Shown here: positions 1-64,000 of the stretch, in pieces
How the letters are laid out: the number at the start of each line of letters is the position of its first letter
How positions within the stretch are numbered: the first letter of the stretch is position 1
IMG/VR virus record: IMGVR_UViG_3300008262_000008
Strand: one strand, 5' to 3'
DNA: 64,000 nucleotides
Origin: a virus
Made by a program: the position numbers and the translations under genes
The notes under the pieces: model-generated
Told to the model about the DNA's origin: nothing
The model's database searches: none
What the model saw: the letters and a program-made list of their open reading frames with translations, nothing else

Positions 1-377
1 CATTTATTTACAATGTAAAAAAACACTGCTCGATCAAGAGCAGATACTGTTGGATCATTTACACCTACTTTAGCATGAGTAAAAAGTTCTCTTGCTTTAT
101 CTGGAGTATCATGAGCATACTTAGCATTAGAAAGAATGTCTCTCATATGACCACCATTTGCTTGTAACTGTTGCCAGAAATTTACAAGAGGTTCATATAA
201 ATCACTTACCCAAACATCAGCATCTGGGTTCTCTTTAGTAAATGCAATTGCTACACTACCACCACCAAGAAAAGGTTCTCGATATTCTAGAATACCTTTA
301 GGAAATTTCGGTACAAGATATTTTGTGGCACGAGACTTACCACCAGGATAACGTAAAGGTGTCTTAAGACTTTTCAT
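1..377 (-). CDS. dam: DNA adenine methyltransferase (Dam-like), 3' end outside window
   Basis: Translated by hand from ATG at 377: MKSLKTPLRYPGGKSRATKYL...EYREPFLGGGSVAIA...VSDLYEPLVNFW. It has the YPGGKS and EPFxGGGSV SAM-binding motifs of D12-class N6-adenine MTases. The start overlaps the gp44 stop (TAATG). Not in the ORF track because it is truncated. Confidence 0.9.
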   Translation of the reverse strand, partial: MKSLKTPLRYPGGKSRATKYLVPKFPKGILEYREPFLGGGSVAIAFTKENPDADVWVSDLYEPLVNFWQQLQANGGHMRDILSNAKYAHDTPDKARELFTHAKVGVNDPTVSALDRAVFFYIVNK

Positions 378-1312
378 TAGAAACACTCCACCATAATTTC
401 AGTTAAACAAGCAAGAGTATTAATCTCTTGGTCAGCAACAAATGCTGCTTGATATTGATATTTTGCAATCAAAAGAATTGCCTGGGCAATTGCAGGACCT
501 TCAAGATTACTATACAGTCCATCATAAATTGACCTGAAGATCATCGATGGTTCACTATCCAAATTGGCATTAACCCATTTGCGAACTTCACCAAATTTTT
601 TAGATTTCAGATCTTTCATTAAATCATCAACATTGGATGAATTTGCATTTAAAATGCCGACATCAATACTACCTGCTGCCGAATATCTTTGTAGTTCATT
701 TAGAACTCTACGCCAATCTGGAAAATATTTTTGAACAATATCAGCAACTACTTGTGCTTCATATTCAACATTTTCTTCAGAGAGGATTTGCCGTACTCGA
801 TTAAAGAACTGAGCAGCAAGATTTGATTTTTCTTTTCCTTTGATGGAGAAGTCAATAACTGAACATCGGGAATGGAGTGGTTCAATGATTTTGTTTTTGT
901 AATTTGCTGTGAAGATAAATCGACAGTTGTTAGCAAATTCCTCAATAGACGCACGTAGGAGGAGTTGTACGTCGTTTGTTGTGTTATCTGCCTCATCAAT
1001 AAGGATGACTTTGTGTTTAGCAGTTGATGTAAGCGAGCGGGTCGCAGCGAAGTTTTTCGCATTGTTTCGGACAGTATCGAGGAATCTACCCTCGTCGGAT
1101 CCATTGATGACATATAAATCTACTCCTAGTTCATTGCACAGTGCTTTTGCAACTGTAGTTTTTCCAATTCCTGCAGTTCCATGAAGCAGGAGGTTAGGGA
1201 TTTCACCTTTAGTTAGAAATCCCTGAAAGACTTCTTTGGTATCTTTAGGTAAGATACAATCCTCAATACTCTGAGGACGGTATTTTTCTACCCAAAGGAA
1301 TTTTTCACGCAT
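377..1312 (-). CDS. gp44: Clamp loader subunit (RFC-like AAA+ ATPase)
   Basis: LWVEKYRP N-terminus, Walker A GTAGIGKTT, Walker B ILIDEAD, SRC motif (LHSRCS); adjacent to gp45. Confidence 0.95.
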   Translation of the reverse strand: MREKFLWVEKYRPQSIEDCILPKDTKEVFQGFLTKGEIPNLLLHGTAGIGKTTVAKALCNELGVDLYVINGSDEGRFLDTVRNNAKNFAATRSLTSTAKHKVILIDEADNTTNDVQLLLRASIEEFANNCRFIFTANYKNKIIEPLHSRCSVIDFSIKGKEKSNLAAQFFNRVRQILSEENVEYEAQVVADIVQKYFPDWRRVLNELQRYSAAGSIDVGILNANSSNVDDLMKDLKSKKFGEVRKWVNANLDSEPSMIFRSIYDGLYSNLEGPAIAQAILLIAKYQYQAAFVADQEINTLACLTEIMVECF

Positions 1313-1340
1313 AACAAAACCTCATAATAAAATAAATGTA

Positions 1341-2024
1341 TCAGTCTTCGTTTGGTTCTAGTGCAATCCAATATCGAAGATTAGTTGGTTCAGATACAAC
1401 AGTAAACTGTGCTGCTGTTGCTGCTTCAGAAATTACCACTTCATAATCATAATCAGGAATGATTCTAAGGTTCTCTACTTTAAAACAGTGACAGAAAATT
1501 TCTGTAGTTTCTCCCAAAGGATAAGAATATACATTAGAAGTATTATTCTTTTTGTCTGTAACCAAAATATTAATTTCTTCTCCGTTACCGTTAATACAAA
1601 GATCTGTGACCTGATACACTCTTGCTGCATTTAAAATATTACGCAGCATTTGTTTAGTAAGCAAAAAGGAAATATCTTTACTAGGAAGAACTAGATCTTT
1701 ATCTGGAGGTGAAGTAATTACACTGGGATCTGCATAGTAAAAATGACTTTTTGCTTTTGATACTGCATCAATAACAACCAATTTTTCACTATTAGAAGTA
1801 TCAAATTCTGGTTGTTCAAACAAAGACAATCCACCAAGAAGTTGAGGTAGATCATAAATTGCAATTTGCTTATCAAACTGCTCATTAACATCGCACTTAG
1901 CAAAAATATTTTTATTTACGCTAAGCGTAGAAATAGTTTTTCCAGGATTAATGATAATAGAAGTGTTGATGCTGGCAAAGTTTTTAAGAATATTAATTGT
2001 CTGTTTAGAAACTGCAAATTTCAT
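1341..2024 (-). CDS. gp45: Sliding clamp
   Basis: TINILKNFASINTSIII N-terminus and YWIALEP C-terminus typical of T4 gp45; synteny with gp44. Confidence 0.92.
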   Translation of the reverse strand: MKFAVSKQTINILKNFASINTSIIINPGKTISTLSVNKNIFAKCDVNEQFDKQIAIYDLPQLLGGLSLFEQPEFDTSNSEKLVVIDAVSKAKSHFYYADPSVITSPPDKDLVLPSKDISFLLTKQMLRNILNAARVYQVTDLCINGNGEEINILVTDKKNNTSNVYSYPLGETTEIFCHCFKVENLRIIPDYDYEVVISEAATAAQFTVVSEPTNLRYWIALEPNED

Positions 2025-2335
2025 ACTGATTTAAACTCCTGAAGTCCATTGTTAGTGCGGGAATAGTGTTTGTCAAAGTGAAGTAGTAGCATAGCATAGT
2101 GAATAACTTTGAGCAGATCACGCTTGTTATGACCATCTTTATCACCATAACGAGATCCATATTTCAGGATATTTGCTTGACAGAAATCTGCTGCTAGTCC
2201 TTTTGCTGCCATAAGGTCAATAGTCTGAATATCTGAATATTCATCATCGTGCCCACAATAATGGCTGCCATAAGTGCTTACAACATAGTCTTCAACATCT
2301 TTAAGGATTTTATCCTCATTGTACTTCCATTGCAT
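2021..2335 (-). CDS. Conserved cyanophage hypothetical protein (DUF3310/SaV-like motif set)
   Basis: 104 aa; HY...IQTID...FCQANILKYGSRYGDKDG...DLLKVIHY resembles DUF3310-type small phage proteins; stop overlaps the gp45 start. Confidence 0.65.
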   Translation of the reverse strand: MQWKYNEDKILKDVEDYVVSTYGSHYCGHDDEYSDIQTIDLMAAKGLAADFCQANILKYGSRYGDKDGHNKRDLLKVIHYAMLLLHFDKHYSRTNNGLQEFKSV

Positions 2336-2353
2336 AATAAATAAATCTCCAGT

Positions 2354-2377
2354 AAAAAGGGGAGGAACGACCTCCCC
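2354..2377 (-). terminator. Rho-independent terminator downstream of the AAA ATPase
   Basis: Minus strand GGGGAGG-TCGTT-CCTCCCC followed by TTTTT, 10 nt after the stop at 2387. Confidence 0.8.
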
Positions 2378-2386
2378 GTTAGTATA

Positions 2387-3451
2387 TCAGAAAGGTGCTT
2401 GTTCGTCAACCGTAGTTTCAACCTTTTCATCCACCTTAGAATACAGATCCAAGAAAGATTGTTTGGTGTCAGCATCGAAACGGTTCACACACACTTCAAT
2501 TGCCTTATCACGTTTGCCAAAGATCTTGTATGCCTTGGCAATGTGAACCAAGCGGCGAGTGCTGATTACTTCATCCACGCCACCATCATAGAAGGTCTTA
2601 CGGATCACTTGTGCCCAGCGCACCAGTTTCTCAGCAAAGTCATCATCCTGACCGTCAAGTGCCTGAGAAACAATCTTCACCTCAGTCTTTTCTGCAGGAT
2701 AGTCTTGCTCAAACGTGATCGGGAAACGCTCAAGGAATGCTTCGTTCAGAACGTTGGTGCCGATGAAGCGACCATCATCAGAACCTTTGCCCTTGGTGTT
2801 AGCAGTAGCAACCACACTAAAACCGTCAGCAGGAATAACATACTTGCCAGTTTTCTTCAGATAAAGACCAGAACCCTCCAAAATGGACTGCAGACACAGG
2901 ATCTTATTAGAAGCAAGATCAACTTCATCAAGCAGCAGAACGGCGCCCCGTTGCATTGCCTCAATCACAGGACCATTATGCCAGACAGTCTCACCATTCA
3001 CTAGACGGAACCCGCCGATCAGATCATCCTCATCAGTCTCAATTGTGATGTTGACACGGATCAGTTCACGCTTCAGTTGAGCACATGCTTGCTCCACACC
3101 AAAAGTCTTACCGTTACCAGACAGACCAGTAATAAAGATAGGATAGAACTGCTTAGATTGAATAATCTTCTTCAGATCAGCAAAGTTCCCGAACGGGACA
3201 AAACTAGCATCCTTAGCAGGAACATAGGACTTAATTTCCCGAACGGGATCAACAGCAGGAGATGCAAAATTTTCTTCCAGTTTCTCTACTTCCAAGGTCC
3301 ATACTCCGCGTCCAGTTTTATAATTAGCAAGTTTCTTACTAAGAGTTTGATAGGTAGTGCCCATCTCAGCAGCATATTCCTGTAGTTGAGGGGCAGTGAC
3401 GGTATTGCCAAATCGTTGTTGCAGTTCAGAGATTTCCACAGTTTTGGTCAT
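2387..3451 (-). CDS. cobS: MoxR/CobS-like AAA+ ATPase (usually annotated cobS in cyanophages)
   Basis: Walker A GLSGNGKT, Walker B LLLDEVD, TANTKGKG, NEAFLERF. The start is placed at ATG 3451 (MTKTVEIS) because the ORF-track start at 3496 lies inside a sigma70 promoter, and GGAG precedes 3451. Confidence 0.88.
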   Translation of the reverse strand: MTKTVEISELQQRFGNTVTAPQLQEYAAEMGTTYQTLSKKLANYKTGRGVWTLEVEKLEENFASPAVDPVREIKSYVPAKDASFVPFGNFADLKKIIQSKQFYPIFITGLSGNGKTFGVEQACAQLKRELIRVNITIETDEDDLIGGFRLVNGETVWHNGPVIEAMQRGAVLLLDEVDLASNKILCLQSILEGSGLYLKKTGKYVIPADGFSVVATANTKGKGSDDGRFIGTNVLNEAFLERFPITFEQDYPAEKTEVKIVSQALDGQDDDFAEKLVRWAQVIRKTFYDGGVDEVISTRRLVHIAKAYKIFGKRDKAIEVCVNRFDADTKQSFLDLYSKVDEKVETTVDEQAPF

Positions 3452-3484
3452 GATGAAGGGGTTGCTCCCGTCGATTACCTTAGT

Positions 3485-3513
3485 AGTATAGGGCATCGGC
3501 GGTCAGGGGTCAA
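3485..3513 (-). promoter_or_regulatory. Sigma70-type (early) promoter for the AAA ATPase
   Basis: Minus strand TTGACC-17 nt-TATACT. Confidence 0.75.
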
Positions 3514-5651
3514 GCCACCTGACCCACGAACTTCGATAAGATTGTCTTATTGATCATCTTGCCAGTCATATGTTTTTTAAATGCGGTGGCAAGTTGTCCC
3601 TTAGTTGCATTTTCTTTTACTTGAATTTCATTAGTATTTTCTTCCTGTTTAGGATTCCAATAACGATAAGGATTATAGTTACTCTTAGGAAGTTGCATCA
3701 GATAAAGTTCATCAAATCCAGTACCTTTAATTGCAACTGACTTATTCTTCTCCCACTCTTTATTAAGATTTGCAGCATCCATAAAATCCATTCCAGCACA
3801 ACTTGCCTGCAAACGAATTTCAGATTTACTGCAAAGACGGAAACCTAGAAGATTAGCATCAACGATATTAGAAATATATTCTACAAAAGCATTGGTGATA
3901 CCTTTTTCAAAATTAACTTGTCGTTGATAACGAGAATTAGGATCACGGACCACGCAAACACGATCACCATACATCGGTTGAGAATGAATTTTGGTCATAG
4001 CAGCGATGTATTTGTTATACATCGGGTAGCAAGCTTCACCATCAGAAAGATAAACAACATTCACTTTCTGAACTTTCTCTTCACTTTTAAATTTATTAAT
4101 AACCTGAGGAGTTGTAATAATGGTTTCTACCAAAGGAGTGCCAGATAGAGAATAATCAATATTATAAGAACCGTTAGAATTATAAAAACTATCACAGTTA
4201 TAGTACATATATTCCATCATCTTATCAAGAGTTTGAGAATTCATCTTGGAAGAAAAGAACTCAAGCAAACGAAACGACTTGTCAATATGTACATCATTTA
4301 GTTTAAGTTTGGCAGGAATACCAGGGAAAAGATGATCATTATGACATGAATCGGAGAACGCATAGACACGGAAAGGAATGCCAACCTTCTTACAGAACCA
4401 GATCAAATCATACAGTTGCTTAATGGTAGGAACCATAGTATTAGACATAGAACCAGACCAATCAAGATAGAACACTAGACCATGGTTTTTACCATCAGGA
4501 ATAGTAGTAACTTTCTTAAAGAGATCCTCATTCCACTTGAAGGTATGAAGTTTCTGCGTATCAAGAACTCCAGTGTTGGAAGTGTTAGCACGATGATATT
4601 GATCAGCAGCTTTCTTGCACTCAAACTCTTTTGCAAGATAATTAACAGTCTTGATACTCTCTTTTTTATAAGTACGATAGTTCTCTACAGACCGTGAATA
4701 TGGATCTGGATTCACAATCTTTTGATTGTTTGTCCAATATTCAAAATCACTATAAGTTTTTTTGAAAGGCACAATCATCTTGTCCAAATTAACAGTTGGA
4801 ATAGATGCATAGATATATTCTTTAGCATTCTTGTCCACAAGATCCTGTCGATTATCATCCATAGCGCGTTGAGTTTCAGAAGTGAATTCATCAACGGTTT
4901 CGTTCTTACCAGCACCATTATTGGAACCACCCATTTCTGGAGTAGAATCACCCCCTTCTTGAGTAGTTTCTACCTGTGAACCAGAACCCTCAACTTCACT
5001 ATTAGAAGGACCAGATTGTTGTTGCTCAACTTGATCTCCACCACCAGCAGAAGACTGGGGAGGATTAGGCATATCAACTTTCATCTTTTCTTCTTTCTTT
5101 CGATTGAGATAATCCATCAGATCCATTCCAAGATCGACAACATCATCAAAAGTTTCAGTCTCAGCAGTACGATTAATCCACTGCATTTCTTCACGTTCAA
5201 AAGGAACGATGGTGCGATTACCAAACACACCACATTTAAAATGAACGTTGATGCGATCGATCAGAGACAACTTGCTAAGATCTTTACCTTGGATCTCAAA
5301 AAAGTTCTTCTCATCCAGTTCAGAATATCCACGGTAAAAAGATTTTGCCAGACCAGGATAACGTCGCTTCATGAGTTTTTCAACCCGAACATCCTCCAGC
5401 ACGTTCAGAATGTCCTGTGGGACCGCCTGAGTAGCAGAGGTATAGTCTATAGGGGTATAGAGGGCATGACCGACTTCATGCCCCACCAGCATGTCGTATA
5501 CGTCCGCAGAAACGTCCTTCCAGATCGGCAGGCAAAGGATACGGTTCAGCACGTCGAAATATGCAGTCTCCACATTGCGATGCTCCACATTCAGGTTCTC
5601 AGTGGCAAGCAGTTTGGCAAGGGTTCCTTTAACTTCGGTGTTGACGGTCAT
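3510..5651 (-). CDS. Metallopeptidase-motif / vWA-domain protein (CobT-like partner of the AAA ATPase)
   Basis: N-terminal HEVGHALYT (HExxH) plus NVLEDVRVE; low-complexity linker; MIDAS-like LDWSGSMS, LSGTPL and YLSDGE in the C-terminal half. Confidence 0.85.
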   Translation of the reverse strand: MTVNTEVKGTLAKLLATENLNVEHRNVETAYFDVLNRILCLPIWKDVSADVYDMLVGHEVGHALYTPIDYTSATQAVPQDILNVLEDVRVEKLMKRRYPGLAKSFYRGYSELDEKNFFEIQGKDLSKLSLIDRINVHFKCGVFGNRTIVPFEREEMQWINRTAETETFDDVVDLGMDLMDYLNRKKEEKMKVDMPNPPQSSAGGGDQVEQQQSGPSNSEVEGSGSQVETTQEGGDSTPEMGGSNNGAGKNETVDEFTSETQRAMDDNRQDLVDKNAKEYIYASIPTVNLDKMIVPFKKTYSDFEYWTNNQKIVNPDPYSRSVENYRTYKKESIKTVNYLAKEFECKKAADQYHRANTSNTGVLDTQKLHTFKWNEDLFKKVTTIPDGKNHGLVFYLDWSGSMSNTMVPTIKQLYDLIWFCKKVGIPFRVYAFSDSCHNDHLFPGIPAKLKLNDVHIDKSFRLLEFFSSKMNSQTLDKMMEYMYYNCDSFYNSNGSYNIDYSLSGTPLVETIITTPQVINKFKSEEKVQKVNVVYLSDGEACYPMYNKYIAAMTKIHSQPMYGDRVCVVRDPNSRYQRQVNFEKGITNAFVEYISNIVDANLLGFRLCSKSEIRLQASCAGMDFMDAANLNKEWEKNKSVAIKGTGFDELYLMQLPKSNYNPYRYWNPKQEENTNEIQVKENATKGQLATAFKKHMTGKMINKTILSKFVGQVA

Positions 5652-5675
5652 ACGGTCCTCGTTTGGTATGTACCT

Positions 5676-5704
5676 AATATAGAGTATCAGGATCCATGGG
5701 TCAA
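5676..5704 (-). promoter_or_regulatory. Sigma70-type (early) promoter for the peptidase/vWA gene
   Basis: Minus strand TTGACC-17 nt-TATATT; GAGG Shine-Dalgarno before ATG 5651. Confidence 0.75.
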
Positions 5705-5733
5705 GGGGTTGACCGATAAAAATTACTTATCAA

Positions 5734-5806
5734 TGGAGAATAGCGGACTCGAACCGCTGACATCCTGCTTGCAAAGCAGGCGCTCTACCAACTGAGCTAA
5801 TTCCCC
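5734..5806 (-). tRNA. trnA-TGC: tRNA-Ala (anticodon TGC), CCA not encoded
   Basis: GGGGAATTAGCTCAGTTGGTAGAGCGCCTGCTTTGCAAGCAGGATGTCAGCGGTTCGAGTCCGCTATTCTCCA. Cloverleaf with anticodon stem CCTGC/GCAGG, TTCGA T-loop, G3:U70 alanine identity pair and A73. Confidence 0.97.
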
Positions 5807-5815
5807 AAGAAACCT

Positions 5816-5844
5816 AGAATACACTAGGTATTTAGTTTTGTCAA
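5816..5844 (-). promoter_or_regulatory. Sigma70-type promoter for tRNA-Ala
   Basis: Minus strand TTGACA-17 nt-TATTCT, ending 9 nt upstream of the tRNA 5' end. Confidence 0.75.
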
Positions 5845-7568
5845 GATTTCAAAGTTTCATCAACAATTTTACTAAAATCTTGAACCTTATCAAATTTAAT
5901 GTTGTTTACAAATCTATCTGTTAGAATTTCTCCTTTATGAGAAATAACAAATACATTAGTAGAACTGTCTAAATTTTTAAGAATTTTAAGTAGATCTTCA
6001 GTACCATTGGTGTCCAAAGAACTATCAAAAACTTCATCTAATATAAGAAGATTAGTAGAAACACTATTCTTCATTCTAGCAATCTCTCTCCAACAGAATA
6101 GAATTGATAGGTCAATCTTTTGTTTTTCACCCTCAGAAAAAGAAGAATAACTAAAAGCATCCCTATAACGAGATTTAATTATTTCATTAAACTCTTCATC
6201 AAGAGTAAAGTTGGCATAGAAGTCCATGCTTGCCAAATATTTATTGATTAATTTATTAAAGATTGGAACATATTTTTTAATAATCTGCGACTTAATTCCA
6301 CTATCTTTTAATAGGTTAGAAATAACTTCATAGATATTTTTTTGTCTGGAAACTTCAGAACAACGTTTTTCAGTTTGAAAGTATTCTTCTTGATAAACTT
6401 CCAATTTACCTTGCATCTTAGCAATATCAGGAGATGCAGAAAGACGATTGATTTCCTCTTTCAAACTAGAAATTGAATTTTCATTTCTATTGATAATGTT
6501 AGAAAGATGAAAAACCTTTGATGTGTTTGACTTCATAACATCTCTACGTTCTTGAAGAATGGTAAATTTACCATCAAGATCTTCAATCTGCTGACTCATC
6601 TTGCCGAGAGCATCAATGTATTGTAGAGTTTTACCACGAAGATCGGAAATTTTCCGATCTTTGAATTCTTTTTCGATAGTTTGAGTACACGTTGGACATG
6701 TATCATTATCATGAAAAAAGTCTAGATTTTTTTCTGCATCGTTTTTATTGTGAGTGATTTTAAAATGCAGTTCATTAATTTTCTTAATCTGTTTCTTTAG
6801 ATCATCGATCTCTGATGTATGAGCATCAATGTCAAGACTTTCTGCTTCAAGCATATTGATTTGCTTTTGAAGATCAAAGATTTCCTCTTCAATCTTAGCA
6901 ATCTCTTTCTCTTTAGTGAGAATTACATCCCCATTCGCTGTTTGCGAATTGCGAATGTACTCTTCCTGCATCTTAACCTTCTCTTCTGCAGACTTGAGTT
7001 CATAGGTACAATCTCTTTGTTGTTCCTGGGTCAAACGAAGACGTTCTTTTAAAAGAATATTCATTGTAGAAAAGATTTGAATATCCAGAATATCTTCAAT
7101 AACTTCCCGACGATATGCAGGAGTTAGTTGCATGAAAGGTACAAAAGTAGAAGATCCAAGAATTACAACTTGAGTAAAACTCTTAAAGTTCATTTTCAGA
7201 ACATTCTGCTCTAACCATTTTTGTTGATCAAGTGTTGCTGCATCTTGATCCAAAAGGACACCATCTTTATAGATATTAAATTTTGCTGGTTTAATACCTC
7301 TAACAACTTTCCATTTTAGTGTTCCAATACCAAACTCAATTTCAACTATGCAATCTTTTTCATTAATTGAATTTACAAGTTGGGGTTTATTAATTTTACG
7401 AAATGGTTTATTAAACAACCCAAAACAAATTGCATCAAGGATAGTGCTTTTACCTGCACCATTTGAACCTTGAATTAGAGTTGAAGAATTTGTATTAAGT
7501 TCAATTTCAGTGAATTGATTTCCAGTTGAAAGGAAATTTTTCCATCTAATCTTTTCAAAAATAATCAT
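5841..7568 (-). CDS. gp46: Recombination endonuclease ATPase subunit (SbcC/Rad50-like)
   Basis: WKNFLSTGN, Walker A GSNGAGKST, central CPTC zinc hook in coiled coil, FSEGEK signature, LILDEVFD. Confidence 0.95.
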   Translation of the reverse strand: MIIFEKIRWKNFLSTGNQFTEIELNTNSSTLIQGSNGAGKSTILDAICFGLFNKPFRKINKPQLVNSINEKDCIVEIEFGIGTLKWKVVRGIKPAKFNIYKDGVLLDQDAATLDQQKWLEQNVLKMNFKSFTQVVILGSSTFVPFMQLTPAYRREVIEDILDIQIFSTMNILLKERLRLTQEQQRDCTYELKSAEEKVKMQEEYIRNSQTANGDVILTKEKEIAKIEEEIFDLQKQINMLEAESLDIDAHTSEIDDLKKQIKKINELHFKITHNKNDAEKNLDFFHDNDTCPTCTQTIEKEFKDRKISDLRGKTLQYIDALGKMSQQIEDLDGKFTILQERRDVMKSNTSKVFHLSNIINRNENSISSLKEEINRLSASPDIAKMQGKLEVYQEEYFQTEKRCSEVSRQKNIYEVISNLLKDSGIKSQIIKKYVPIFNKLINKYLASMDFYANFTLDEEFNEIIKSRYRDAFSYSSFSEGEKQKIDLSILFCWREIARMKNSVSTNLLILDEVFDSSLDTNGTEDLLKILKNLDSSTNVFVISHKGEILTDRFVNNIKFDKVQDFSKIVDETLKS

Positions 7569-7816
7569 CGGGGTGGCACTACAAAATCATTAGGTTCAAT
7601 AATGCAATATTTGTAACCAAATATATTGCAATTGTCAATAACAGCATTTTCATCTACTTCGGTAACTTCTAGAGGTTCACGATAGTCATCTGCTAATAGC
7701 AATCCATGATATCTTACTGCGTCATCTTTGTCAACAAACATTTGAACAGTTTTGATGCGATCTTTATTTTCGATCGCATAAACTCCTCCAGATTTTTTAG
7801 AAGTAAGAATATACAT
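7565..7816 (-). CDS. DUF3110-like small protein
   Basis: 83 aa between gp47 and gp46; VQMFVDKDDAVRYHGLLLADDY...EVDENAVIDNC resembles cyanobacterial DUF3110 proteins (recalled, not searched). Confidence 0.6.
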   Translation of the reverse strand: MYILTSKKSGGVYAIENKDRIKTVQMFVDKDDAVRYHGLLLADDYREPLEVTEVDENAVIDNCNIFGYKYCIIEPNDFVVPPR

Positions 7817-8865
7817 TAGACCTCCAATGCTTCAGTGTAAAGACTTTTTATTGCAGTCTTAACAAGATCTCTATCAACAGAATATTCAAAATTATCTATG
7901 TAATTTTCCAATAGAGTGATTGTATCTTCGGTCTGAAAATCTTCTTCACTTCCTTCAAATTCGACAGAAAGATCTTCAATAATTTTAACTTCTGCTGGAT
8001 TTGAATTATATACCATATTGATATACCGATCAAAAATTAATTGATCATTTTTACTTTCAACAAAAACTTTAACATATCTGTTTTCTAGATGTGAAAAATC
8101 TATTTCTGATGTGTAACAATTTTTAATATCATTATAATAAATCTTCTCAAACATCGTAAAAGGATTTCTATAAAATTTTAAACTCAAATCATCAGTATCC
8201 AAAACATGAAATCCCCTTTTGGATTGATAATCATTCCAATAAAGTTCGTAAGGGTTGCCAAGATAATACACATTACCCTTATTTGATTTACTATGAAAAT
8301 GACCTGAAAGAACCTTATCAAATTTCCTAAATGGATCTGTGGATATCCCATGATCCATTACAATTCCAGGCACAGTCTCAAAACCATTAAACTCAAGATG
8401 GCCCACACAGAGAGATGCGTTAGATTTTTCCAAAAGTTCGTAAACTCTGGATCGATTGTCATCACATATCCAAGGGATGCCAAGTACAGGCAAAGAACCA
8501 AGAAGGAATTCACCAGGGCCATCCATAATCTGAATGTTGCCATACTCTCCCAGGAGGAGAGATGGGGCATTAATTCTAAGAGTGTTTTTATAGTAGATGT
8601 CATGGTTTCCTACCAGCATGGTCATCGAGACACCCATATCTTGCAAAGGATTGAACCACATTTCTTTTGCCGCATCCAAAGAATTGAAGTTTACAGATTT
8701 ACGGCGGTCAAATGTATCACCCAAGCAAAGTACATGTTTAATTTTTGAGGCTTTAATAAAGGGTAATGCAATTTCAGTATAAAATTTTTTATAATACTCT
8801 ACATAAGTTTGCGAATCATTTCTCACTCCAAAATGTTGATCAGTAATAACAAAGACTTTACTCAT
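7816..8865 (-). CDS. gp47: Recombination endonuclease nuclease subunit (Mre11/SbcD-like)
   Basis: Phosphoesterase motifs ITDQHFG, LGDTFD, VGNHD, SGHFH. Confidence 0.95.
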   Translation of the reverse strand: MSKVFVITDQHFGVRNDSQTYVEYYKKFYTEIALPFIKASKIKHVLCLGDTFDRRKSVNFNSLDAAKEMWFNPLQDMGVSMTMLVGNHDIYYKNTLRINAPSLLLGEYGNIQIMDGPGEFLLGSLPVLGIPWICDDNRSRVYELLEKSNASLCVGHLEFNGFETVPGIVMDHGISTDPFRKFDKVLSGHFHSKSNKGNVYYLGNPYELYWNDYQSKRGFHVLDTDDLSLKFYRNPFTMFEKIYYNDIKNCYTSEIDFSHLENRYVKVFVESKNDQLIFDRYINMVYNSNPAEVKIIEDLSVEFEGSEEDFQTEDTITLLENYIDNFEYSVDRDLVKTAIKSLYTEALEV

Positions 8866-9332
8866 TAACCGTACCTACTGCTAGTTTCAACTTTAGATTT
8901 TATTTGTGAATAATTTGCATAATTTTCCACATCACCTGTAAATATTTGTTCAAAACCTGTCTTTTCAATTAATTTTTCCTTGATATCCATCTGACGTTTT
9001 TCTTTTGCAATCCTTCTTAGGAAGGCATAGTAAACAATCTGAGTAAAATATGCAAATGGATTTTTAGATTTTTCAGGATCAAAATTATCAATGTACTGAA
9101 TACAATTTTCAATCCCATCACATACCATATCATCTTTATACATGTAATTAATAAAGTTTGGTCGATACGATAGATGAGTTGCAATCTTAAGAAAACACTC
9201 ACCGAGATAGTTTGATACTCTTGGTTTTGTTAATCCTTTTTCTTTTGCAATAGCAACTTTATTCCTATAGACAATGATAGCCTCAAGAAAATCTTGATTA
9301 TTAATATAATGTTGTTTTTTCTTTTCGTTCAT
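8865..9332 (-). CDS. gp55: Late-transcription sigma factor
   Basis: HYINNQDFL, YLGECFLKIATHLSYRPNFINY, NPFAYFTQIVYYAFLRRI: hallmark gp55 motifs. Confidence 0.95.
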   Translation of the reverse strand: MNEKKKQHYINNQDFLEAIIVYRNKVAIAKEKGLTKPRVSNYLGECFLKIATHLSYRPNFINYMYKDDMVCDGIENCIQYIDNFDPEKSKNPFAYFTQIVYYAFLRRIAKEKRQMDIKEKLIEKTGFEQIFTGDVENYANYSQIKSKVETSSRYG

Positions 9333-9356
9333 TGCTTTGGATTATCTTTGTTTACT

Positions 9357-9384
9357 AGTATACCGCAAAATAAAAATTTGTCAA
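9357..9384 (-). promoter_or_regulatory. Sigma70-type promoter upstream of gp55
   Basis: Minus strand TTGACA-16 nt-TATACT. Confidence 0.7.
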
Positions 9385-9409
9385 GTCCCAAACACAAAAC
9401 GATGGGAGC

Positions 9410-9438
9410 TTGACAAACATTCAAATTATATGTACAAT
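9410..9438 (+). promoter_or_regulatory. Candidate plus-strand (antisense) sigma70-type promoter
   Basis: Plus strand TTGACA-17 nt-TACAAT, pointing into the 3' end of the minus-strand gene 9470..9898. Confidence 0.5.
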
Positions 9439-9469
9439 CATTCTTGTAAAGGATGAAATACTTAGAGAT

Positions 9470-9898
9470 TCAAAGCTTCTTAAATAATCTCTCTAATCTT
9501 TCTCTTTCTGCAGCAACTGAGTTAATATATCCCATCGCTGCGTCAGGTTCAACTTTATTATCTACTTTATCTTCTTCATCCGTTTCTTCGCTTCTTAGAA
9601 ACATATGATAAATGGCAGAAGCTTCTTTAGATGTTGGAGCAATTGATAAAATATCTTTTTCTTGAATAATATAAAATTCTTCTTCAGAAAATCTCATCCA
9701 TTTCGAAACTCCAACACCTTGAACCTTTTGCCCATTTTCTCCAACTCGTGTGATAACTTCGACAGAGCAAGGATTTGAAACATACAATACAGATTGTTCT
9801 CCTTCTTGCGACAAAAGACATTCAGCAATAATTTCATCTCCTGACGTGAGTTTAATTACTGCTTCAAATTCTTCTTCGTGTCGAATGTAGTTAATCAT
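9470..9898 (-). CDS. Conserved T4-like cyanophage hypothetical protein (possible Sm-like beta fold)
   Basis: 142 aa directly downstream of uvsW; IKLTSGDEIIA and acidic C-terminal tail. Confidence 0.7.
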   Translation of the reverse strand: MINYIRHEEEFEAVIKLTSGDEIIAECLLSQEGEQSVLYVSNPCSVEVITRVGENGQKVQGVGVSKWMRFSEEEFYIIQEKDILSIAPTSKEASAIYHMFLRSEETDEEDKVDNKVEPDAAMGYINSVAAERERLERLFKKL

Positions 9899-9899
9899 A

Positions 9900-11369
9900 C
9901 TAGTCTTTGATCTTAATTTCTAGAATTTCGTAGTCAAAATTTTCTTCATTATAAATTTTAATTCTTTCAAACAAATGATTTAAGGTGTAATTTTTGAAAT
10001 TGTCTTTAGAAATATCATCAGAGATATCATATAAAACTGCTTGATTTTTATTCTCTCCTTTTCTCAGAACTCTTCCGATTGATTGGAGGTTTCTGACTCT
10101 TGATTTACTAGGGGAAGCAAAGATAACATTATGTAAATTTCGGATGTTAATACCAGTAGAAAAAGTCCCGTAAGAAGCAACGATGATAGCATTGTTTTCC
10201 TTTTCAGTTATAGCTCTAATTCTTTCACGTTCTTCAGTTTCTATTCCACCATGAACAAGAAAGACTTTTCTCTGATCGTCAACACTAGTATTTATAAGTT
10301 CATAAAGAGGGTCTCCATGTTTTTCGACATAGTTGAAGAGTACAAGAGTATTTCCTTGCAGATCTCGACATAAGTTACGAATAAATTTATTCCGACCTTC
10401 ATGGGTGACAATATACTCCATTTCATTTTGATAACTTTCAAATTTTTTAAATTTGTGTTTCAACAATAAAACTTTAATTTTCAAACGAGATAGGTGACCT
10501 TCATTGATAAGATGATTTGTGTTTGTAACTTTATTGCATTTACCAAACAAACCTTCAAGAACTAATTGATTAGTATTGCTACCATCAAGAGTTCCTGTAA
10601 ATCCAACTCTATATTTGCACTGGTGCATTTTAGTTAAAATGCCTGTCAAAGATTTTGCTTTAAATAAATGTGCTTCATCTCCAATAACAGCATCAAACCT
10701 ATCAAACCATGCTTTATTTTCTTTGTAGATTGATTGCCAAGTTGTAATTACTACAGGTTGATCGATATGATATTTGTCTCTACCTGCATAAATTTTATAA
10801 CAATAATCTTCTGCTCTCCATCCATAATCTTCAAAGTCTTTATAAAGTTGCTCTACTAAAGAAGTTGTCGGAACAATAATTAAAACATTTCTATCAGCAT
10901 TAACATGATATCTAACTAAAGAATAAATCATCAAAGATTTTCCAGAAGCAGTTGGAGATAATAAAAGTCTCCTATTAAATCTCAATGCTTCATAAATTGC
11001 CATATACTGATAGTCTCTTACTTTGTGTGGTAAGTGCAAAGATTTTATGAAGGAAACTATTCCCTCAGGACTAATCAATTCATTTTCTTCTTTTGGGTGA
11101 CCATGAAATTTGCAAGTTTCATATTCAAGAGAATAACCTTTAATATCACACCATTCTTCCAAGTATTCTATTAAACCACAATATAATTCTCCTGTTCCTG
11201 GAGAATATAATCTAATTTTGCCGTCCCACAGTTTGTTTCTGTATTGTGGCATAAATTTTGCTGCAGGAACTTCAAAGGTAAAGTATTCTGCAAGTTCTAC
11301 ATTGATGTGAGGTTCTGTTTGTATTTTTAAATAGACTTCGTTCTTTTTCTTGATGATAAGATCACTCAT
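9900..11369 (-). CDS. uvsW: SF2 DNA/RNA helicase
   Basis: LSPTASGKS, IGDEAH, GFTGT, LQSIGRVLR; T4 UvsW-like N-terminus. Confidence 0.95.
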   Translation of the reverse strand: MSDLIIKKKNEVYLKIQTEPHINVELAEYFTFEVPAAKFMPQYRNKLWDGKIRLYSPGTGELYCGLIEYLEEWCDIKGYSLEYETCKFHGHPKEENELISPEGIVSFIKSLHLPHKVRDYQYMAIYEALRFNRRLLLSPTASGKSLMIYSLVRYHVNADRNVLIIVPTTSLVEQLYKDFEDYGWRAEDYCYKIYAGRDKYHIDQPVVITTWQSIYKENKAWFDRFDAVIGDEAHLFKAKSLTGILTKMHQCKYRVGFTGTLDGSNTNQLVLEGLFGKCNKVTNTNHLINEGHLSRLKIKVLLLKHKFKKFESYQNEMEYIVTHEGRNKFIRNLCRDLQGNTLVLFNYVEKHGDPLYELINTSVDDQRKVFLVHGGIETEERERIRAITEKENNAIIVASYGTFSTGINIRNLHNVIFASPSKSRVRNLQSIGRVLRKGENKNQAVLYDISDDISKDNFKNYTLNHLFERIKIYNEENFDYEILEIKIKD

Positions 11370-11797
11370 TAAAATCCACCTTTAAATCTTTGCCATTCAA
11401 TAGCATTTTTGATTTGATACGTTCTATTTGATACCATCTTTAGAATGTTATCAAGATAAGACAGTATCTGATTTATGTATTCTATTTTTAAACCTAGTTT
11501 TTGAAGGTCATCATCTGCCTCCAAAAATAAAGTGATCTCTTCTTTTGTTGTTAGTTTTAAATCAAAAGGCAACTCCTTATACATTTCTTTTGGTGCCTTT
11601 CCCTTATAATACCTCCATTTATCACGCAGCAAAATTTTATACTTAAATTCGTTCTCTTTTTTTATTAGAGAGAACTCATTAAATATAACCATGTATTTTT
11701 GATGTAGTTGTGGAATTCTGGTGCTCTCCACACAAAGAAGATCATCATCAATAACAGAGTCTTCTGCCCACATTTTTTGAATTTCTTCTAAAGTCAT
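11369..11797 (-). CDS. uvsY: Recombination mediator
   Basis: Helical 142 aa ending RTYQIKNAIEWQRF; synteny with uvsW. Confidence 0.9.
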   Translation of the reverse strand: MTLEEIQKMWAEDSVIDDDLLCVESTRIPQLHQKYMVIFNEFSLIKKENEFKYKILLRDKWRYYKGKAPKEMYKELPFDLKLTTKEEITLFLEADDDLQKLGLKIEYINQILSYLDNILKMVSNRTYQIKNAIEWQRFKGGF

Positions 11798-11831
11798 TAC
11801 AAAACCTCACATGTAAATTAATTATAACATA

Positions 11832-12389
11832 TTATTCTTCTCTTCTCTGCCCCCTCAAAGTTCTAATTTCATAAACAGTATAAGCAAATGTTACTTGTGC
11901 AGTAAAGAATTGAACATCATCTGCGGCAACATTAAAATTCAAAGTTGATAGTTCTGTAGGAAATAAATCTTTATATACTACATCAAAATTTGCATTTAAA
12001 TTATTGTTTAATACTTGAAGTGTCCCATCACTAAATTGAACTTTTTTTCTCAACTCTCTTGAATTTGTATTGTCTTGTATAAATTGTCTTCTCTCTTCAA
12101 AATTGTCAGGAACACCTAATGCTCTGATCCAGTTATGTATTTCTAGATAATTTTGTAGATCTTCATCAACCAAAAATGATAATTCTAAAGTACCATATGT
12201 AATGTTTCCATCAATAGGATATGCTTTAAATGGAGTTGGAACATCTACAGTTCCTAAACTGATACTCGGAATATTTGCCTCTTGACAAAAGAATATTGTT
12301 TTTGGCGCACGATCGAGTAAAAACTTAAAACCAATTGGTGATAGAAAGTTTCTATTTGTAATTTGTTTTGAATACCAATCTGATGCCAT
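11832..12389 (-). CDS. gp3: Tail tube terminator / tail completion protein
   Basis: NFLSPIGFKF, ANIPSISLG, YGTLELSFLVDEDLQNYLEIHNW: gp3-type motifs; position after gp23. Confidence 0.85.
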   Translation of the reverse strand: MASDWYSKQITNRNFLSPIGFKFLLDRAPKTIFFCQEANIPSISLGTVDVPTPFKAYPIDGNITYGTLELSFLVDEDLQNYLEIHNWIRALGVPDNFEERRQFIQDNTNSRELRKKVQFSDGTLQVLNNNLNANFDVVYKDLFPTELSTLNFNVAADDVQFFTAQVTFAYTVYEIRTLRGQRREE

Positions 12390-12410
12390 TGAACTAATAT
12401 TCCTTTGTAT

Positions 12411-12418
12411 TATTTATC
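12411..12418 (-). promoter_or_regulatory. T4-type late promoter for gp3
   Basis: Minus strand GATAAATA, 22 nt upstream of ATG 12389. Confidence 0.65.
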
Positions 12419-12421
12419 CAT

Positions 12422-12446
12422 AAAAAAAGAGGGTCCGAAGACCCTC
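12422..12446 (-). terminator. Rho-independent terminator after gp23
   Basis: Minus strand GAGGGTC-TTCG-GACCCTC then T7; cUUCGg tetraloop typical of T4-like phages. Confidence 0.92.
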
Positions 12447-12466
12447 TGAGTAACCTTGTGAATGGA

Positions 12467-13846
12467 TCACATTAGGTTCTTAACTTGTACACGTCTGTAG
12501 TATACGTTTGCGTTAGCGGTGAGAGCACCGTTACCTTGAGTTAGACCCTCAGCAAATGGGTTAGCAACTAGACCATAACGGGTCTTGAAGCCAATCTTAG
12601 GCTGGAAGGTGTCCTGACCAACGGCACGAACCATCTGGAGAGGAACATATGGGCAATAGAAGAGACCTGCATCATAAGGTGAGGTGCCCTTATAACCCAT
12701 AACATAGAAGTGGTTAGCAGCAACGTTTGCCGAATAAGGATCGACATAAACTTTGATGCGACCGTTGATAGTACCTGCAAGGGTGCTTGAGGTATCATCG
12801 GGGATCTCGTTGGTCTTGCCATTGAGAGGTGAGTTGTAATCGAGAACTCCTGCCATTGCTAGAGCACTTGCAACGTCTGCAGAGCAGATGATGAAGTTAC
12901 CCTTGCCACGACGGGTCTGTTGACCGATTGCGTTAGCATCACGCTCGATCTGGAAGAGTAGACCCTTGAACTTCTCAACTGACCAACGACCGTTGCTATC
13001 AACGTCGAGGTCGAAGATACCAGCGTTAGCAGTGTTGTTCTGAGCACCAGGCTTAGCGATGGTGTAGATAGTACGAACTACTTCGCGGTTGATTTCAGCG
13101 AGAACTTCGGTTGAGAGAATGTTTGCTAGTTCAGTCTCAGCATCAAGACCATGGATTGCCTTGAGGTCTTGTGCGAGTTCTAGCGAGTACTCAGCCTTGA
13201 GTGCGCGTGACTTTGCAGTAACGGTAACTTTCTCGATCGAGAAGCCCATTTCTGCGAAAGCATTTGAACCAGTACCTAGGGTCTCTGATTCATCAGTTCT
13301 CATGCCAGTACCACGGGTATAAGTACCAGGGGTTGCATCGTTAAGAACTGAAGGGTTGGTGCCACTGTGAGCGGTTGAAGAACCGAAACCTGAGGTTCCA
13401 GCTGCATCTCTACCCGAGAAGTCTGAATCTGCTTCGTTGAATAGAGCTTCGGTTGCACCTGCGTTGAAGTCACGGTTAGTACCGTAAGACGAACGCATTG
13501 CGAAAATTAGACCAGTAGGACCAGTCATTGGCTGAACACCGCAGATGTCATAAGCAATAAGCTTAGGCATCGAACGACGAATTAGGCTGATTAGAACTGG
13601 ATCGAAACCTGCAACAGGACCAGTTGAAGTTGCACCGCTGCTAAATCCAGCGAATGATGCACCTGAACCAGTGTTGTTAGTAGGTGATGCTTCTGCAAGC
13701 ATTCCACGCTCTTGGCGAAGGAATTGCTCTTGGTTTTCTAGCAGGACTGAAGTGACAGCCTTCTTGTAAGAATCTTTGATTGGATCAAGATCGTTATGCT
13801 CAAGAATAGGTGCCCACTTTTCCTGCAGATGCTCTGACATGAACAT
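12467..13846 (-). CDS. gp23: Major capsid protein
   Basis: LQEKWAPIL, GFDPVLISLIRRSMP, VQPMTGPTGLIFAMRS, YCPYVPL, FQPKIGFKTRYG. Confidence 0.98.
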   Translation of the reverse strand: MFMSEHLQEKWAPILEHNDLDPIKDSYKKAVTSVLLENQEQFLRQERGMLAEASPTNNTGSGASFAGFSSGATSTGPVAGFDPVLISLIRRSMPKLIAYDICGVQPMTGPTGLIFAMRSSYGTNRDFNAGATEALFNEADSDFSGRDAAGTSGFGSSTAHSGTNPSVLNDATPGTYTRGTGMRTDESETLGTGSNAFAEMGFSIEKVTVTAKSRALKAEYSLELAQDLKAIHGLDAETELANILSTEVLAEINREVVRTIYTIAKPGAQNNTANAGIFDLDVDSNGRWSVEKFKGLLFQIERDANAIGQQTRRGKGNFIICSADVASALAMAGVLDYNSPLNGKTNEIPDDTSSTLAGTINGRIKVYVDPYSANVAANHFYVMGYKGTSPYDAGLFYCPYVPLQMVRAVGQDTFQPKIGFKTRYGLVANPFAEGLTQGNGALTANANVYYRRVQVKNLM

Positions 13847-13888
13847 TTGCTTATACTCCTTTTTTGGAAAAATTAACTTTGGCTTAAT

Positions 13889-13896
13889 TATTTATG
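13889..13896 (-). promoter_or_regulatory. Late promoter for gp23
   Basis: Minus strand CATAAATA upstream of gp23. Confidence 0.65.
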
Positions 13897-13908
13897 AATT
13901 AATGTAAT

Positions 13909-14940
13909 TCACTTTGACCAACGACTGATTGCACGAACATAAGTGTCCATGCTTCCAGTTAGTTGAACATTTTCGGTTAAAGTATCTTCAACCTGAGTTG
14001 CGGAAGCTGATTTAGCAAAATATGCTTCCTTGAGAGTTTCAACCTTTGTACGGAAATCACTTTCGTTATGAAACTCTACTGCTTCAGCTAGACCTGCTAG
14101 CTTCTCCTTCTGGATCTCAGAAAGACCCATAGAAATCTCATTCACAATCCCATTCTTGACAAAACTGCCCAACTGTTTGTTGAGCTCAACATTAATACTA
14201 ATTTGCTCATTTAGTTTCTCTTCTAGTGCTTCAACTCTAGTTTCAGCGTCACCTAGAAGATCAACCTTTTCTTCAGAGACATCAATATTATGCTCTTGGA
14301 AAAGATTTCTTAGACCTTGGATGATGCTCTCTCCAATTTCTGCTTTAATGCCACTATCAACTGCTAGTTTATTTTCATCTAACCAGTTGGTAGCAACATA
14401 TGAGAGATAACCATCAACCTTTTCTGCTAATTCTGTTTTAATTGTAGCAACTTCCTCTTCAAGAACTTCTGCAAATGCAGCTTCCATGATTGAATATTGC
14501 TCAGATAATTTTGAAGTTAGAGCTGCTTCAAAGATCGTTTTTGCTTTTTCTTTAAAATCTTCTGAAAGATCTTCACCAAAAACTAAAGCATTGACATCTT
14601 CCTCAACGTCAACTTTGAATGCTTCTTCAACAGTTTCTTCTGCTTCATCAGCTTCAACTTCTTCACCTTCTACTTCAGCAAGAACTTCTTCTTCATCTCC
14701 TTCAGTTTCTTCAGCAACTTTACCAGATGCTGCAGAAGGATGAGTAGTAGGAGCGGATGCTTTGCTCACTTTAGCAGCAACTTTTTTACCAGTGCTTTCT
14801 TTATCAGTTGGCTTGGTAGTCTTAACGTCTGGTCCGCCAATAACTTCAGCTTCGTTGCTTAATCCAGATTTTTCAGCAGGTTTCGCACCTCTGGTAACAA
14901 CCTGTTCTTCTGATAGATCGTGTTCAATTTGTGTTGACAT
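13909..14940 (-). CDS. gp22: Prohead core scaffold protein
   Basis: Acidic coiled coil with FKEKAKTIFEAA and VDGYLSYVATNWLDENK; position between gp21 and gp23. Confidence 0.93.
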   Translation of the reverse strand: MSTQIEHDLSEEQVVTRGAKPAEKSGLSNEAEVIGGPDVKTTKPTDKESTGKKVAAKVSKASAPTTHPSAASGKVAEETEGDEEEVLAEVEGEEVEADEAEETVEEAFKVDVEEDVNALVFGEDLSEDFKEKAKTIFEAALTSKLSEQYSIMEAAFAEVLEEEVATIKTELAEKVDGYLSYVATNWLDENKLAVDSGIKAEIGESIIQGLRNLFQEHNIDVSEEKVDLLGDAETRVEALEEKLNEQISINVELNKQLGSFVKNGIVNEISMGLSEIQKEKLAGLAEAVEFHNESDFRTKVETLKEAYFAKSASATQVEDTLTENVQLTGSMDTYVRAISRWSK

Positions 14941-14981
14941 TATGGAAGTCTCCTTGTCCTAACTTTTCAAATTTCTATATT

Positions 14982-14989
14982 TATTTATA
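14982..14989 (-). promoter_or_regulatory. Late promoter for gp22
   Basis: Minus strand TATAAATA. Confidence 0.75.
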
Positions 14990-14990
14990 T

Positions 14991-15635
14991 TCAAAGAGTT
15001 TTCAAATACATTTCAAATGCATTTAATTGTCTTTGTTCAATATTATGACGAGTAGATTCGTCCAAATATTTTTTAATTTTGTTAACAGTAACTTCTTTAA
15101 TAAGACCGTTATCCCAAATCCACTCTTTCCCTTCCATAATTCCATTCACAAATGCGTCAGGTGCGGAAGGATCTGCTACAATGTCAGCAGCAGTGGCAAG
15201 CATAAAATCTTCACCAACATAATTGATACCATTTTTTTCAGTTAGTGAACCCATGCCTCTCGAAGAAACACCGAGTTTTACACCTTCATCAATAAGATTT
15301 TGAGCAATGATGCCCATTGGTGTTGATAAGATTTTTGCCTTACCGATAAAATTATTTCCTTCTCTAGTGAGAGAAATAATTTTATGAGATACTCTGTCTA
15401 AATTAATAGTTGGACCCTCAGGGTGACCGAGTTCTCCAAGTGCTCTATTGTTCTCAACAAAAGTGTTATTATATTTAGCAACTTCTCTATCAAGAATATC
15501 TACATCATAATATCTTCTATTACGATTAGCAAGATTTCCTTGTAAGAAGACGCCTTCAATATATAGATGTTTTTTTCCGTTCTTTTCTTCGGTTAAAACT
15601 TTTACCTCTTCAATTTGTTCGCTAATTAATTTCAT
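14991..15635 (-). CDS. gp21: Prohead protease
   Basis: YIEGVFLQ, ALGELGHP, GVSSRGMGS, DIVADPSAPDAFV. Confidence 0.96.
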   Translation of the reverse strand: MKLISEQIEEVKVLTEEKNGKKHLYIEGVFLQGNLANRNRRYYDVDILDREVAKYNNTFVENNRALGELGHPEGPTINLDRVSHKIISLTREGNNFIGKAKILSTPMGIIAQNLIDEGVKLGVSSRGMGSLTEKNGINYVGEDFMLATAADIVADPSAPDAFVNGIMEGKEWIWDNGLIKEVTVNKIKKYLDESTRHNIEQRQLNAFEMYLKTL

Positions 15636-15808
15636 TCTCCTTCTCCTGCTAATTGATTTGCAATTTCATTCGCAACAACAGTTTTTCTTGCATCAATCAA
15701 ATCAACTGCATGTTGTTGAAATCCCACTTTAATATCATCAACAATATCAGAATTGCTTACATCAGCAAAAATTTTATCTACAATATCAAATGCAATTTGA
15801 CTGGTCAT
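15632..15808 (-). CDS. Small acidic protein at the prohead core (gp67/gp68) position
   Basis: Hand-translated 58 aa, MTSQIAFDIVDKIFADVSNSDIVDDIKVGFQQHAVDLIDARKTVVANEIANQLAGEGE*. GGAG SD upstream; TGA overlaps the gp21 ATG. Below the ORF-track cutoff. Confidence 0.75.
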   Translation of the reverse strand: MTSQIAFDIVDKIFADVSNSDIVDDIKVGFQQHAVDLIDARKTVVANEIANQLAGEGE

Positions 15809-15833
15809 AAAAACTCCTTTTTAATAATACTAT

Positions 15834-17191
15834 TTAGAATTCTGCTTTTTTCAATTCTGCAGAAGATGGTTGAGCAGGTTCTGCTGGTGGTGCTGCTTGT
15901 GCCATAGCATTTGGATCTTGTGCGCCCATTGCCATTGGATCCATTCCAGGCATTCCCATACCTGCATCCATTGCCATTGGATCCATGATTTTCCCATCAG
16001 CAATTTCAGTTTCAATCTGACCTTGAATTTCTTCAATTTCAGTATCGGTTTGTCTCAATACTTGTCTCTTAATATATTCCATTGAGAAATATCTACCAAC
16101 ATAAGGATCCATAGCACCAAGAAGTGCTAAACGATCATTCATAATTTCGCTTTCTTTTAATTCATTGAAATAGTTATCTGCAATGAAATCATATTGAATA
16201 TGGTTTTTAATTGCTTCCCAATCTTCAAGAGAAATAATTCCTTTGAGTAATAGTTGAGTTTTTAAAATATCATGGAATAATTCAGAGAATTTTTTACGCA
16301 AACGGTTAATAAATTTTTGAAATTTAATTTCATCTCTGCTAATTTCTGCTGATCTACCAATATTAAAAGTTTGTTCACTTTCTAATCTAGAATCTGGAAC
16401 GTTGAGAGACTTATATAATTTTCTTGAGATAATCTATAGATAACAAGACTATCTTCAATCATGCGAAGTTGGTTAACAGATTTGATTGCCTTATGCAAAT
16501 GACTGATAACCATGTTTTTGTTGAGTTCCAAAATACCAGATGGTACATAGCAAATTGCATCAGGAGCAATCTTAATTCCACTGCTATCTGAACCTCTAAC
16601 TCCTTTGGTATTGTAAATATAATATTCTACAGTTTTTTGCGTAAAAACTTCTGATGGATCAACCGTAGGAATATTTGGTTTGTTATCAATTTCTATAACT
16701 TTTCTAATCTTTCTTGGATCAATATAGCGAAGTTCAATAATTCCTTCTCCAGGTTTAGATGGATCAATTACTTTATGGAAAAATAATCTTCCATCAATAT
16801 ACCAACGACGGAAAAGGTCATATGCTCTATTTTCAAAATCCAACAATTCTAATACATGTTGGAATTCTTCTCTAATTAATTTTTTAATTTTATCCGATGC
16901 GTTTAAATTAGATAATTCAATACTGACAGGAACATCATCTAACCCACCGCAAATACTTTCGTTTACAATATCATCTACTGCTTCATCAACTTCAGGTTGA
17001 ACAGCCATGTCTCTATAACGAGTAATCAACTCCCATTCGTTTTTGACAGTTCCATCAATATCTACATACTGACCAAAGTAACCGCCAGCAACGATAGGAG
17101 TTGCTCCGTCTTGATTGTCCTTTTGAACGAAAGAAGGTCCCTTAGGAACCTTCTTTGCTCTTTCAATAGAGTAACCAAACAAATTTGACAT
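15834..17191 (-). pseudogene. gp20: Portal protein gene, interrupted as assembled by an out-of-frame internal deletion at ~16425
   Basis: The N-terminal frame (17191..16427) ends ...MIEDSLVIYRLS. A different frame resumes at ~16424 with RKLYKSLNVPDSRLESEQTFNIGRSAEISRDEIKFQKFINRLRKKF, continuous with ORF 15834..16301. The conserved RAPERRIFYIDVG...MLEDFWLPRREGG...KYFQ block is absent. Confidence 0.88.
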
Positions 17192-17218
17192 ACTATAATA
17201 AACCTAATTCCTCAGAAT

Positions 17219-17226
17219 TATTTATA
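17219..17226 (-). promoter_or_regulatory. Late promoter for gp20
   Basis: Minus strand TATAAATA upstream of ATG 17191. Confidence 0.72.
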
Positions 17227-17232
17227 ATACCA

Positions 17233-17847
17233 TCAGATCTGAAGATTATTGTTTGTTGATGGTACACCAACTTTATTCCAGTATTGAACTTGAAGTTCAA
17301 CTGTAAACTCTTCAATAGCATCATTGCTACCAAAATCTAGATCAATTGCACTTACATTTGTTGGGAATACATTTACAAACTGATATGTTGCTTTTGCATT
17401 TCCTTGGCGATCTAGTTGAGTAACACTCATGTTTTTGAAGTAACCTGAGTTTACATTTGATGATCCAGTTGCACCAGTAGTTGCTGATGAAGCACCCAAC
17501 CCAGCAATAGATGAATAGTTTTCATTATTTGCTTGGATTGCTTCAACCCATGCTTCAAATGAATTTCTTAGAACAAAGTTAGTATCATTGAAAACTGTAA
17601 TTGTCCATGCTTCAAATGTTCTGTCGCCTGCAATCTTAAGAGTACGTCCTCTAAAAGGAACCTCTACAACACCAAGTTGTGATGCTGGTAAATTTGCTGC
17701 TTTAACTAGAAAAGCACCTAGTTTTTTAACATCATCTCCAACACCATTAAGAACTGCTGGAAAATCAATGTCTACTTGGAATAGATTAGGTCTTGCAAAG
17801 TCAGTAATGACTGAAGACTTAAAGGTATCGATTGTGGATCTTGCCAT
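17233..17847 (-). CDS. gp19: Tail tube protein
   Basis: ARPNLFQV, FLVKAANLPAS, FRGRTLKIAGDRTFEAWTITVFND, IEEFTVELQVQYW. Confidence 0.95.
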   Translation of the reverse strand: MARSTIDTFKSSVITDFARPNLFQVDIDFPAVLNGVGDDVKKLGAFLVKAANLPASQLGVVEVPFRGRTLKIAGDRTFEAWTITVFNDTNFVLRNSFEAWVEAIQANNENYSSIAGLGASSATTGATGSSNVNSGYFKNMSVTQLDRQGNAKATYQFVNVFPTNVSAIDLDFGSNDAIEEFTVELQVQYWNKVGVPSTNNNLQI

Positions 17848-17880
17848 GGTTTTTGTCTCCCGTTAAATTTATTTGGTTAA

Positions 17881-20148
17881 TTACGAAGCAACTTCTTCAA
17901 ATGCAATTCCAGTTCTGGTTGCAATGAATGTTAGGGTAATGTAGTTGATTGTTCTTGTTGGCTTGACATAAATTTCAGCATAGAACTCTCCTCTATCAAC
18001 TGCATCAGGAGGATTATTTTCATCATCGCACTTAACTAGGAAGTCATAAACACCTCTTCTACCTTGAACATCACGAAGATAAGGTTCAACAATATTTCTA
18101 AAGGTCGAACGAGTTGTTGCATCATTTTGTTGGAATAGTTGTTGCTTAGCAGCTGCCCCAATAGTTCTTTCTAGAATTAGGAATAGACGGCGAACGTTAA
18201 TTCTGTCAAATGCTGACTGATAACCGAGCGCAGTTTTATCACCAAATAGGACGATACCTTGACCTGGGAAAGCAACGATTGGATTAACTCTTGAAGAGTA
18301 CAATCTATCTCTTTGTTCTTTGTTTGGTGAATATGCAAGTTTGATTGCATTCCTTAGACCACCTCTTTGGAAACCTGCAGGTGAGAACCAAGCATCGGCT
18401 GTTTCGGTAGTCTGTACACAAAGACCAGCTACATCTCCATTGCAAGCAATATATCTGTAAGTATCATTATACTTATCGTAGATGTACTTATAACCAGTAT
18501 CAAATACTACATAAGAATTGCTTGGCAATTGATCGAAGAATTTGATCATATCTCTAGTGATCATTTCACCATCAACTTTACCAAGTACATCTCCCGAGAA
18601 TGGAGAAATGAACGCCATACAATCTTTTCTTGTATTAACAATATCAATAATCATATTTGCTTTAGCAAGTGTTGCTGGAAGATCAGCTGCACTTGGACCC
18701 ATCAATAAGTAATCAATCTGCCAAACTTCAGGATCAGCAACTAAATTGTAAGCATCTGCAAAGTTTTGATTTGTTAATTCACTTGCTTGTGCTGGTTCAG
18801 CACCATTTCCTAAAGTAAATTTAATAGAAGGACCTCTTAAGGTATTAATGACCAATGAAGAATTTGCTGATTCTGGTTCAACTTTATATGCCGCTGCCGC
18901 TTTAATTAAATCAAATTTAACGTTAACTGCACTCTGACCCCATGCACCAGAGTCTGCATCTACATCAAATAAATCAGAAGAAGTTAGATGCTTACCCCAA
19001 TAGATATATTTTGAATTATTTTTTAATACATCTTTGTAGTAATTATTTTCACCTTGAGTTGATTTAGAATCAGAAGCTTTGGATACATAAGTCCACTTTT
19101 CTAAGAGTGTATTTGGTGTACCTGTAATTTTTCCATCACCATCAAGAACTACTACATGAAGTTCATCATTACGTCCACCTTTTGCAGCTGCAAACTGTGA
19201 AGTACCAGGGCGACCTGCAAGACTGATCCACTTAAGACCTGGAACTACTTCTCTGGTATCATATTCACGATCAACAGAAGAGATTGTTACAACTGTGGAT
19301 GAAGCATCTAGAATAGTGTCTGCAGCAGCGAATTCTGTTGGTGATGTTGGTAGAACATGTACAGTAAGTCTTCTTCTAACTGCAGTATAGTTAGCAGTAA
19401 TAGATCCTTGTGTAATTGTTCCAGTTGCACCAATAACTCCAGAAATTGCGCTTCCAGATGGTCTAGTAATTTCTAATCTCTTTGAGATAGGATCATATGC
19501 AACAATGTTGACAGTCAATGCTCCAATAGTTGCCGCTCCTGGAGTAAGTGGTGCGGTTACGGTAACAGGATTTAAATCTAAAACGATGGAATAGTTGTAT
19601 ACTTTTCCTTGTGCTCCAGATCCAACTCCAACTAAATCTCCACTTGGAGATGCTCCAAAATCCCACTCAACAGCACCTTGACCTGTTGGTGTTGAAAGAA
19701 GTAATACTTGATCAGGACCTGCATCAGTTGCATATACTCTTAAACTGTTACCCCAAACACCAGGAGTTCTAGCAGCAAAGTTGAAATTATTTGAGTTAGA
19801 AGTTTCAACGTTTGTCTCATAGTATTGGAAATTTTGAATTGAAGTATATGAAGTGTTACTATAGTTTGCAGCAGTTTTATAAAGTGTATTATTTGTTCTG
19901 ATAACTTTTAGTGTTCCTCCATAGTTGAGAAACTGAGCTGCTACGAACCAATATCCATAATTAAAATTGTTTGGTTTACCAAAAGTTGCCAAAAGATTTT
20001 TTTCAGATGTGATTGTTACTACTTCGTTAATTGGACCTCTTTCAAAAGGTCCAGCAATAACTCCAACACTAGGAGTTGAGACATTAGTTACCGTAGTAAA
20101 GTCCCTCTCCTGAATAACAATTCCTGGTGAAGATTGAGATGCTGCCAT
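17881..20148 (-). CDS. gp18: Contractile tail sheath protein
   Basis: SPGIVIQERD, GPFERGP, WFSPAG, INVRRLF, IYVKPTRTINYITLTFIATRTG. Confidence 0.96.
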   Translation of the reverse strand: MAASQSSPGIVIQERDFTTVTNVSTPSVGVIAGPFERGPINEVVTITSEKNLLATFGKPNNFNYGYWFVAAQFLNYGGTLKVIRTNNTLYKTAANYSNTSYTSIQNFQYYETNVETSNSNNFNFAARTPGVWGNSLRVYATDAGPDQVLLLSTPTGQGAVEWDFGASPSGDLVGVGSGAQGKVYNYSIVLDLNPVTVTAPLTPGAATIGALTVNIVAYDPISKRLEITRPSGSAISGVIGATGTITQGSITANYTAVRRRLTVHVLPTSPTEFAAADTILDASSTVVTISSVDREYDTREVVPGLKWISLAGRPGTSQFAAAKGGRNDELHVVVLDGDGKITGTPNTLLEKWTYVSKASDSKSTQGENNYYKDVLKNNSKYIYWGKHLTSSDLFDVDADSGAWGQSAVNVKFDLIKAAAAYKVEPESANSSLVINTLRGPSIKFTLGNGAEPAQASELTNQNFADAYNLVADPEVWQIDYLLMGPSAADLPATLAKANMIIDIVNTRKDCMAFISPFSGDVLGKVDGEMITRDMIKFFDQLPSNSYVVFDTGYKYIYDKYNDTYRYIACNGDVAGLCVQTTETADAWFSPAGFQRGGLRNAIKLAYSPNKEQRDRLYSSRVNPIVAFPGQGIVLFGDKTALGYQSAFDRINVRRLFLILERTIGAAAKQQLFQQNDATTRSTFRNIVEPYLRDVQGRRGVYDFLVKCDDENNPPDAVDRGEFYAEIYVKPTRTINYITLTFIATRTGIAFEEVAS

Positions 20149-20188
20149 GTTTATACTCCTAGAAAATTTCCATTTGAGTTTCTAGTAA

Positions 20189-20196
20189 TATTTATA
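20189..20196 (-). promoter_or_regulatory. Late promoter for gp18
   Basis: Minus strand TATAAATA; GGAG SD before ATG 20148. Confidence 0.75.
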
Positions 20197-20236
20197 AATT
20201 GATTTATTTCAAATGGGGAAACAGTGCGTGAACATA

Positions 20237-20467
20237 TTACCAGTCAGGATATTCCCACTTATCAAATACTGCAGTGGTGATTCTACTTACAGTTATTCTT
20301 TTAATAGTACATTTTTTGCACTCATATGAATATGCTGATGGATATGATCCTCTGTCTTTTCTAGTCAAATAAAAATCTTCTAATAAGTTTTTTGTTTGAC
20401 CACAAATTCTACATTGACGGTCAACAAATAAAAGATGTTCTAAATTTATTTGACTGAATAAATCCAT
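20237..20467 (-). CDS. Small CxxC...CxxC zinc-finger protein
   Basis: CRICG...LEDFY...YECKKC. The start is placed at ATG 20467, which overlaps the gp17 stop (TAATG). Confidence 0.7.
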   Translation of the reverse strand: MDLFSQINLEHLLFVDRQCRICGQTKNLLEDFYLTRKDRGSYPSAYSYECKKCTIKRITVSRITTAVFDKWEYPDW

Positions 20468-22119
20468 TACTGATATTCCCACATAAATGCTCTATCTCCA
20501 TATTCATCTACATGCCAAATTTCACCATCATCATCTACAAAAGTTTGTTGATCGGTTAATCCATCATCAATAAATCCAAATGGAGACATGTCAGCTTCAA
20601 TTGCTTCTCTTTGCTCCTCATAAATTCTTTGACGAACATCATTACTGGTCATCTCTTTAAAGTATGGTTGAGTTGCCAACCAAGAAAAGATAACTAAACA
20701 CATTGCTAAATCGTCATTACAACCATCTTCTGCTTCAAATCCTTGACCTTTTTGGATAAATGTAGTCAGCTCACTAATTACATCGTAATCATTTACGATT
20801 AATTTATCCTCTTCAATTAGTGCTTTTAAATTTGAGCAACCATATTTTTTGACCGCAGTTGTCATGCGAACTCCTAAAGTTGCTTTCTTACCACTAAATC
20901 CCGATCCAACAATTTGTCCTGCTCTACCTCTCATAGAACACATCAATAAATTCTCATACTCCAATTCATATTGTAAGATATCCGCCACTTGCCCACCAAT
21001 ATCATTTACTTCTACAAGAATATATGCTTTATTATAATTTAATGCTGTTTTATGAATTATGCTTGGAAATAAAATTGGTTTAATTTCATTGTTCTTATAT
21101 TTTGCTACAACACGATAAGGTATATCTGTAATATCAATAACAGTAAATGCACTGTAATCATTTGATAGACCTCTTGACACATCCACCGTAATCATGTATT
21201 GTCTATCTTCTATGGAATGTTGATACACATCCAATCCTGCATTAGAAACTACAGGATCCTCATATACCATCAATCTAAGCTTAGATGCAGAAATTAGTGT
21301 ATCAACAGATCCAAGGAATTCACATTCAAACTCAACTCTAAACTGTTGCTCTGAAGTATTTTTAATTGTTTGTTCTTTCCAAGCAGCATCTCTACCTGGG
21401 ACTTCACTCCAATGAACTTCAGTATTTACATATTCATTCTTACCTCTTTCAGCATCATGCCAAAGTTTATAGAACATATTCATACCATGTGGGGTAGAAA
21501 TAATAATTACTTTGGTTGATTTACCAGATGAGATTGTAGGATATACTGAACTGAAAAATTGTTCTGCAATATTTGATGGAACGAATGCAAATTCGTCCAA
21601 GAAAATAATGTTGAATGACATTCCTCGGACAGCAGATGCTGATGTTGAAGCAGCAAGAATTTTAGATCCATTTTCTAATTCAACGGATCCTTTATTCCAA
21701 GAAACAATTCCTTGCTGTAACCATTTCGGCAAATTTTCATAAGATAACTGTAAACGTCCTAGCATCTCTCTAGCAGTAGCTGCTTTGTTTGCTAAGATAG
21801 CAATATTTACATTATCATAAAAAAGAGAATACCATAGTAGGTAAGAAGTTACAATTGTAGATTTTCCTGACTGTCTTGGTAACTTACAAATATTAAAACG
21901 ATGTTTATTAAATTTAGTAACCATTTCTTCTTGAAATGGGTACATATCAAATGGAACTAATCCCTCATCCAATGAGACAATTTTAATATATTTTTTAATA
22001 AAATATATTGGATCATTTTGGCAAGTCATAAATTCTTGCACCTGTTCCTCTGTAAATTCAATAGGAACATTTGCTTTCTTTAAATTAGGATTACCTAAGT
22101 AAATATCGTCAGGACGCAT
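20467..22119 (-). CDS. gp17: Terminase large subunit
   Basis: YLGNPNLK, Walker A PRQSGKS, Walker B IFLDEFAF, nuclease DVSRG...DYS and NDDLAM. Confidence 0.97.
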   Translation of the reverse strand: MRPDDIYLGNPNLKKANVPIEFTEEQVQEFMTCQNDPIYFIKKYIKIVSLDEGLVPFDMYPFQEEMVTKFNKHRFNICKLPRQSGKSTIVTSYLLWYSLFYDNVNIAILANKAATAREMLGRLQLSYENLPKWLQQGIVSWNKGSVELENGSKILAASTSASAVRGMSFNIIFLDEFAFVPSNIAEQFFSSVYPTISSGKSTKVIIISTPHGMNMFYKLWHDAERGKNEYVNTEVHWSEVPGRDAAWKEQTIKNTSEQQFRVEFECEFLGSVDTLISASKLRLMVYEDPVVSNAGLDVYQHSIEDRQYMITVDVSRGLSNDYSAFTVIDITDIPYRVVAKYKNNEIKPILFPSIIHKTALNYNKAYILVEVNDIGGQVADILQYELEYENLLMCSMRGRAGQIVGSGFSGKKATLGVRMTTAVKKYGCSNLKALIEEDKLIVNDYDVISELTTFIQKGQGFEAEDGCNDDLAMCLVIFSWLATQPYFKEMTSNDVRQRIYEEQREAIEADMSPFGFIDDGLTDQQTFVDDDGEIWHVDEYGDRAFMWEYQ

Positions 22120-22141
22120 AAAATTAATAATTCTATACTAT

Positions 22142-22375
22142 CTATCCATTTACTTTCTTTAAATCTTTTTCTAGAGCATTCATAGTACCTAATCTATCTT
22201 GCCAGGTAGTCCCGCTAGTTGATCCTCTACATGGATTGATACAAGTATCATCTCCAAACCTATTGCAGACTAATCCTGCAAGATCATGGGGATCCCCTTC
22301 TTTCCCCGTACCAGACCAGAAATGTTGCCCTCCGATCCAGCAAGCCCCACATTTAGGGCATGTTTTAGTATCCAT
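22142..22375 (-). CDS. Cys-rich conserved hypothetical protein
   Basis: 77 aa with CPKC, C, H, C, C, C (LAGLVCN...CINPC); putative metal binding. Confidence 0.7.
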   Translation of the reverse strand: MDTKTCPKCGACWIGGQHFWSGTGKEGDPHDLAGLVCNRFGDDTCINPCRGSTSGTTWQDRLGTMNALEKDLKKVNG

Positions 22376-22441
22376 TAAAAGTCCTACCAGAATTGGTGAA
22401 CTTATTATATAGGTGGATATTGTATCTGTCAGCTACCAATA

Positions 22442-22858
22442 TTACTTTTTGCGTTTTGAATCCAACACTGAAAAATCTTTTTTCTTAGTTCCCCCATCAT
22501 ATTCCCATGCATATCCTTCAGCAATCATTTGGTTATTGAGAGATGTTACTTCACTGTTGATAAACAGATGTCCGATGATGCGACCATACTTCTCTGTGCT
22601 GTCTGGAAGTTCGGTCTTGATGATAATATCTTTAGCATCTTCTAATCTGTGCTTGAGCCATTCTTTCGATTCGAGACCGTATTTCTTTTCGTTTGTATCT
22701 GCTGTGCGACTTTCAGGAGTATCCACACCAGCCAACCTAATGCGCTTAGTGAGGCTGATGTCAAAACCCAAGTCAATATCAGCATCAATAGTGTCTCCAT
22801 CTACTACCTTTAGAACTGATTTGATGCGGTAGATATAAGGATCTTTAATGTCTGTCAT
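22442..22858 (-). CDS. Thermonuclease (SNase)-like nuclease
   Basis: VVDGDTID, IRLAGVDTPE, KYGRI, MIAEGYAW: staphylococcal nuclease-family motifs. Confidence 0.85.
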   Translation of the reverse strand: MTDIKDPYIYRIKSVLKVVDGDTIDADIDLGFDISLTKRIRLAGVDTPESRTADTNEKKYGLESKEWLKHRLEDAKDIIIKTELPDSTEKYGRIIGHLFINSEVTSLNNQMIAEGYAWEYDGGTKKKDFSVLDSKRKK

Positions 22859-22967
22859 TGTCTTTCATCTCTTCGTTAGCCATCCTTAATATATAGTAGA
22901 TGACATATAAAGTGAATAAAAGACCACAACAAAGAATTATGAATACTCCCCAGGGAAAGTCGTTCAT
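22845..22967 (-). CDS. Small single-pass membrane protein
   Basis: Hand-translated 40 aa, MNDFPWGVFIILCCGLLFTLYVIYYILRMANEEMKDNDRH*; ~22-residue hydrophobic stretch; tightly packed between neighbours. Confidence 0.7.
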   Translation of the reverse strand: MNDFPWGVFIILCCGLLFTLYVIYYILRMANEEMKDNDRH

Positions 22968-22973
22968 ATCAAA

Positions 22974-23090
22974 TTATTTTTTCTTTCCGCCGTTCTTTGC
23001 TTTCTTAGCAGTTGCGTTTCCCTGATTTTGTTTAGAGTTCTTTTGACCTCCAGCAGTACCTTTCTTTCCTTTGTTGGGTGACTTAGACAT
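22974..23090 (-). CDS. Tiny Lys/Gly-rich basic peptide
   Basis: Hand-translated 38 aa, MSKSPNKGKKGTAGGQKNSKQNQGNATAKKAKNGGKKK*. The ATG overlaps the upstream stop (TAATG); no acidic residues. Confidence 0.7.
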   Translation of the reverse strand: MSKSPNKGKKGTAGGQKNSKQNQGNATAKKAKNGGKKK

Positions 23091-24070
23091 TAGCAGTTCC
23101 ACGCACGTAACGACTTATTTATGCGTGAATTTGGGTCATTCGCAGTTTCCTTAGAAGTTAGCTTATCTTTCATACCTCTCATTCGAGCACAAAACGACGC
23201 CCTGCGGGGATTTCCAACCTTCTTTGAAGGTGCTTTAAGGTCGCTTCCAGGATTGTCATCCTCATAAGATTTACGTCCTTTTTCGTTAAGTCCTCCATTT
23301 TTGTTCTTACCTTCTGAACGTTGCCATGCTGCAACTTCTTCAATGTAATCACCAAAAGATTTCAGTTCAAATTCTTCTTCATGGTTGCTTCTGAGATACA
23401 TTGCAGCAGCATTTAGATTATGAACTGCAAGTGCTAGTTTTGCCTGAACCCAACCAGGAAGTTGATAGTCTGGAGACTTGATTGTTTCTCTGAGCATCTT
23501 GATGTAGAGTTCGATCTCATCAAGTTGTCCAAGTGCCATCGCACCTTCATCATCTTTTTCAGTACCATTATTGATTGCAATATGGTTCTCTTTCAATTTT
23601 GATGCTTTTCTCTCTGCTGCCTTCCTACGCATCTCTGCTTCGGATGGGCTCATTCCTTTTTCCGATGCTGCTTTATGTGCTGCATCTCCAGCTGCTTTCA
23701 CTCTTTCTGCGAATTTTGCCTTTGCATCAGACTGAGATTTAGCAACTTCAGAATTACTGATTGGTCCAGTTGGTCTGGATTGAATTCCACCCATTCGTGC
23801 TCTACGTGCATTACCACTAGATACGTTTTCTTTGATGGGATCTTTCTTTTTCCATTCTTTTTTGAGTTGTTTTTCCATACCTAGTAAGTGCTTGTAGTAA
23901 TCGGGGAATTCTGCAATATGTTGAAGAGCAATACCGTATGCTGCTTTGTGATCAGTTACATGCTCACGTTCGACAGTAGAACCGATTTCTGCCTGACGAA
24001 TGACGTAATCAACATCAACACCATGCTTTTTAGCAATTTCCTGTTCGGTAGGTACTCTCTTCTTTGCCAT
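23090..24070 (-). CDS. Modular putative internal head protein (DUF5661-like N-terminal and DUF6321-like C-terminal modules)
   Basis: EREHVTDHKAAYGIALQHIAEFPDYY module; C-terminal AWQRSEGKNKNGGLNEKGRKSY...RRASFCARM...INKSLRAWNC module; modules separated by I/L-x-E sites. Confidence 0.7.
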   Translation of the reverse strand: MAKKRVPTEQEIAKKHGVDVDYVIRQAEIGSTVEREHVTDHKAAYGIALQHIAEFPDYYKHLLGMEKQLKKEWKKKDPIKENVSSGNARRARMGGIQSRPTGPISNSEVAKSQSDAKAKFAERVKAAGDAAHKAASEKGMSPSEAEMRRKAAERKASKLKENHIAINNGTEKDDEGAMALGQLDEIELYIKMLRETIKSPDYQLPGWVQAKLALAVHNLNAAAMYLRSNHEEEFELKSFGDYIEEVAAWQRSEGKNKNGGLNEKGRKSYEDDNPGSDLKAPSKKVGNPRRASFCARMRGMKDKLTSKETANDPNSRINKSLRAWNC

Positions 24071-24091
24071 GGTAACTATTCTTCTATGTAC

Positions 24092-24099
24092 TATTTATC
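24092..24099 (-). promoter_or_regulatory. Late promoter
   Basis: Minus strand GATAAATA, 22 nt upstream of ATG 24070. Confidence 0.6.
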
Positions 24100-25369
24100 T
24101 TTGCTCTAACCAGTTCAACACTGCTAGTGCTGCTTTGTTGGTATTTGGTGAAGCACAAACAAGAGTGTAAGTATCACTTACAGTTCCCAAACCACTTCTG
24201 CCAATTTGCAGAGATGCTTTTATATCAAGCTCGATCAAACTTGAACCACCACCAATCGTAAAACCACCAAGAATATTAGTGCCACCTGTATAAGCAGTAG
24301 CACTAATATCATATTGAGTGATGATATTAGGATCAGATGGATTAGTCCAATTTGCTCCAGTTAGAGTTGCATTCTCTACCAATCTCCAAAACACATTAGT
24401 ATTATCGTTAGTTGCTACCTGAAGTGATCTAGGCAAAGCAACACCTTGAAGTGCAGTTGGTTTCAATCTAATACTGATTACTGGATAATATGTGTTTGCA
24501 GATGCCATCGTGGTGCCAGCAATAGCATTACTACGACTTACAAGTTGTCCTAGTTTCTCTGGTTCTCCTTCTTGAATAAGAGAATTGGAACCTTGATAGA
24601 GATAGTGTGTGCCAGCAGCACCAGTTACATTCTCAAGTTCTAGACGAATTGGTAAGAATGGAGTAGCACACCAGACATAATTAATATTATTTGCGTTATT
24701 GAATTTATGAATAACGTGAGTTTCTCCGTCAATCGTATAACTGAAAATGACTTGACCAGCACCATACCATTCATAGTCAATATTGATTAGGTGTTGTGCG
24801 TCTGGGTCTGCTACGATTTGACTAGGACCATTACCATCTAACTTATCTCCATTCCAATCTTCTCTAGCAACTCGTCTCTCTACGACACTACCAGATGCTT
24901 TACTACGAATGACACAATAGTAGTTGGTGCCATCGTCTTCAAAGAAGACACCATCAGTATCGTTGAATATACCAAACCTTCTGCGAATACCTGCTACTGG
25001 TGCTTCCAAACGAATACCAAATGAGCACTGTGATGCTCTACCTGGAATATATCTCATTACTGTTCTGGTCTGTCTGATGACCTTATCCCCAGCAGTTCCA
25101 CCAACAGACATGATAATGTTTGCTGCATTTGGGTTATGGATAGCAGCACCAGCGCCCGTAGTTGCTTCATCCCAGACATCAGTTTCCTTTCCAAACTGGA
25201 AAGTGTTGAAGAATACTGTTTGGTATGGAGATGTTTTAAATCTACTCTTTGAAGTAAATTGAGGTCTCCAATCCGATTGCTCACCCCAGTGGTCGGCAAT
25301 ATTGACAACCTCAAACAGAGATCTTTCTTGATTTAGAAAATCCTGTGTACTCTTATTCCACTGAGCCAT
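24095..25369 (-). CDS. Beta-rich hypothetical, probable virion protein (lectin-like beta-sandwich suspected)
   Basis: 424-aa intact ORF in the late cluster; YQPG-like MRYIPGR, RRFGIF, IDYEWYGAG, LPIRLE motifs seen in phage structural proteins. Confidence 0.65.
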   Translation of the reverse strand: MAQWNKSTQDFLNQERSLFEVVNIADHWGEQSDWRPQFTSKSRFKTSPYQTVFFNTFQFGKETDVWDEATTGAGAAIHNPNAANIIMSVGGTAGDKVIRQTRTVMRYIPGRASQCSFGIRLEAPVAGIRRRFGIFNDTDGVFFEDDGTNYYCVIRSKASGSVVERRVAREDWNGDKLDGNGPSQIVADPDAQHLINIDYEWYGAGQVIFSYTIDGETHVIHKFNNANNINYVWCATPFLPIRLELENVTGAAGTHYLYQGSNSLIQEGEPEKLGQLVSRSNAIAGTTMASANTYYPVISIRLKPTALQGVALPRSLQVATNDNTNVFWRLVENATLTGANWTNPSDPNIITQYDISATAYTGGTNILGGFTIGGGSSLIELDIKASLQIGRSGLGTVSDTYTLVCASPNTNKAALAVLNWLEQR

Positions 25370-25371
25370 TA

Positions 25372-25701
25372 TCAGAATGCTCCATACTTATGTGCAGATG
25401 TATCAATATTAACTTTATTTGATTTAGTAATATTTACTCTTGGTTTATATGGAGGATAAATTTGTTGAACCATTGCTCCAGGGTAATCTTGCTGTAGCAT
25501 CCATGTCAAATCACCATGATTGGGAATTCCATCTTCAGAAATTATTTCTATTCTGAATAACTCGCCGTTGTAGATAATATCTGCGCTATAAGTTTCTCCA
25601 ACTGGTTCTGCATTCTTTCCATCAGAATGGACGTGCAGAGTACCGTTGAAGTCTCCAGCAATATTAATAGATTCAGATAAAAATTGTTTGTAAGACTTCA
25701 T
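25372..25701 (-). CDS. Putative internal head protein with capsid-targeting propeptide
   Basis: ATG 25701 follows a GGAGG SD. The N-terminus MKSYKQFLSE resembles the T4 internal-protein capsid-targeting sequence (MKTYQEFIAE type). Confidence 0.7.
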   Translation of the reverse strand: MKSYKQFLSESINIAGDFNGTLHVHSDGKNAEPVGETYSADIIYNGELFRIEIISEDGIPNHGDLTWMLQQDYPGAMVQQIYPPYKPRVNITKSNKVNIDTSAHKYGAF

Positions 25702-25702
25702 A

Positions 25703-26233
25703 TCAGCCTCCAACAATTTGTACTTCTTCTACAACAATATTTGCAGCACCAGCAGTAATCTTAACGCATCTATGTGCATATGCTTGAGCGCCAGATCCAG
25801 TATAAGTATAATTACCAGTTGCCGCTGATGAGTTAATATCAGTAGTGATAGTCATTCCAGTAGCAGCAGTAATCTTTTTGCCTGCAGTATCGGCAGACTC
25901 AAATGCATCATCAATTACGCCAGCAGCATCAATAATTGCAATATAATCATTAACACTGAAAGGATGTGTATCTCCTGTTATTCCCGAATTGCGATCACCA
26001 AAGGTATATACTGCAGTGGTAGAATCAGTTGCTGCAGTAATAGCTGCCCTTCCAGGGGTTGATCCCTTAAGCAAAACAGATTCACCTGCCAAAATTTGAA
26101 TTGCAGGACCAGCATTAAATTGAACGGTTGATGCTGAAGTAGCACTCACTCTGTAAATACCAGTATTGACAATCTGATATTCTGATTGAGTTGCAGAGAT
26201 ACTATTAGTATTCAATACATTTAAAACGGACAT
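25703..26233 (-). CDS. Hypothetical beta-rich virion-associated protein
   Basis: 176-aa Thr/Ala/Gly-rich ORF behind a late promoter. Confidence 0.7.
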   Translation of the reverse strand: MSVLNVLNTNSISATQSEYQIVNTGIYRVSATSASTVQFNAGPAIQILAGESVLLKGSTPGRAAITAATDSTTAVYTFGDRNSGITGDTHPFSVNDYIAIIDAAGVIDDAFESADTAGKKITAATGMTITTDINSSAATGNYTYTGSGAQAYAHRCVKITAGAANIVVEEVQIVGG

Positions 26234-26263
26234 GTTAAACTCCGAAGATATTCTTTCCTATTT

Positions 26264-26683
26264 TTATTTATCTAAGGTTTGCTTTTGCTGTTTGATTAAT
26301 TTTGATAGTTCAGTAGTAGATCCAACAAATAATGCATTGGTTACATTTGTTGGTCCACTTCTTGGCTTTTCATCAATATCTTTCATTTTCTTTTGAAGAT
26401 CAACAAGTTTATCAGTCACATCTGCAACTTGTTTAATTAAATTGCCAGCAACCTCATATGCTCTAGGATGATCAGTACTTTGAGCAACATCCAATGCACC
26501 TTCAATAGCTCTCTGTCCTTTTTCAATTAGGTCATAAAGATTATTTCTACTATGTTCATAATCTCTCTGTATCTCTGGCTTTTTTTGAGATAGAGGAGTT
26601 GGGTCTTCCTCAACTGTTGGTTCAGTGCTTTCAATATCTGAAGAAATATCAAAAACTTTATTCAATTCATCAAAGGTACTCAT
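26264..26683 (-). CDS. gp16: Terminase small subunit
   Basis: DYEHSRNNLYDLIEKG, HPRAYEVAGNLIK, NVTNALFVGSTTEL. Confidence 0.93.
   Translation of the reverse strand: MSTFDELNKVFDISSDIESTEPTVEEDPTPLSQKKPEIQRDYEHSRNNLYDLIEKGQRAIEGALDVAQSTDHPRAYEVAGNLIKQVADVTDKLVDLQKKMKDIDEKPRSGPTNVTNALFVGSTTELSKLIKQQKQTLDK
26265..26272 (-). promoter_or_regulatory. Late promoter
   Basis: Minus strand GATAAATA overlapping the gp16 stop, upstream of ORF 26233. Confidence 0.6.
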
Positions 26684-27489
26684 ACGGGTTCATCTTCTCC
26701 AGTTACAGGATTCCAATTTTGTGCATCAGTGAAATCTGAATACAGTTCATCAAATCCAAAATTATCATCTGCGTTTGCTGATAGTGGATCAGGTTGAACT
26801 GTATATCTAACTTCTCTAGTTGCGTTAGTAACATCTGTCGATGTATAGTAATCAACTTGTGCCTTACGAATAGTCTTGAAGTCTTCATCTTCTGTTCTGA
26901 TTGGACCATAATAATAAGTTTTAACATTAAATGACAATGTATAAACTATGGTTCTCCTTTCTGTGAAATCACCCTCATAGTTATCTTCATAGGATACATT
27001 CTCTAAAACAACAGGAATATCTTTAGTTTCATCACTGTTAGGAACCATCTTAACAGTCAAGTTGTAATGAGGTTGAAAATGTGGTAAAATTTGTTCTAAG
27101 ATTTGTAAGGCATCATCTTGATTTTTTGCAATGATACCTAGTTCAAATGATAGATTATATGGAACAGGCATGTATTGATGCTTCTGTTTATTATTTGCAT
27201 CAACAACTTTAATTGCTTGAGTTGGAGAAACTTTTCTGCTGCCATCATATGCAAGTCCAGTCATTTCAAAAGAAATTCTTGGAAGAGTAATTTGAATTTT
27301 TTGTGCAGTAATATCAGGTTGCTCTAGAATTCTTGCTAGGAATTTTTGCTTTGGACCATATGCAAGAGGAACTTTCATTACCTCTGTTTTGCTATTTGAC
27401 GTTCTTCTCAATTGTATATTGTTGAAAAGAGTACCAAAACCAACAATGGTCTTCTTAGTTAATTCGTGATAAAAATACTGTCCTAACAT
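26680..27489 (-). CDS. gp15: Tail terminator / sheath stabiliser
   Basis: YFYHELTKKTIVGFGTLFN, VPLAYGPKQKF, LPRISFE, LQILEQILPHFQP. Confidence 0.93.
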   Translation of the reverse strand: MLGQYFYHELTKKTIVGFGTLFNNIQLRRTSNSKTEVMKVPLAYGPKQKFLARILEQPDITAQKIQITLPRISFEMTGLAYDGSRKVSPTQAIKVVDANNKQKHQYMPVPYNLSFELGIIAKNQDDALQILEQILPHFQPHYNLTVKMVPNSDETKDIPVVLENVSYEDNYEGDFTERRTIVYTLSFNVKTYYYGPIRTEDEDFKTIRKAQVDYYTSTDVTNATREVRYTVQPDPLSANADDNFGFDELYSDFTDAQNWNPVTGEDEPV

Positions 27490-28379
27490 TAGAACTTATC
27501 TCCCATGTTTCCAATTTCCCCAAAGGGATTTTTCTCCGAAAAATCTAAAATCAGATTTCCCTTAGTCTCAAAATATTTATTCATTGCACCTTCAAAACTA
27601 TCCATAGCATAACTATCTAGAATTGTTATAGTCCAGTTTGCAGTGTTGTCTGCGTTTTTAACTGCTTCATTATCTTTAAATGTGCCAGTAAGATCTCTAA
27701 GTACAAGTTTTCTTGTAGTTGGATTCCAAGAAACAACAACTCCTTGTGCCTGACTAGTCTGACCAGTTACAGTCTGACCAGCAACAAAAGTTCCAGTTCC
27801 GCCTGCTGACATATTTAGACTTAAACTATAAGCAGATTCATCTTCAACTTCATCAACCTCAGTAATTCCAGTATCAAGAGTTTCATCACTATATTCAAAT
27901 AGTTCACATCTCAATTCCCATACATATCCTTTACCTAATGGATAAAATGGGGATTGGTGATCAACAAATTTAATTTCAAAAATATCGTTAGACAATGGCA
28001 TGTAGATTAAGTCACCTTCATTTGGTCTACCCTCTGCAATTAATGTTGCATTATCATCAACCAAATCTTTAAATCTTTTTCTTGCGATAACAAAAGTTGT
28101 CTGCTCAGCAATACGAATTCCAAATTTTGTATATAAATTTCCTTCTCCTTCTAATCCTTGAGCATTAGGAAAAAATGCTTCAATTTGGTATGAGGATGAA
28201 AATGTTGACATAGCATCTTCACCAAATAAAGAATCATAATTTGCTAAAGTTCTTGGTATGTAATATACTTCCATACCAAACATTTTAATTTGTTCTACGA
28301 CTAGACTTTCTATGAGGTTCTGCTCCCCAGAAGACCCCATAGTAATTCCAGTATTATTGAAGTATGGATTTCTTGGCAT
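27489..28379 (-). CDS. gp14: Neck protein
   Basis: EQIKMFGMEVYYIPR, RPNEGDLIYMP, FDFSEKNPFG-type C-terminus. Confidence 0.93.
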   Translation of the reverse strand: MPRNPYFNNTGITMGSSGEQNLIESLVVEQIKMFGMEVYYIPRTLANYDSLFGEDAMSTFSSSYQIEAFFPNAQGLEGEGNLYTKFGIRIAEQTTFVIARKRFKDLVDDNATLIAEGRPNEGDLIYMPLSNDIFEIKFVDHQSPFYPLGKGYVWELRCELFEYSDETLDTGITEVDEVEDESAYSLSLNMSAGGTGTFVAGQTVTGQTSQAQGVVVSWNPTTRKLVLRDLTGTFKDNEAVKNADNTANWTITILDSYAMDSFEGAMNKYFETKGNLILDFSEKNPFGEIGNMGDKF

Positions 28380-28383
28380 ATTC

Positions 28384-29190
28384 TTAACCTATCATATCTA
28401 ATGGTGGAAGTTCGTATGTCGTTCTTAACTTCTCTTCCAACTTTTCAATTTCAATTAATGCATCTTGGAATATTTTATCTCCATTTAAGGTGACGCCACC
28501 TGGAAGTTGAACGTTGTTGTATTTGGTTAAGTTCTGACCCCACTGCTTTTTAAATAATGCAGTGGTATATTCTTTTAACCAAAGATTATTCCAAGCATCA
28601 GAAACATCTGCAGGATTTAATGCCCTGTAACAGTCAACTAAAATATAATCTCCTACTCCAATTTCATCCCAGTTGATGTCCAAATATAATTTTCTATCAT
28701 GAACATTAAATCTAGTTCTCTTCCACATACTAGCATTAGTAACAAAATCTAAAGTCTCTAAGTAACTCTTTACCATATAATAATGTAAAACTTGTGCCGA
28801 GGTAAAGGCATAGATATCATTTAAGAAAATTTGATATTTAATATTAAAAATGTTTGCAGGTACAGCATTTGCAGTACTCAATTGAGTATGAACATCATTA
28901 ATTCCTAAAATATAATCTGGTACTTCAATGTATGTATTTTGTGTTGAAAAATCAGTTCCAGTAATGTTGGTTGCAGTTTTTGCAGCATCTCTCATTTCCT
29001 GAGTGAACTGAGTTTTTAGCATCATTCTTTCAGATCCATCTCCATGAAATTGCCAAAAATATTGCAATGCCATATCAATAAGATCTTCTAGTTGATCATC
29101 GGCAACATTAATTTCTAGTACTGGTGCTCCCAATCTACGCAAACACCAAGCTTTTAATTCTGCTCTGCTAGCTGGTCTATTCGTTGACAT
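28384..29190 (-). CDS. gp13: Neck protein
   Basis: LRRLGAPVLEINVADDQLED, KKQWGQNLTKY, LPGGVTLNG, PPLDMIG. Confidence 0.93.
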   Translation of the reverse strand: MSTNRPASRAELKAWCLRRLGAPVLEINVADDQLEDLIDMALQYFWQFHGDGSERMMLKTQFTQEMRDAAKTATNITGTDFSTQNTYIEVPDYILGINDVHTQLSTANAVPANIFNIKYQIFLNDIYAFTSAQVLHYYMVKSYLETLDFVTNASMWKRTRFNVHDRKLYLDINWDEIGVGDYILVDCYRALNPADVSDAWNNLWLKEYTTALFKKQWGQNLTKYNNVQLPGGVTLNGDKIFQDALIEIEKLEEKLRTTYELPPLDMIG

Positions 29191-29203
29191 TTTTCGTTAC
29201 CTC

Positions 29204-32200
29204 TTATACTGCATCAAATGCATTTGTACTGCTAATTGGATAATTTACTGCTCCACTCGTTAAAGTTTCACCTCGTAAAAATACTCCACTAATCGCATTT
29301 ACACTAATAACTGCTGGAGTATTGACTGAATCATATGCAGTAATTGTTGCTGTAGCACCACTAGTAGATCCAGTTACAGTTGAACCATTAGTATATGTTC
29401 CTGATCCCCCACCACCGCTGAATGAAATAGTTGGCGCTGAAGTATAATCTGAACCAGAACTAGTAATAACTAAACTTGTTACAACTCCACTACTGAGAAC
29501 TGCAGTAGCAGCTGCCCCTGATCCACCGCCTCCAGTGAATGTTACGGTAGGCGCTGATGTATAACCAGAACCTCCAGCAGTAACGTTATATCCAGTAACA
29601 CCCATACTAATTGTTGAAGATGCAGCGGCAGCAGACCCACCGCCTCCACTAAAGGAAACTGAAGGTGCAGAAGTGTATCCAGACCCGCCGCCAGTCAATG
29701 TTATATTTGAAACATATCCTGTAATTGTCGAGGTTGCAGTAGCACCTGTTCCACCTCCACCACTAAAGGAAACAGCAGGAGCAGAAGTATATCCAGAACC
29801 TCCAGCGGTAACAGTAACGGAAGAGACATTATAACCAATAGTTGCACTAGCCGTAGCACTTGAACCGTCTCCAGTGATTGATACTACAGTTGCGTTAGTA
29901 TAACCAGAACCACCACTATTAACAGTAATACTTGCAATAGCATATCCTAAAGTTACAGTAGCAACTAATCCAGCGCCCCCTGCAACACTAACTGTTGGAG
30001 GAAGTGTATAACCTGAACCACCTGCACTTACTGTGATAGCAGTAATTATACCACTTGCATCAGTTGTTGCTGTAGCAACAGCACCAGATCCACCGCCACC
30101 GCCACTAAATGTGACTGGCAGTGTGGAACTTGGAGCATATCCTGCTCCACCATTAGTTACTGCAATTGTCTTAACAGAACCACTAGAAGCTAAGTTAGCA
30201 GTTGCTGTAGCACCAGTACCAATACTGAATGAAACTGAAGGTGCAGTTGTATATCCAGAACCACCAGCAGTCACAGTAACACTCTTAACTGCACCTGTAC
30301 TAGATAGAGTAGACGTTGCAGTAGCACCTGTTCCACCTCCACCAGTAAATCCAACTGAAGGTGCTGAAGTGTATCCAGAACCGCCACCAGTTACGGATAC
30401 AGTGTTAACATATACGAATACAGATGCTGTAGCAGATGCTCCAGATCCTCCTCCACCACTAAAGGAAACTGAAGGTGCTGAAGTGTATCCAGAACCGCCA
30501 GATCCTAAAGAAACACTGTTTACTGGTCCACTGATGCTTGAAGTTGCCTTGGCACCAATCGCAGTAATATTAATCTTCATTCCAGTTGTAGAATCAAGAT
30601 TATTCAATAAAGCTTCAAATTGATCATATACAGAATTCATCTTATTCTGCATATCACTAATATAATCACTAATTTTAGATAAAGTGACACTTGGAATATC
30701 TGCAGCAGATAAAGTAGTACCACTTGTTGCTCTACCCTTAGCATCTACAGTAACTTTTGTATAAGTTCCAGCAGTTACTCCACTATTTGCTAGAGTAGTT
30801 GATATTGTTGCATTAGCACTACCATTAAAGTTAGCAGAACCTGTTGCATCTCCAGAAAGCGCAATGGTTCTTGTATTTTGTAATGTGGTAGCAGTAGAAG
30901 CATTACCAGTTAATGCTGCAGTAATTGTTCCTGCTGTAAAATTACCAGAAGCATCGCGTGCTACTAGAGTTGATGCAGTATTTGATGAAGTTGCATTAGT
31001 TGCAATAGTTACTGCAGAAGATCCATTATATGAAGTTCCTGTGAGATAAGTTCCAAATGTTAAAGTATTTAAGTTATTACCTAATGTTACCCCAGAGATT
31101 GTATTAGCAGCAAGTTTTGATACTGCAATTGCTGCAGTAGAACTAATATTACTATTACTTACTACACCAGCAGAAAGAGTAGTTGCTAGTGCAACGTTTG
31201 CACCACCATTGAATGATACCGCTGATGCTGTTACATCACCAGTGATACTGAAGTTTCTAGAAGTTTGAAGTGTAGTTGCAGTTGTAGAGTTGCCTGATAA
31301 TGCTCCAGAGAACGTTGTTGAAGAAAGTGTACCTGTAGAAGGATTATATGTTAACTTTGTGCTGGAAACTTTTGATGGAAGGTCTCCAGTATTTGCCGTT
31401 ACGAAGGTTAGATAATGAGTACTGTTAGTTGCATTATCATCAGTAATTGTGGTATTTGTAGCATTAGTTGCTGTTCCACTCAATGAAGCAGTAATAGTTC
31501 CTGCTGTAAAATTACCAGATGCATTTCTCAGTACAAGAGTTGATGCTGTATTTGCAGAAGTTGCATTTGTACCTAGAGTAACATTTCCAGCAACTCCAGT
31601 TGCATTACTAACTGTTAGTCCAGATCCAGCAGTAACATCTACTTGTCTAGTTACTGCAGTTCCAGATCCAGTTCGAACAATAATACCAGTAGTTGTTAAG
31701 TCTCTTAGTGCTACTAAATCCGTGTCTACAATCGATGCTGTTAATGTTACATCTGATCCACCATTAACTGAAACACTTCCACTTAAATCGCCACCTAAAG
31801 AAAGAGTTCTAGCAGTCTGCCATGTTGACGCAGTTGTTGCGTTTCCTGAGAGTGCAGCAGTGATAGTCCCAGCACTAAAGTTTCCAGAAGAATCGCGCAC
31901 CACAACAGTACTAACAACATTATTTGATGCTGTATCAAGACCATTTAGGAAGTTTGCATTTAAATTGTTTACCCTTGTGGTAGAAGCAACAACAAATGGA
32001 GCAGTTCCAGTTGTTACAGTTGAAGTTAATTGACCTGAAGTTGTAATTGCCGTGATATTAGTAAGTGCTCTAGCAGAACTAATTACTTGAGTGTTACCTA
32101 CAAATAAACCTCTACTATTGACAATATTAACGTGTTGATTGAAGTCCCAAGAAGTTGTTGAGTTTGTATATGTAATAGTTTTATCCGTCGCCCCGCGAAG

Positions 32201-35200
32201 TGTGATTCCTCCACCGTCAGCTGTGGAATCTGTTGGAGAAGCTACACTACCAAGTTCAATATTTTTATCATCAACTGTAACTGTTGTCGAATTTACAGTT
32301 GTTGTAGTGCCATTAACGGTGACGTTACCAGTAACTGTTAGATCACCACCTACAGTTAAGTTTTGACTTGCTGCTAAGGTTATAGGAGCATTGAATGTTG
32401 AAGTAGCATTAACAGTTAAGGTATCAGATGATGCATCACCTAAAGTGGTATTAGCATTAGCAACTAGGTTTCCAGATAAAGTAGTTACTCCTGTTACTCC
32501 TAATGTTCCTGCAACTGTAGTGTTTCCAGAAGAAGCTTCAACAAAGAATTTAGGACTGGTTAATCCTGAGGTTGGATTAACATAAACATTTCCAGTAAAA
32601 ATACTTCTCTTATCAACTACAAGACCACCATACGAACGTAGTGCTACATCTGTATCACCGTTGCTATCTGCATCTCTTTGGAAAATAGTACTTGCACTAA
32701 TGTTTCCTTTAAAGGAAGCAGAACCACTATATGACTGAGCACCAGCAACATCAATATCACCATAAACTTTTAAAGTTCCAGCAATTAATACATTTTCTCC
32801 AAAAGATGAACCACCTGTTACTCTTAAAGCACCTGCAGCAGTATAGGATGATGGAGTAGTGCTTGCTGCAGTAGCATTAGTGATGGAAGTTACTCCAGTT
32901 ACTCCTAAAGTATTATTGACTTGAGTTGCACCATTTAGCGTAACTCCACCAGTAAATGTTGATGTACTAGTTACACCTAGAGTACCAGTGATTGTGGCGT
33001 TGTTATTAACAATTAATGCAGTTCCTGCTCCAGTTAAAGTTAAGTTACCAGCAATGATACCAGCATCAGTTCCAGAAACAACCTCAGATGTATTTGTAAC
33101 TGCACTTAAGAATACATACTTTGATAGATCTGTGTTCCATCCAAAGAACCCTAAACGTGCTTGAGTATCATAGTATCTAAATTGAACACCGCGATCTTTA
33201 TTATCATTTGAAGTTGGTGCTGTATCACCATTAATAGTAATAATGGGGTCATCAATTGTTAAGGTTGTAGCATTAATAGTTCCACTTGCTCCATTTAAAG
33301 TAGTATTGCCAGTAACTATTAAGTCTCCACCTACAGTTAAGTTTTGACTTGCTGCTAAAGTTACAGGAGCATTAAATGTTGAGGTGGCATTAACAGTTAA
33401 GGTATCAGATGATGCATTACCTAAAGTTGAATTGGCCTCGGCAATTAAATTATTTGTTAATGTTGTAACACCAGTAACACCTAAAGTTCCTGCAATTGTT
33501 GTGTTACCTGATGCAGCAATAACGTTAAATTTATTTGTATTGATATTAAAGTTGCCAGTTAAATCTAAAATTCCAGCAATATCAGTATTTCCACTAGCAG
33601 CAGTAATATTAAATTTATTTGTATTGATAGCAACATCATTGAATAAATTAGTAACTCCTGTTACTGAAAGTGCATTATCTACTCCAACACTTCCTTTAAC
33701 AGTTAGAGTTCCTGCAGTGCTATTATCTTGATTAGGATCAAGAATAATATCTCCAGTTGCACTTAAAGTATTTGCTGCAAAGCGAATACTTTCTAAAGTT
33801 ACATAACTATTGGTTGATCCAATAGTAATTTCTTCGTCAGCAGTAATATTTAATAATGCATTTCCTGCACCAGAGTTAGTTGAGGTAATTGCAAGAGTTC
33901 TGTTTGCAGCATTATTACCAGATAGACTTAGTGTAATATTTTCTGCAGATCCTACAGTCAATCCACCACTCTTAATAAAGGTAATATTTTGACTAAACTC
34001 AGATGGAGTATCAACTGACATTTTGGCGTTAGTGCCGCCAACCTCAAACATTCTAGAACCACCAGAATTAACTTTCAGTTCTGAAATAGTTCTAAAACCA
34101 TTGTATGTATTAATTTGATCTAGGTCATAATTTGTTGATGTAGTGCCATCATTAAATGTAATTCTAGAATTCTGAAGTTGTGTGTTATCAACACCACCAG
34201 TGGCAATCGTAACATGACCAGCAGCAGTAACTCCAAAATCTTCTTGATCGAATGATGCTAATCCTTTCTGTGGAGTTACTGAGGAAGCAATAAATTCCCA
34301 TGAACCTGTTGTTCCACTAGTATGCGTAGGTTGAGTTCCACCAGTAATTGCAGCAACAGCTTGATATAGTCTTCCACCATTAACTACTTTATCTCCTCTT
34401 GAATATGCAGTAGAAACAGACCATGCAGATGCAGTTGTTCCTGATACTGCAGTTGCGATAGGGACTGTTAAAGCTGCAGTAAGTCTTCCCCACTGATCAA
34501 CAGTAAATTTGGTTGTATTTACTGTTTGTGTGCCTGTACCTACAGATGTGAGACTTTCAGTATTATAGTCACCAGCAACAACTGTAGTATTAATTAAATC
34601 TAGTGTTGGATTACCTAAAACTCCATTGCCATCAACAACACTAATTCTTCCTGCGGTTCCTGTAACTGTTCTCATCCCAATAGAACCGTCTGCAGTTTTT
34701 GCGTAAATGCCAATGTTGGTATTTTCTGCAATTGCTCTTAAATCTCTATCAAATGGTTGGGCAGATTGACCTTCAACAGTTCCATCTAGTCCATAACCTT
34801 GAATAGTTGTGGGGTTACTAGCATTGATTACACGACCACCAGAATCAACGGTAACTTTTGTATATGTTCCAGTTGCACTTTCATTTGCTGGATTATAGTG
34901 TGGTAGAGTACTAATTAATCCAAATTTAGTTGAAATAGTTAAGTTGGCAGAACCATCAAAAGTTCCAGAACCAACAGAGTCTCCAATTAATGTAATAAGA
35001 CGAGTATTAGCAAGTCTAGTAGCACTTGCAGCATTTCCAATCAGAGATCCAGTGATAACACCTGCTGCAAAGTTACCATCAGCATCTCTTTGTACTAATG
35101 TATTTGGAGAATTGTCAGTAGCAATTTCTGGCGTAACATATCCCAATAAGTTCCATGGGGTTGCACCATCACCGATTTTAAATCTTCGGGTATTAAGTTC

Positions 35201-35287
35201 AATTCCAATTTCACCTTGAGCCAAAGTGGGATTAGCATTACTCCACTCAGACGAATCACCTCTTCTTAGTTGTATTCTATTTGCCAT
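29204..35287 (-). CDS. Tail fibre-like protein, 2027 aa
   Basis: Mtd-type N-terminus (RIQLRRG...NPTLAQGEIGIE...FKIGDG), YTKVTVD.xGR fibre motifs, a carbohydrate-binding-like module, Thr/Gly/Ala-rich shaft repeats and C-terminal GGSGYTSAP repeats. Confidence 0.85.
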   Translation of the reverse strand: MANRIQLRRGDSSEWSNANPTLAQGEIGIELNTRRFKIGDGATPWNLLGYVTPEIATDNSPNTLVQRDADGNFAAGVITGSLIGNAASATRLANTRLITLIGDSVGSGTFDGSANLTISTKFGLISTLPHYNPANESATGTYTKVTVDSGGRVINASNPTTIQGYGLDGTVEGQSAQPFDRDLRAIAENTNIGIYAKTADGSIGMRTVTGTAGRISVVDGNGVLGNPTLDLINTTVVAGDYNTESLTSVGTGTQTVNTTKFTVDQWGRLTAALTVPIATAVSGTTASAWSVSTAYSRGDKVVNGGRLYQAVAAITGGTQPTHTSGTTGSWEFIASSVTPQKGLASFDQEDFGVTAAGHVTIATGGVDNTQLQNSRITFNDGTTSTNYDLDQINTYNGFRTISELKVNSGGSRMFEVGGTNAKMSVDTPSEFSQNITFIKSGGLTVGSAENITLSLSGNNAANRTLAITSTNSGAGNALLNITADEEITIGSTNSYVTLESIRFAANTLSATGDIILDPNQDNSTAGTLTVKGSVGVDNALSVTGVTNLFNDVAINTNKFNITAASGNTDIAGILDLTGNFNINTNKFNVIAASGNTTIAGTLGVTGVTTLTNNLIAEANSTLGNASSDTLTVNATSTFNAPVTLAASQNLTVGGDLIVTGNTTLNGASGTINATTLTIDDPIITINGDTAPTSNDNKDRGVQFRYYDTQARLGFFGWNTDLSKYVFLSAVTNTSEVVSGTDAGIIAGNLTLTGAGTALIVNNNATITGTLGVTSTSTFTGGVTLNGATQVNNTLGVTGVTSITNATAASTTPSSYTAAGALRVTGGSSFGENVLIAGTLKVYGDIDVAGAQSYSGSASFKGNISASTIFQRDADSNGDTDVALRSYGGLVVDKRSIFTGNVYVNPTSGLTSPKFFVEASSGNTTVAGTLGVTGVTTLSGNLVANANTTLGDASSDTLTVNATSTFNAPITLAASQNLTVGGDLTVTGNVTVNGTTTTVNSTTVTVDDKNIELGSVASPTDSTADGGGITLRGATDKTITYTNSTTSWDFNQHVNIVNSRGLFVGNTQVISSARALTNITAITTSGQLTSTVTTGTAPFVVASTTRVNNLNANFLNGLDTASNNVVSTVVVRDSSGNFSAGTITAALSGNATTASTWQTARTLSLGGDLSGSVSVNGGSDVTLTASIVDTDLVALRDLTTTGIIVRTGSGTAVTRQVDVTAGSGLTVSNATGVAGNVTLGTNATSANTASTLVLRNASGNFTAGTITASLSGTATNATNTTITDDNATNSTHYLTFVTANTGDLPSKVSSTKLTYNPSTGTLSSTTFSGALSGNSTTATTLQTSRNFSITGDVTASAVSFNGGANVALATTLSAGVVSNSNISSTAAIAVSKLAANTISGVTLGNNLNTLTFGTYLTGTSYNGSSAVTIATNATSSNTASTLVARDASGNFTAGTITAALTGNASTATTLQNTRTIALSGDATGSANFNGSANATISTTLANSGVTAGTYTKVTVDAKGRATSGTTLSAADIPSVTLSKISDYISDMQNKMNSVYDQFEALLNNLDSTTGMKINITAIGAKATSSISGPVNSVSLGSGGSGYTSAPSVSFSGGGGSGASATASVFVYVNTVSVTGGGSGYTSAPSVGFTGGGGTGATATSTLSSTGAVKSVTVTAGGSGYTTAPSVSFSIGTGATATANLASSGSVKTIAVTNGGAGYAPSSTLPVTFSGGGGGSGAVATATTDASGIITAITVSAGGSGYTLPPTVSVAGGAGLVATVTLGYAIASITVNSGGSGYTNATVVSITGDGSSATASATIGYNVSSVTVTAGGSGYTSAPAVSFSGGGGTGATATSTITGYVSNITLTGGGSGYTSAPSVSFSGGGGSAAAASSTISMGVTGYNVTAGGSGYTSAPTVTFTGGGGSGAAATAVLSSGVVTSLVITSSGSDYTSAPTISFSGGGGSGTYTNGSTVTGSTSGATATITAYDSVNTPAVISVNAISGVFLRGETLTSGAVNYPISSTNAFDAV
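29410..30520 (-). repeat. About 10 copies of the GG(S/A)GYTxAPxVxFxGGGGxGAxATA motif at the fibre C-terminus
   Basis: Counted in the translation; visible on the plus strand as recurring gtatatccagaacc...ccaccgcc motifs. Confidence 0.85.
32313..33516 (-). repeat. Internal ~76-aa duplication in the fibre shaft (copies at ~32313-32536 and ~33293-33516)
   Basis: GNTT(I/V)AGTLGVTGVTTL...ASSDTLTVNATSTFNAP(V/I)TLAASQNLTVGGDL occurs twice; the DNA ccacctacagttaagttttgacttgctgctaa is shared. Confidence 0.85.
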
Positions 35288-35333
35288 TTGCTCTAGAAAT
35301 CCTCTACTATATTTCTATAATTAGTCTCTTATG

Positions 35334-35341
35334 TATTTATA
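35334..35341 (-). promoter_or_regulatory. Late promoter for the fibre gene
   Basis: Minus strand TATAAATA immediately after a terminator. Confidence 0.75.
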
Positions 35342-35349
35342 CTATCAAT

Positions 35350-35375
35350 AAAAAAAGGGGAAGTGTATTTCCCCT
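35350..35375 (-). terminator. Rho-independent terminator
   Basis: Minus strand AGGGGAA-ATACAC-TTCCCCT followed by a T-run. Confidence 0.8.
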
Positions 35376-35385
35376 CACAAACATT

Positions 35386-35589
35386 TCACTCTTCAGATTT
35401 TTCCTCTTCCGTTTCTTCGGGTTGATTTAAATAATTTAGTGTTTCAATCGCTCCAGCTAGTTTCAAAATAGTAATCTCATTTTCTTTAATTTTCTTTGCC
35501 AAACCTTCATTTTCTTGAAGTAGTGTATTATACTGTTTGGTAAAATCAGCTAACAGCTCTTCAGAACTAGTCTTTTCAATTGCCATCAT
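35386..35589 (-). CDS. Small coiled-coil hypothetical protein
   Basis: 67 aa with heptad pattern (...ILKLAGAIETLNYL); AGGAG SD. Confidence 0.7.
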   Translation of the reverse strand: MMAIEKTSSEELLADFTKQYNTLLQENEGLAKKIKENEITILKLAGAIETLNYLNQPEETEEEKSEE

Positions 35590-35821
35590 CAGTTCTCCTT
35601 AATAATTCTAGTAGTAAATTTTTGATGTCAGAAACATCAGATTGTAACATGTTAACATCACTTCTCAAATTTTGCAACTCTTTTTTTCTTTTTTGATTTG
35701 CTTCATAATTAGACATGTATCTATCATATTCAGTTTTGTCCACATTTAATATTGCACCAGATCTAGCATCTCTGACAAGACCTGCTTCATCTTCAACGGG
35801 TATTAAAAAATCATCATTCAT
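35576..35821 (-). CDS. Small coiled-coil protein following the DUF4815-type gene
   Basis: LVRDARSGAILNVD followed by coiled coil ...DVSDIKNLLLELL, typical of T4-like cyanophages at this position. Confidence 0.75.
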   Translation of the reverse strand: MNDDFLIPVEDEAGLVRDARSGAILNVDKTEYDRYMSNYEANQKRKKELQNLRSDVNMLQSDVSDIKNLLLELLRRTDDGN

Positions 35822-35822
35822 T

Positions 35823-38800
35823 TTACGTTGCTAAAGCAATACATCTTAAACTTTCAATAATTGGTACAATAGCTTGGTTCTTACTCTTCATAATAATTTT
35901 TACCTGGAAAGCGGTAAATGCATCACCAGAGAAAGTATATTCATAAGATTTGAACTGAACAGTCTCTGTCGGAATCACAGTTTTATCTGGATTGCCAGTA
36001 TTATTAAATAATTTATAACCAATTTGATCTTCTGGAGTAGTAGATCCAGCTGGAATTACTTTATATAATACTTTAATGTCTGCATCTGGATGTCTCCAAG
36101 CATCAAACATTACCTTGAGAGATTTAGATTGAATTGTCAATCTTGCCAATCTAGTAATATATATGGCTGCATTTGGATCACCAACTGCAAGAGTTGCGGT
36201 TGAATCAGTCGTTAAATTATTAATTCTATTAGAAGTTGTAATACAACTTAGTCTATCTAAGTCAATAATTGGAGATAGATATTCACTCTCAGATTGCATA
36301 ATTGTTTGAATTAACAATGACTTAGCACCATTATTTCTTGCGTTTTCATTAACTTTTGATGCAATCAAGTATTGCTTATCCAAATAATTTGAAGTATTTA
36401 ATTCTACATCAAATAATGTTCCGTCATTAACAAAAGAATTTGTTAGAACAGTTACTCCGTCATTAATTGAAGTACCAGTGACAGCATTTAATCTAGATGA
36501 AATAGTTGTCTTTGGTACAATTGCTGTCTGAATTTGAGGTGTTATTACTTCAAATGGTACGTTTTGAGTTGCATAAATTTGTGTGGAACCTCCAGTAATG
36601 CCATTAATACCTACTGAATTTGTAACTAAATCATAAGAATCTAAAGTTGGAGCACTAATTTCAGTGTGTGTTTTATTAATCTCTGTTAGTGGAATACCAT
36701 CTAAATTATAACACTCAACTACAGTTCCTTGTTCATGTGCAACAGCAATTGTATTTGCAGCTGCTCTACCTCCAGTCTTAATTGTGATTGTTGTGCCATC
36801 AGCACTAATAGCAGAATATTGTAAAATTTCATTTTCAATTTTAATATATCCTGGATTACTTTCACTGATAGATAATCCAGCAACTGTTTTGTGGAATGCA
36901 CTTGCATCAACTACAGACAAAGTAGTATCAGTTGAACTAATACCAGTTTTTAATGAAGTTGGTGAAATTTCGGAAATCGCTCCAGAAATGGTCACATTAT
37001 TTAAAGTATCATGCATACCATGATTGCTATGTGCTATAGTAATTTTCCTACTATATGCTGGATAAGATGGAGCGACGCTAACATAAGCCGTTCTAGTATC
37101 ACCAGCATATGTTGGTGTTCCACTAATTGTTCCTGATGCAGCGGATGGTGACGCCTGACTAATAGTTTCAGATGCAGTCCAAGTTGCATTAGTTGCAGTG
37201 CTATTTGCTCCCAAATATCTAACAACAAGTGTTCTTGTTCCTGCTGTCCAAGATACAACTTCAGCAATCAATCCACTTGTACCACCAGTTATTGTAGCCC
37301 CAGCAACAAAAGTTCCTGTTAAACCAGCAGAATTCAATACTATAGTAGATGTTGCAGAACTACTACGAATTGCATACGTTAATGGTGATCCAGTACCTTG
37401 GTTAAATGCCCCAACAATATCAGTTACTACTAATTGATTTGGTGTTGTAGTATTATTAAATTCTTTAATGGTTGCTTGAGCAGCAGCATTACCAACTTGC
37501 CTAATTGTAGCACCAGGAGTAAATGTTAAACCTGTAGTATTCAATACTAAAATTTGTTCTGGTTTATAGGTCTTAATTGCATTCTCTTTAAGATTGAGAA
37601 TTTGATTGTTGCCAATTCCAAGTTCTGCATTATTAAAGATTGCCGTTCCTTGTGATTTTGTAAATTTAGCTCTATAGATATTAAACTTCAAGTCTTCATA
37701 TTGATCAGCAGTCCACGTTGTTGCGTTCTGAGATTTAAATAGAACACCAGCATATGGCTGTTCAGAAATAGTTCTACTACCACTGATATCGATATCTCCC
37801 ATTCTAGAAATCCATACTCTATATTCATTACTATCAGATAACAATACTAAAGAATATTCTACCCCTTTTTGCAAATAAATTGGAGCTTTAAATCTGAAAG
37901 TAGTTGCTAGGGAAGCATTTTCAGAAATTTGAACATCTGATGGATAAATGGTAACATCGGAGAATGGTAAAATTTTATTGGATGGATAACCATTTACCAT
38001 GGTACGAATTTGGCAACTGATAGGAATATTATTATCTCTAGTTGCAAAATATATTTCTGCTTTAGTTACATATACTCCATCATCTTTATCTACTAGGAAT
38101 GATTGTGCTAATGGATCATACCATCCAATTTGTCTAACTTCAGTTCTCGTTGATGTGATAGTTCTTGTATCAGTTACTGTATCCCTGACAATATCAGCAT
38201 TTCTAACAGCAAGAATATTTTCTTGTACCGTATCTAAAGTTCCAGAAGCACTATAAGTTGTATCTGCGGAAGAATCTACAGTTCCAGGAACGTAACTATT
38301 AACTGAACTTGTTGTAAATCTGAGAGCTCTAGTTCCCGTTGGCCATCTTGGATTAGTATCTACAGATGGACTTGGAATAAAGAAAGTTCCATATAATGTC
38401 CCCTTTCTATCACTAATTAATCTTCTATCCTTTACAACTGCTTTAGCACCAGAGGAACCTTGTAAAATTTCACCTACTTTAATATTTCCATAGAAGTTTG
38501 CATTGACTTGAGTTGCCATTGCTTCAGTATCAATATTTAAATATGCAGTTTGAGATGAATATGTTGAAGGCAATGTACTATCATCATAAGGACTATATAC
38601 ATAACCATCATTTGGTGCCACAACTTTTAATTTTACTCCACTAGATAATCCAGTTACAGTCTCACCAATACTAAATGGAATATCATTTGTTCTTGGATCG
38701 GTTGCAGCATTTTTAATTAATTCAATTAATTTAGGAGTGCAATATTGTTCGATTGAATTTTCATCAAAGAACCCATAAACTCTCGTTTTTGGCTTCAATC

Positions 38801-41800
38801 TTTCTACTTCAAATTTAATATTTCTAGAGCGAATATATGGAATTGTTGTTCTAGAAACTAATGAATCTCCTAAACTCTTATTGTCAATTCTAGGTACAAC
38901 TTTTGTTCTTACTCCAGTTCTAGCTTGATTTGTAGTTATAGTAAAATCTCTTCTTTCATGCACATATGCGAACCATCCTGTAGGACCTAACCATCTACCT
39001 CCACCTAAATTTGTATGCGATATATATGTGCTTGTACCAGTTTGCTTTTCACCAGTCCAAGTTGTTTCCCAAGCATTCCATTCAATAGGTGCAAATCCAT
39101 TTTGATCAGTATTTAAATTTCTAGATACTGACGAAAAATCTCCTTCAACATTTTCAATTCTTGCAGGAAGTCTCTTAGTTTCAATCCAATCATCACTTGA
39201 TGGAGTTAGATCAATTCTTCCAATATATGCAAATACGTTAAATGGGTTTACATTCTCCTGTCTTGATGCATATGGTTGTTTAATTAATAATTCATCAGTA
39301 AATGGTAAACTTAAAATTGGCCCACTCTTTTGAATATTTGTAGATAATGCACTATTATACTCTAGAGGAACATTTGTGGTATAATGTGAAGGTCTAAGTT
39401 GTCCATTTTTAAAATCTAAGGATGCTTTATATTCTGTACTATTGACATCTCCGATATTATGAGAAGTAAAATCATCAACTACATATCCATTTTTTAATTT
39501 ATCGTTGTTGTCATCATCAGTAATTCTCATTGAGTTAGTATCTGCTTCAAGCAAACTCAATGAAGTGTAATATTCTACTTGATTTAATCTTCTTTCAATA
39601 GTTCCAATATCTCGCATTGTATAGCGACGATTATCTTCTTTTTTGAAAATTACATCTCTTTCAGGATCAAATCCATATGGTTTATGGATAAGAATTCCCA
39701 ACAACATGGCATTATTAAGTACATCAGGAACATTTGGATTTTCTGCTGATTTTCCTAATACTGGTTTAAATTCCCCCTCAGAAGTTAGATATAATCTATC
39801 AATTCTAGAGAGATAATAACTATAATCACAACGGAAATCAGTATCAGGTTTTGGAATATCAAATACTGTTGCTTTTGGATCTGCACTAGTTTGGAACAAT
39901 CTAGAAGCAAAATCTAGAGACGAACAATTTACAAAAAATGGACTAGCAATTGTTCCTGCACCACCAACATCTCTTAATGGCTTAACTGCAGGTCTAAAAT
40001 CTAAAACATCCCTAAGTTTTTTATCATTAAATTCTGGAATATCTGCATAGTCTAAACCAACATATGACTGAGCACTAAAATAATCACCACTACTTTCATG
40101 AGAGAAATAATCAAATACTACTAATAATTGTCTAACTGGCGCAGGGGCATTACTAAATCTTCTGATTTTACTAATGTTATAGAAGAAACCATTTTGATTT
40201 GGATCTAATTCATAATATGAAGTAATATTTTTACTTCCTGCATCAATTGAACCATCTGCATCACTCAATAATGCTGAGATATTTTCTCCATTTAGATTAA
40301 CACCAGTGATCGTTTCTCCAAGATTAAAAGAAGTATTATTTAATGGAATATAACTCAATTTTAATGTGGATGAATTGAAATCCACTACTCTTGCTCTGGC
40401 ACCAGAAACCGTACCATTAATAATACTACCAGTTGCAAAGAATGTACTTTCAACTAAGATACAAGAAGGAACTCTGGGTACAGCATCATCGGTAGATTCA
40501 TAGACTGCATGTAATTTATATACATCAGGTATACCTAAACTAATTTCATAGTCTTGAATTCTAGTTCCATAAAGATTACTATATGATAATCCATATTTTG
40601 CAGCATCAGTATTAATATAATTAAATGTAGTCTTTGTTACTTTAAAGACTGTCATTTTAATTGAGTTCTTAATTTTTCTATTCAGAACATTTTTTGAAAC
40701 TGCAGCAGTAAGTCTTACAACAGTAGCATTAGCTAATCCAGTTACAGTGATTGTAGAACGTGGAGTACCTGAAGTATTGAAAGTTGTATTTCCAACGGTG
40801 AGATCAATAGTATCTCCAACTGCATAAGTACCAGCTCCACTAATAGCAGTAACAGTTAAGGCATGATTACTTCTACCCAAAGGTTCAAATTGCTCATTTT
40901 CAGATAGTGAGGTTGCAAAAGACTGACTGACTACGGAAATATTATCAATAGTTCTTCTTACAATCATTGATTCATCACTAATTGATCTTACTGCCTGCTT
41001 TGGCATATCAGTAATTAAGTCACCATTTTCTTTTGCAACAAATAAATATGGTCTTGCCCTCCTTGGAGTAAATGCTGTTCCATTAGTAATTCCACTAGTT
41101 GCTTCATATGAAGCTGTTTGGGGAACAGTAGTATACGCAAAAACAGTTCCAACATTAATTGCAGATTGATTTAATCTAGTGACTCTAGCATATGCAGAAG
41201 TTGAAGCTCCATAAACAACATCTCCAGGTCTTAGTTCAACAGCAAAATTACTTCCAGTTCCACCTTGTATTCTAGTAGTTCCTGTATTAATTGTATAATC
41301 AGTACCACTTAAACGTTGAATATCATTTAATACTAAATCAGCAGTCATAATAATAGTAGATGACTGATTTTTACATACTACTTGCTTAGAATCAGTCAAT
41401 TGGTAATTAAATACACCATTACTAGCAGCAATAGTTCCAACAACTCTACCATCAACTTCAAGAACTTCACCACTTACAAAGTTTCCTGAAACTTGATATA
41501 ATTTTATAAGAGTTGATGCACTAACTGCACTTTCAACAAATCCAGTTGCTTTTGAAGTTCTTCCAACAACTTGAGATCCTAAAGCAATGGTACATGCAGC
41601 TTGCGTATTAATAATAGTAAACATTGCTGCATCCATAATATACAGTTTCCAAACTGTGCTAGGATCATTAAATGTAGATGCAGTTGAATCATATTCAATG
41701 GAAACCGCTCTGGCATATCCGATTAAATTACCAGCAGCATTTCCTTTAGTTACAGTTCCAAGATCTCGTAATTCAATAACGTTATAACTATTCGTTGTAA

Positions 41801-43037
41801 TTCCAGTTCCTGTTATTTGTGGAGAACCCCAAAGATTATTAATCTTAAAGTAATTACCTAATTCGAAAGGAACAATACCATTTTGAATACTATTATAATC
41901 TCTTGGTTTTAATAAATCAATATATTTTGGTATTAATGTTTCGGTCCTATAACCTCTAACATATCCTACTCCAGGTCCAACTTCAATCGCATACAAATCA
42001 TCACTTGGAATGGCTTCCTGTGATGTTTTTTGATTGGAAGTAAATACGCCATCATTAAACCCATCATTTAAACTTTCTCTAACTCTAACATCAAAATCAT
42101 TTACTACATAATCGCCACTTTCTTCATAGGTTCTTAATGCAATGGTTTTTTCAATTTCACTATATGCTGTTTTGTCTACAAACTGTTCTACTTTAGCTTG
42201 ATTAAGTCTTAGTAGTTCGATGAAATTTTGATCCGCATCGTCATCAACTATTTTTTTGACTAAAGTAGTTTTAAGTTTTAATCTATGTGCCCCTGGTGCA
42301 GAATAATTTGAAGTTCCTACTGAATTATCATTTAAAGATGCATCATCCTCAGAAGTAATAATTGATTCAGAAATTTCAAGACCAATTCTATATGTTGGAT
42401 TATTATCATACTGATCTAGAATGATATATTCACTTGGAACATCAACTAAAAATCCCCTAATAAAATAAACGCCCTGATTAATATATGCTGCTGATCCAAC
42501 TCCTAATGCGTTAGTTGGAATTAATTGTGCAAAAGGACTTCCTGCCTCAATTAAATTAGATGAGAATGTAATATCAGATTCGCAAACTAATTGTTCATTT
42601 TCTAAAAATGATTTTCTATCTCTATTTGTATCTCCAGATTCTAAATATTTTACATAAAATGTAATAAAATCTCTTTCGGATGTATCTGCATCAATACTAA
42701 AAAGAACTTTAGCTTTAACCCCACTAGTTACACCACTAATAGTTTTTCCATGTAAAGATTCTCTATACGCCTCAATAGATGAACCTAAAAATGTTGGCTG
42801 TACTAAAATGCAATTTAAGTCGAGGTCATATCCAACTTGACCAGGAATAACCATTGCACCTTCTTTAAAGAAGTGCTGCCCCATGTTTTCGATCTGATTT
42901 TGTAAGATCGATTGCATAGTTGTAAGTTCTCTAGCCTGAATAGGATATCCTGGCCTAAAGAGAACTTTATAGTAGTTCTTGGCAGCATCAAAATCGTCAT
43001 AATATGGGTTTACGTTCAGATTAGTATTCTGTGGCAT
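35823..43037 (-). CDS. Large virion structural protein (DUF4815/VrlC-like), 2404 aa
   Basis: MPQNTNLNVNPYYDDFD...YKVLFRPGYPIQARELTTMQS N-terminus; GYVVDDFTSH, WYDPLAQSFLV, WTADQYEDLKF motifs; downstream of gp8. Confidence 0.85.
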   Translation of the reverse strand: MPQNTNLNVNPYYDDFDAAKNYYKVLFRPGYPIQARELTTMQSILQNQIENMGQHFFKEGAMVIPGQVGYDLDLNCILVQPTFLGSSIEAYRESLHGKTISGVTSGVKAKVLFSIDADTSERDFITFYVKYLESGDTNRDRKSFLENEQLVCESDITFSSNLIEAGSPFAQLIPTNALGVGSAAYINQGVYFIRGFLVDVPSEYIILDQYDNNPTYRIGLEISESIITSEDDASLNDNSVGTSNYSAPGAHRLKLKTTLVKKIVDDDADQNFIELLRLNQAKVEQFVDKTAYSEIEKTIALRTYEESGDYVVNDFDVRVRESLNDGFNDGVFTSNQKTSQEAIPSDDLYAIEVGPGVGYVRGYRTETLIPKYIDLLKPRDYNSIQNGIVPFELGNYFKINNLWGSPQITGTGITTNSYNVIELRDLGTVTKGNAAGNLIGYARAVSIEYDSTASTFNDPSTVWKLYIMDAAMFTIINTQAACTIALGSQVVGRTSKATGFVESAVSASTLIKLYQVSGNFVSGEVLEVDGRVVGTIAASNGVFNYQLTDSKQVVCKNQSSTIIMTADLVLNDIQRLSGTDYTINTGTTRIQGGTGSNFAVELRPGDVVYGASTSAYARVTRLNQSAINVGTVFAYTTVPQTASYEATSGITNGTAFTPRRARPYLFVAKENGDLITDMPKQAVRSISDESMIVRRTIDNISVVSQSFATSLSENEQFEPLGRSNHALTVTAISGAGTYAVGDTIDLTVGNTTFNTSGTPRSTITVTGLANATVVRLTAAVSKNVLNRKIKNSIKMTVFKVTKTTFNYINTDAAKYGLSYSNLYGTRIQDYEISLGIPDVYKLHAVYESTDDAVPRVPSCILVESTFFATGSIINGTVSGARARVVDFNSSTLKLSYIPLNNTSFNLGETITGVNLNGENISALLSDADGSIDAGSKNITSYYELDPNQNGFFYNISKIRRFSNAPAPVRQLLVVFDYFSHESSGDYFSAQSYVGLDYADIPEFNDKKLRDVLDFRPAVKPLRDVGGAGTIASPFFVNCSSLDFASRLFQTSADPKATVFDIPKPDTDFRCDYSYYLSRIDRLYLTSEGEFKPVLGKSAENPNVPDVLNNAMLLGILIHKPYGFDPERDVIFKKEDNRRYTMRDIGTIERRLNQVEYYTSLSLLEADTNSMRITDDDNNDKLKNGYVVDDFTSHNIGDVNSTEYKASLDFKNGQLRPSHYTTNVPLEYNSALSTNIQKSGPILSLPFTDELLIKQPYASRQENVNPFNVFAYIGRIDLTPSSDDWIETKRLPARIENVEGDFSSVSRNLNTDQNGFAPIEWNAWETTWTGEKQTGTSTYISHTNLGGGRWLGPTGWFAYVHERRDFTITTNQARTGVRTKVVPRIDNKSLGDSLVSRTTIPYIRSRNIKFEVERLKPKTRVYGFFDENSIEQYCTPKLIELIKNAATDPRTNDIPFSIGETVTGLSSGVKLKVVAPNDGYVYSPYDDSTLPSTYSSQTAYLNIDTEAMATQVNANFYGNIKVGEILQGSSGAKAVVKDRRLISDRKGTLYGTFFIPSPSVDTNPRWPTGTRALRFTTSSVNSYVPGTVDSSADTTYSASGTLDTVQENILAVRNADIVRDTVTDTRTITSTRTEVRQIGWYDPLAQSFLVDKDDGVYVTKAEIYFATRDNNIPISCQIRTMVNGYPSNKILPFSDVTIYPSDVQISENASLATTFRFKAPIYLQKGVEYSLVLLSDSNEYRVWISRMGDIDISGSRTISEQPYAGVLFKSQNATTWTADQYEDLKFNIYRAKFTKSQGTAIFNNAELGIGNNQILNLKENAIKTYKPEQILVLNTTGLTFTPGATIRQVGNAAAQATIKEFNNTTTPNQLVVTDIVGAFNQGTGSPLTYAIRSSSATSTIVLNSAGLTGTFVAGATITGGTSGLIAEVVSWTAGTRTLVVRYLGANSTATNATWTASETISQASPSAASGTISGTPTYAGDTRTAYVSVAPSYPAYSRKITIAHSNHGMHDTLNNVTISGAISEISPTSLKTGISSTDTTLSVVDASAFHKTVAGLSISESNPGYIKIENEILQYSAISADGTTITIKTGGRAAANTIAVAHEQGTVVECYNLDGIPLTEINKTHTEISAPTLDSYDLVTNSVGINGITGGSTQIYATQNVPFEVITPQIQTAIVPKTTISSRLNAVTGTSINDGVTVLTNSFVNDGTLFDVELNTSNYLDKQYLIASKVNENARNNGAKSLLIQTIMQSESEYLSPIIDLDRLSCITTSNRINNLTTDSTATLAVGDPNAAIYITRLARLTIQSKSLKVMFDAWRHPDADIKVLYKVIPAGSTTPEDQIGYKLFNNTGNPDKTVIPTETVQFKSYEYTFSGDAFTAFQVKIIMKSKNQAIVPIIESLRCIALAT

Positions 43038-43055
43038 TTTGTTAATATCCTACTA

Positions 43056-44588
43056 TTAAAATTCTACAACAACCTTAATGTCTTCGATCTGGTCGTTTGC
43101 CCTGGTAATTGACTTTCTATTATCTATATAGAGAACTTGTGCCGAATTTTTCTTTAATTCAGGCGATGAATATCCAGAAGTGAAACGGGATCCTAGATCA
43201 TAATCAGTATTATTAATTGTTCTCACAGAAGTGTTTTGTCCAAACTGTACATCTGGAGATGCACTAGCACCAGAAGTTAATCCCACAATTGGATTACTTC
43301 CTGTAAATAATGATAAACTACCAGAAATTTCAGGATAAATACCATCAACTTTATTTTGATAGTATCTTAATACTTTTGTTACTGGGTTCCATGAAACAAC
43401 TTTTCCTCTTGAAGTAATGGTTTGTCCACCAACTGTTCTTTGTTGCTGGATAGTTTCGTCTGGTTGGTAATTATTTTGAAAAGTTGGCGAGAAGATAACA
43501 GCGTAAGTTCCTGATAAAGTTAAATCTTCAGTTAATTCTTCAGTATTATATTTTTTTGGATTGATAATTAATCCAATTCTACGATAATCGTTATCAATTG
43601 GAAAGTCTCCAGACCCTTCAGAATATGATAATTTGGTATTTACCATAACTCTATATCCACCAAGTTCAATATCTGCCTGAGCACCATGTCCACCAACAGG
43701 AGGAATAATTACATCAATTTGTCCTCCTGTTCCAGTACCAATACCAGCAATATTTGTAGAATCTACGGTAATTCTTCCAAAGGAATAACCTGTTCCCCCA
43801 GATGTTACTGTAGCTGAGAAGATTTTACCTCCATCGATTGTAATTGAAACTCTACCTCCAGTACCGTCTCCATTAATAGGTACGTTCTCATAAGTTCCAT
43901 TATTATAACCAGCACCAGCAGAAGTAATAACTACAGTATCAATTTCTCCACCAACTGCGTTACTAGAAACCACAGTATCATTAATTACAGGCATGTAATC
44001 ATTTGAGAAAAACTTTAGAACCGATGAAACAGGAATAGTATACATATACTTCCAACGATAACCATCAGAGGTTGAAATAACTGAAGTTGACGTTCCTGTT
44101 GGTTCTACAGTTGAAGGTTTTCCATTTGGATCCGATGGAGAAGTTCCATTGAAAATGCACTTATAAACTTGATATGAAGAGTTGACTACATAAAAATCAG
44201 ATTCATACAATCTTACAGCACCTGAGGATGCTGTTTTAGTTGGAGAATAATCATGTCTATACATATCATATGTGTATCCCAATCCACCTGTAGTTTTTTC
44301 AGGAGGAACCCATTCAATTCTTCTTACAACTTGAATAACATCTGATGAAAGAACTCTTTTTAGAGAGATCATATCATCATAGATATCAGTAAATTCTGAA
44401 AAACTATCAATAGCTGCAGGAGGCGTATTTTCATTATCCCATGGTTGAGGTCTTCCAATAAAGAAATATAATCTATCTCTAGTTGAACCTGCATCTAAAT
44501 CGCTTTGAGATGCAACTGGTCCCTCTAAAGCTTTGATGAATTTCTTTGCAGAAAATATCCTAAATTGATCAGTTAATAGTGCTGACAT
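43056..44588 (-). CDS. gp8: Baseplate wedge subunit
   Basis: SALLTDQFRI, YFFIGRPQPW, YDMYRHDY, DGYRWKYMYTI, LYIDNRKSITRANDQIEDIKVVVEF. Confidence 0.92.
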   Translation of the reverse strand: MSALLTDQFRIFSAKKFIKALEGPVASQSDLDAGSTRDRLYFFIGRPQPWDNENTPPAAIDSFSEFTDIYDDMISLKRVLSSDVIQVVRRIEWVPPEKTTGGLGYTYDMYRHDYSPTKTASSGAVRLYESDFYVVNSSYQVYKCIFNGTSPSDPNGKPSTVEPTGTSTSVISTSDGYRWKYMYTIPVSSVLKFFSNDYMPVINDTVVSSNAVGGEIDTVVITSAGAGYNNGTYENVPINGDGTGGRVSITIDGGKIFSATVTSGGTGYSFGRITVDSTNIAGIGTGTGGQIDVIIPPVGGHGAQADIELGGYRVMVNTKLSYSEGSGDFPIDNDYRRIGLIINPKKYNTEELTEDLTLSGTYAVIFSPTFQNNYQPDETIQQQRTVGGQTITSRGKVVSWNPVTKVLRYYQNKVDGIYPEISGSLSLFTGSNPIVGLTSGASASPDVQFGQNTSVRTINNTDYDLGSRFTSGYSSPELKKNSAQVLYIDNRKSITRANDQIEDIKVVVEF

Positions 44589-44610
44589 TGTTATTCTCGT
44601 TCCTCCATAT

Positions 44611-44618
44611 TATTTATA
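44611..44618 (-). promoter_or_regulatory. Late promoter for gp8
   Basis: Minus strand TATAAATA; GGAGG SD before ATG 44588. Confidence 0.75.
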
Positions 44619-44626
44619 ACTTAAAT

Positions 44627-47600
44627 TTATAGTGTTGGTTGTTCGATTAGTATGGTTTGATATTCAATATCTTTAATTCTGTAAGAAGCTCCAGATAAAT
44701 TACCAGTTATATTTTCTCCACCTAAAATAGCTTGTACAATAGCTCCAGTTCCTGTTGTATCTCCTGGATCAGGAACTACAATAACTTCTGGAGGATTTTC
44801 TGGATCGTATCCATAACCACCATCAACAATTGTTGTTGAAGTTAATTGATCTAAAGTTAAAGATGTTGTAGCTGAAGCTGCAAGAAGACCAGTAGTTTCA
44901 ATATCTAAAGTTGGCGCAATAGTATATTGTTGTCCAAAATCCATAACCCTAATATCTACAATGGTAGAATTTTTAGAGAATGTATATAAAGTTCCTACTA
45001 GTGGATCCCCAGTATCATATGGTTGTGGAGACTTAACACGCAAAATTTTATTTGTACTATCCCAAGAAACGACCTCTGCGGTAATACTTGATTGATCTCC
45101 AGTGATAATTTCACCTTCTATAAAATCGACATCAATTGTATTTTCTCTAGATTTTAGATATATGTCTAAAATTGCGGTATGTTCTATACCTTCATCTAAT
45201 CCACCTGCTTCCAAAATAGATGCAATAACTGGATTTGGGTGACCATCTTTAATTTTATCTTGAGTTGTAAGTAGTGTTAGATTTACACCTCCCGTTGTTT
45301 CTTCAATACCATATAGTGTTCCTGGTTTACCTCCATCTAAACTAGTATCACCATCGTATTCAGTACCAGCATTAAATAAATCAGGAATACCATCAACAAA
45401 TCCATTTACAGGAGTATCCTGAAATGCAAAATTTGATAATACTGAAATTGGATCAGTTAATAATGTAACGAATGATCCTATAGTATCTATTAAAATATGA
45501 GGTTTTTGTGCTGACGTTGTAAAATCTGATTTACCTGCATCAAATTGTACAACTGTGCTTCGTTCACTTGCTCTTCCCGCATCAATAAATGCTAGGTCAT
45601 CTACAATAAAATTAATAAACAATTCACCAGTAGATTGCTTCCAATCGTATACAATTCCCTGCTTAGCACCAGCAATATTAACAGTCCTGATAATTCTATC
45701 ACCAATATTAAAAATTAAATCTTCTGGTCTTTCGAGAACAATTCTCTGATCATATCTAAAATTATCTCCCCTAACACATCCTGATATAGAATAAGTATCT
45801 TTGGTTGTATAAGTAAAAATTTCATTTTCAATATAAAATTTTCCACTACCCGAAAAGGGATCTGTGGGATTAATATAAATTGTAGTATCAGATCTACCAA
45901 CATCTTTAAGTAGACCAGCTAAAAATCTACTGCCAGAATTTAAATATTGTCTATTTCTATTAACTCTTTTTAATCTTGCCTTTCTGGTTAAAACTATTTT
46001 TGGTGCGGTAGTATACCCTTTTCCACCAGAGGTAATATTTACATTCGTTAGTTCTCCATTAGAAACATCAATTGTTGCTTTTGCACCAACACCATTACCA
46101 CCTTCAAAAATAAGATAAGGTGGTATATCATAGTATTCTCCAGGATCTGTAATTTGAATACTAGAAACATATCCAGCATTATCTACATTAATTTTTCCTG
46201 CAGCACCAATTCCACCACCACCTTGTATTATAAGACCAACATCTCCCTCAGTATAATTTTTGCCAGGATTAATAATACTTAAAGAAGTAACACTATTAGT
46301 TGATACAGATGCAGATGCCCCATTTCCTCCAAATCCACTAATATTAACTGTTGTTGGGCCAAAATATTCATCACCTTGAGATACTAATTGAATATAAGAT
46401 ATCGCTCCATCAGAAATATTTGCTATAGCTACTGCTGGAGTAGTTGGATTGCCACCTGAAATTTCTAGTGTTGGTGGAGAAGTATAACCTCCTCCCCTAT
46501 TGATAATTTGTATCTCAACTACTTTTCCAGCTAAAACAACAGCACTTAAAACTGCTCCAACACCGCCGCCCCCGTTCGCAACAACTGTTGGTTCGGACTG
46601 ATATCCAGAACCTTGATCAGTGATAGTTATTGTAGAGATTACTTTATCAGATCGTAAAATAGGTTTAGCATTTGCACCATATCCTTGTGTTGCTGCAGCA
46701 CCTGTACCAACAGGTGTTGATAAAATTTCAACTCTTAATGGATCATAACCTGCGCCACTATTAATTACTTTTACTGCAACAATTTTATCTTTGAATATAA
46801 TTGGTTCTAACACTGCAGGAACACTTGGATTTCCAGCATTCGCAATTCTTAAAATTGGAGGATTACTTACATCATATCCAGAGCCAGCATTTACAACATC
46901 TACACTATCAATTCCATTTTCAGTATTAAATGAAGGAATTAATACTGCTCCACTTCCAGGAGTTAATACTGTGGGATCTTCACCAAGTTCAACTGGCGAT
47001 CCATAGTATGTTGGGCCTATTACATATGGATATGTAGGAGTTGTTAGTGAGTTATTAAATGTTGTAAAATATGCATATGTTCCGTTAGGAAAATCTGGAG
47101 TAACACAATATCTTCCATTATGCTGATCTAAATCACCATATCCCAAAACCCATTCATAATCCTGTACATATTGTCCAGCTTGTCTTATAATTGGTAAAAT
47201 TTGTTGATTTGGTGGAGTAGTATTAATAGGATTAATAATATAATATAAATTGTATGAACTTGTTGTTGGTGCTACTGGAGGAACTTTGAAAAATACTTTT
47301 ATAATGTATTCTCCAGGAGATAATCTTTGAACGATACTTTCATCTTTATCTCCTCCAAAAACCGAGTTTGCGATTGGGAAACCTGTTGAAGTTTGGAGCT
47401 CTAGATCAACATCAATTGCGCCTGGATTTAAATCAAGTGTGATAGAAACTACTGATGTTGAAGATACTATAAATCTATAGAATTTTTCTACTCCATCAAT
47501 ACTACTAATAATACTCTCTTGGAATTCTATTCTTTGATAAGGTAATGGCGTTACAATTGGCAGAGGATTTTTTAATCTATAACTTGTAGATAAAACTTTT

Positions 47601-48148
47601 ACACCAGAATTTATATTTGTTGGATCTGTATAACCAACAGGACCATATATGGGATACCCATCTAATGCCACACCCAAAATTTTAGAATGTCCATCTTCAT
47701 GATATAAATCATCATTATAGTAATTTCCTCTACTCAGTTCTTTGTCAACTTCACTCCAACCATTCCAACCTTTTCCTGTATTGTAATGGTATACATTATT
47801 TTCATCTGGATATCCATCATATTGATCTTTACCAGTAATAAAAGAACTATGCATTTTATCATAGTTAAATCCAGCTGGAGGTAGAGGAGCTCCTTGTTGA
47901 CCAGCATTAGGTGAATATATTGGCACACCATTCATTGCAAATCCAACAATTTTATAAGATGTTGGAACAGAAATCGAAGAAGGAATATTAACTCCCCCTC
48001 TATAAATTATTGTCTGATCAAAACTTTGTTCCTCAACAGTACTTGTGTTGTTTGCATTAGGAAATGCTCCAATCGAATGTAGTGGTAATCCATTCGATTG
48101 GATTCTCATAAAACTGTTATTATTTTCGAATGTAAAGGTGCCTGCCAT
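44627..48148 (-). CDS. Virion/baseplate-associated protein with N-terminal YHYH domain, inserted PPC-like domain and GxGY repeats
   Basis: GFAMNGVPIY, VYHY, HSKILGVALDGYPIYGP, DYEW...GDLDQHNGRYCVTPDFPNGTYAYF (YHYH family), followed by multiple GSGY/GQGY modules. Confidence 0.8.
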   Translation of the reverse strand: MAGTFTFENNNSFMRIQSNGLPLHSIGAFPNANNTSTVEEQSFDQTIIYRGGVNIPSSISVPTSYKIVGFAMNGVPIYSPNAGQQGAPLPPAGFNYDKMHSSFITGKDQYDGYPDENNVYHYNTGKGWNGWSEVDKELSRGNYYNDDLYHEDGHSKILGVALDGYPIYGPVGYTDPTNINSGVKVLSTSYRLKNPLPIVTPLPYQRIEFQESIISSIDGVEKFYRFIVSSTSVVSITLDLNPGAIDVDLELQTSTGFPIANSVFGGDKDESIVQRLSPGEYIIKVFFKVPPVAPTTSSYNLYYIINPINTTPPNQQILPIIRQAGQYVQDYEWVLGYGDLDQHNGRYCVTPDFPNGTYAYFTTFNNSLTTPTYPYVIGPTYYGSPVELGEDPTVLTPGSGAVLIPSFNTENGIDSVDVVNAGSGYDVSNPPILRIANAGNPSVPAVLEPIIFKDKIVAVKVINSGAGYDPLRVEILSTPVGTGAAATQGYGANAKPILRSDKVISTITITDQGSGYQSEPTVVANGGGGVGAVLSAVVLAGKVVEIQIINRGGGYTSPPTLEISGGNPTTPAVAIANISDGAISYIQLVSQGDEYFGPTTVNISGFGGNGASASVSTNSVTSLSIINPGKNYTEGDVGLIIQGGGGIGAAGKINVDNAGYVSSIQITDPGEYYDIPPYLIFEGGNGVGAKATIDVSNGELTNVNITSGGKGYTTAPKIVLTRKARLKRVNRNRQYLNSGSRFLAGLLKDVGRSDTTIYINPTDPFSGSGKFYIENEIFTYTTKDTYSISGCVRGDNFRYDQRIVLERPEDLIFNIGDRIIRTVNIAGAKQGIVYDWKQSTGELFINFIVDDLAFIDAGRASERSTVVQFDAGKSDFTTSAQKPHILIDTIGSFVTLLTDPISVLSNFAFQDTPVNGFVDGIPDLFNAGTEYDGDTSLDGGKPGTLYGIEETTGGVNLTLLTTQDKIKDGHPNPVIASILEAGGLDEGIEHTAILDIYLKSRENTIDVDFIEGEIITGDQSSITAEVVSWDSTNKILRVKSPQPYDTGDPLVGTLYTFSKNSTIVDIRVMDFGQQYTIAPTLDIETTGLLAASATTSLTLDQLTSTTIVDGGYGYDPENPPEVIVVPDPGDTTGTGAIVQAILGGENITGNLSGASYRIKDIEYQTILIEQPTL

Positions 48149-48165
48149 TACTCTACTCTTTCCTT

Positions 48166-48173
48166 TATTTATT
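48166..48173 (-). promoter_or_regulatory. Probable late promoter
   Basis: Minus strand AATAAATA in the intergenic gap upstream of ATG 48148. Confidence 0.5.
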
Positions 48174-48181
48174 TCTAAAAG

Positions 48182-51100
48182 TTATTCTTCATCTAGACCA
48201 AAATCACCAAATACATTACCAGTGCCTAATAATAAAGTTGAATTTGGTAATTCTACTGTAGCAGCAATTACTTCAGGGTCTCTATAACCATAACCACCAT
48301 CAACAAGATTGACCGATGATACACCTACTAATGCTTTTAATTGTCCATCAAATCCACCAGTTGAAGTTACAACAACTTCTGGTCTAGATGTGTATCCAGA
48401 TCCACCAGCACTAATTTGTGTTTCTGAAATTAGTCCCTTAGAAATTACTGCCGTTAATACTGCAGATTTACCATATACAGGTCCATCATAATTGTATGTC
48501 ACGAGAGAATTTGAAGATTCAATAACAGCAACTGTTCTGTCTTCTGTCTCACCCTCAATTGATAAAATATCATCAGTTTCAACTTCAGGAACTACAACAT
48601 CTTGTACAACGTCAGCATCAGAACCAATATATGCAAATCCAATAAATTGACTTCCAGTTCTAGGAACTTCAGTGAAATTAATTCTAGAACCACTTAAATC
48701 ATAACCTTCTCCAGCTTTTTGGATGACACCATTCATGGAAACAATGATATTATTATCAGGTTTTGTTAATGCAGAAGATCCCTCTGTAACTGTTAATGAG
48801 TAGAAAGAATTATTTCGCTTAAGGTTAAAGCTAGATCTTAATGAATCAAATTCAAACGAGATATCATCTAAAATTCTAAGCTTACCTAAGTAAGTTCCAA
48901 CGAAACTGGAACCGAATTGAGGAGCTTCGTAGAATGTAATTTTATCACTAAATGTAATGTAAGAAATGCCTGGTTGTTGTAAAATTCCATTAACAAATAT
49001 TAATACATAACCTTCAGTATTTGGGAAGTATTGTATTCCATTATTATATGTTAAATCAAATGTTGTTTGAACTCCATCAAAACCACGGAAATACCTATCT
49101 ACTTTACCAAGAACCTGGGTAGTTTTACTGTTATATGAAACATAACCACCACTAGATGTAATCCTACAATAATCATTAAAATTGCCCACTACTGAAGTTA
49201 AGAATAATTGTTTTGTTGAACCAACTAAAACAACCTTATTAATTGTTGCATATGAATATTGATTATTATATACTTCTTCTAGAGATACAATGGTTGCTTT
49301 TCCAATTACATTTTGAGTTGTAGTATTTTTATTTGCAATCAATGCTCCCTTATCAAAAGTTGTATATGTTATAGTTGAAGGAACATTTGCATAATCAGTA
49401 AGAATACTGATGTATAAATCAACTAAAGTATTGATGGTGCTTCTAACAGTAGCACAAGAATTAATATTATATGCTGTTGGATAAGCATCATCATATAACA
49501 CTTCATCATTAAATACTTGATCAACTGCTGCATAATAATTTGCTAACTCATGTCTAGCATTTTGATAGGATGTTGGTACTGGAATATTATTAATTACATA
49601 AGGTAGTAATGTTTTTAGATATGTTAAACCTGCAATACTTTGCGATTCTTCACCAGCAATTCCATTAGTAATGAAAGTGCCAGTCACTGCATCATAATAA
49701 TATAATGCACTATTCACAACTTTACTATTTCCACCGTATCTTACGTTATGAGCGATTGCATCAATCCAGTATTTAATATCTCTTTCACACTTGACTTCAT
49801 TTGTTGACCAAGTACCTACTGTCTCTGTAGGAACACTAGATGTATTTCCTGCATTAAGAGCAGTTGTCATAATCGCGGTAAGAGTAGTAATTGCACTTTG
49901 AACTTGTGTGCATGAAGATGAGTTTTGGTTTGAACCTGTTGTAGGATCTGCAGAAATTGTTAAATCCTGAACAGGAGTTAATCCTGTATATGTTCCAGTT
50001 GGTAAAGTATTAGTAATCGCTGCCTTCATCAAATCTCTTGCATAATTAAATGCTGCAACAGATTGCGTTACTTCTCCCGCTAAACCATTAGTTAGAAGGG
50101 TTGTAGCGTTGCTAAAGTAGTATAAAGTATTAGTTCTAGTATTTTGATTTCCTCCATCATACAGGTCATTAGCAACCCCTTTGATGAAGTATTCTAGATC
50201 TCTCTTACACTTGTTTTCACCTGTTGTCCAAGTTCCAACATTTCTCTTTGGTAGATTAATTAGACTACCATCTGTTAAAATGCCAGTAAGAATTGCAGTT
50301 AATGATGTAATAGCACTTTGGACGTTCGAACATGAATTTGTGTTAGTATTTGAACCTGTTGAAGGATCTGCGGTAATTGTTAAATCTGTAGTTGGTAAGT
50401 TGTTTGTTATAGCAAGTTTGCATAGATCTCTAACTTGATTAAATGCATAAATTGACTGAGTTAGTTCTCCTACTAATCCATTAGATAATAATCCACCCGT
50501 TGCTTGATCAAAGTATGCAATAGTTGCATCATAGATATTTGCATTACCACCATCATAAAGATCATTAGCAATCGCATCAATTACATAACCAAGATCTCTA
50601 CGACACTTAGTTTGATCATTATTGGGGAAAACAAATGTTGGATAGGCAGCAATTAAATTATTGATGGTAGTATCAATAATATACTGTCTATTTTTCTTGA
50701 TTAGAGTTCCAGCATCTTTAAATCTATTTACCGAAGAAGATGGTAACCAATAATCTTGTGATGTTGGTGTACCAGGATACATAAAGTCTGGATACGTTGC
50801 CTTAATATAACCAGTAGTTTCCTCAATGATATAATCACTGTTTGCATAAATTAAATTACTAGCATCCTTAAATCTACTTACAGATGAAGAAGGAGAATAA
50901 TCACTTTGCGATGCTGGGGTTCCTGGGAACTCAAAGTCTGGATATTGACTCTTAATATATCCACTAACTTCTTTTGCAATAAAATCTTTATTTGAGATTA
51001 AAAGATTTGATGCATCAATATGTGTTCCATCAATACCGATTTCAGTATTTGGTGAGTTGATAGGCAATACGGTATTTTGTGTGTCAGTATGATAGAACTC

Positions 51101-54100
51101 AACTCTTCTTGATAGTTTAGTAACAGTTCCATAATTTATTGTAGGACTGTCACCAACTACAATACTTCTAACTGCAAATAGTCTACCAGCAGTAATTTCA
51201 ACTAAATTATCTAGATTTAATACATTAGTAGTTGGATTCCAACTAGTAACATATGCATTTGCAACTTCTTGAGATTGACTATCTAACAATTTGACAAAAT
51301 CATTTTCTGCAAATGTTCCACTAATACCATTTTCAAAATAAGCTTCAGCATATTCAGTTTCATTAATACCAACAATAGTGCTTTCATCTCCAGTCTTAGT
51401 TTCTGAAATTTCATCAATTAGTGAAATACTATCTCCAATATCAAAATCTGCTAATGATTGATCAACATCAACCGTCATTTTATTAATTTTTCCTGAAATA
51501 ACAGTATCACCAGCTGTTAGTGATACTGTTTGACCCTCTTCAACTACTGTAATAATAACTTCATTATCCGAAGAATTAACTGTTTGTGATTCATAAAAAT
51601 AACCTTCGATATTTTCTGTGTCTAAAGTTAATTTTCCACCTGTGTTTGATATAATTGGGGCACTATTATATAATGATTGATCGAGAGTTGCATCTGCACC
51701 AGAAGTTAATCCAGTAAAATATTCACCGTCCTCAATCTGAGAACTAATATCAATTAATTTTAATCTATTAGTAGAACCGACTAATACGGTTGCAATAGAA
51801 CCACTTACATTACCTTCAATGATATCATCAACATCAAATGCACCAGATGTAATTATAACATCCAAGAATAGTGTATTATTTACTACTTCATAACCATAAA
51901 TTTCAGCAGTTCCAGATTGTGTAGTGTTTGTAATTTCTTCATTAGTGAACTCTGCCTCAACAGGACTATTTTCCACATCAAATTCTACAGGTATGCGAGT
52001 ATAAATTTTCTTAACCTTTGCGGTTCTTTCTATTATTGAAGTAACTTCTGCAATACTACCGCTAGATTGACCATATACATAATTTCCAAGAGTTATTCCA
52101 CCAATAACAGGATTTGGTAGTATACGAGTTCCATAATTAGGAGATGGTAGGGAAACACCATAAGTTTTTGTGACATTTAATGCCAAATACTGTGGAGATG
52201 ATAATGTTGAAGTTAATATTAAAGTTTCCGCAGTAACTTTAGTTGTTGGACCAGCACTAACCGAGATATTTGGATCTGTATATGCATAGAATGTTGTCAA
52301 TGGTGAAGGAGATACAAGTGTTTCATTAATTGCTGAAATTGTATAATCTCTAGCTTTGTTGTATGCAGCATTAGTAGCAGTAACATTTTTGTATATGAAT
52401 GATGTTACTGCAGTTCCTGACGAATTTAAATATGCTGATACATAATTCACTATTCCAGAATTTCCGTTAGTTAATAAATCATAAACTAAAGCATCAACAT
52501 AATCATCGAGTGCTGCTTTCGCGTTTGTAATTTCACTTGCAGATAAATTTAAAGTTGTATAAGTATTGGTAATAAATTTATGTGTTTCAGATACTATATA
52601 CTCCTTATTATAAAGAGCAAGTTTAGAAGCATCTTGATAGTTTTGTCCTGCTGGTCTCAAGAAAGCAATCATAATATCGTATAAAGTCGCAATAGCAGAC
52701 TTAACATTCGCACATCCACCAACATCATTTGTAATTGTATAATCTCTTACTGGATAACTTATTGGTGTTACAGTTTGATATTGTGCTGTATAAATTTCAT
52801 TATTAATTACTTTTTGTGCCAACTCTTTAATTTTTTGTAAAGTTACAATCGTAGGTAGTAACTCATTTTTGACTGAAGTAATTGATACTCCATCAGCAAG
52901 ATAGAATTTTAATCCATCAATAGTATAACCTTGTCCTCCAGTCAATAGATCTAAAATTACTGCATCGATTAGCAGTTTCATATCTCTTTCACACTTAGAT
53001 TGACCAGCAGCCCCGCTGGGGAATGTTAATGCATTATATTGAACATTATTTAACGTATATTTAAATTGACTGATTGTATATGCAACTGCTTCTTTAGCAA
53101 TAAAATCTCTATTGAACCAGAGTAAATTGCAAGCATCTCTATATCTTTGTGCTGTAGGAGCAAGAACATCATTAATAACACCCCATAGATAATCAATTCT
53201 TGAAGCAATAGCATCTGCATCAGATTCAATGTTAGTACCTAAGGTACTAATAGGTCTTTCTAAAGTAAATTGAGCATCATAATCAACTAATGTATTCAGT
53301 ACAGCTTTTTTGCAAAGATCTCTAACAAAGAAGTGTGCATGTAAACTTTGTAGAAGTTGACCAACTCCAAATTGCTGTGCTTCTCCTGGTTGATAAAGAT
53401 AACGAATTTGCTCGTTAGATGAAATATATGCTTTTGCAGCAGAAATTGAATAATAATCTCCACCAGAAGATAAATCTTGTGCAACTGCAGTAATTAATAA
53501 TTGCAAATCTCTTCTGCAAGTACTTGTTCCAGATAGGTTATTGCCAACATCTCCTGGTATTTGGAAATCTTCATAATAATATTTTAATTCATTCGATGCT
53601 TCTTCTGAAATAAACAATGAATTTTTCAAGATAACATCTGCAGCTTCTCTGTATGAATTTAAAGAACTATCAAATGCATCAGTGTAAACAATATTCTGAG
53701 CATTGATTACTTGCTTTGCCAGAATTGGAACAGTGATTTTTTCAGATACTTCTGCTGTAGTGTAACTAGTTGGTAAAATGATATTTGAGTTGTTAGTACC
53801 GTTAAAATTAAACAATACTAATGTATACGAGTCTTGAACAAACTCAGAAGAAGGTACTGCAAAATTATTAGTATATCTTGCATTTGTTGAAATGCGAAGA
53901 TCATCAATGTAACCAGTAAATCCTGTAGAAACGTTTTGGTATGAGTTGCCAATAGTCAAAGGTCTATTTGCGTAAGTGCGAGTATCGGAGAATGAAGTCG
54001 CAACACCAACACCGTTTACATAAATTTGAACTTGAGTGTTATTTTTAACAACTGCAACATGTGACCAACTATTGAGTGAAGCTGTAGCGGTGGTGGTCCA

Positions 54101-57100
54101 ATCTGTAGCATTATATCTAACAGTAATTGTGCCAGTAGAATTTCTTAATATAGTTAATGCACCTGCATCAGATCCACTATTTCTAAAGTCAAGGAACGTC
54201 TGAGTTGCCGCTGTAGTTGGATAAATCCAACATTCAGTTGTCCAATTTCCAGATCCAAGATTAAATTTTTCAGTATCATTAATATATACCCAATCACTAG
54301 AACCTAAGGTTCTTAATGATGCACTACCAAATTTAAAGAATGTAGTATTTAAACGAGATGTAGATCCATTGACATTAATTTTCCAGTTAGAAATAGTTTC
54401 CCCAAGTGTAAATGAACCTGTAATTGGTCCTGTATAAATTGTTCTAACTGAAGGATCACTATTTAATAGTGTAGTCTCTGCACCAGAAGTTAATCCATAA
54501 ATTTTGGATGATCCTCCGATTACTGGGAAGTATGTTAATCCGCTAATATTTTTATATGAAAGTTTGCTACTATATAAAGTTTCTCCTTCTGTAAAATTGC
54601 CTGTTTTACCATTTACTGATAGTTTGATAGATGTGATAGTTTCATCCATTTCAAAATTGTTAGCATTTAATGCTGTATATTCAATTACATTATCTTCAAT
54701 TGATTGATATTCAATAAAGTTTGTATTTACAGAAACAGTATCATCATTAATATCTACTAACTTAGCAGAAGATTCGCTAATATCATCAACTACAACGTTT
54801 GGATTTTCTGGATCGACAATTCTATTAAATACTAATCCATTAAATGTTGTTCCAGAATTAATTTGTAATGGTGCGCCATCATTAACTGGAATTCCAGTTA
54901 CAGGATCTCTGTATGCCCCAAGGGCAGTAATTTTTACAATTTGTCCACTGCTCTTTCCATAGATATAATCACCACTAACAAGAGCAAATAATCCATTTGG
55001 ATTTTGAGGTGTTCCTGTAATTTTACTTAATACAAGGCGATCATCAATTTGTCTAAATGATATTGGTAATCCTGTAGTGTTTAAACATGGTTTATTAACA
55101 ACAATTTCAGTGAAGCTAATAACCTCAACTACTTTTGTATCTTCATCAATTCCAGGTCCAGAAACTTCAGCACCGACAACAATTAAAGGTCTTGTAGGTG
55201 GATAAGATACATTAGGTAAAGTTTCTAATCCATTTGCTAATCCATTAGTTAGGATTGCCATAGATGTAGCAATTGCTGATGCTTGTGATGCACATGATGG
55301 ATTTGTATCATCATCTGGTACTCCTAGGTTGGGGAATGGAGCACCTACAGGTTGTGAAATTGGAGCACTATCAGTATAATACTTACCACTCTGCATAACA
55401 AAATCTAAATTGCCAGATCCTGATGGAACGGATGTTGTTAATTGTACTTTTGTGCTATCTATAATTTTAAATACCTTGGTATTATTTGGAATTCCAGTTC
55501 CAGTAACTGTCATTCCTTCAATTACATTAACGGTACTTTGATCAACTAGTGTAATTGTTGAAGTACCATTTCTAATAACATTTAATTTTACTTTCCAACT
55601 ACGCATTGCAGCAATAGCAAGATTTCTTGCATAATTGAATGCATCAATAGTTTCTTCTAATTGATTGTTAATATGAACAAGAGTTGATCCTCTATAATAT
55701 GCCTCAGTAGATTCAATAATTCTATAATTTCCACCATACTCTAAATCGTCAGCAATTGCAGAAATTACATATCCAATATCTCTTGCACAAGTTTGATCAC
55801 TTACAGGAATTACTAAGTCTGGATATTTTGCTTTCACATATCCTAAAGCTTCTTGAGCAATAAAGGTAGAATTTAATCTAAGACCATTAGCAGCATCTGC
55901 ATTAACACCATTTTGTCCAGTTACAATACCTGTAGTGGTTGAAGATGGAAGTTTAATAGTAGTTGAACCAAATCCTTGCTGTGTAGTTCCATTTTGTGCA
56001 ATATAAGTGATTGGTGTTGTACCATTAATTACACAAGGATCTAAAGCAAAAATAGTTACGTTACTGTCTTCAACAAGAGCATCCTTACCATTTAGATTTA
56101 ATACAGTTTCATCCTTGGTGAAAATAGTCGATGGATTTGTAACATCTGACCAATTACCAGGATTTCTTAGTGGAAGAGAACTTAGATTTGCTTGCTGAAT
56201 ACAAGTTGTTAAAATTGTTACTAGAGTAGAAAGTGAATTTCTTACGTCTGTGCAACCAAAAGGATTGGTATTTGAAGAATTTCCTTGTTCTGGTGAAGGA
56301 TCTGCAATAATACTTAGATCTTTAACTGTTAATTGATTATTTGCAGCTTGACCTGCCCAATAAGCAACTTTTTGGAAACCGTAAATACTCTGTACTTCTT
56401 CTCCAACTAATCCATTTGCAAGAGGACTACCATCAGCAGTAAAGTAATACTTAGTATTATCCCAAATATTTGAATTACCGCCACTAGAAATATCTGCTGC
56501 TAAAGCAGTTGTAATATAACCCATGTCTCTCTTGCACTTCAATTCTCCAGGAGAATAAGGAGAATTACTAATAATTGTTCCAGGTAGTCCATTCAAGTTG
56601 CCATTTGTAAGAGCAGTAGTTAGATACAATGACAATGTAGTAATTGTACTTCTAACATTAGCACATGAAGTTGCACTAGTATTTGATCCTGTCGCAGGAT
56701 CAGCAGTGATATTAAGATCCTTAAATCCTAACTGATTAGTAACAGCTTGGATCATTAGATCTCTAGCTTGATTAAATGCATAGACTGATTGAGTTTGCTC
56801 ACCTAATACACCATTAGTAATTAATGCACCCTGAGATGTAAAGTATGCCTTAATAGCAGTGATAGTATTGATATTGTTACCATCGTATAAATCTTGAGAA
56901 ATAGCATCTACAATATAACCAATATCTCTCTTACATTTTGCTTTTGCTGCAAGCACTGATGGACTTTGTAGTTCTGGTAATGCAGTAAGTGTTCCCGCTT
57001 GTAAAGTGCTTGTCAAAATTAATACTAAAGTACTAATTGTTGATTGTACATCAGTACATGCATTTGGATTTCCAGATTGCAAATTAGATTCTAATACGTC

Positions 57101-60100
57101 CCCAACTCCTTCTACAGCTGGACCTGCAGAAATTGAAAGATCTTTATTATACAGTTGATTAGTTGCTGCTTTCTTCATCATGTCACGAGCCATATTGAAG
57201 GCAACTACAGATTGATCAACTTCTCCATTTACACCATTACTAATTAATGTAGTTCCTGCAGTATTAAAGTATGCTTTAGTTGCAGTGATTGTTGAAGCAT
57301 TTCCACCAATTCCAATGTCACTTGCAATAGCATCAACAATATAACCAATGTCTCTACGGCACTTATTTTCACCAGTATTAAATGAACTTGTTCCTTCTGA
57401 TGGCAGTGTAGCAACACTTGAAGTGGAAATTGCAGTTGTGACAATAGCAGTTAGAGTGTCAATTGCTGTTCTAACATTAGCACAAGAATTTGGACTTACA
57501 TTACTTTGAGTTAAAGGATCTTCAGTTAAAGTTAAATCTTTAGTGTATAGTTGATTAGTTACCGCCTTCTTCATCATATCACGAGCCATGTTGAAGGATA
57601 CTACAGATTGTGCAGTTTCTCCGACTAGTCCATTTGAAATAGGAGTTCCTTTGTTGAAATATTGTAAAACAAACTTTCTACTATACTTATTGTTCTCTAA
57701 GAATACATCTAGAGAAATAGCATCAATGAAATACTTAATGTCTCTTAGGCACTTAGATTTGCCAGCTACATATGATCCAGAATTTTCCGTAGGTAAACTT
57801 TCAATTCCTCCAGTTCCAAATACAGTAGTTATGACACCAATTAATGTATCAATCGCACTTTGAACGTTTGCACAAGAATCAATACTTACATTACTGTTTG
57901 TTGCACTATCCGCAGTTAAAGTTAAATCTTTTACATATAATTGATTAGTTACCGCTTTCTTCATCATATTACGAGCCTGGTTAAATGCTGAAATTGATTG
58001 TGCATATTCACCAAGTAGTCCATTTGTTAATGGTTGACCATTAACAAAATATTGCTGTGCAAATTTTCTAGTATACTTGTTTCCAAGCATGAATACATCT
58101 AGAGATACTGCATCTACCAAGTAACCAAGATCTCTACGACACTTCAATTCATTAGTCTGATATGAACCAGCATTTTCGATTGGTAGTAGATTTAAATCTC
58201 TAGCAATTAATGTTGTTGTAATTAGATTGGTTAAATTGTCGATTGATGTTCTAACATTTGCACATGATTGTGGAGATTGATTTGAACCGATTAATGGATC
58301 TGGGGTTAAACTTAAATCTTTCACATATAATTGATTAGTAATAGCTGATTTCATCATATCACGAGCCATATTGAAAGCAACTATTGCTTGATCTTCTTCA
58401 TCTTGAATACCATTTGTTATAGGTGTGGTTGTAGCTGAGAAATACTGCTCTACAAATTTTCTACTATATTTGTTTCCTTCTAAGAAAATATCTAAAGAAA
58501 CAGCATCGATAAAGTGACCAATATCTCTACGGCACTTTAATTCATTAACATTATATTGACCAGCATTTTCAGATGGTAGACTACTAATTGATCCACTACC
58601 CAACGCAGTAGTTGCGATTAAAGATAGGTTATCAATTAGTGTTCTTACATTAGCGCATGAGTTTGTATTTGTATTTGATCCTGTGTCTGGGTCTGGTGTT
58701 ATAGTTAAATCTTTAATAGTTAGTTGATTAGTTAATGCCCTCTTCATCAGAGTTCTAGCCTGATTGAATGCTTCAACAGAAGCTAACTCCTCTCCAACTA
58801 AACCATTAATAATTGGAACACCATTATTAAAGTACTGTAGAACAAATTGTCTTGTATATTTATTTCCTTCTAAGAACACATCTAGAGAAACAGCATCAAC
58901 AAAATAACCAATATCTCTCTTGCACTTCAACTCTGTTGCCGCAGCTGCAGGATATACATTTAACATGTTATTCCATGCAGTCAGTACAATTTCTGTCTTG
59001 TTTAGTTGAATTAAACGATATGCATCATTAAATCTACTATGAGTATCACTTCTGGTATCACCTGGGAAATAGAAATCTTCAAACTGGACTGCAATCTCTG
59101 CCAGAGATCTATCTGCAATTTCGTCTCTATTTTGCTGAATTAGACGATAAGCATCATTAAATCTACTTGAAGAATTAGATTGAGGATCTCCAGGAAATAC
59201 AAAATCTGGGTGCTCAATTGCTACTTGAGCAAGAGATTTATCTAAAATTTCATCTTTATTCTGTTGGATTAGACGATAAGCATCATTAAATCTACTTTGA
59301 GCATCTGTTGTTTGATCACCAGGGAATACAAAATCAGGATATTGAGTAGCAATCTCTGCAATAGATCTATCTGCAATTTCATCTCTATTCTGTTGAATTA
59401 GACGATAGGCATCATTAAATCTACTATGAGTATCTGATTGTACATCTCCTGGATAATAAAAATCTGGATATTGAACAGCAATTTCAGCAAGGGATCTATC
59501 AAGAATTTCTGCTCTATTTGCAAGAATTAAGTTCTTAGCATCTAGATATCTATTTGAAACTAGTGGTTCAATTCCAACAGTTGAACCTGGATCAGCACCA
59601 AAAGTAAATGTTGGGAATTGTGTTTGAATTCTTGCAGATGCAGTATCAATAATTTCTTGGCGATTTGCTTGGATTAAACGATAACCATCTTTAAATCTAT
59701 AAGAATTGGTAGGAGCTCCTGGATATACAAAGTCTGGATAGTTTGCAAAAATATAGGATTGTTGATCAGCAAATGCCTCCTTAACAACCTCATCTTTGTT
59801 TGCAACAATTAGTTCACTTGCATTTCTGTATCTTCCGATTGATGGATGATTAAGATTTTGAATTCTTGAAATAGTTGCGATTAATCCAGTAGATGAAGCT
59901 CTGATTTCTTCTAATTCAATAAATTCATCATAACCTGTTTGAGTGCTTGGAACATAATTACTTACTGTTAGTTTAGTAATACCATTTAAGTTTGTAATTG
60001 TGTGATCGGTTGTCTTTCCAAGTCTATTAGTTCCTAGTGTAGTAATATCAATTCCAACTCCACCTAAAGCATTTGCATAAGTATTTGCTAGTTTAATTCT

Positions 60101-63100
60101 AGATTCATCCACTCTGATTACATATAAGGTAATGTTGCCAGCTGGAATAGGATCTAGAGGAATTACACCTACAGGTACTGTATAACGAACTTCTGTGCCT
60201 GTAACAAATGAGTGCTTTCCAATAGTAATTGTATTGCTTAAAATATCAACAACTTGGGATGAAGATCCATCAAATGAAACTGATGGTAAGACACTTTCAG
60301 AACTAATTACTGAAGCTCTAACTTTTGAAGTTTGACCAACAATAGTACGTCCTAAATCAGGAATAACCCCTGCAATATTCTCAATCCAAATTTCGGATTG
60401 GAATACCTTATCAATTTCAATCTGAACGTATTTTACAGTTGTCGCAGGTTGTGGAGGATCTGAAAATACAATACCTTGAACAGTTTTGGTAATTGTTTGA
60501 TTGGGATTATCAGGATCAGGTTCTGTAATTTGTAGACCATTAACAATTGTATATGCTTTTCCAGGAGCTTGAACAATTCCATTTAAACTAATCAAAAGTT
60601 TATCAGCACTAACAATTGAATTTGTACCATTAATTGTTAATGGGAATGCAGTTCTAGTTCCATCAAATAAACTAGAAATATCATCAAATTCTTGAACAGT
60701 TGAAGTAATAATTTGTTCAGATGAAGTAAGTCTCTTACTTCTGAATATAACAACCGAATTGTCAAATTCACTATATCTTGGTTCTACAATAGCAAATGAT
60801 TCTACAGTATTGAGGTCTGCAATTTCACCAACACTTACACTTCTAGTAACTTCAATTGAAGGATCATTTTTTCTAGTTTCTTGTACACTATCTAAGACTA
60901 GTTCTCCAAAAACTTGGAATCCAGCTGGATGAGTGTTTTTCTTTATGCTATCTCTCCACTTAGAAATTACAACTTTACTCTTAATAGCATAGGAGAAATT
61001 TTGATAATAATAACTATCTTGTAATCTTTGAATAATTTCACTTGGTTTTCCAGTATCATCTGCAAATTTTCCAGATGTTTGTGTTACCGCATTGATATTT
61101 AAAACACCTCTAGCTCTAGAGATATTATCAATAATTCCACTAGACTTCGATACTAATCCTGTTACTTTTTGCCCTTCAATGAATTCACCGCTATAATTTT
61201 CTAACTTTAGAAGTCTTGGACCAGTTTGCCAACCATTATTTTTAGATACATATCCAAATGCAGTTTGTTCAGATAATGAATTGCCCTGATATACATATTC
61301 ATCAGATAAAAATCTAGCTGTTTCAACTATAGCTTCTGCTGTTCCACCAAAACTTTCTGTGAATATAATTAATCTTCCATTTCCACTATTAATTAATGTA
61401 ATTGCATCTCCAATTTCAGCTCCTTGTGGAGTTAATGCTATTTTTAGTTGATCTGCATCTAAAGAATTTTCAGATCCTGCAATTGCATAATATGTCTGAG
61501 TTGTAGATAATCTACCAAAACTTGATAATGGCAATTCTGGAGTTCCAATAGTTGTAGTTCCTTCAACGGCAGCAAAAGATATTTCTGCACCATTTGGAAT
61601 TCCATGAGGTGATGAGAATTGTAAGTAATTTAGATCAACGTTAACTACAAATGTGAAAGAAGATTTAAGTGCAACATCTGGAGCTGATGAATATCCAGTT
61701 CCAGGATTCTTGATTTCAATTGCAGAAATTCTGCCATTTTTAATAACAGCTTCAGCTTCTGCTCCCACTCCTCCACCACCTGTAATAATAACAGCAGGTG
61801 CAACAGTATATCCACTACCAGGGTCAGTTACATTGATTGATCTTAAAATACTTGTATTTAATAACTGTAAGTTTACAGGGAAGTTAATCTCTGGTTTTAA
61901 TGTATAATCATGAGAGTAATCAAATCCAAAGTTATTATTTTTTAATTTTTTAATTTTTCCAATATTAGTACCCTTCAAATATAATGAAGATCCCGATCCT
62001 CTAGGTGGAATAATTACATTAATTTTTCCACCACCACCTTGTAATTGTGGTCCTAAAATACCATCAATACCTTCAATATCAATTGATCCAAATGTATAAC
62101 CTTTTCCAGCACTAGTTAAAGATGCTGAGGTGATCTTACCAGTTTCATTTCCAGGTTCTCCTTCCAAGGTAACTTCAAGTTCAATAAATCCACCAACTCC
62201 GTCACCAATAATAGGAATCTTTGTATATACACCAGGTTCATATTCAGTTCCTTGATTTTCAATTTGTATTCTTTCAATGGTTCTTACTGCGCTAATATCT
62301 GTAACGACTGGTAATTTCTTATAAAATCCTCCAGGACTTACAAATTCAATATCTGCAATTGGACCATCAGCTGTTGTTGAAGTAGTGACATATGAAGTAT
62401 TTTCTGCAATAGCAGGACCTTCTGGTTCAAAAGGTAATTCAATCGAGAATTTATAATCACCACTGGTAACAGTTCCACCAGAAGTAGAATAAACTTTAAA
62501 TTTGCCTGCATATGGAGTTGATCTCACAATTGCATATGCATTTTCAGTAACTGGAGATTCATCTCCCAGGTGTGAAGGATCAAAATAATATGTAATACTA
62601 GACGCTAAGTTATCCACTTTAAAGGTCACTTTTGGTGAACTTCCAGCAGCATCAATACCAGGAGTTCCAATTCTAATAATATTGTTGAATGAATATTCAA
62701 TTCTGTTTAAACTATCTCTTGAGAAAGATAGGAAATAACCTAAATTTGATGGATGACTTAAATCGAAGTTGTATTGATGACCATAGATAAAATTAAGTAC
62801 AGGAGACTTTGCGTAAATAATAATTCCACTAGCAGCTGCAGGATTAGATGTTGCATCTGCTGGTAAATTAAATGTGAAACTTCTACTTGAAATAATATCA
62901 TTAACTGAAAAACTTCCATCATATTCACTTGGAGAACCTACGCTCCCATTACCTTCAATAAAGATAATATTATCTCTATTCAAATAGTGTGCTGTTTGAG
63001 TACCAACATAAACTTGATTAGTAGCAGAAATTCCAGATGGAATAATTCTAATAATTTTATCTACAGTTGTAATAACTGTGATGTTCTTAACAAGTCCTAA

Positions 63101-64000
63101 TCCAGATATAGTTAAAGTTGTTTTTTCTGTACCAGCAGGACTGGTATTCAATGAAATCTGAGTTACATCTAGAGAAATTAGAGAATTTTTAAAGTAATTA
63201 GATGTTGTTTGAGTTCCAATATATTCCCAAGTTATAGTGCCATCAGCAGCAGTACCTGATACATGTGTTGGAGCAGTAGATCCTGATGTTCCAGATACTG
63301 TAGAGCGATATACTAGTCCAGTAGTAGTATTCTTAACATACTGATCTGCCGAATAAGATGTATTACCAGTCCAATTTGTTACACTGTATAATTCATTAAT
63401 TAAAATATAATAAATTCCTTCAGCAAAATCCTTAAATCTTGCAGCATCATCATTTGGAATTTTTAGAGTAAATGTTCCTGCAGTACCAACTCCAGGAGTT
63501 ACTGTTGTTGTTGCAGAAGTGGTTGTTAAACTCCAAAATACGGTTGATTGATTTGCAACTTCATATACTCTTTCTCCTGCAACAAATAGACCATTGTAAT
63601 TTTCAACAACTAGTGTCCTTGTTCCAGAGTTCCAAGAAGTAACTACAGCGGTCGATCCGCTGGTAGCACCTTTTACCTTGTTACCAACAGTAAAGTCACC
63701 AGTTCCACCTGCTTGGAAATTTAGTTGCGTTTTAAAACTATAAAGTCTATATTCTTTAATTTCATTTACATCATTAATATTATCTGAAACTAACTCTGAT
63801 AACTCAGTTATAGTTGTTTGATCACTAAAATTAGTTGCATCAGTATTATATGCTACGTACACATACTTATTTACAGTATCTACTTTTGTAATAACTGCAT
63901 TCTGAGTTTTTAATCCAGTTGCATATACCTTTTCAGAAATAGTTGCACCTGGAGTAAAGTTTGCAGATTGATTTAATGTAAATCTCTTAACATTTCTAAA
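48182..64000 (-). CDS. gp7: Giant baseplate-wedge-initiator-like (gp7-type) virion protein, >5270 aa, 5' end outside the window
   Basis: The frame stays open for 46 more codons past the GTG at 63862 to the window edge (FRNVKRFTLNQ...). It contains LQDSYYYQNFSYAIKS...THPAGFQVFGE and FDGTRTAFPL/NGIVQAPG modules, a LamG-like domain and helical C-x-R-D repeats; position upstream of gp8. Confidence 0.78.
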   Translation of the reverse strand, partial: FRNVKRFTLNQSANFTPGATISEKVYATGLKTQNAVITKVDTVNKYVYVAYNTDATNFSDQTTITELSELVSDNINDVNEIKEYRLYSFKTQLNFQAGGTGDFTVGNKVKGATSGSTAVVTSWNSGTRTLVVENYNGLFVAGERVYEVANQSTVFWSLTTTSATTTVTPGVGTAGTFTLKIPNDDAARFKDFAEGIYYILINELYSVTNWTGNTSYSADQYVKNTTTGLVYRSTVSGTSGSTAPTHVSGTAADGTITWEYIGTQTTSNYFKNSLISLDVTQISLNTSPAGTEKTTLTISGLGLVKNITVITTVDKIIRIIPSGISATNQVYVGTQTAHYLNRDNIIFIEGNGSVGSPSEYDGSFSVNDIISSRSFTFNLPADATSNPAAASGIIIYAKSPVLNFIYGHQYNFDLSHPSNLGYFLSFSRDSLNRIEYSFNNIIRIGTPGIDAAGSSPKVTFKVDNLASSITYYFDPSHLGDESPVTENAYAIVRSTPYAGKFKVYSTSGGTVTSGDYKFSIELPFEPEGPAIAENTSYVTTSTTADGPIADIEFVSPGGFYKKLPVVTDISAVRTIERIQIENQGTEYEPGVYTKIPIIGDGVGGFIELEVTLEGEPGNETGKITSASLTSAGKGYTFGSIDIEGIDGILGPQLQGGGGKINVIIPPRGSGSSLYLKGTNIGKIKKLKNNNFGFDYSHDYTLKPEINFPVNLQLLNTSILRSINVTDPGSGYTVAPAVIITGGGGVGAEAEAVIKNGRISAIEIKNPGTGYSSAPDVALKSSFTFVVNVDLNYLQFSSPHGIPNGAEISFAAVEGTTTIGTPELPLSSFGRLSTTQTYYAIAGSENSLDADQLKIALTPQGAEIGDAITLINSGNGRLIIFTESFGGTAEAIVETARFLSDEYVYQGNSLSEQTAFGYVSKNNGWQTGPRLLKLENYSGEFIEGQKVTGLVSKSSGIIDNISRARGVLNINAVTQTSGKFADDTGKPSEIIQRLQDSYYYQNFSYAIKSKVVISKWRDSIKKNTHPAGFQVFGELVLDSVQETRKNDPSIEVTRSVSVGEIADLNTVESFAIVEPRYSEFDNSVVIFRSKRLTSSEQIITSTVQEFDDISSLFDGTRTAFPLTINGTNSIVSADKLLISLNGIVQAPGKAYTIVNGLQITEPDPDNPNQTITKTVQGIVFSDPPQPATTVKYVQIEIDKVFQSEIWIENIAGVIPDLGRTIVGQTSKVRASVISSESVLPSVSFDGSSSQVVDILSNTITIGKHSFVTGTEVRYTVPVGVIPLDPIPAGNITLYVIRVDESRIKLANTYANALGGVGIDITTLGTNRLGKTTDHTITNLNGITKLTVSNYVPSTQTGYDEFIELEEIRASSTGLIATISRIQNLNHPSIGRYRNASELIVANKDEVVKEAFADQQSYIFANYPDFVYPGAPTNSYRFKDGYRLIQANRQEIIDTASARIQTQFPTFTFGADPGSTVGIEPLVSNRYLDAKNLILANRAEILDRSLAEIAVQYPDFYYPGDVQSDTHSRFNDAYRLIQQNRDEIADRSIAEIATQYPDFVFPGDQTTDAQSRFNDAYRLIQQNKDEILDKSLAQVAIEHPDFVFPGDPQSNSSSRFNDAYRLIQQNRDEIADRSLAEIAVQFEDFYFPGDTRSDTHSRFNDAYRLIQLNKTEIVLTAWNNMLNVYPAAAATELKCKRDIGYFVDAVSLDVFLEGNKYTRQFVLQYFNNGVPIINGLVGEELASVEAFNQARTLMKRALTNQLTIKDLTITPDPDTGSNTNTNSCANVRTLIDNLSLIATTALGSGSISSLPSENAGQYNVNELKCRRDIGHFIDAVSLDIFLEGNKYSRKFVEQYFSATTTPITNGIQDEEDQAIVAFNMARDMMKSAITNQLYVKDLSLTPDPLIGSNQSPQSCANVRTSIDNLTNLITTTLIARDLNLLPIENAGSYQTNELKCRRDLGYLVDAVSLDVFMLGNKYTRKFAQQYFVNGQPLTNGLLGEYAQSISAFNQARNMMKKAVTNQLYVKDLTLTADSATNSNVSIDSCANVQSAIDTLIGVITTVFGTGGIESLPTENSGSYVAGKSKCLRDIKYFIDAISLDVFLENNKYSRKFVLQYFNKGTPISNGLVGETAQSVVSFNMARDMMKKAVTNQLYTKDLTLTEDPLTQSNVSPNSCANVRTAIDTLTAIVTTAISTSSVATLPSEGTSSFNTGENKCRRDIGYIVDAIASDIGIGGNASTITATKAYFNTAGTTLISNGVNGEVDQSVVAFNMARDMMKKAATNQLYNKDLSISAGPAVEGVGDVLESNLQSGNPNACTDVQSTISTLVLILTSTLQAGTLTALPELQSPSVLAAKAKCKRDIGYIVDAISQDLYDGNNINTITAIKAYFTSQGALITNGVLGEQTQSVYAFNQARDLMIQAVTNQLGFKDLNITADPATGSNTSATSCANVRSTITTLSLYLTTALTNGNLNGLPGTIISNSPYSPGELKCKRDMGYITTALAADISSGGNSNIWDNTKYYFTADGSPLANGLVGEEVQSIYGFQKVAYWAGQAANNQLTVKDLSIIADPSPEQGNSSNTNPFGCTDVRNSLSTLVTILTTCIQQANLSSLPLRNPGNWSDVTNPSTIFTKDETVLNLNGKDALVEDSNVTIFALDPCVINGTTPITYIAQNGTTQQGFGSTTIKLPSSTTTGIVTGQNGVNADAANGLRLNSTFIAQEALGYVKAKYPDLVIPVSDQTCARDIGYVISAIADDLEYGGNYRIIESTEAYYRGSTLVHINNQLEETIDAFNYARNLAIAAMRSWKVKLNVIRNGTSTITLVDQSTVNVIEGMTVTGTGIPNNTKVFKIIDSTKVQLTTSVPSGSGNLDFVMQSGKYYTDSAPISQPVGAPFPNLGVPDDDTNPSCASQASAIATSMAILTNGLANGLETLPNVSYPPTRPLIVVGAEVSGPGIDEDTKVVEVISFTEIVVNKPCLNTTGLPISFRQIDDRLVLSKITGTPQNPNGLFALVSGDYIYGKSSGQIVKITALGAYRDPVTGIPVNDGAPLQINSGTTFNGLVFNRIVDPENPNVVVDDISESSAKLVDINDDTVSVNTNFIEYQSIEDNVIEYTALNANNFEMDETITSIKLSVNGKTGNFTEGETLYSSKLSYKNISGLTYFPVIGGSSKIYGLTSGAETTLLNSDPSVRTIYTGPITGSFTLGETISNWKINVNGSTSRLNTTFFKFGSASLRTLGSSDWVYINDTEKFNLGSGNWTTECWIYPTTAATQTFLDFRNSGSDAGALTILRNSTGTITVRYNATDWTTTATASLNSWSHVAVVKNNTQVQIYVNGVGVATSFSDTRTYANRPLTIGNSYQNVSTGFTGYIDDLRISTNARYTNNFAVPSSEFVQDSYTLVLFNFNGTNNSNIILPTSYTTAEVSEKITVPILAKQVINAQNIVYTDAFDSSLNSYREAADVILKNSLFISEEASNELKYYYEDFQIPGDVGNNLSGTSTCRRDLQLLITAVAQDLSSGGDYYSISAAKAYISSNEQIRYLYQPGEAQQFGVGQLLQSLHAHFFVRDLCKKAVLNTLVDYDAQFTLERPISTLGTNIESDADAIASRIDYLWGVINDVLAPTAQRYRDACNLLWFNRDFIAKEAVAYTISQFKYTLNNVQYNALTFPSGAAGQSKCERDMKLLIDAVILDLLTGGQGYTIDGLKFYLADGVSITSVKNELLPTIVTLQKIKELAQKVINNEIYTAQYQTVTPISYPVRDYTITNDVGGCANVKSAIATLYDIMIAFLRPAGQNYQDASKLALYNKEYIVSETHKFITNTYTTLNLSASEITNAKAALDDYVDALVYDLLTNGNSGIVNYVSAYLNSSGTAVTSFIYKNVTATNAAYNKARDYTISAINETLVSPSPLTTFYAYTDPNISVSAGPTTKVTAETLILTSTLSSPQYLALNVTKTYGVSLPSPNYGTRILPNPVIGGITLGNYVYGQSSGSIAEVTSIIERTAKVKKIYTRIPVEFDVENSPVEAEFTNEEITNTTQSGTAEIYGYEVVNNTLFLDVIITSGAFDVDDIIEGNVSGSIATVLVGSTNRLKLIDISSQIEDGEYFTGLTSGADATLDQSLYNSAPIISNTGGKLTLDTENIEGYFYESQTVNSSDNEVIITVVEEGQTVSLTAGDTVISGKINKMTVDVDQSLADFDIGDSISLIDEISETKTGDESTIVGINETEYAEAYFENGISGTFAENDFVKLLDSQSQEVANAYVTSWNPTTNVLNLDNLVEITAGRLFAVRSIVVGDSPTINYGTVTKLSRRVEFYHTDTQNTVLPINSPNTEIGIDGTHIDASNLLISNKDFIAKEVSGYIKSQYPDFEFPGTPASQSDYSPSSSVSRFKDASNLIYANSDYIIEETTGYIKATYPDFMYPGTPTSQDYWLPSSSVNRFKDAGTLIKKNRQYIIDTTINNLIAAYPTFVFPNNDQTKCRRDLGYVIDAIANDLYDGGNANIYDATIAYFDQATGGLLSNGLVGELTQSIYAFNQVRDLCKLAITNNLPTTDLTITADPSTGSNTNTNSCSNVQSAITSLTAILTGILTDGSLINLPKRNVGTWTTGENKCKRDLEYFIKGVANDLYDGGNQNTRTNTLYYFSNATTLLTNGLAGEVTQSVAAFNYARDLMKAAITNTLPTGTYTGLTPVQDLTISADPTTGSNQNSSSCTQVQSAITTLTAIMTTALNAGNTSSVPTETVGTWSTNEVKCERDIKYWIDAIAHNVRYGGNSKVVNSALYYYDAVTGTFITNGIAGEESQSIAGLTYLKTLLPYVINNIPVPTSYQNARHELANYYAAVDQVFNDEVLYDDAYPTAYNINSCATVRSTINTLVDLYISILTDYANVPSTITYTTFDKGALIANKNTTTQNVIGKATIVSLEEVYNNQYSYATINKVVLVGSTKQLFLTSVVGNFNDYCRITSSGGYVSYNSKTTQVLGKVDRYFRGFDGVQTTFDLTYNNGIQYFPNTEGYVLIFVNGILQQPGISYITFSDKITFYEAPQFGSSFVGTYLGKLRILDDISFEFDSLRSSFNLKRNNSFYSLTVTEGSSALTKPDNNIIVSMNGVIQKAGEGYDLSGSRINFTEVPRTGSQFIGFAYIGSDADVVQDVVVPEVETDDILSIEGETEDRTVAVIESSNSLVTYNYDGPVYGKSAVLTAVISKGLISETQISAGGSGYTSRPEVVVTSTGGFDGQLKALVGVSSVNLVDGGYGYRDPEVIAATVELPNSTLLLGTGNVFGDFGLDEE
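49400..51022 (-). repeat. Second cluster: 3 A-type units followed by 3 B-type units
   Basis: HIDASNLL/RFKDASNLI/RFKDAGTLI, then TKCRRD (50605), NKCKRD (50209) and VKCERD (49789). Confidence 0.9.
53800..54340 (-). other. LamG/concanavalin-like lectin domain within the giant protein
   Basis: WTTECWIYP, WSHVAVVK...QIYVNG, FTGYIDDLRIS...RY motifs of Laminin_G_3-type domains. Confidence 0.8.
56150..58930 (-). repeat. Tandem array of 7 B-type units (130-142 aa)
   Basis: KCxRD(I/L/M)xYxxxAxxxD...GN...NG...(S/A/G)C(A/T)(N/D)V; first-Cys codons at 58924, 58534, 58141, 57751, 57361, 56935 and 56536. Confidence 0.92.
58925..59833 (-). repeat. Tandem array of 7 A-type units (43-49 aa; 129-nt period for A3-A7)
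   Basis: R(F/Y)xDAxxLIxxNxxEIxxxxxxxIxxxxPDFxxPG; unit starts at about 59833, 59698, 59551, 59422, 59293, 59164 and 59035. Confidence 0.92.

Follow-up and report, generated by a model that had tools for sequence, protein, structure and literature searches.

Recursive insertion of a domain into another copy of the same family is already known from Si3 of the cyanobacterial RNA polymerase beta' subunit, where the nested sandwich-barrel hybrid motif forms bifurcating nodes and a 6-level nest of 8 domains has been reported for Prochlorococcus RpoC2 (PMC13114784). Here we describe a related organization in a giant cyanophage tail/baseplate protein encoded by a 64,000-nucleotide stretch of viral DNA (IMG/VR record IMGVR_UViG_3300008262_000008, referred to as the window). 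Recursive same-family insertion and bifurcating nodes appear to be common to both systems. They differ in that Si3 is built from a beta-barrel hybrid motif and is part of a polymerase, whereas the phage units would be all-helical, globin-like elements of a virion protein. In addition, the phage nests reach a depth of 7 and vary among close relatives (2, 3, 4, 7), and the split halves of the phage domain are recognizable as two tandem DNA arrays that would have to stay equal.

The unit itself most resembles phycobiliprotein beta subunits (CpcB, CpeB and the cryptophyte beta chain; PF00502), with helices A, B, E, F', F, G and H superposing in the predicted structure and the C-x-R-D of the phage domain aligning on the Cys82/84 bilin site. 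However, the phage domain is devoid of the X-Y hairpin, its B-E loop is absent at the tip or replaced by inserted domains, and its copies are covalently concatenated and apparently nested in a virion protein. Alpha/beta ring assembly is not expected, and bilin binding is putative. In ApcE, the PB-loop is located between helices B and E, the same site that would be interrupted in the phage domain. ApcE's alpha-APC domain tolerates an insertion of 50-70 residues and still binds bilin (PMC11789067), but what is inserted there is a loop and not another folded copy of the domain, and no recursion is involved. Tandem-repeat fibre proteins, with Ig-like or collagen-like beads, share with the phage protein a variable copy number in related phages and a place in the host-recognition apparatus; in contrast to them, the phage units are not in ABAB order, the halves being segregated and probably paired at long range. 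Literature searches on PF00502 in phage, or on phycobiliproteins in cyanophage tail fibres, gave no prior description.

Unit inventory of the giant protein

All units are located in a single minus-strand ORF (48182..>64000; Table 1), open at its 5' end and coding for more than 5272 amino acids. The unit counts refer to the 5272 residues visible in the window, the N-terminal ~2500 residues lying beyond it. The protein matches phrog_701 ('virion structural protein'), with residue 3 in the window corresponding to profile position 2580 of 6136, and downstream of it lie the genes of a YHYH baseplate-wedge protein and of gp8. In Pfam scans, the visible part of the protein gave only Laminin_G_3, weak baseplate-wedge matches and PF00502. 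The homologs are named T4 gp12-type short tail fibre in RefSeq, and no entry in the phage collection showed more than 60% protein identity to the phage of the window, whose end sequence also had no match in IMG/VR.

Separate HMMs for the A and B units, run on the giant ORF, identified 14 A and 14 B units without any stray one, arranged as one 7+7 cluster, one 3+3 cluster and four A1B1 units (B starts at 55789, 53518 and 52993, and around 52500 in the Cys-less unit). In the first of these (s1), A spans aa 2702-2730 and B is matched in two parts, HMM positions 2-70 at aa 2737-2805 and 90-121 at aa 2900-2930. In cluster 1, A7 passes straight into B1 without a linker. The original prediction of seven A units followed by seven B units, three followed by three, and four A1B1 units is thus confirmed by independent models, and the proposed periods of 129 and ~390 nt were also borne out: Tandem Repeats Finder detected a 129-nt array at 59005-59518 (4 copies, 76% matches), and B1 to B4 are spaced by 130-131 aa (390-393 nt), the B-array not being detected as a tandem repeat. 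B1 to B4 had been considered the most similar B units, which holds both for the shared motif and for overall identity (57-65% among them, 36-56% with respect to B5-B7). The equivalent claim for A4 to A7 was right as to the motif, present in all four, but not as to the whole helix pair, over which A4-A6 are 70-85% identical to each other and A7 only 39-45% identical to them, sharing just the first 12 residues.

Table 1. Location of the giant gene and its domain units in the window
Feature	Position	Strand	Evidence
Giant virion structural protein	48182..64000	-	ORF; phrog_701; downstream baseplate genes
Cluster 1 A-array, 7 units (aa 1390-1689)	58934..59833	-	HMM iE 7e-18 to 8e-24; 129-nt tandem array
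A1	59720-59833	-	
A2	59600-59698	-	
A3	59450-59551	-	
A4	59321-59422	-	
A5	59192-59293	-	
A6	59063-59164	-	
A7	58934-59035	-	
Cluster 1 B-array, 7 units (aa 1691-2613)	56162..58930	-	HMM iE 1e-52 to 2e-59; phycobiliprotein beta chain structural match
B1	58565-58930	-	
B2	58172-58540	-	
B3	57782-58147	-	
B4	57395-57754	-	
B5	56972-57367	-	
B6	56579-56941	-	
B7	56162-56542	-	
Single unit s1: A, piece b, ~95-aa beta-rich insert, piece c	55211..55897	-	HMM
Single contiguous unit s2; Cys 1 present, Cys 2 absent	53162..53653	-	HMM, motifs
Single contiguous unit s3	52655..53146	-	HMM, motifs
Single contiguous unit s4, Cys-less	52193..52639	-	HMM, motifs
Cluster 2 A-array, 3 units	50624..51025	-	HMM
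Cluster 2 B-array, 3 units	49394..50611	-	HMM

Predicted fold of the unit and nesting order in homologs

The contiguous A+B unit, as it stands in the models, was compared with known structures. VIA-align gave Z scores of 16.9-17.5 with beta-phycobiliproteins (rmsd 1.9-2.4 A over 134-143 residues; best match Z 17.5, 1.9 A over 134 residues), values that refer to the contiguous tip domain and not to the outer A-B pairs, and Foldseek returned a probability of 1.00 for the phycobiliprotein fold. A7+B1 (model residues 130-279) aligns to phycobiliprotein chain residues 32-172/177. In this superposition A corresponds to helices A and B (piece a), while B comprises helices E, F', F and G (piece b) and H (piece c). 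According to the models, A is an integral part of a phycobiliprotein-like globin fold, so that a B unit on its own would be devoid of two core helices. The N-terminal X-Y helical hairpin involved in alpha/beta pairing is absent, the domain beginning around chain residue 32, and in longer alignments (model 103..279 and 70..257) the A unit before it fills this position with its second helix.

Homology is also found in the sequence, with 13-18% identity to phycobiliprotein beta subunits. A profile of 5 contiguous units, compared with the PDB, gave phycobiliproteins alone among the 60 matches listed (best E 1.9e-4). PF00502 was found in cluster 1 with an E value of 3e-13, the whole cluster reaching 50.4 bits over a cut-off of 22.2 and no individual stretch exceeding that cut-off (E 0.087 for a single unit). 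NCBIfam yielded only sub-threshold phycocyanin matches (phycocyanin alpha, 24.9 bits, cut-off 269), and a search of the ESM Atlas gave no usable match.

The arrangement of the pieces was then analyzed in a set of 88 homologous proteins, taken from 7 phage records, from 80 IMG/VR loci and from the window. The numbers of a and b are equal, as had been anticipated for homologs, in 62/62 complete ORFs, which are not independent because the homologs form about 5-6 lineages. These ORFs represent 24 distinct architectures, among them a2b2, a3b3, a4b4, 'abaabcbcc', 'aabcbaabcbcc' and, as a branched example, 'aabcaaabcbcabcbcbc'. None of the 24 departs from the nesting grammar D -> a D* b D* c. Letter shuffles of each architecture gave a valid nested word in 0.02-3.5% of the trials, which, with all the real ones being valid, excludes chance. 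Seeming exceptions were all in ORFs cut by contig ends and correspond to detection misses: one b split into two HMM hits (L060) and a divergent a unit discernible by eye (L038). The parse reaches a depth of 7 in the window and up to 6 in relatives, and the order of the pieces corresponds to domains that interrupt a host domain of their own family, several levels deep, inserted domains serving as hosts in turn. In relatives, whole domains or nests also occupy a second insertion site between the third and the last helix of B (b|c, the G-H loop), and the architecture thereby becomes a tree and more than a hairpin. This site was not part of the original prediction.

Repeats are prone to misassembly, and repeat collapse or expansion, or faulty annotation, might have generated matched arrays. 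Nevertheless, units that are only 57-85% identical are not collapsible, the reading frame stays open without interruption over 15.8 kb, and isolate genomes as well as numerous independent metagenomes share the same design; an artefact is hardly conceivable.

In sequence, the innermost A unit is a type of its own, and a conserved one. The motif [AST]W is present in 49/103 innermost A units and in 0/177 outer ones; the linker YPDF..PGD, which the innermost type lacks, is found in 103/177 outer units; and the spacing to the unit that follows is 36 aa, versus 43. Related phages differ in n chiefly through sub-terminal shells (A2/B3, A3/B2), the innermost pair being involved only in some cases. These data do not support the proposal that the structure grows from its tip. 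Mapping of indels between clusters with n and n-1 units favoured a mirror over a parallel arrangement but is not decisive, the margins being small and the best pick being a non-mirror one in a few cases.

Predicted pairing of the A and B arrays

The segment A4-A7+B1-B4 (686 aa, 14-row alignment) was modelled with AlphaFold2 with a pLDDT of 87.2 and a pTM of 0.87, the A helices (residues 2-31, 44-74, 88-117 and 131-160) having pLDDT values of 83-96. For the 3+3 cluster, the model reached a pLDDT of 74 and a pTM of 0.65. When the A-array of cluster 2 was supplied as a partner chain of the B-array (chain 1), the complex score was 0.78, the best of 3 controls being 0.00; this mark was reached by 58/80 solved complexes and 2/110 mismatched pairs, counts that apply here only approximately, since the present prediction used alignments of our own. 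At least 75% of the contacts were common to the runs, with a partner pLDDT of at least 66. The A-array is predicted to touch the same surface on all three B units, the contacts with lowest error being those of B2 (139-214) with A2 (62-74) and B1 (10-70) with A3 (118-123); A1-B3, outside the best pairs listed, would be paired by exclusion. Replacing the A-array lowered the pLDDT of the B-array from 75-77 to 57-59. The complex score may partly reflect memory of solved phycobiliprotein folds, and hence likeness rather than binding.

Co-variation across phages also favours mirror pairing. In mirror-tree analysis of 18 four-fold and 21 three-fold clusters, the mirror assignment gave the strongest residual distance correlations, ranking first among 24 and among 6 permutations, respectively (r = 0.70 for A1-B4). 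Within the 7+7 cluster of the window, r was 0.59 for the mirror assignment and 0.14 for the parallel one, with a moderate Mantel result (rank 219 of 5040). The mirrored A and B trees expected by the original prediction are in line with these results. Its central idea, that the A-B loop of every outer domain holds the next inner one (A7 pairing with B1, A6 with B2 and onwards) to give a hairpin stalk, finds support in the counts, the predicted fold, the confident 4+4 model, the predicted mirror register of the split arrays (A3-B1, A2-B2) and the co-variation. Its tunable length ruler is a putative role; the number n was seen to differ among phages (2, 3, 4, 7).

Two other explanations have to be weighed against these data. 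In the first, the A-array would be a helical stalk and the B units self-sufficient beads on a string, with equal counts arising by chance or shared history. The two arrays are indeed separate in the DNA, tandem-repeat detection picks up the A-array alone, and DNA identity is higher among A4-A6 (77-81%) than among B1-B4 (67-72%), suggesting separate histories of duplication or homogenization. This independence is most improbable considering that counts match in 24/24 architectures, nested or branched, while n varies among phages (2, 3, 4, 7), that A provides core helices A/B of the fold, and that an A-B interface is predicted far above the best control, with the B-array losing confidence when A is missing. 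The second explanation is intermolecular, the A-array of one chain completing the B units of the chain next to it in a domain-swapped oligomer. Tail fibres are usually oligomers, such complementation would equally need matching A and B counts, and the arrays are predicted to associate as separate chains. We regard it as improbable, since A7+B1 is one contiguous domain with no linker between its halves, the monomer is already modelled as a confident single body, the mirror register is what an intramolecular hairpin would produce, and linkers of 12-15 residues on both strands suit a step of one domain.

Probable architecture and possible roles of the nested domains

The reading we prefer, and hold to be very probable from sequence and models, is that of nested phycobiliprotein-like domains forming a hairpin rod, likely a projecting strut. 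The unit would be one ~165-residue all-helical phycobiliprotein-like (globin-type) domain in the three pieces defined above, with complete copies placed recursively within another copy's a|b loop, so that an n-fold nest has the sequence order a^n (bc)^n. The b|c loop would be a second permitted site in relatives, its occupation by domains or nests resulting in branched architectures. The chain would run outward through the a pieces, turn at the contiguous tip A7-B1 and return through the bc pieces, A(i) completing the fold of B(n+1-i), and would thus cross each junction between stacked domains twice, giving a two-stranded rod of predicted rigidity. Although separate in the DNA, the arrays would be held equal by selection, because bc without a misses two core helices. 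The likely function would be that of a stiff strut of adjustable length, projecting from the baseplate/fibre apparatus, the start and the end of the chain both lying at the foot of the strut.

Conservation of the bilin-site cysteines leads to a further consideration. In 280 distinct domains the motif is C-x-R-D in 241 and C-x-[D/E/S]-D in 37, the Asp being present in 279/280, and in a profile alignment K-C-x-R-D falls on the Cys84 site (KCARD of the PDB chain). A second conserved Cys is located 19 residues before the aligned part of helix H ends; provided that the alignment of this helix has no gaps, we take it to be the equivalent of phycocyanin beta 153, R-phycoerythrin beta 158 and C-phycoerythrin beta 165. 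Cys-153 of phycocyanin beta is an attachment site (PMC10452541). Both cysteines are present in 276/280 domains, and the 4/280 with a single one argue weakly against an obligatory disulfide pair, the numbers being too small to decide. Retention of both beta-type cysteines suggests that the fibre may be pigmented and possibly light-sensing. A bolder proposal, which we consider rather unlikely, is that the nested rods are pigment carriers with up to 2 covalent bilins per domain, the fibre acting as photoreceptor for the light-dependent adsorption of cyanomyoviruses and being the substrate of the phage T-type lyase CpeT. In 14 loci, only of the S-RSM4-like and S-CAM1-like lineages, cpeT lies upstream of the giant gene at a distance of 15 nt to 2.5 kb; this adjacency probably derives from one ancestral arrangement and carries little weight. 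Within the window, cpeT was searched for and is absent.

This locus would represent a natural protein whose domain order obeys a nesting, or bracket-matching, rule, with two separate tandem DNA arrays that have to keep the same number of copies, since the product of each is needed to complete the fold of the other. It may offer a clean system for studying the coupling of repeat expansion to folding and the making of stiff, length-adjustable rods from a single chain, and, because the chain would cross each junction twice, a design principle for engineered struts. The light-dependent adsorption of cyanomyoviruses is a long-standing question. In phages including S-PM2, a protein of the host-recognition apparatus has a phycobiliprotein-like domain with both bilin-site cysteines, which would make this question directly testable.

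The giant gene and its repeat units

The nested repeats lie inside a single ORF coding for a virion protein, which is still open at the edge of the window (64000, its 5' end) and of which 5272 residues are visible. The ORF belongs to the family phrog_701 ('virion structural protein') and, since its residue 3 in the window aligns to position 2580 of the 6136 of this profile, about 2500 further upstream residues are expected outside the window, where more units may exist. Its downstream neighbours, a YHYH-domain protein and a gp8 homolog (Table), place the giant gene in a baseplate module. Homologs were found by tblastn in 232 T4-like cyanophage records, every one with less than 60% identity, under the names 'tail fiber', 'short tail fiber' or 'virion structural protein'. 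The Laminin_G_3 domain located between the nested clusters may serve the fibre as a carbohydrate-binding module.

The N- and C-terminal parts of the domain, unit A (43 residues) and unit B (~130 residues), were each represented by an HMM of their own. In the visible ORF these HMMs identified 14 A and 14 B units with none left over, distributed in a 7+7 cluster (cluster 1), a 3+3 cluster (cluster 2) and four A-B singles, in agreement with the counts of the original prediction. Tandem Repeats Finder detected a period of 129 nt in the A-array, but no tandem repeat in B1-B4, which are spaced by 130-131 residues. The proposal that the innermost units are the most similar to each other holds for A4-A6 (70-85% mutual identity) and B1-B4 (57-65%), but not for A7, whose identity to A4-A6 is 39-45% overall, with only the first 12 residues in common. 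At the DNA level, A4-A6 (77-81%) are closer to each other than their presumed partners B1-B4 (67-72%), which hints at separate histories or unequal ages, or at a short array homogenised by gene conversion.

Coordinates of the features (window positions unless a locus or residues are indicated)
Feature	Coordinates	Strand	Remarks
Giant ORF	48182 to >64000	-	virion structural protein
Cluster 1, 7 A followed by 7 B	aa 1390-2613	-	separate A/B HMMs
Cluster 2, 3 A followed by 3 B	aa 4326-4869	-	separate A/B HMMs
A-array tandem repeat	59005-59518		cluster 1
B1-B4	57395-58930		cluster 1
Beta-rich insert in single unit s1	55304-55585	-	between pieces b and c
Concanavalin A-like/Laminin_G_3 domain	53876-54304	-	E 5e-22
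YHYH-domain protein	44630-48148	-	matches baseplate-wedge phrog_708; adjoins giant gene
gp8 baseplate-wedge homolog	43059-44588	-	downstream of giant gene
Split piece b	L060 giant ORF, aa 2098-2375		hmm 1-40 and 36-68
cpeT-like gene	L023:5646-6113		giant ORF from 6128
cpeT-like gene	L002:16450-16974		upstream of giant gene
cpeT-like gene	L003:18424-18948		upstream of giant gene
cpeT-like gene	L004:16249-16770		upstream of giant gene
cpeT-like gene	L007:17403-17924		upstream of giant gene

Cluster 1 matched Pfam PF00502 (phycobilisome protein) with an E value of 3e-13, summed from weak stretches. A profile built from five contiguous A+B units was run against PDB; all 60 matches listed were phycobiliproteins (best E 1.9e-4), and the K-C-x-R-D of the units fell on the Cys84 bilin site. 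AlphaFold models matched beta-phycobiliproteins with Z 16.9-17.5 and rmsd 1.9-2.4 Å over 134-143 residues, A7+B1 (model residues 130-279) spanning residues 32-172/177 of these chains. Based on the profile and model matches, A corresponds to helices A and B of the phycobiliprotein fold. Within B, piece b (the initial ~70 residues) is equivalent to helices E, F', F and G, and piece c (the final ~30 residues) to helix H. Unlike true phycobiliproteins, the phage unit has no X-Y hairpin. Since helices A and B are supplied by A, a B unit alone is devoid of two core helices, and the numbers of A and B must therefore match.

Architectures in relatives and predicted pairing of the units

The order of pieces a (the A unit), b and c was read with iterated HMMs in the giant ORFs of 7 phage records and 80 IMG/VR loci. 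As anticipated, the numbers of a and b were equal in all 62 complete ORFs, which represent 24 distinct architectures in about five lineages, and apparent imbalances were confined to ORFs cut by contig ends. Two candidate imbalances were rejected: L038 has a divergent a unit recognisable by eye, and in L060 one b is divided into two HMM matches by an insertion. All 24 architectures could be parsed as D -> a D* b D* c with zero violations; shuffled orders of the same letters could be parsed in only 0.02-3.5% of trials under this grammar. Nest depths of 2, 3 and 4 were found among relatives, the 7 of the window being the deepest seen. The words 'abaabcbcc' and 'aabcbaabcbcc' reveal that domains are also inserted at a second site, the G-H loop between b and c, and the ~210-residue insertion of L060 suggests a third permitted site, inside b. 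The L033 giant ORF (1671 aa) has the branched word 'aabcaaabcbcabcbcbc', with two separate inserts in the a|b loop of one host domain, so that the architecture branches as a tree, beyond a mere hairpin. In the window, the single unit s1 carries a ~95-residue beta-rich segment in the G-H loop, where relatives carry whole nested domains.

With respect to the pairing register, A4-A7+B1-B4 (686 residues) were predicted by AlphaFold2, using a 14-row alignment of 4+4 clusters, as one rigid body (mean pLDDT 87.2, pTM 0.87); values for the 3+3 cluster were pLDDT 74 and pTM 0.65. When cluster 2 was divided into A-array and B-array as separate chains, the complex prediction score was 0.78, the best of three controls giving 0.00. 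Of 80 solved complexes, 58 attain this mark, as do 2 of 110 mismatched pairs, figures that are approximate here, given that our own alignments were used. Runs had at least 75% of contacts in common and partner pLDDT of at least 66, and the pLDDT of the B-array went from 75-77 to 57-59 once the A-array was replaced. The predicted contacts with the lowest error were B2-A2 and B1-A3, every B unit being touched on the same surface, and A1-B3 would follow by exclusion only. Because phycobiliprotein structures are already solved, this result shows likeness of packing, not measured binding. Residual distance correlations in 18 four-fold and 21 three-fold clusters were maximal for mirror pairing, A(i) with B(n+1-i), the best of 24 and of 6 permutations, respectively (A1-B4, r = 0.70). 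Within the 7+7 cluster, r was 0.59 for the mirror assignment (rank 219 of 5040) versus 0.14 for the parallel one. Mapping of the indels that distinguish n from n-1 clusters also favoured mirror partners (A2/B3, A3/B2, A3/B1) and never parallel ones, with small margins.

Changes in nest depth and comparison with known systems

By its sequence, the innermost a stands apart as a conserved type of its own: an [AST]W motif is present in 49 of 103 innermost units and in none of 177 outer ones, the YPDF..PGD linker of 103 of these 177 is absent from it, and it is spaced 36 residues from the unit that follows, versus 43 in outer units. Copy differences between clusters fall mainly in sub-terminal shells, i.e. 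mirror A/B pairs. Both observations argue against the original idea that the rod simply grows from its tip. Gains and losses of split shell units seem to involve an A together with its mirror B. A change from a^n(bc)^n to a^(n+1)(bc)^(n+1) would not be possible by a single tandem duplication and would take two events, one per array; no unbalanced intermediate a/b architecture was found among the 62 complete ORFs.

Insertion in a phycobiliprotein domain has a precedent in ApcE, at a site that we take to be the B-E loop. This domain accepts 50-70 additional residues with bilin binding kept (PMC11789067). Recursive self-insertion of one domain family is already known from cyanobacterial RNA polymerase, where hybrid-motif domains in the Si3 region of beta' are nested to 6 levels (PMC13114784). 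The phage nest differs from it in the fold, the protein class, the greater depth, its variation between close relatives and the arrangement of the halves in two tandem arrays.

Possible roles of the nest

Both cysteines are kept in 276 of 280 distinct domains; 241 domains have C-x-R-D and 37 have C-x-[D/E/S]-D. The second Cys precedes the end of the aligned helix H by 19 residues and, if this helix aligns without gaps, would be equivalent to beta-153, beta-158 or beta-165, for chain lengths of 172, 177 and 184 residues, respectively. Presumably, beta-158 and beta-165 are T-type lyase sites corresponding to Cys-153. The latter is served by T-type lyases (PMC10452541). In 14 loci, all of the S-RSM4-like and S-CAM1-like lineages, a cpeT-like gene for a T-type bilin lyase lies upstream of the giant gene at a distance of 15 nt to 2.5 kb; none was found near the giant gene in S-PM2-type loci or within the 64-kb window. 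S-PM2 and P-HM2 show a light-dependent adsorption that does not require photosynthesis by the host. Bilin binding with a sensory role in the phage domains seems rather unlikely, and the two cysteines could instead form a disulfide or have a purely structural role.

The nest could be viewed as a strut formed by a hairpin, whose two chain ends lie at the base and whose contiguous domain forms the tip. According to the helix boundaries of the 4+4 model, two linkers of 12-15 residues would cross each inter-domain junction, and such doubly crossed junctions are expected to be stiffer than those of single-linker repeats. The nest might work as strut and ruler, its length being set by n, which differs among phages.
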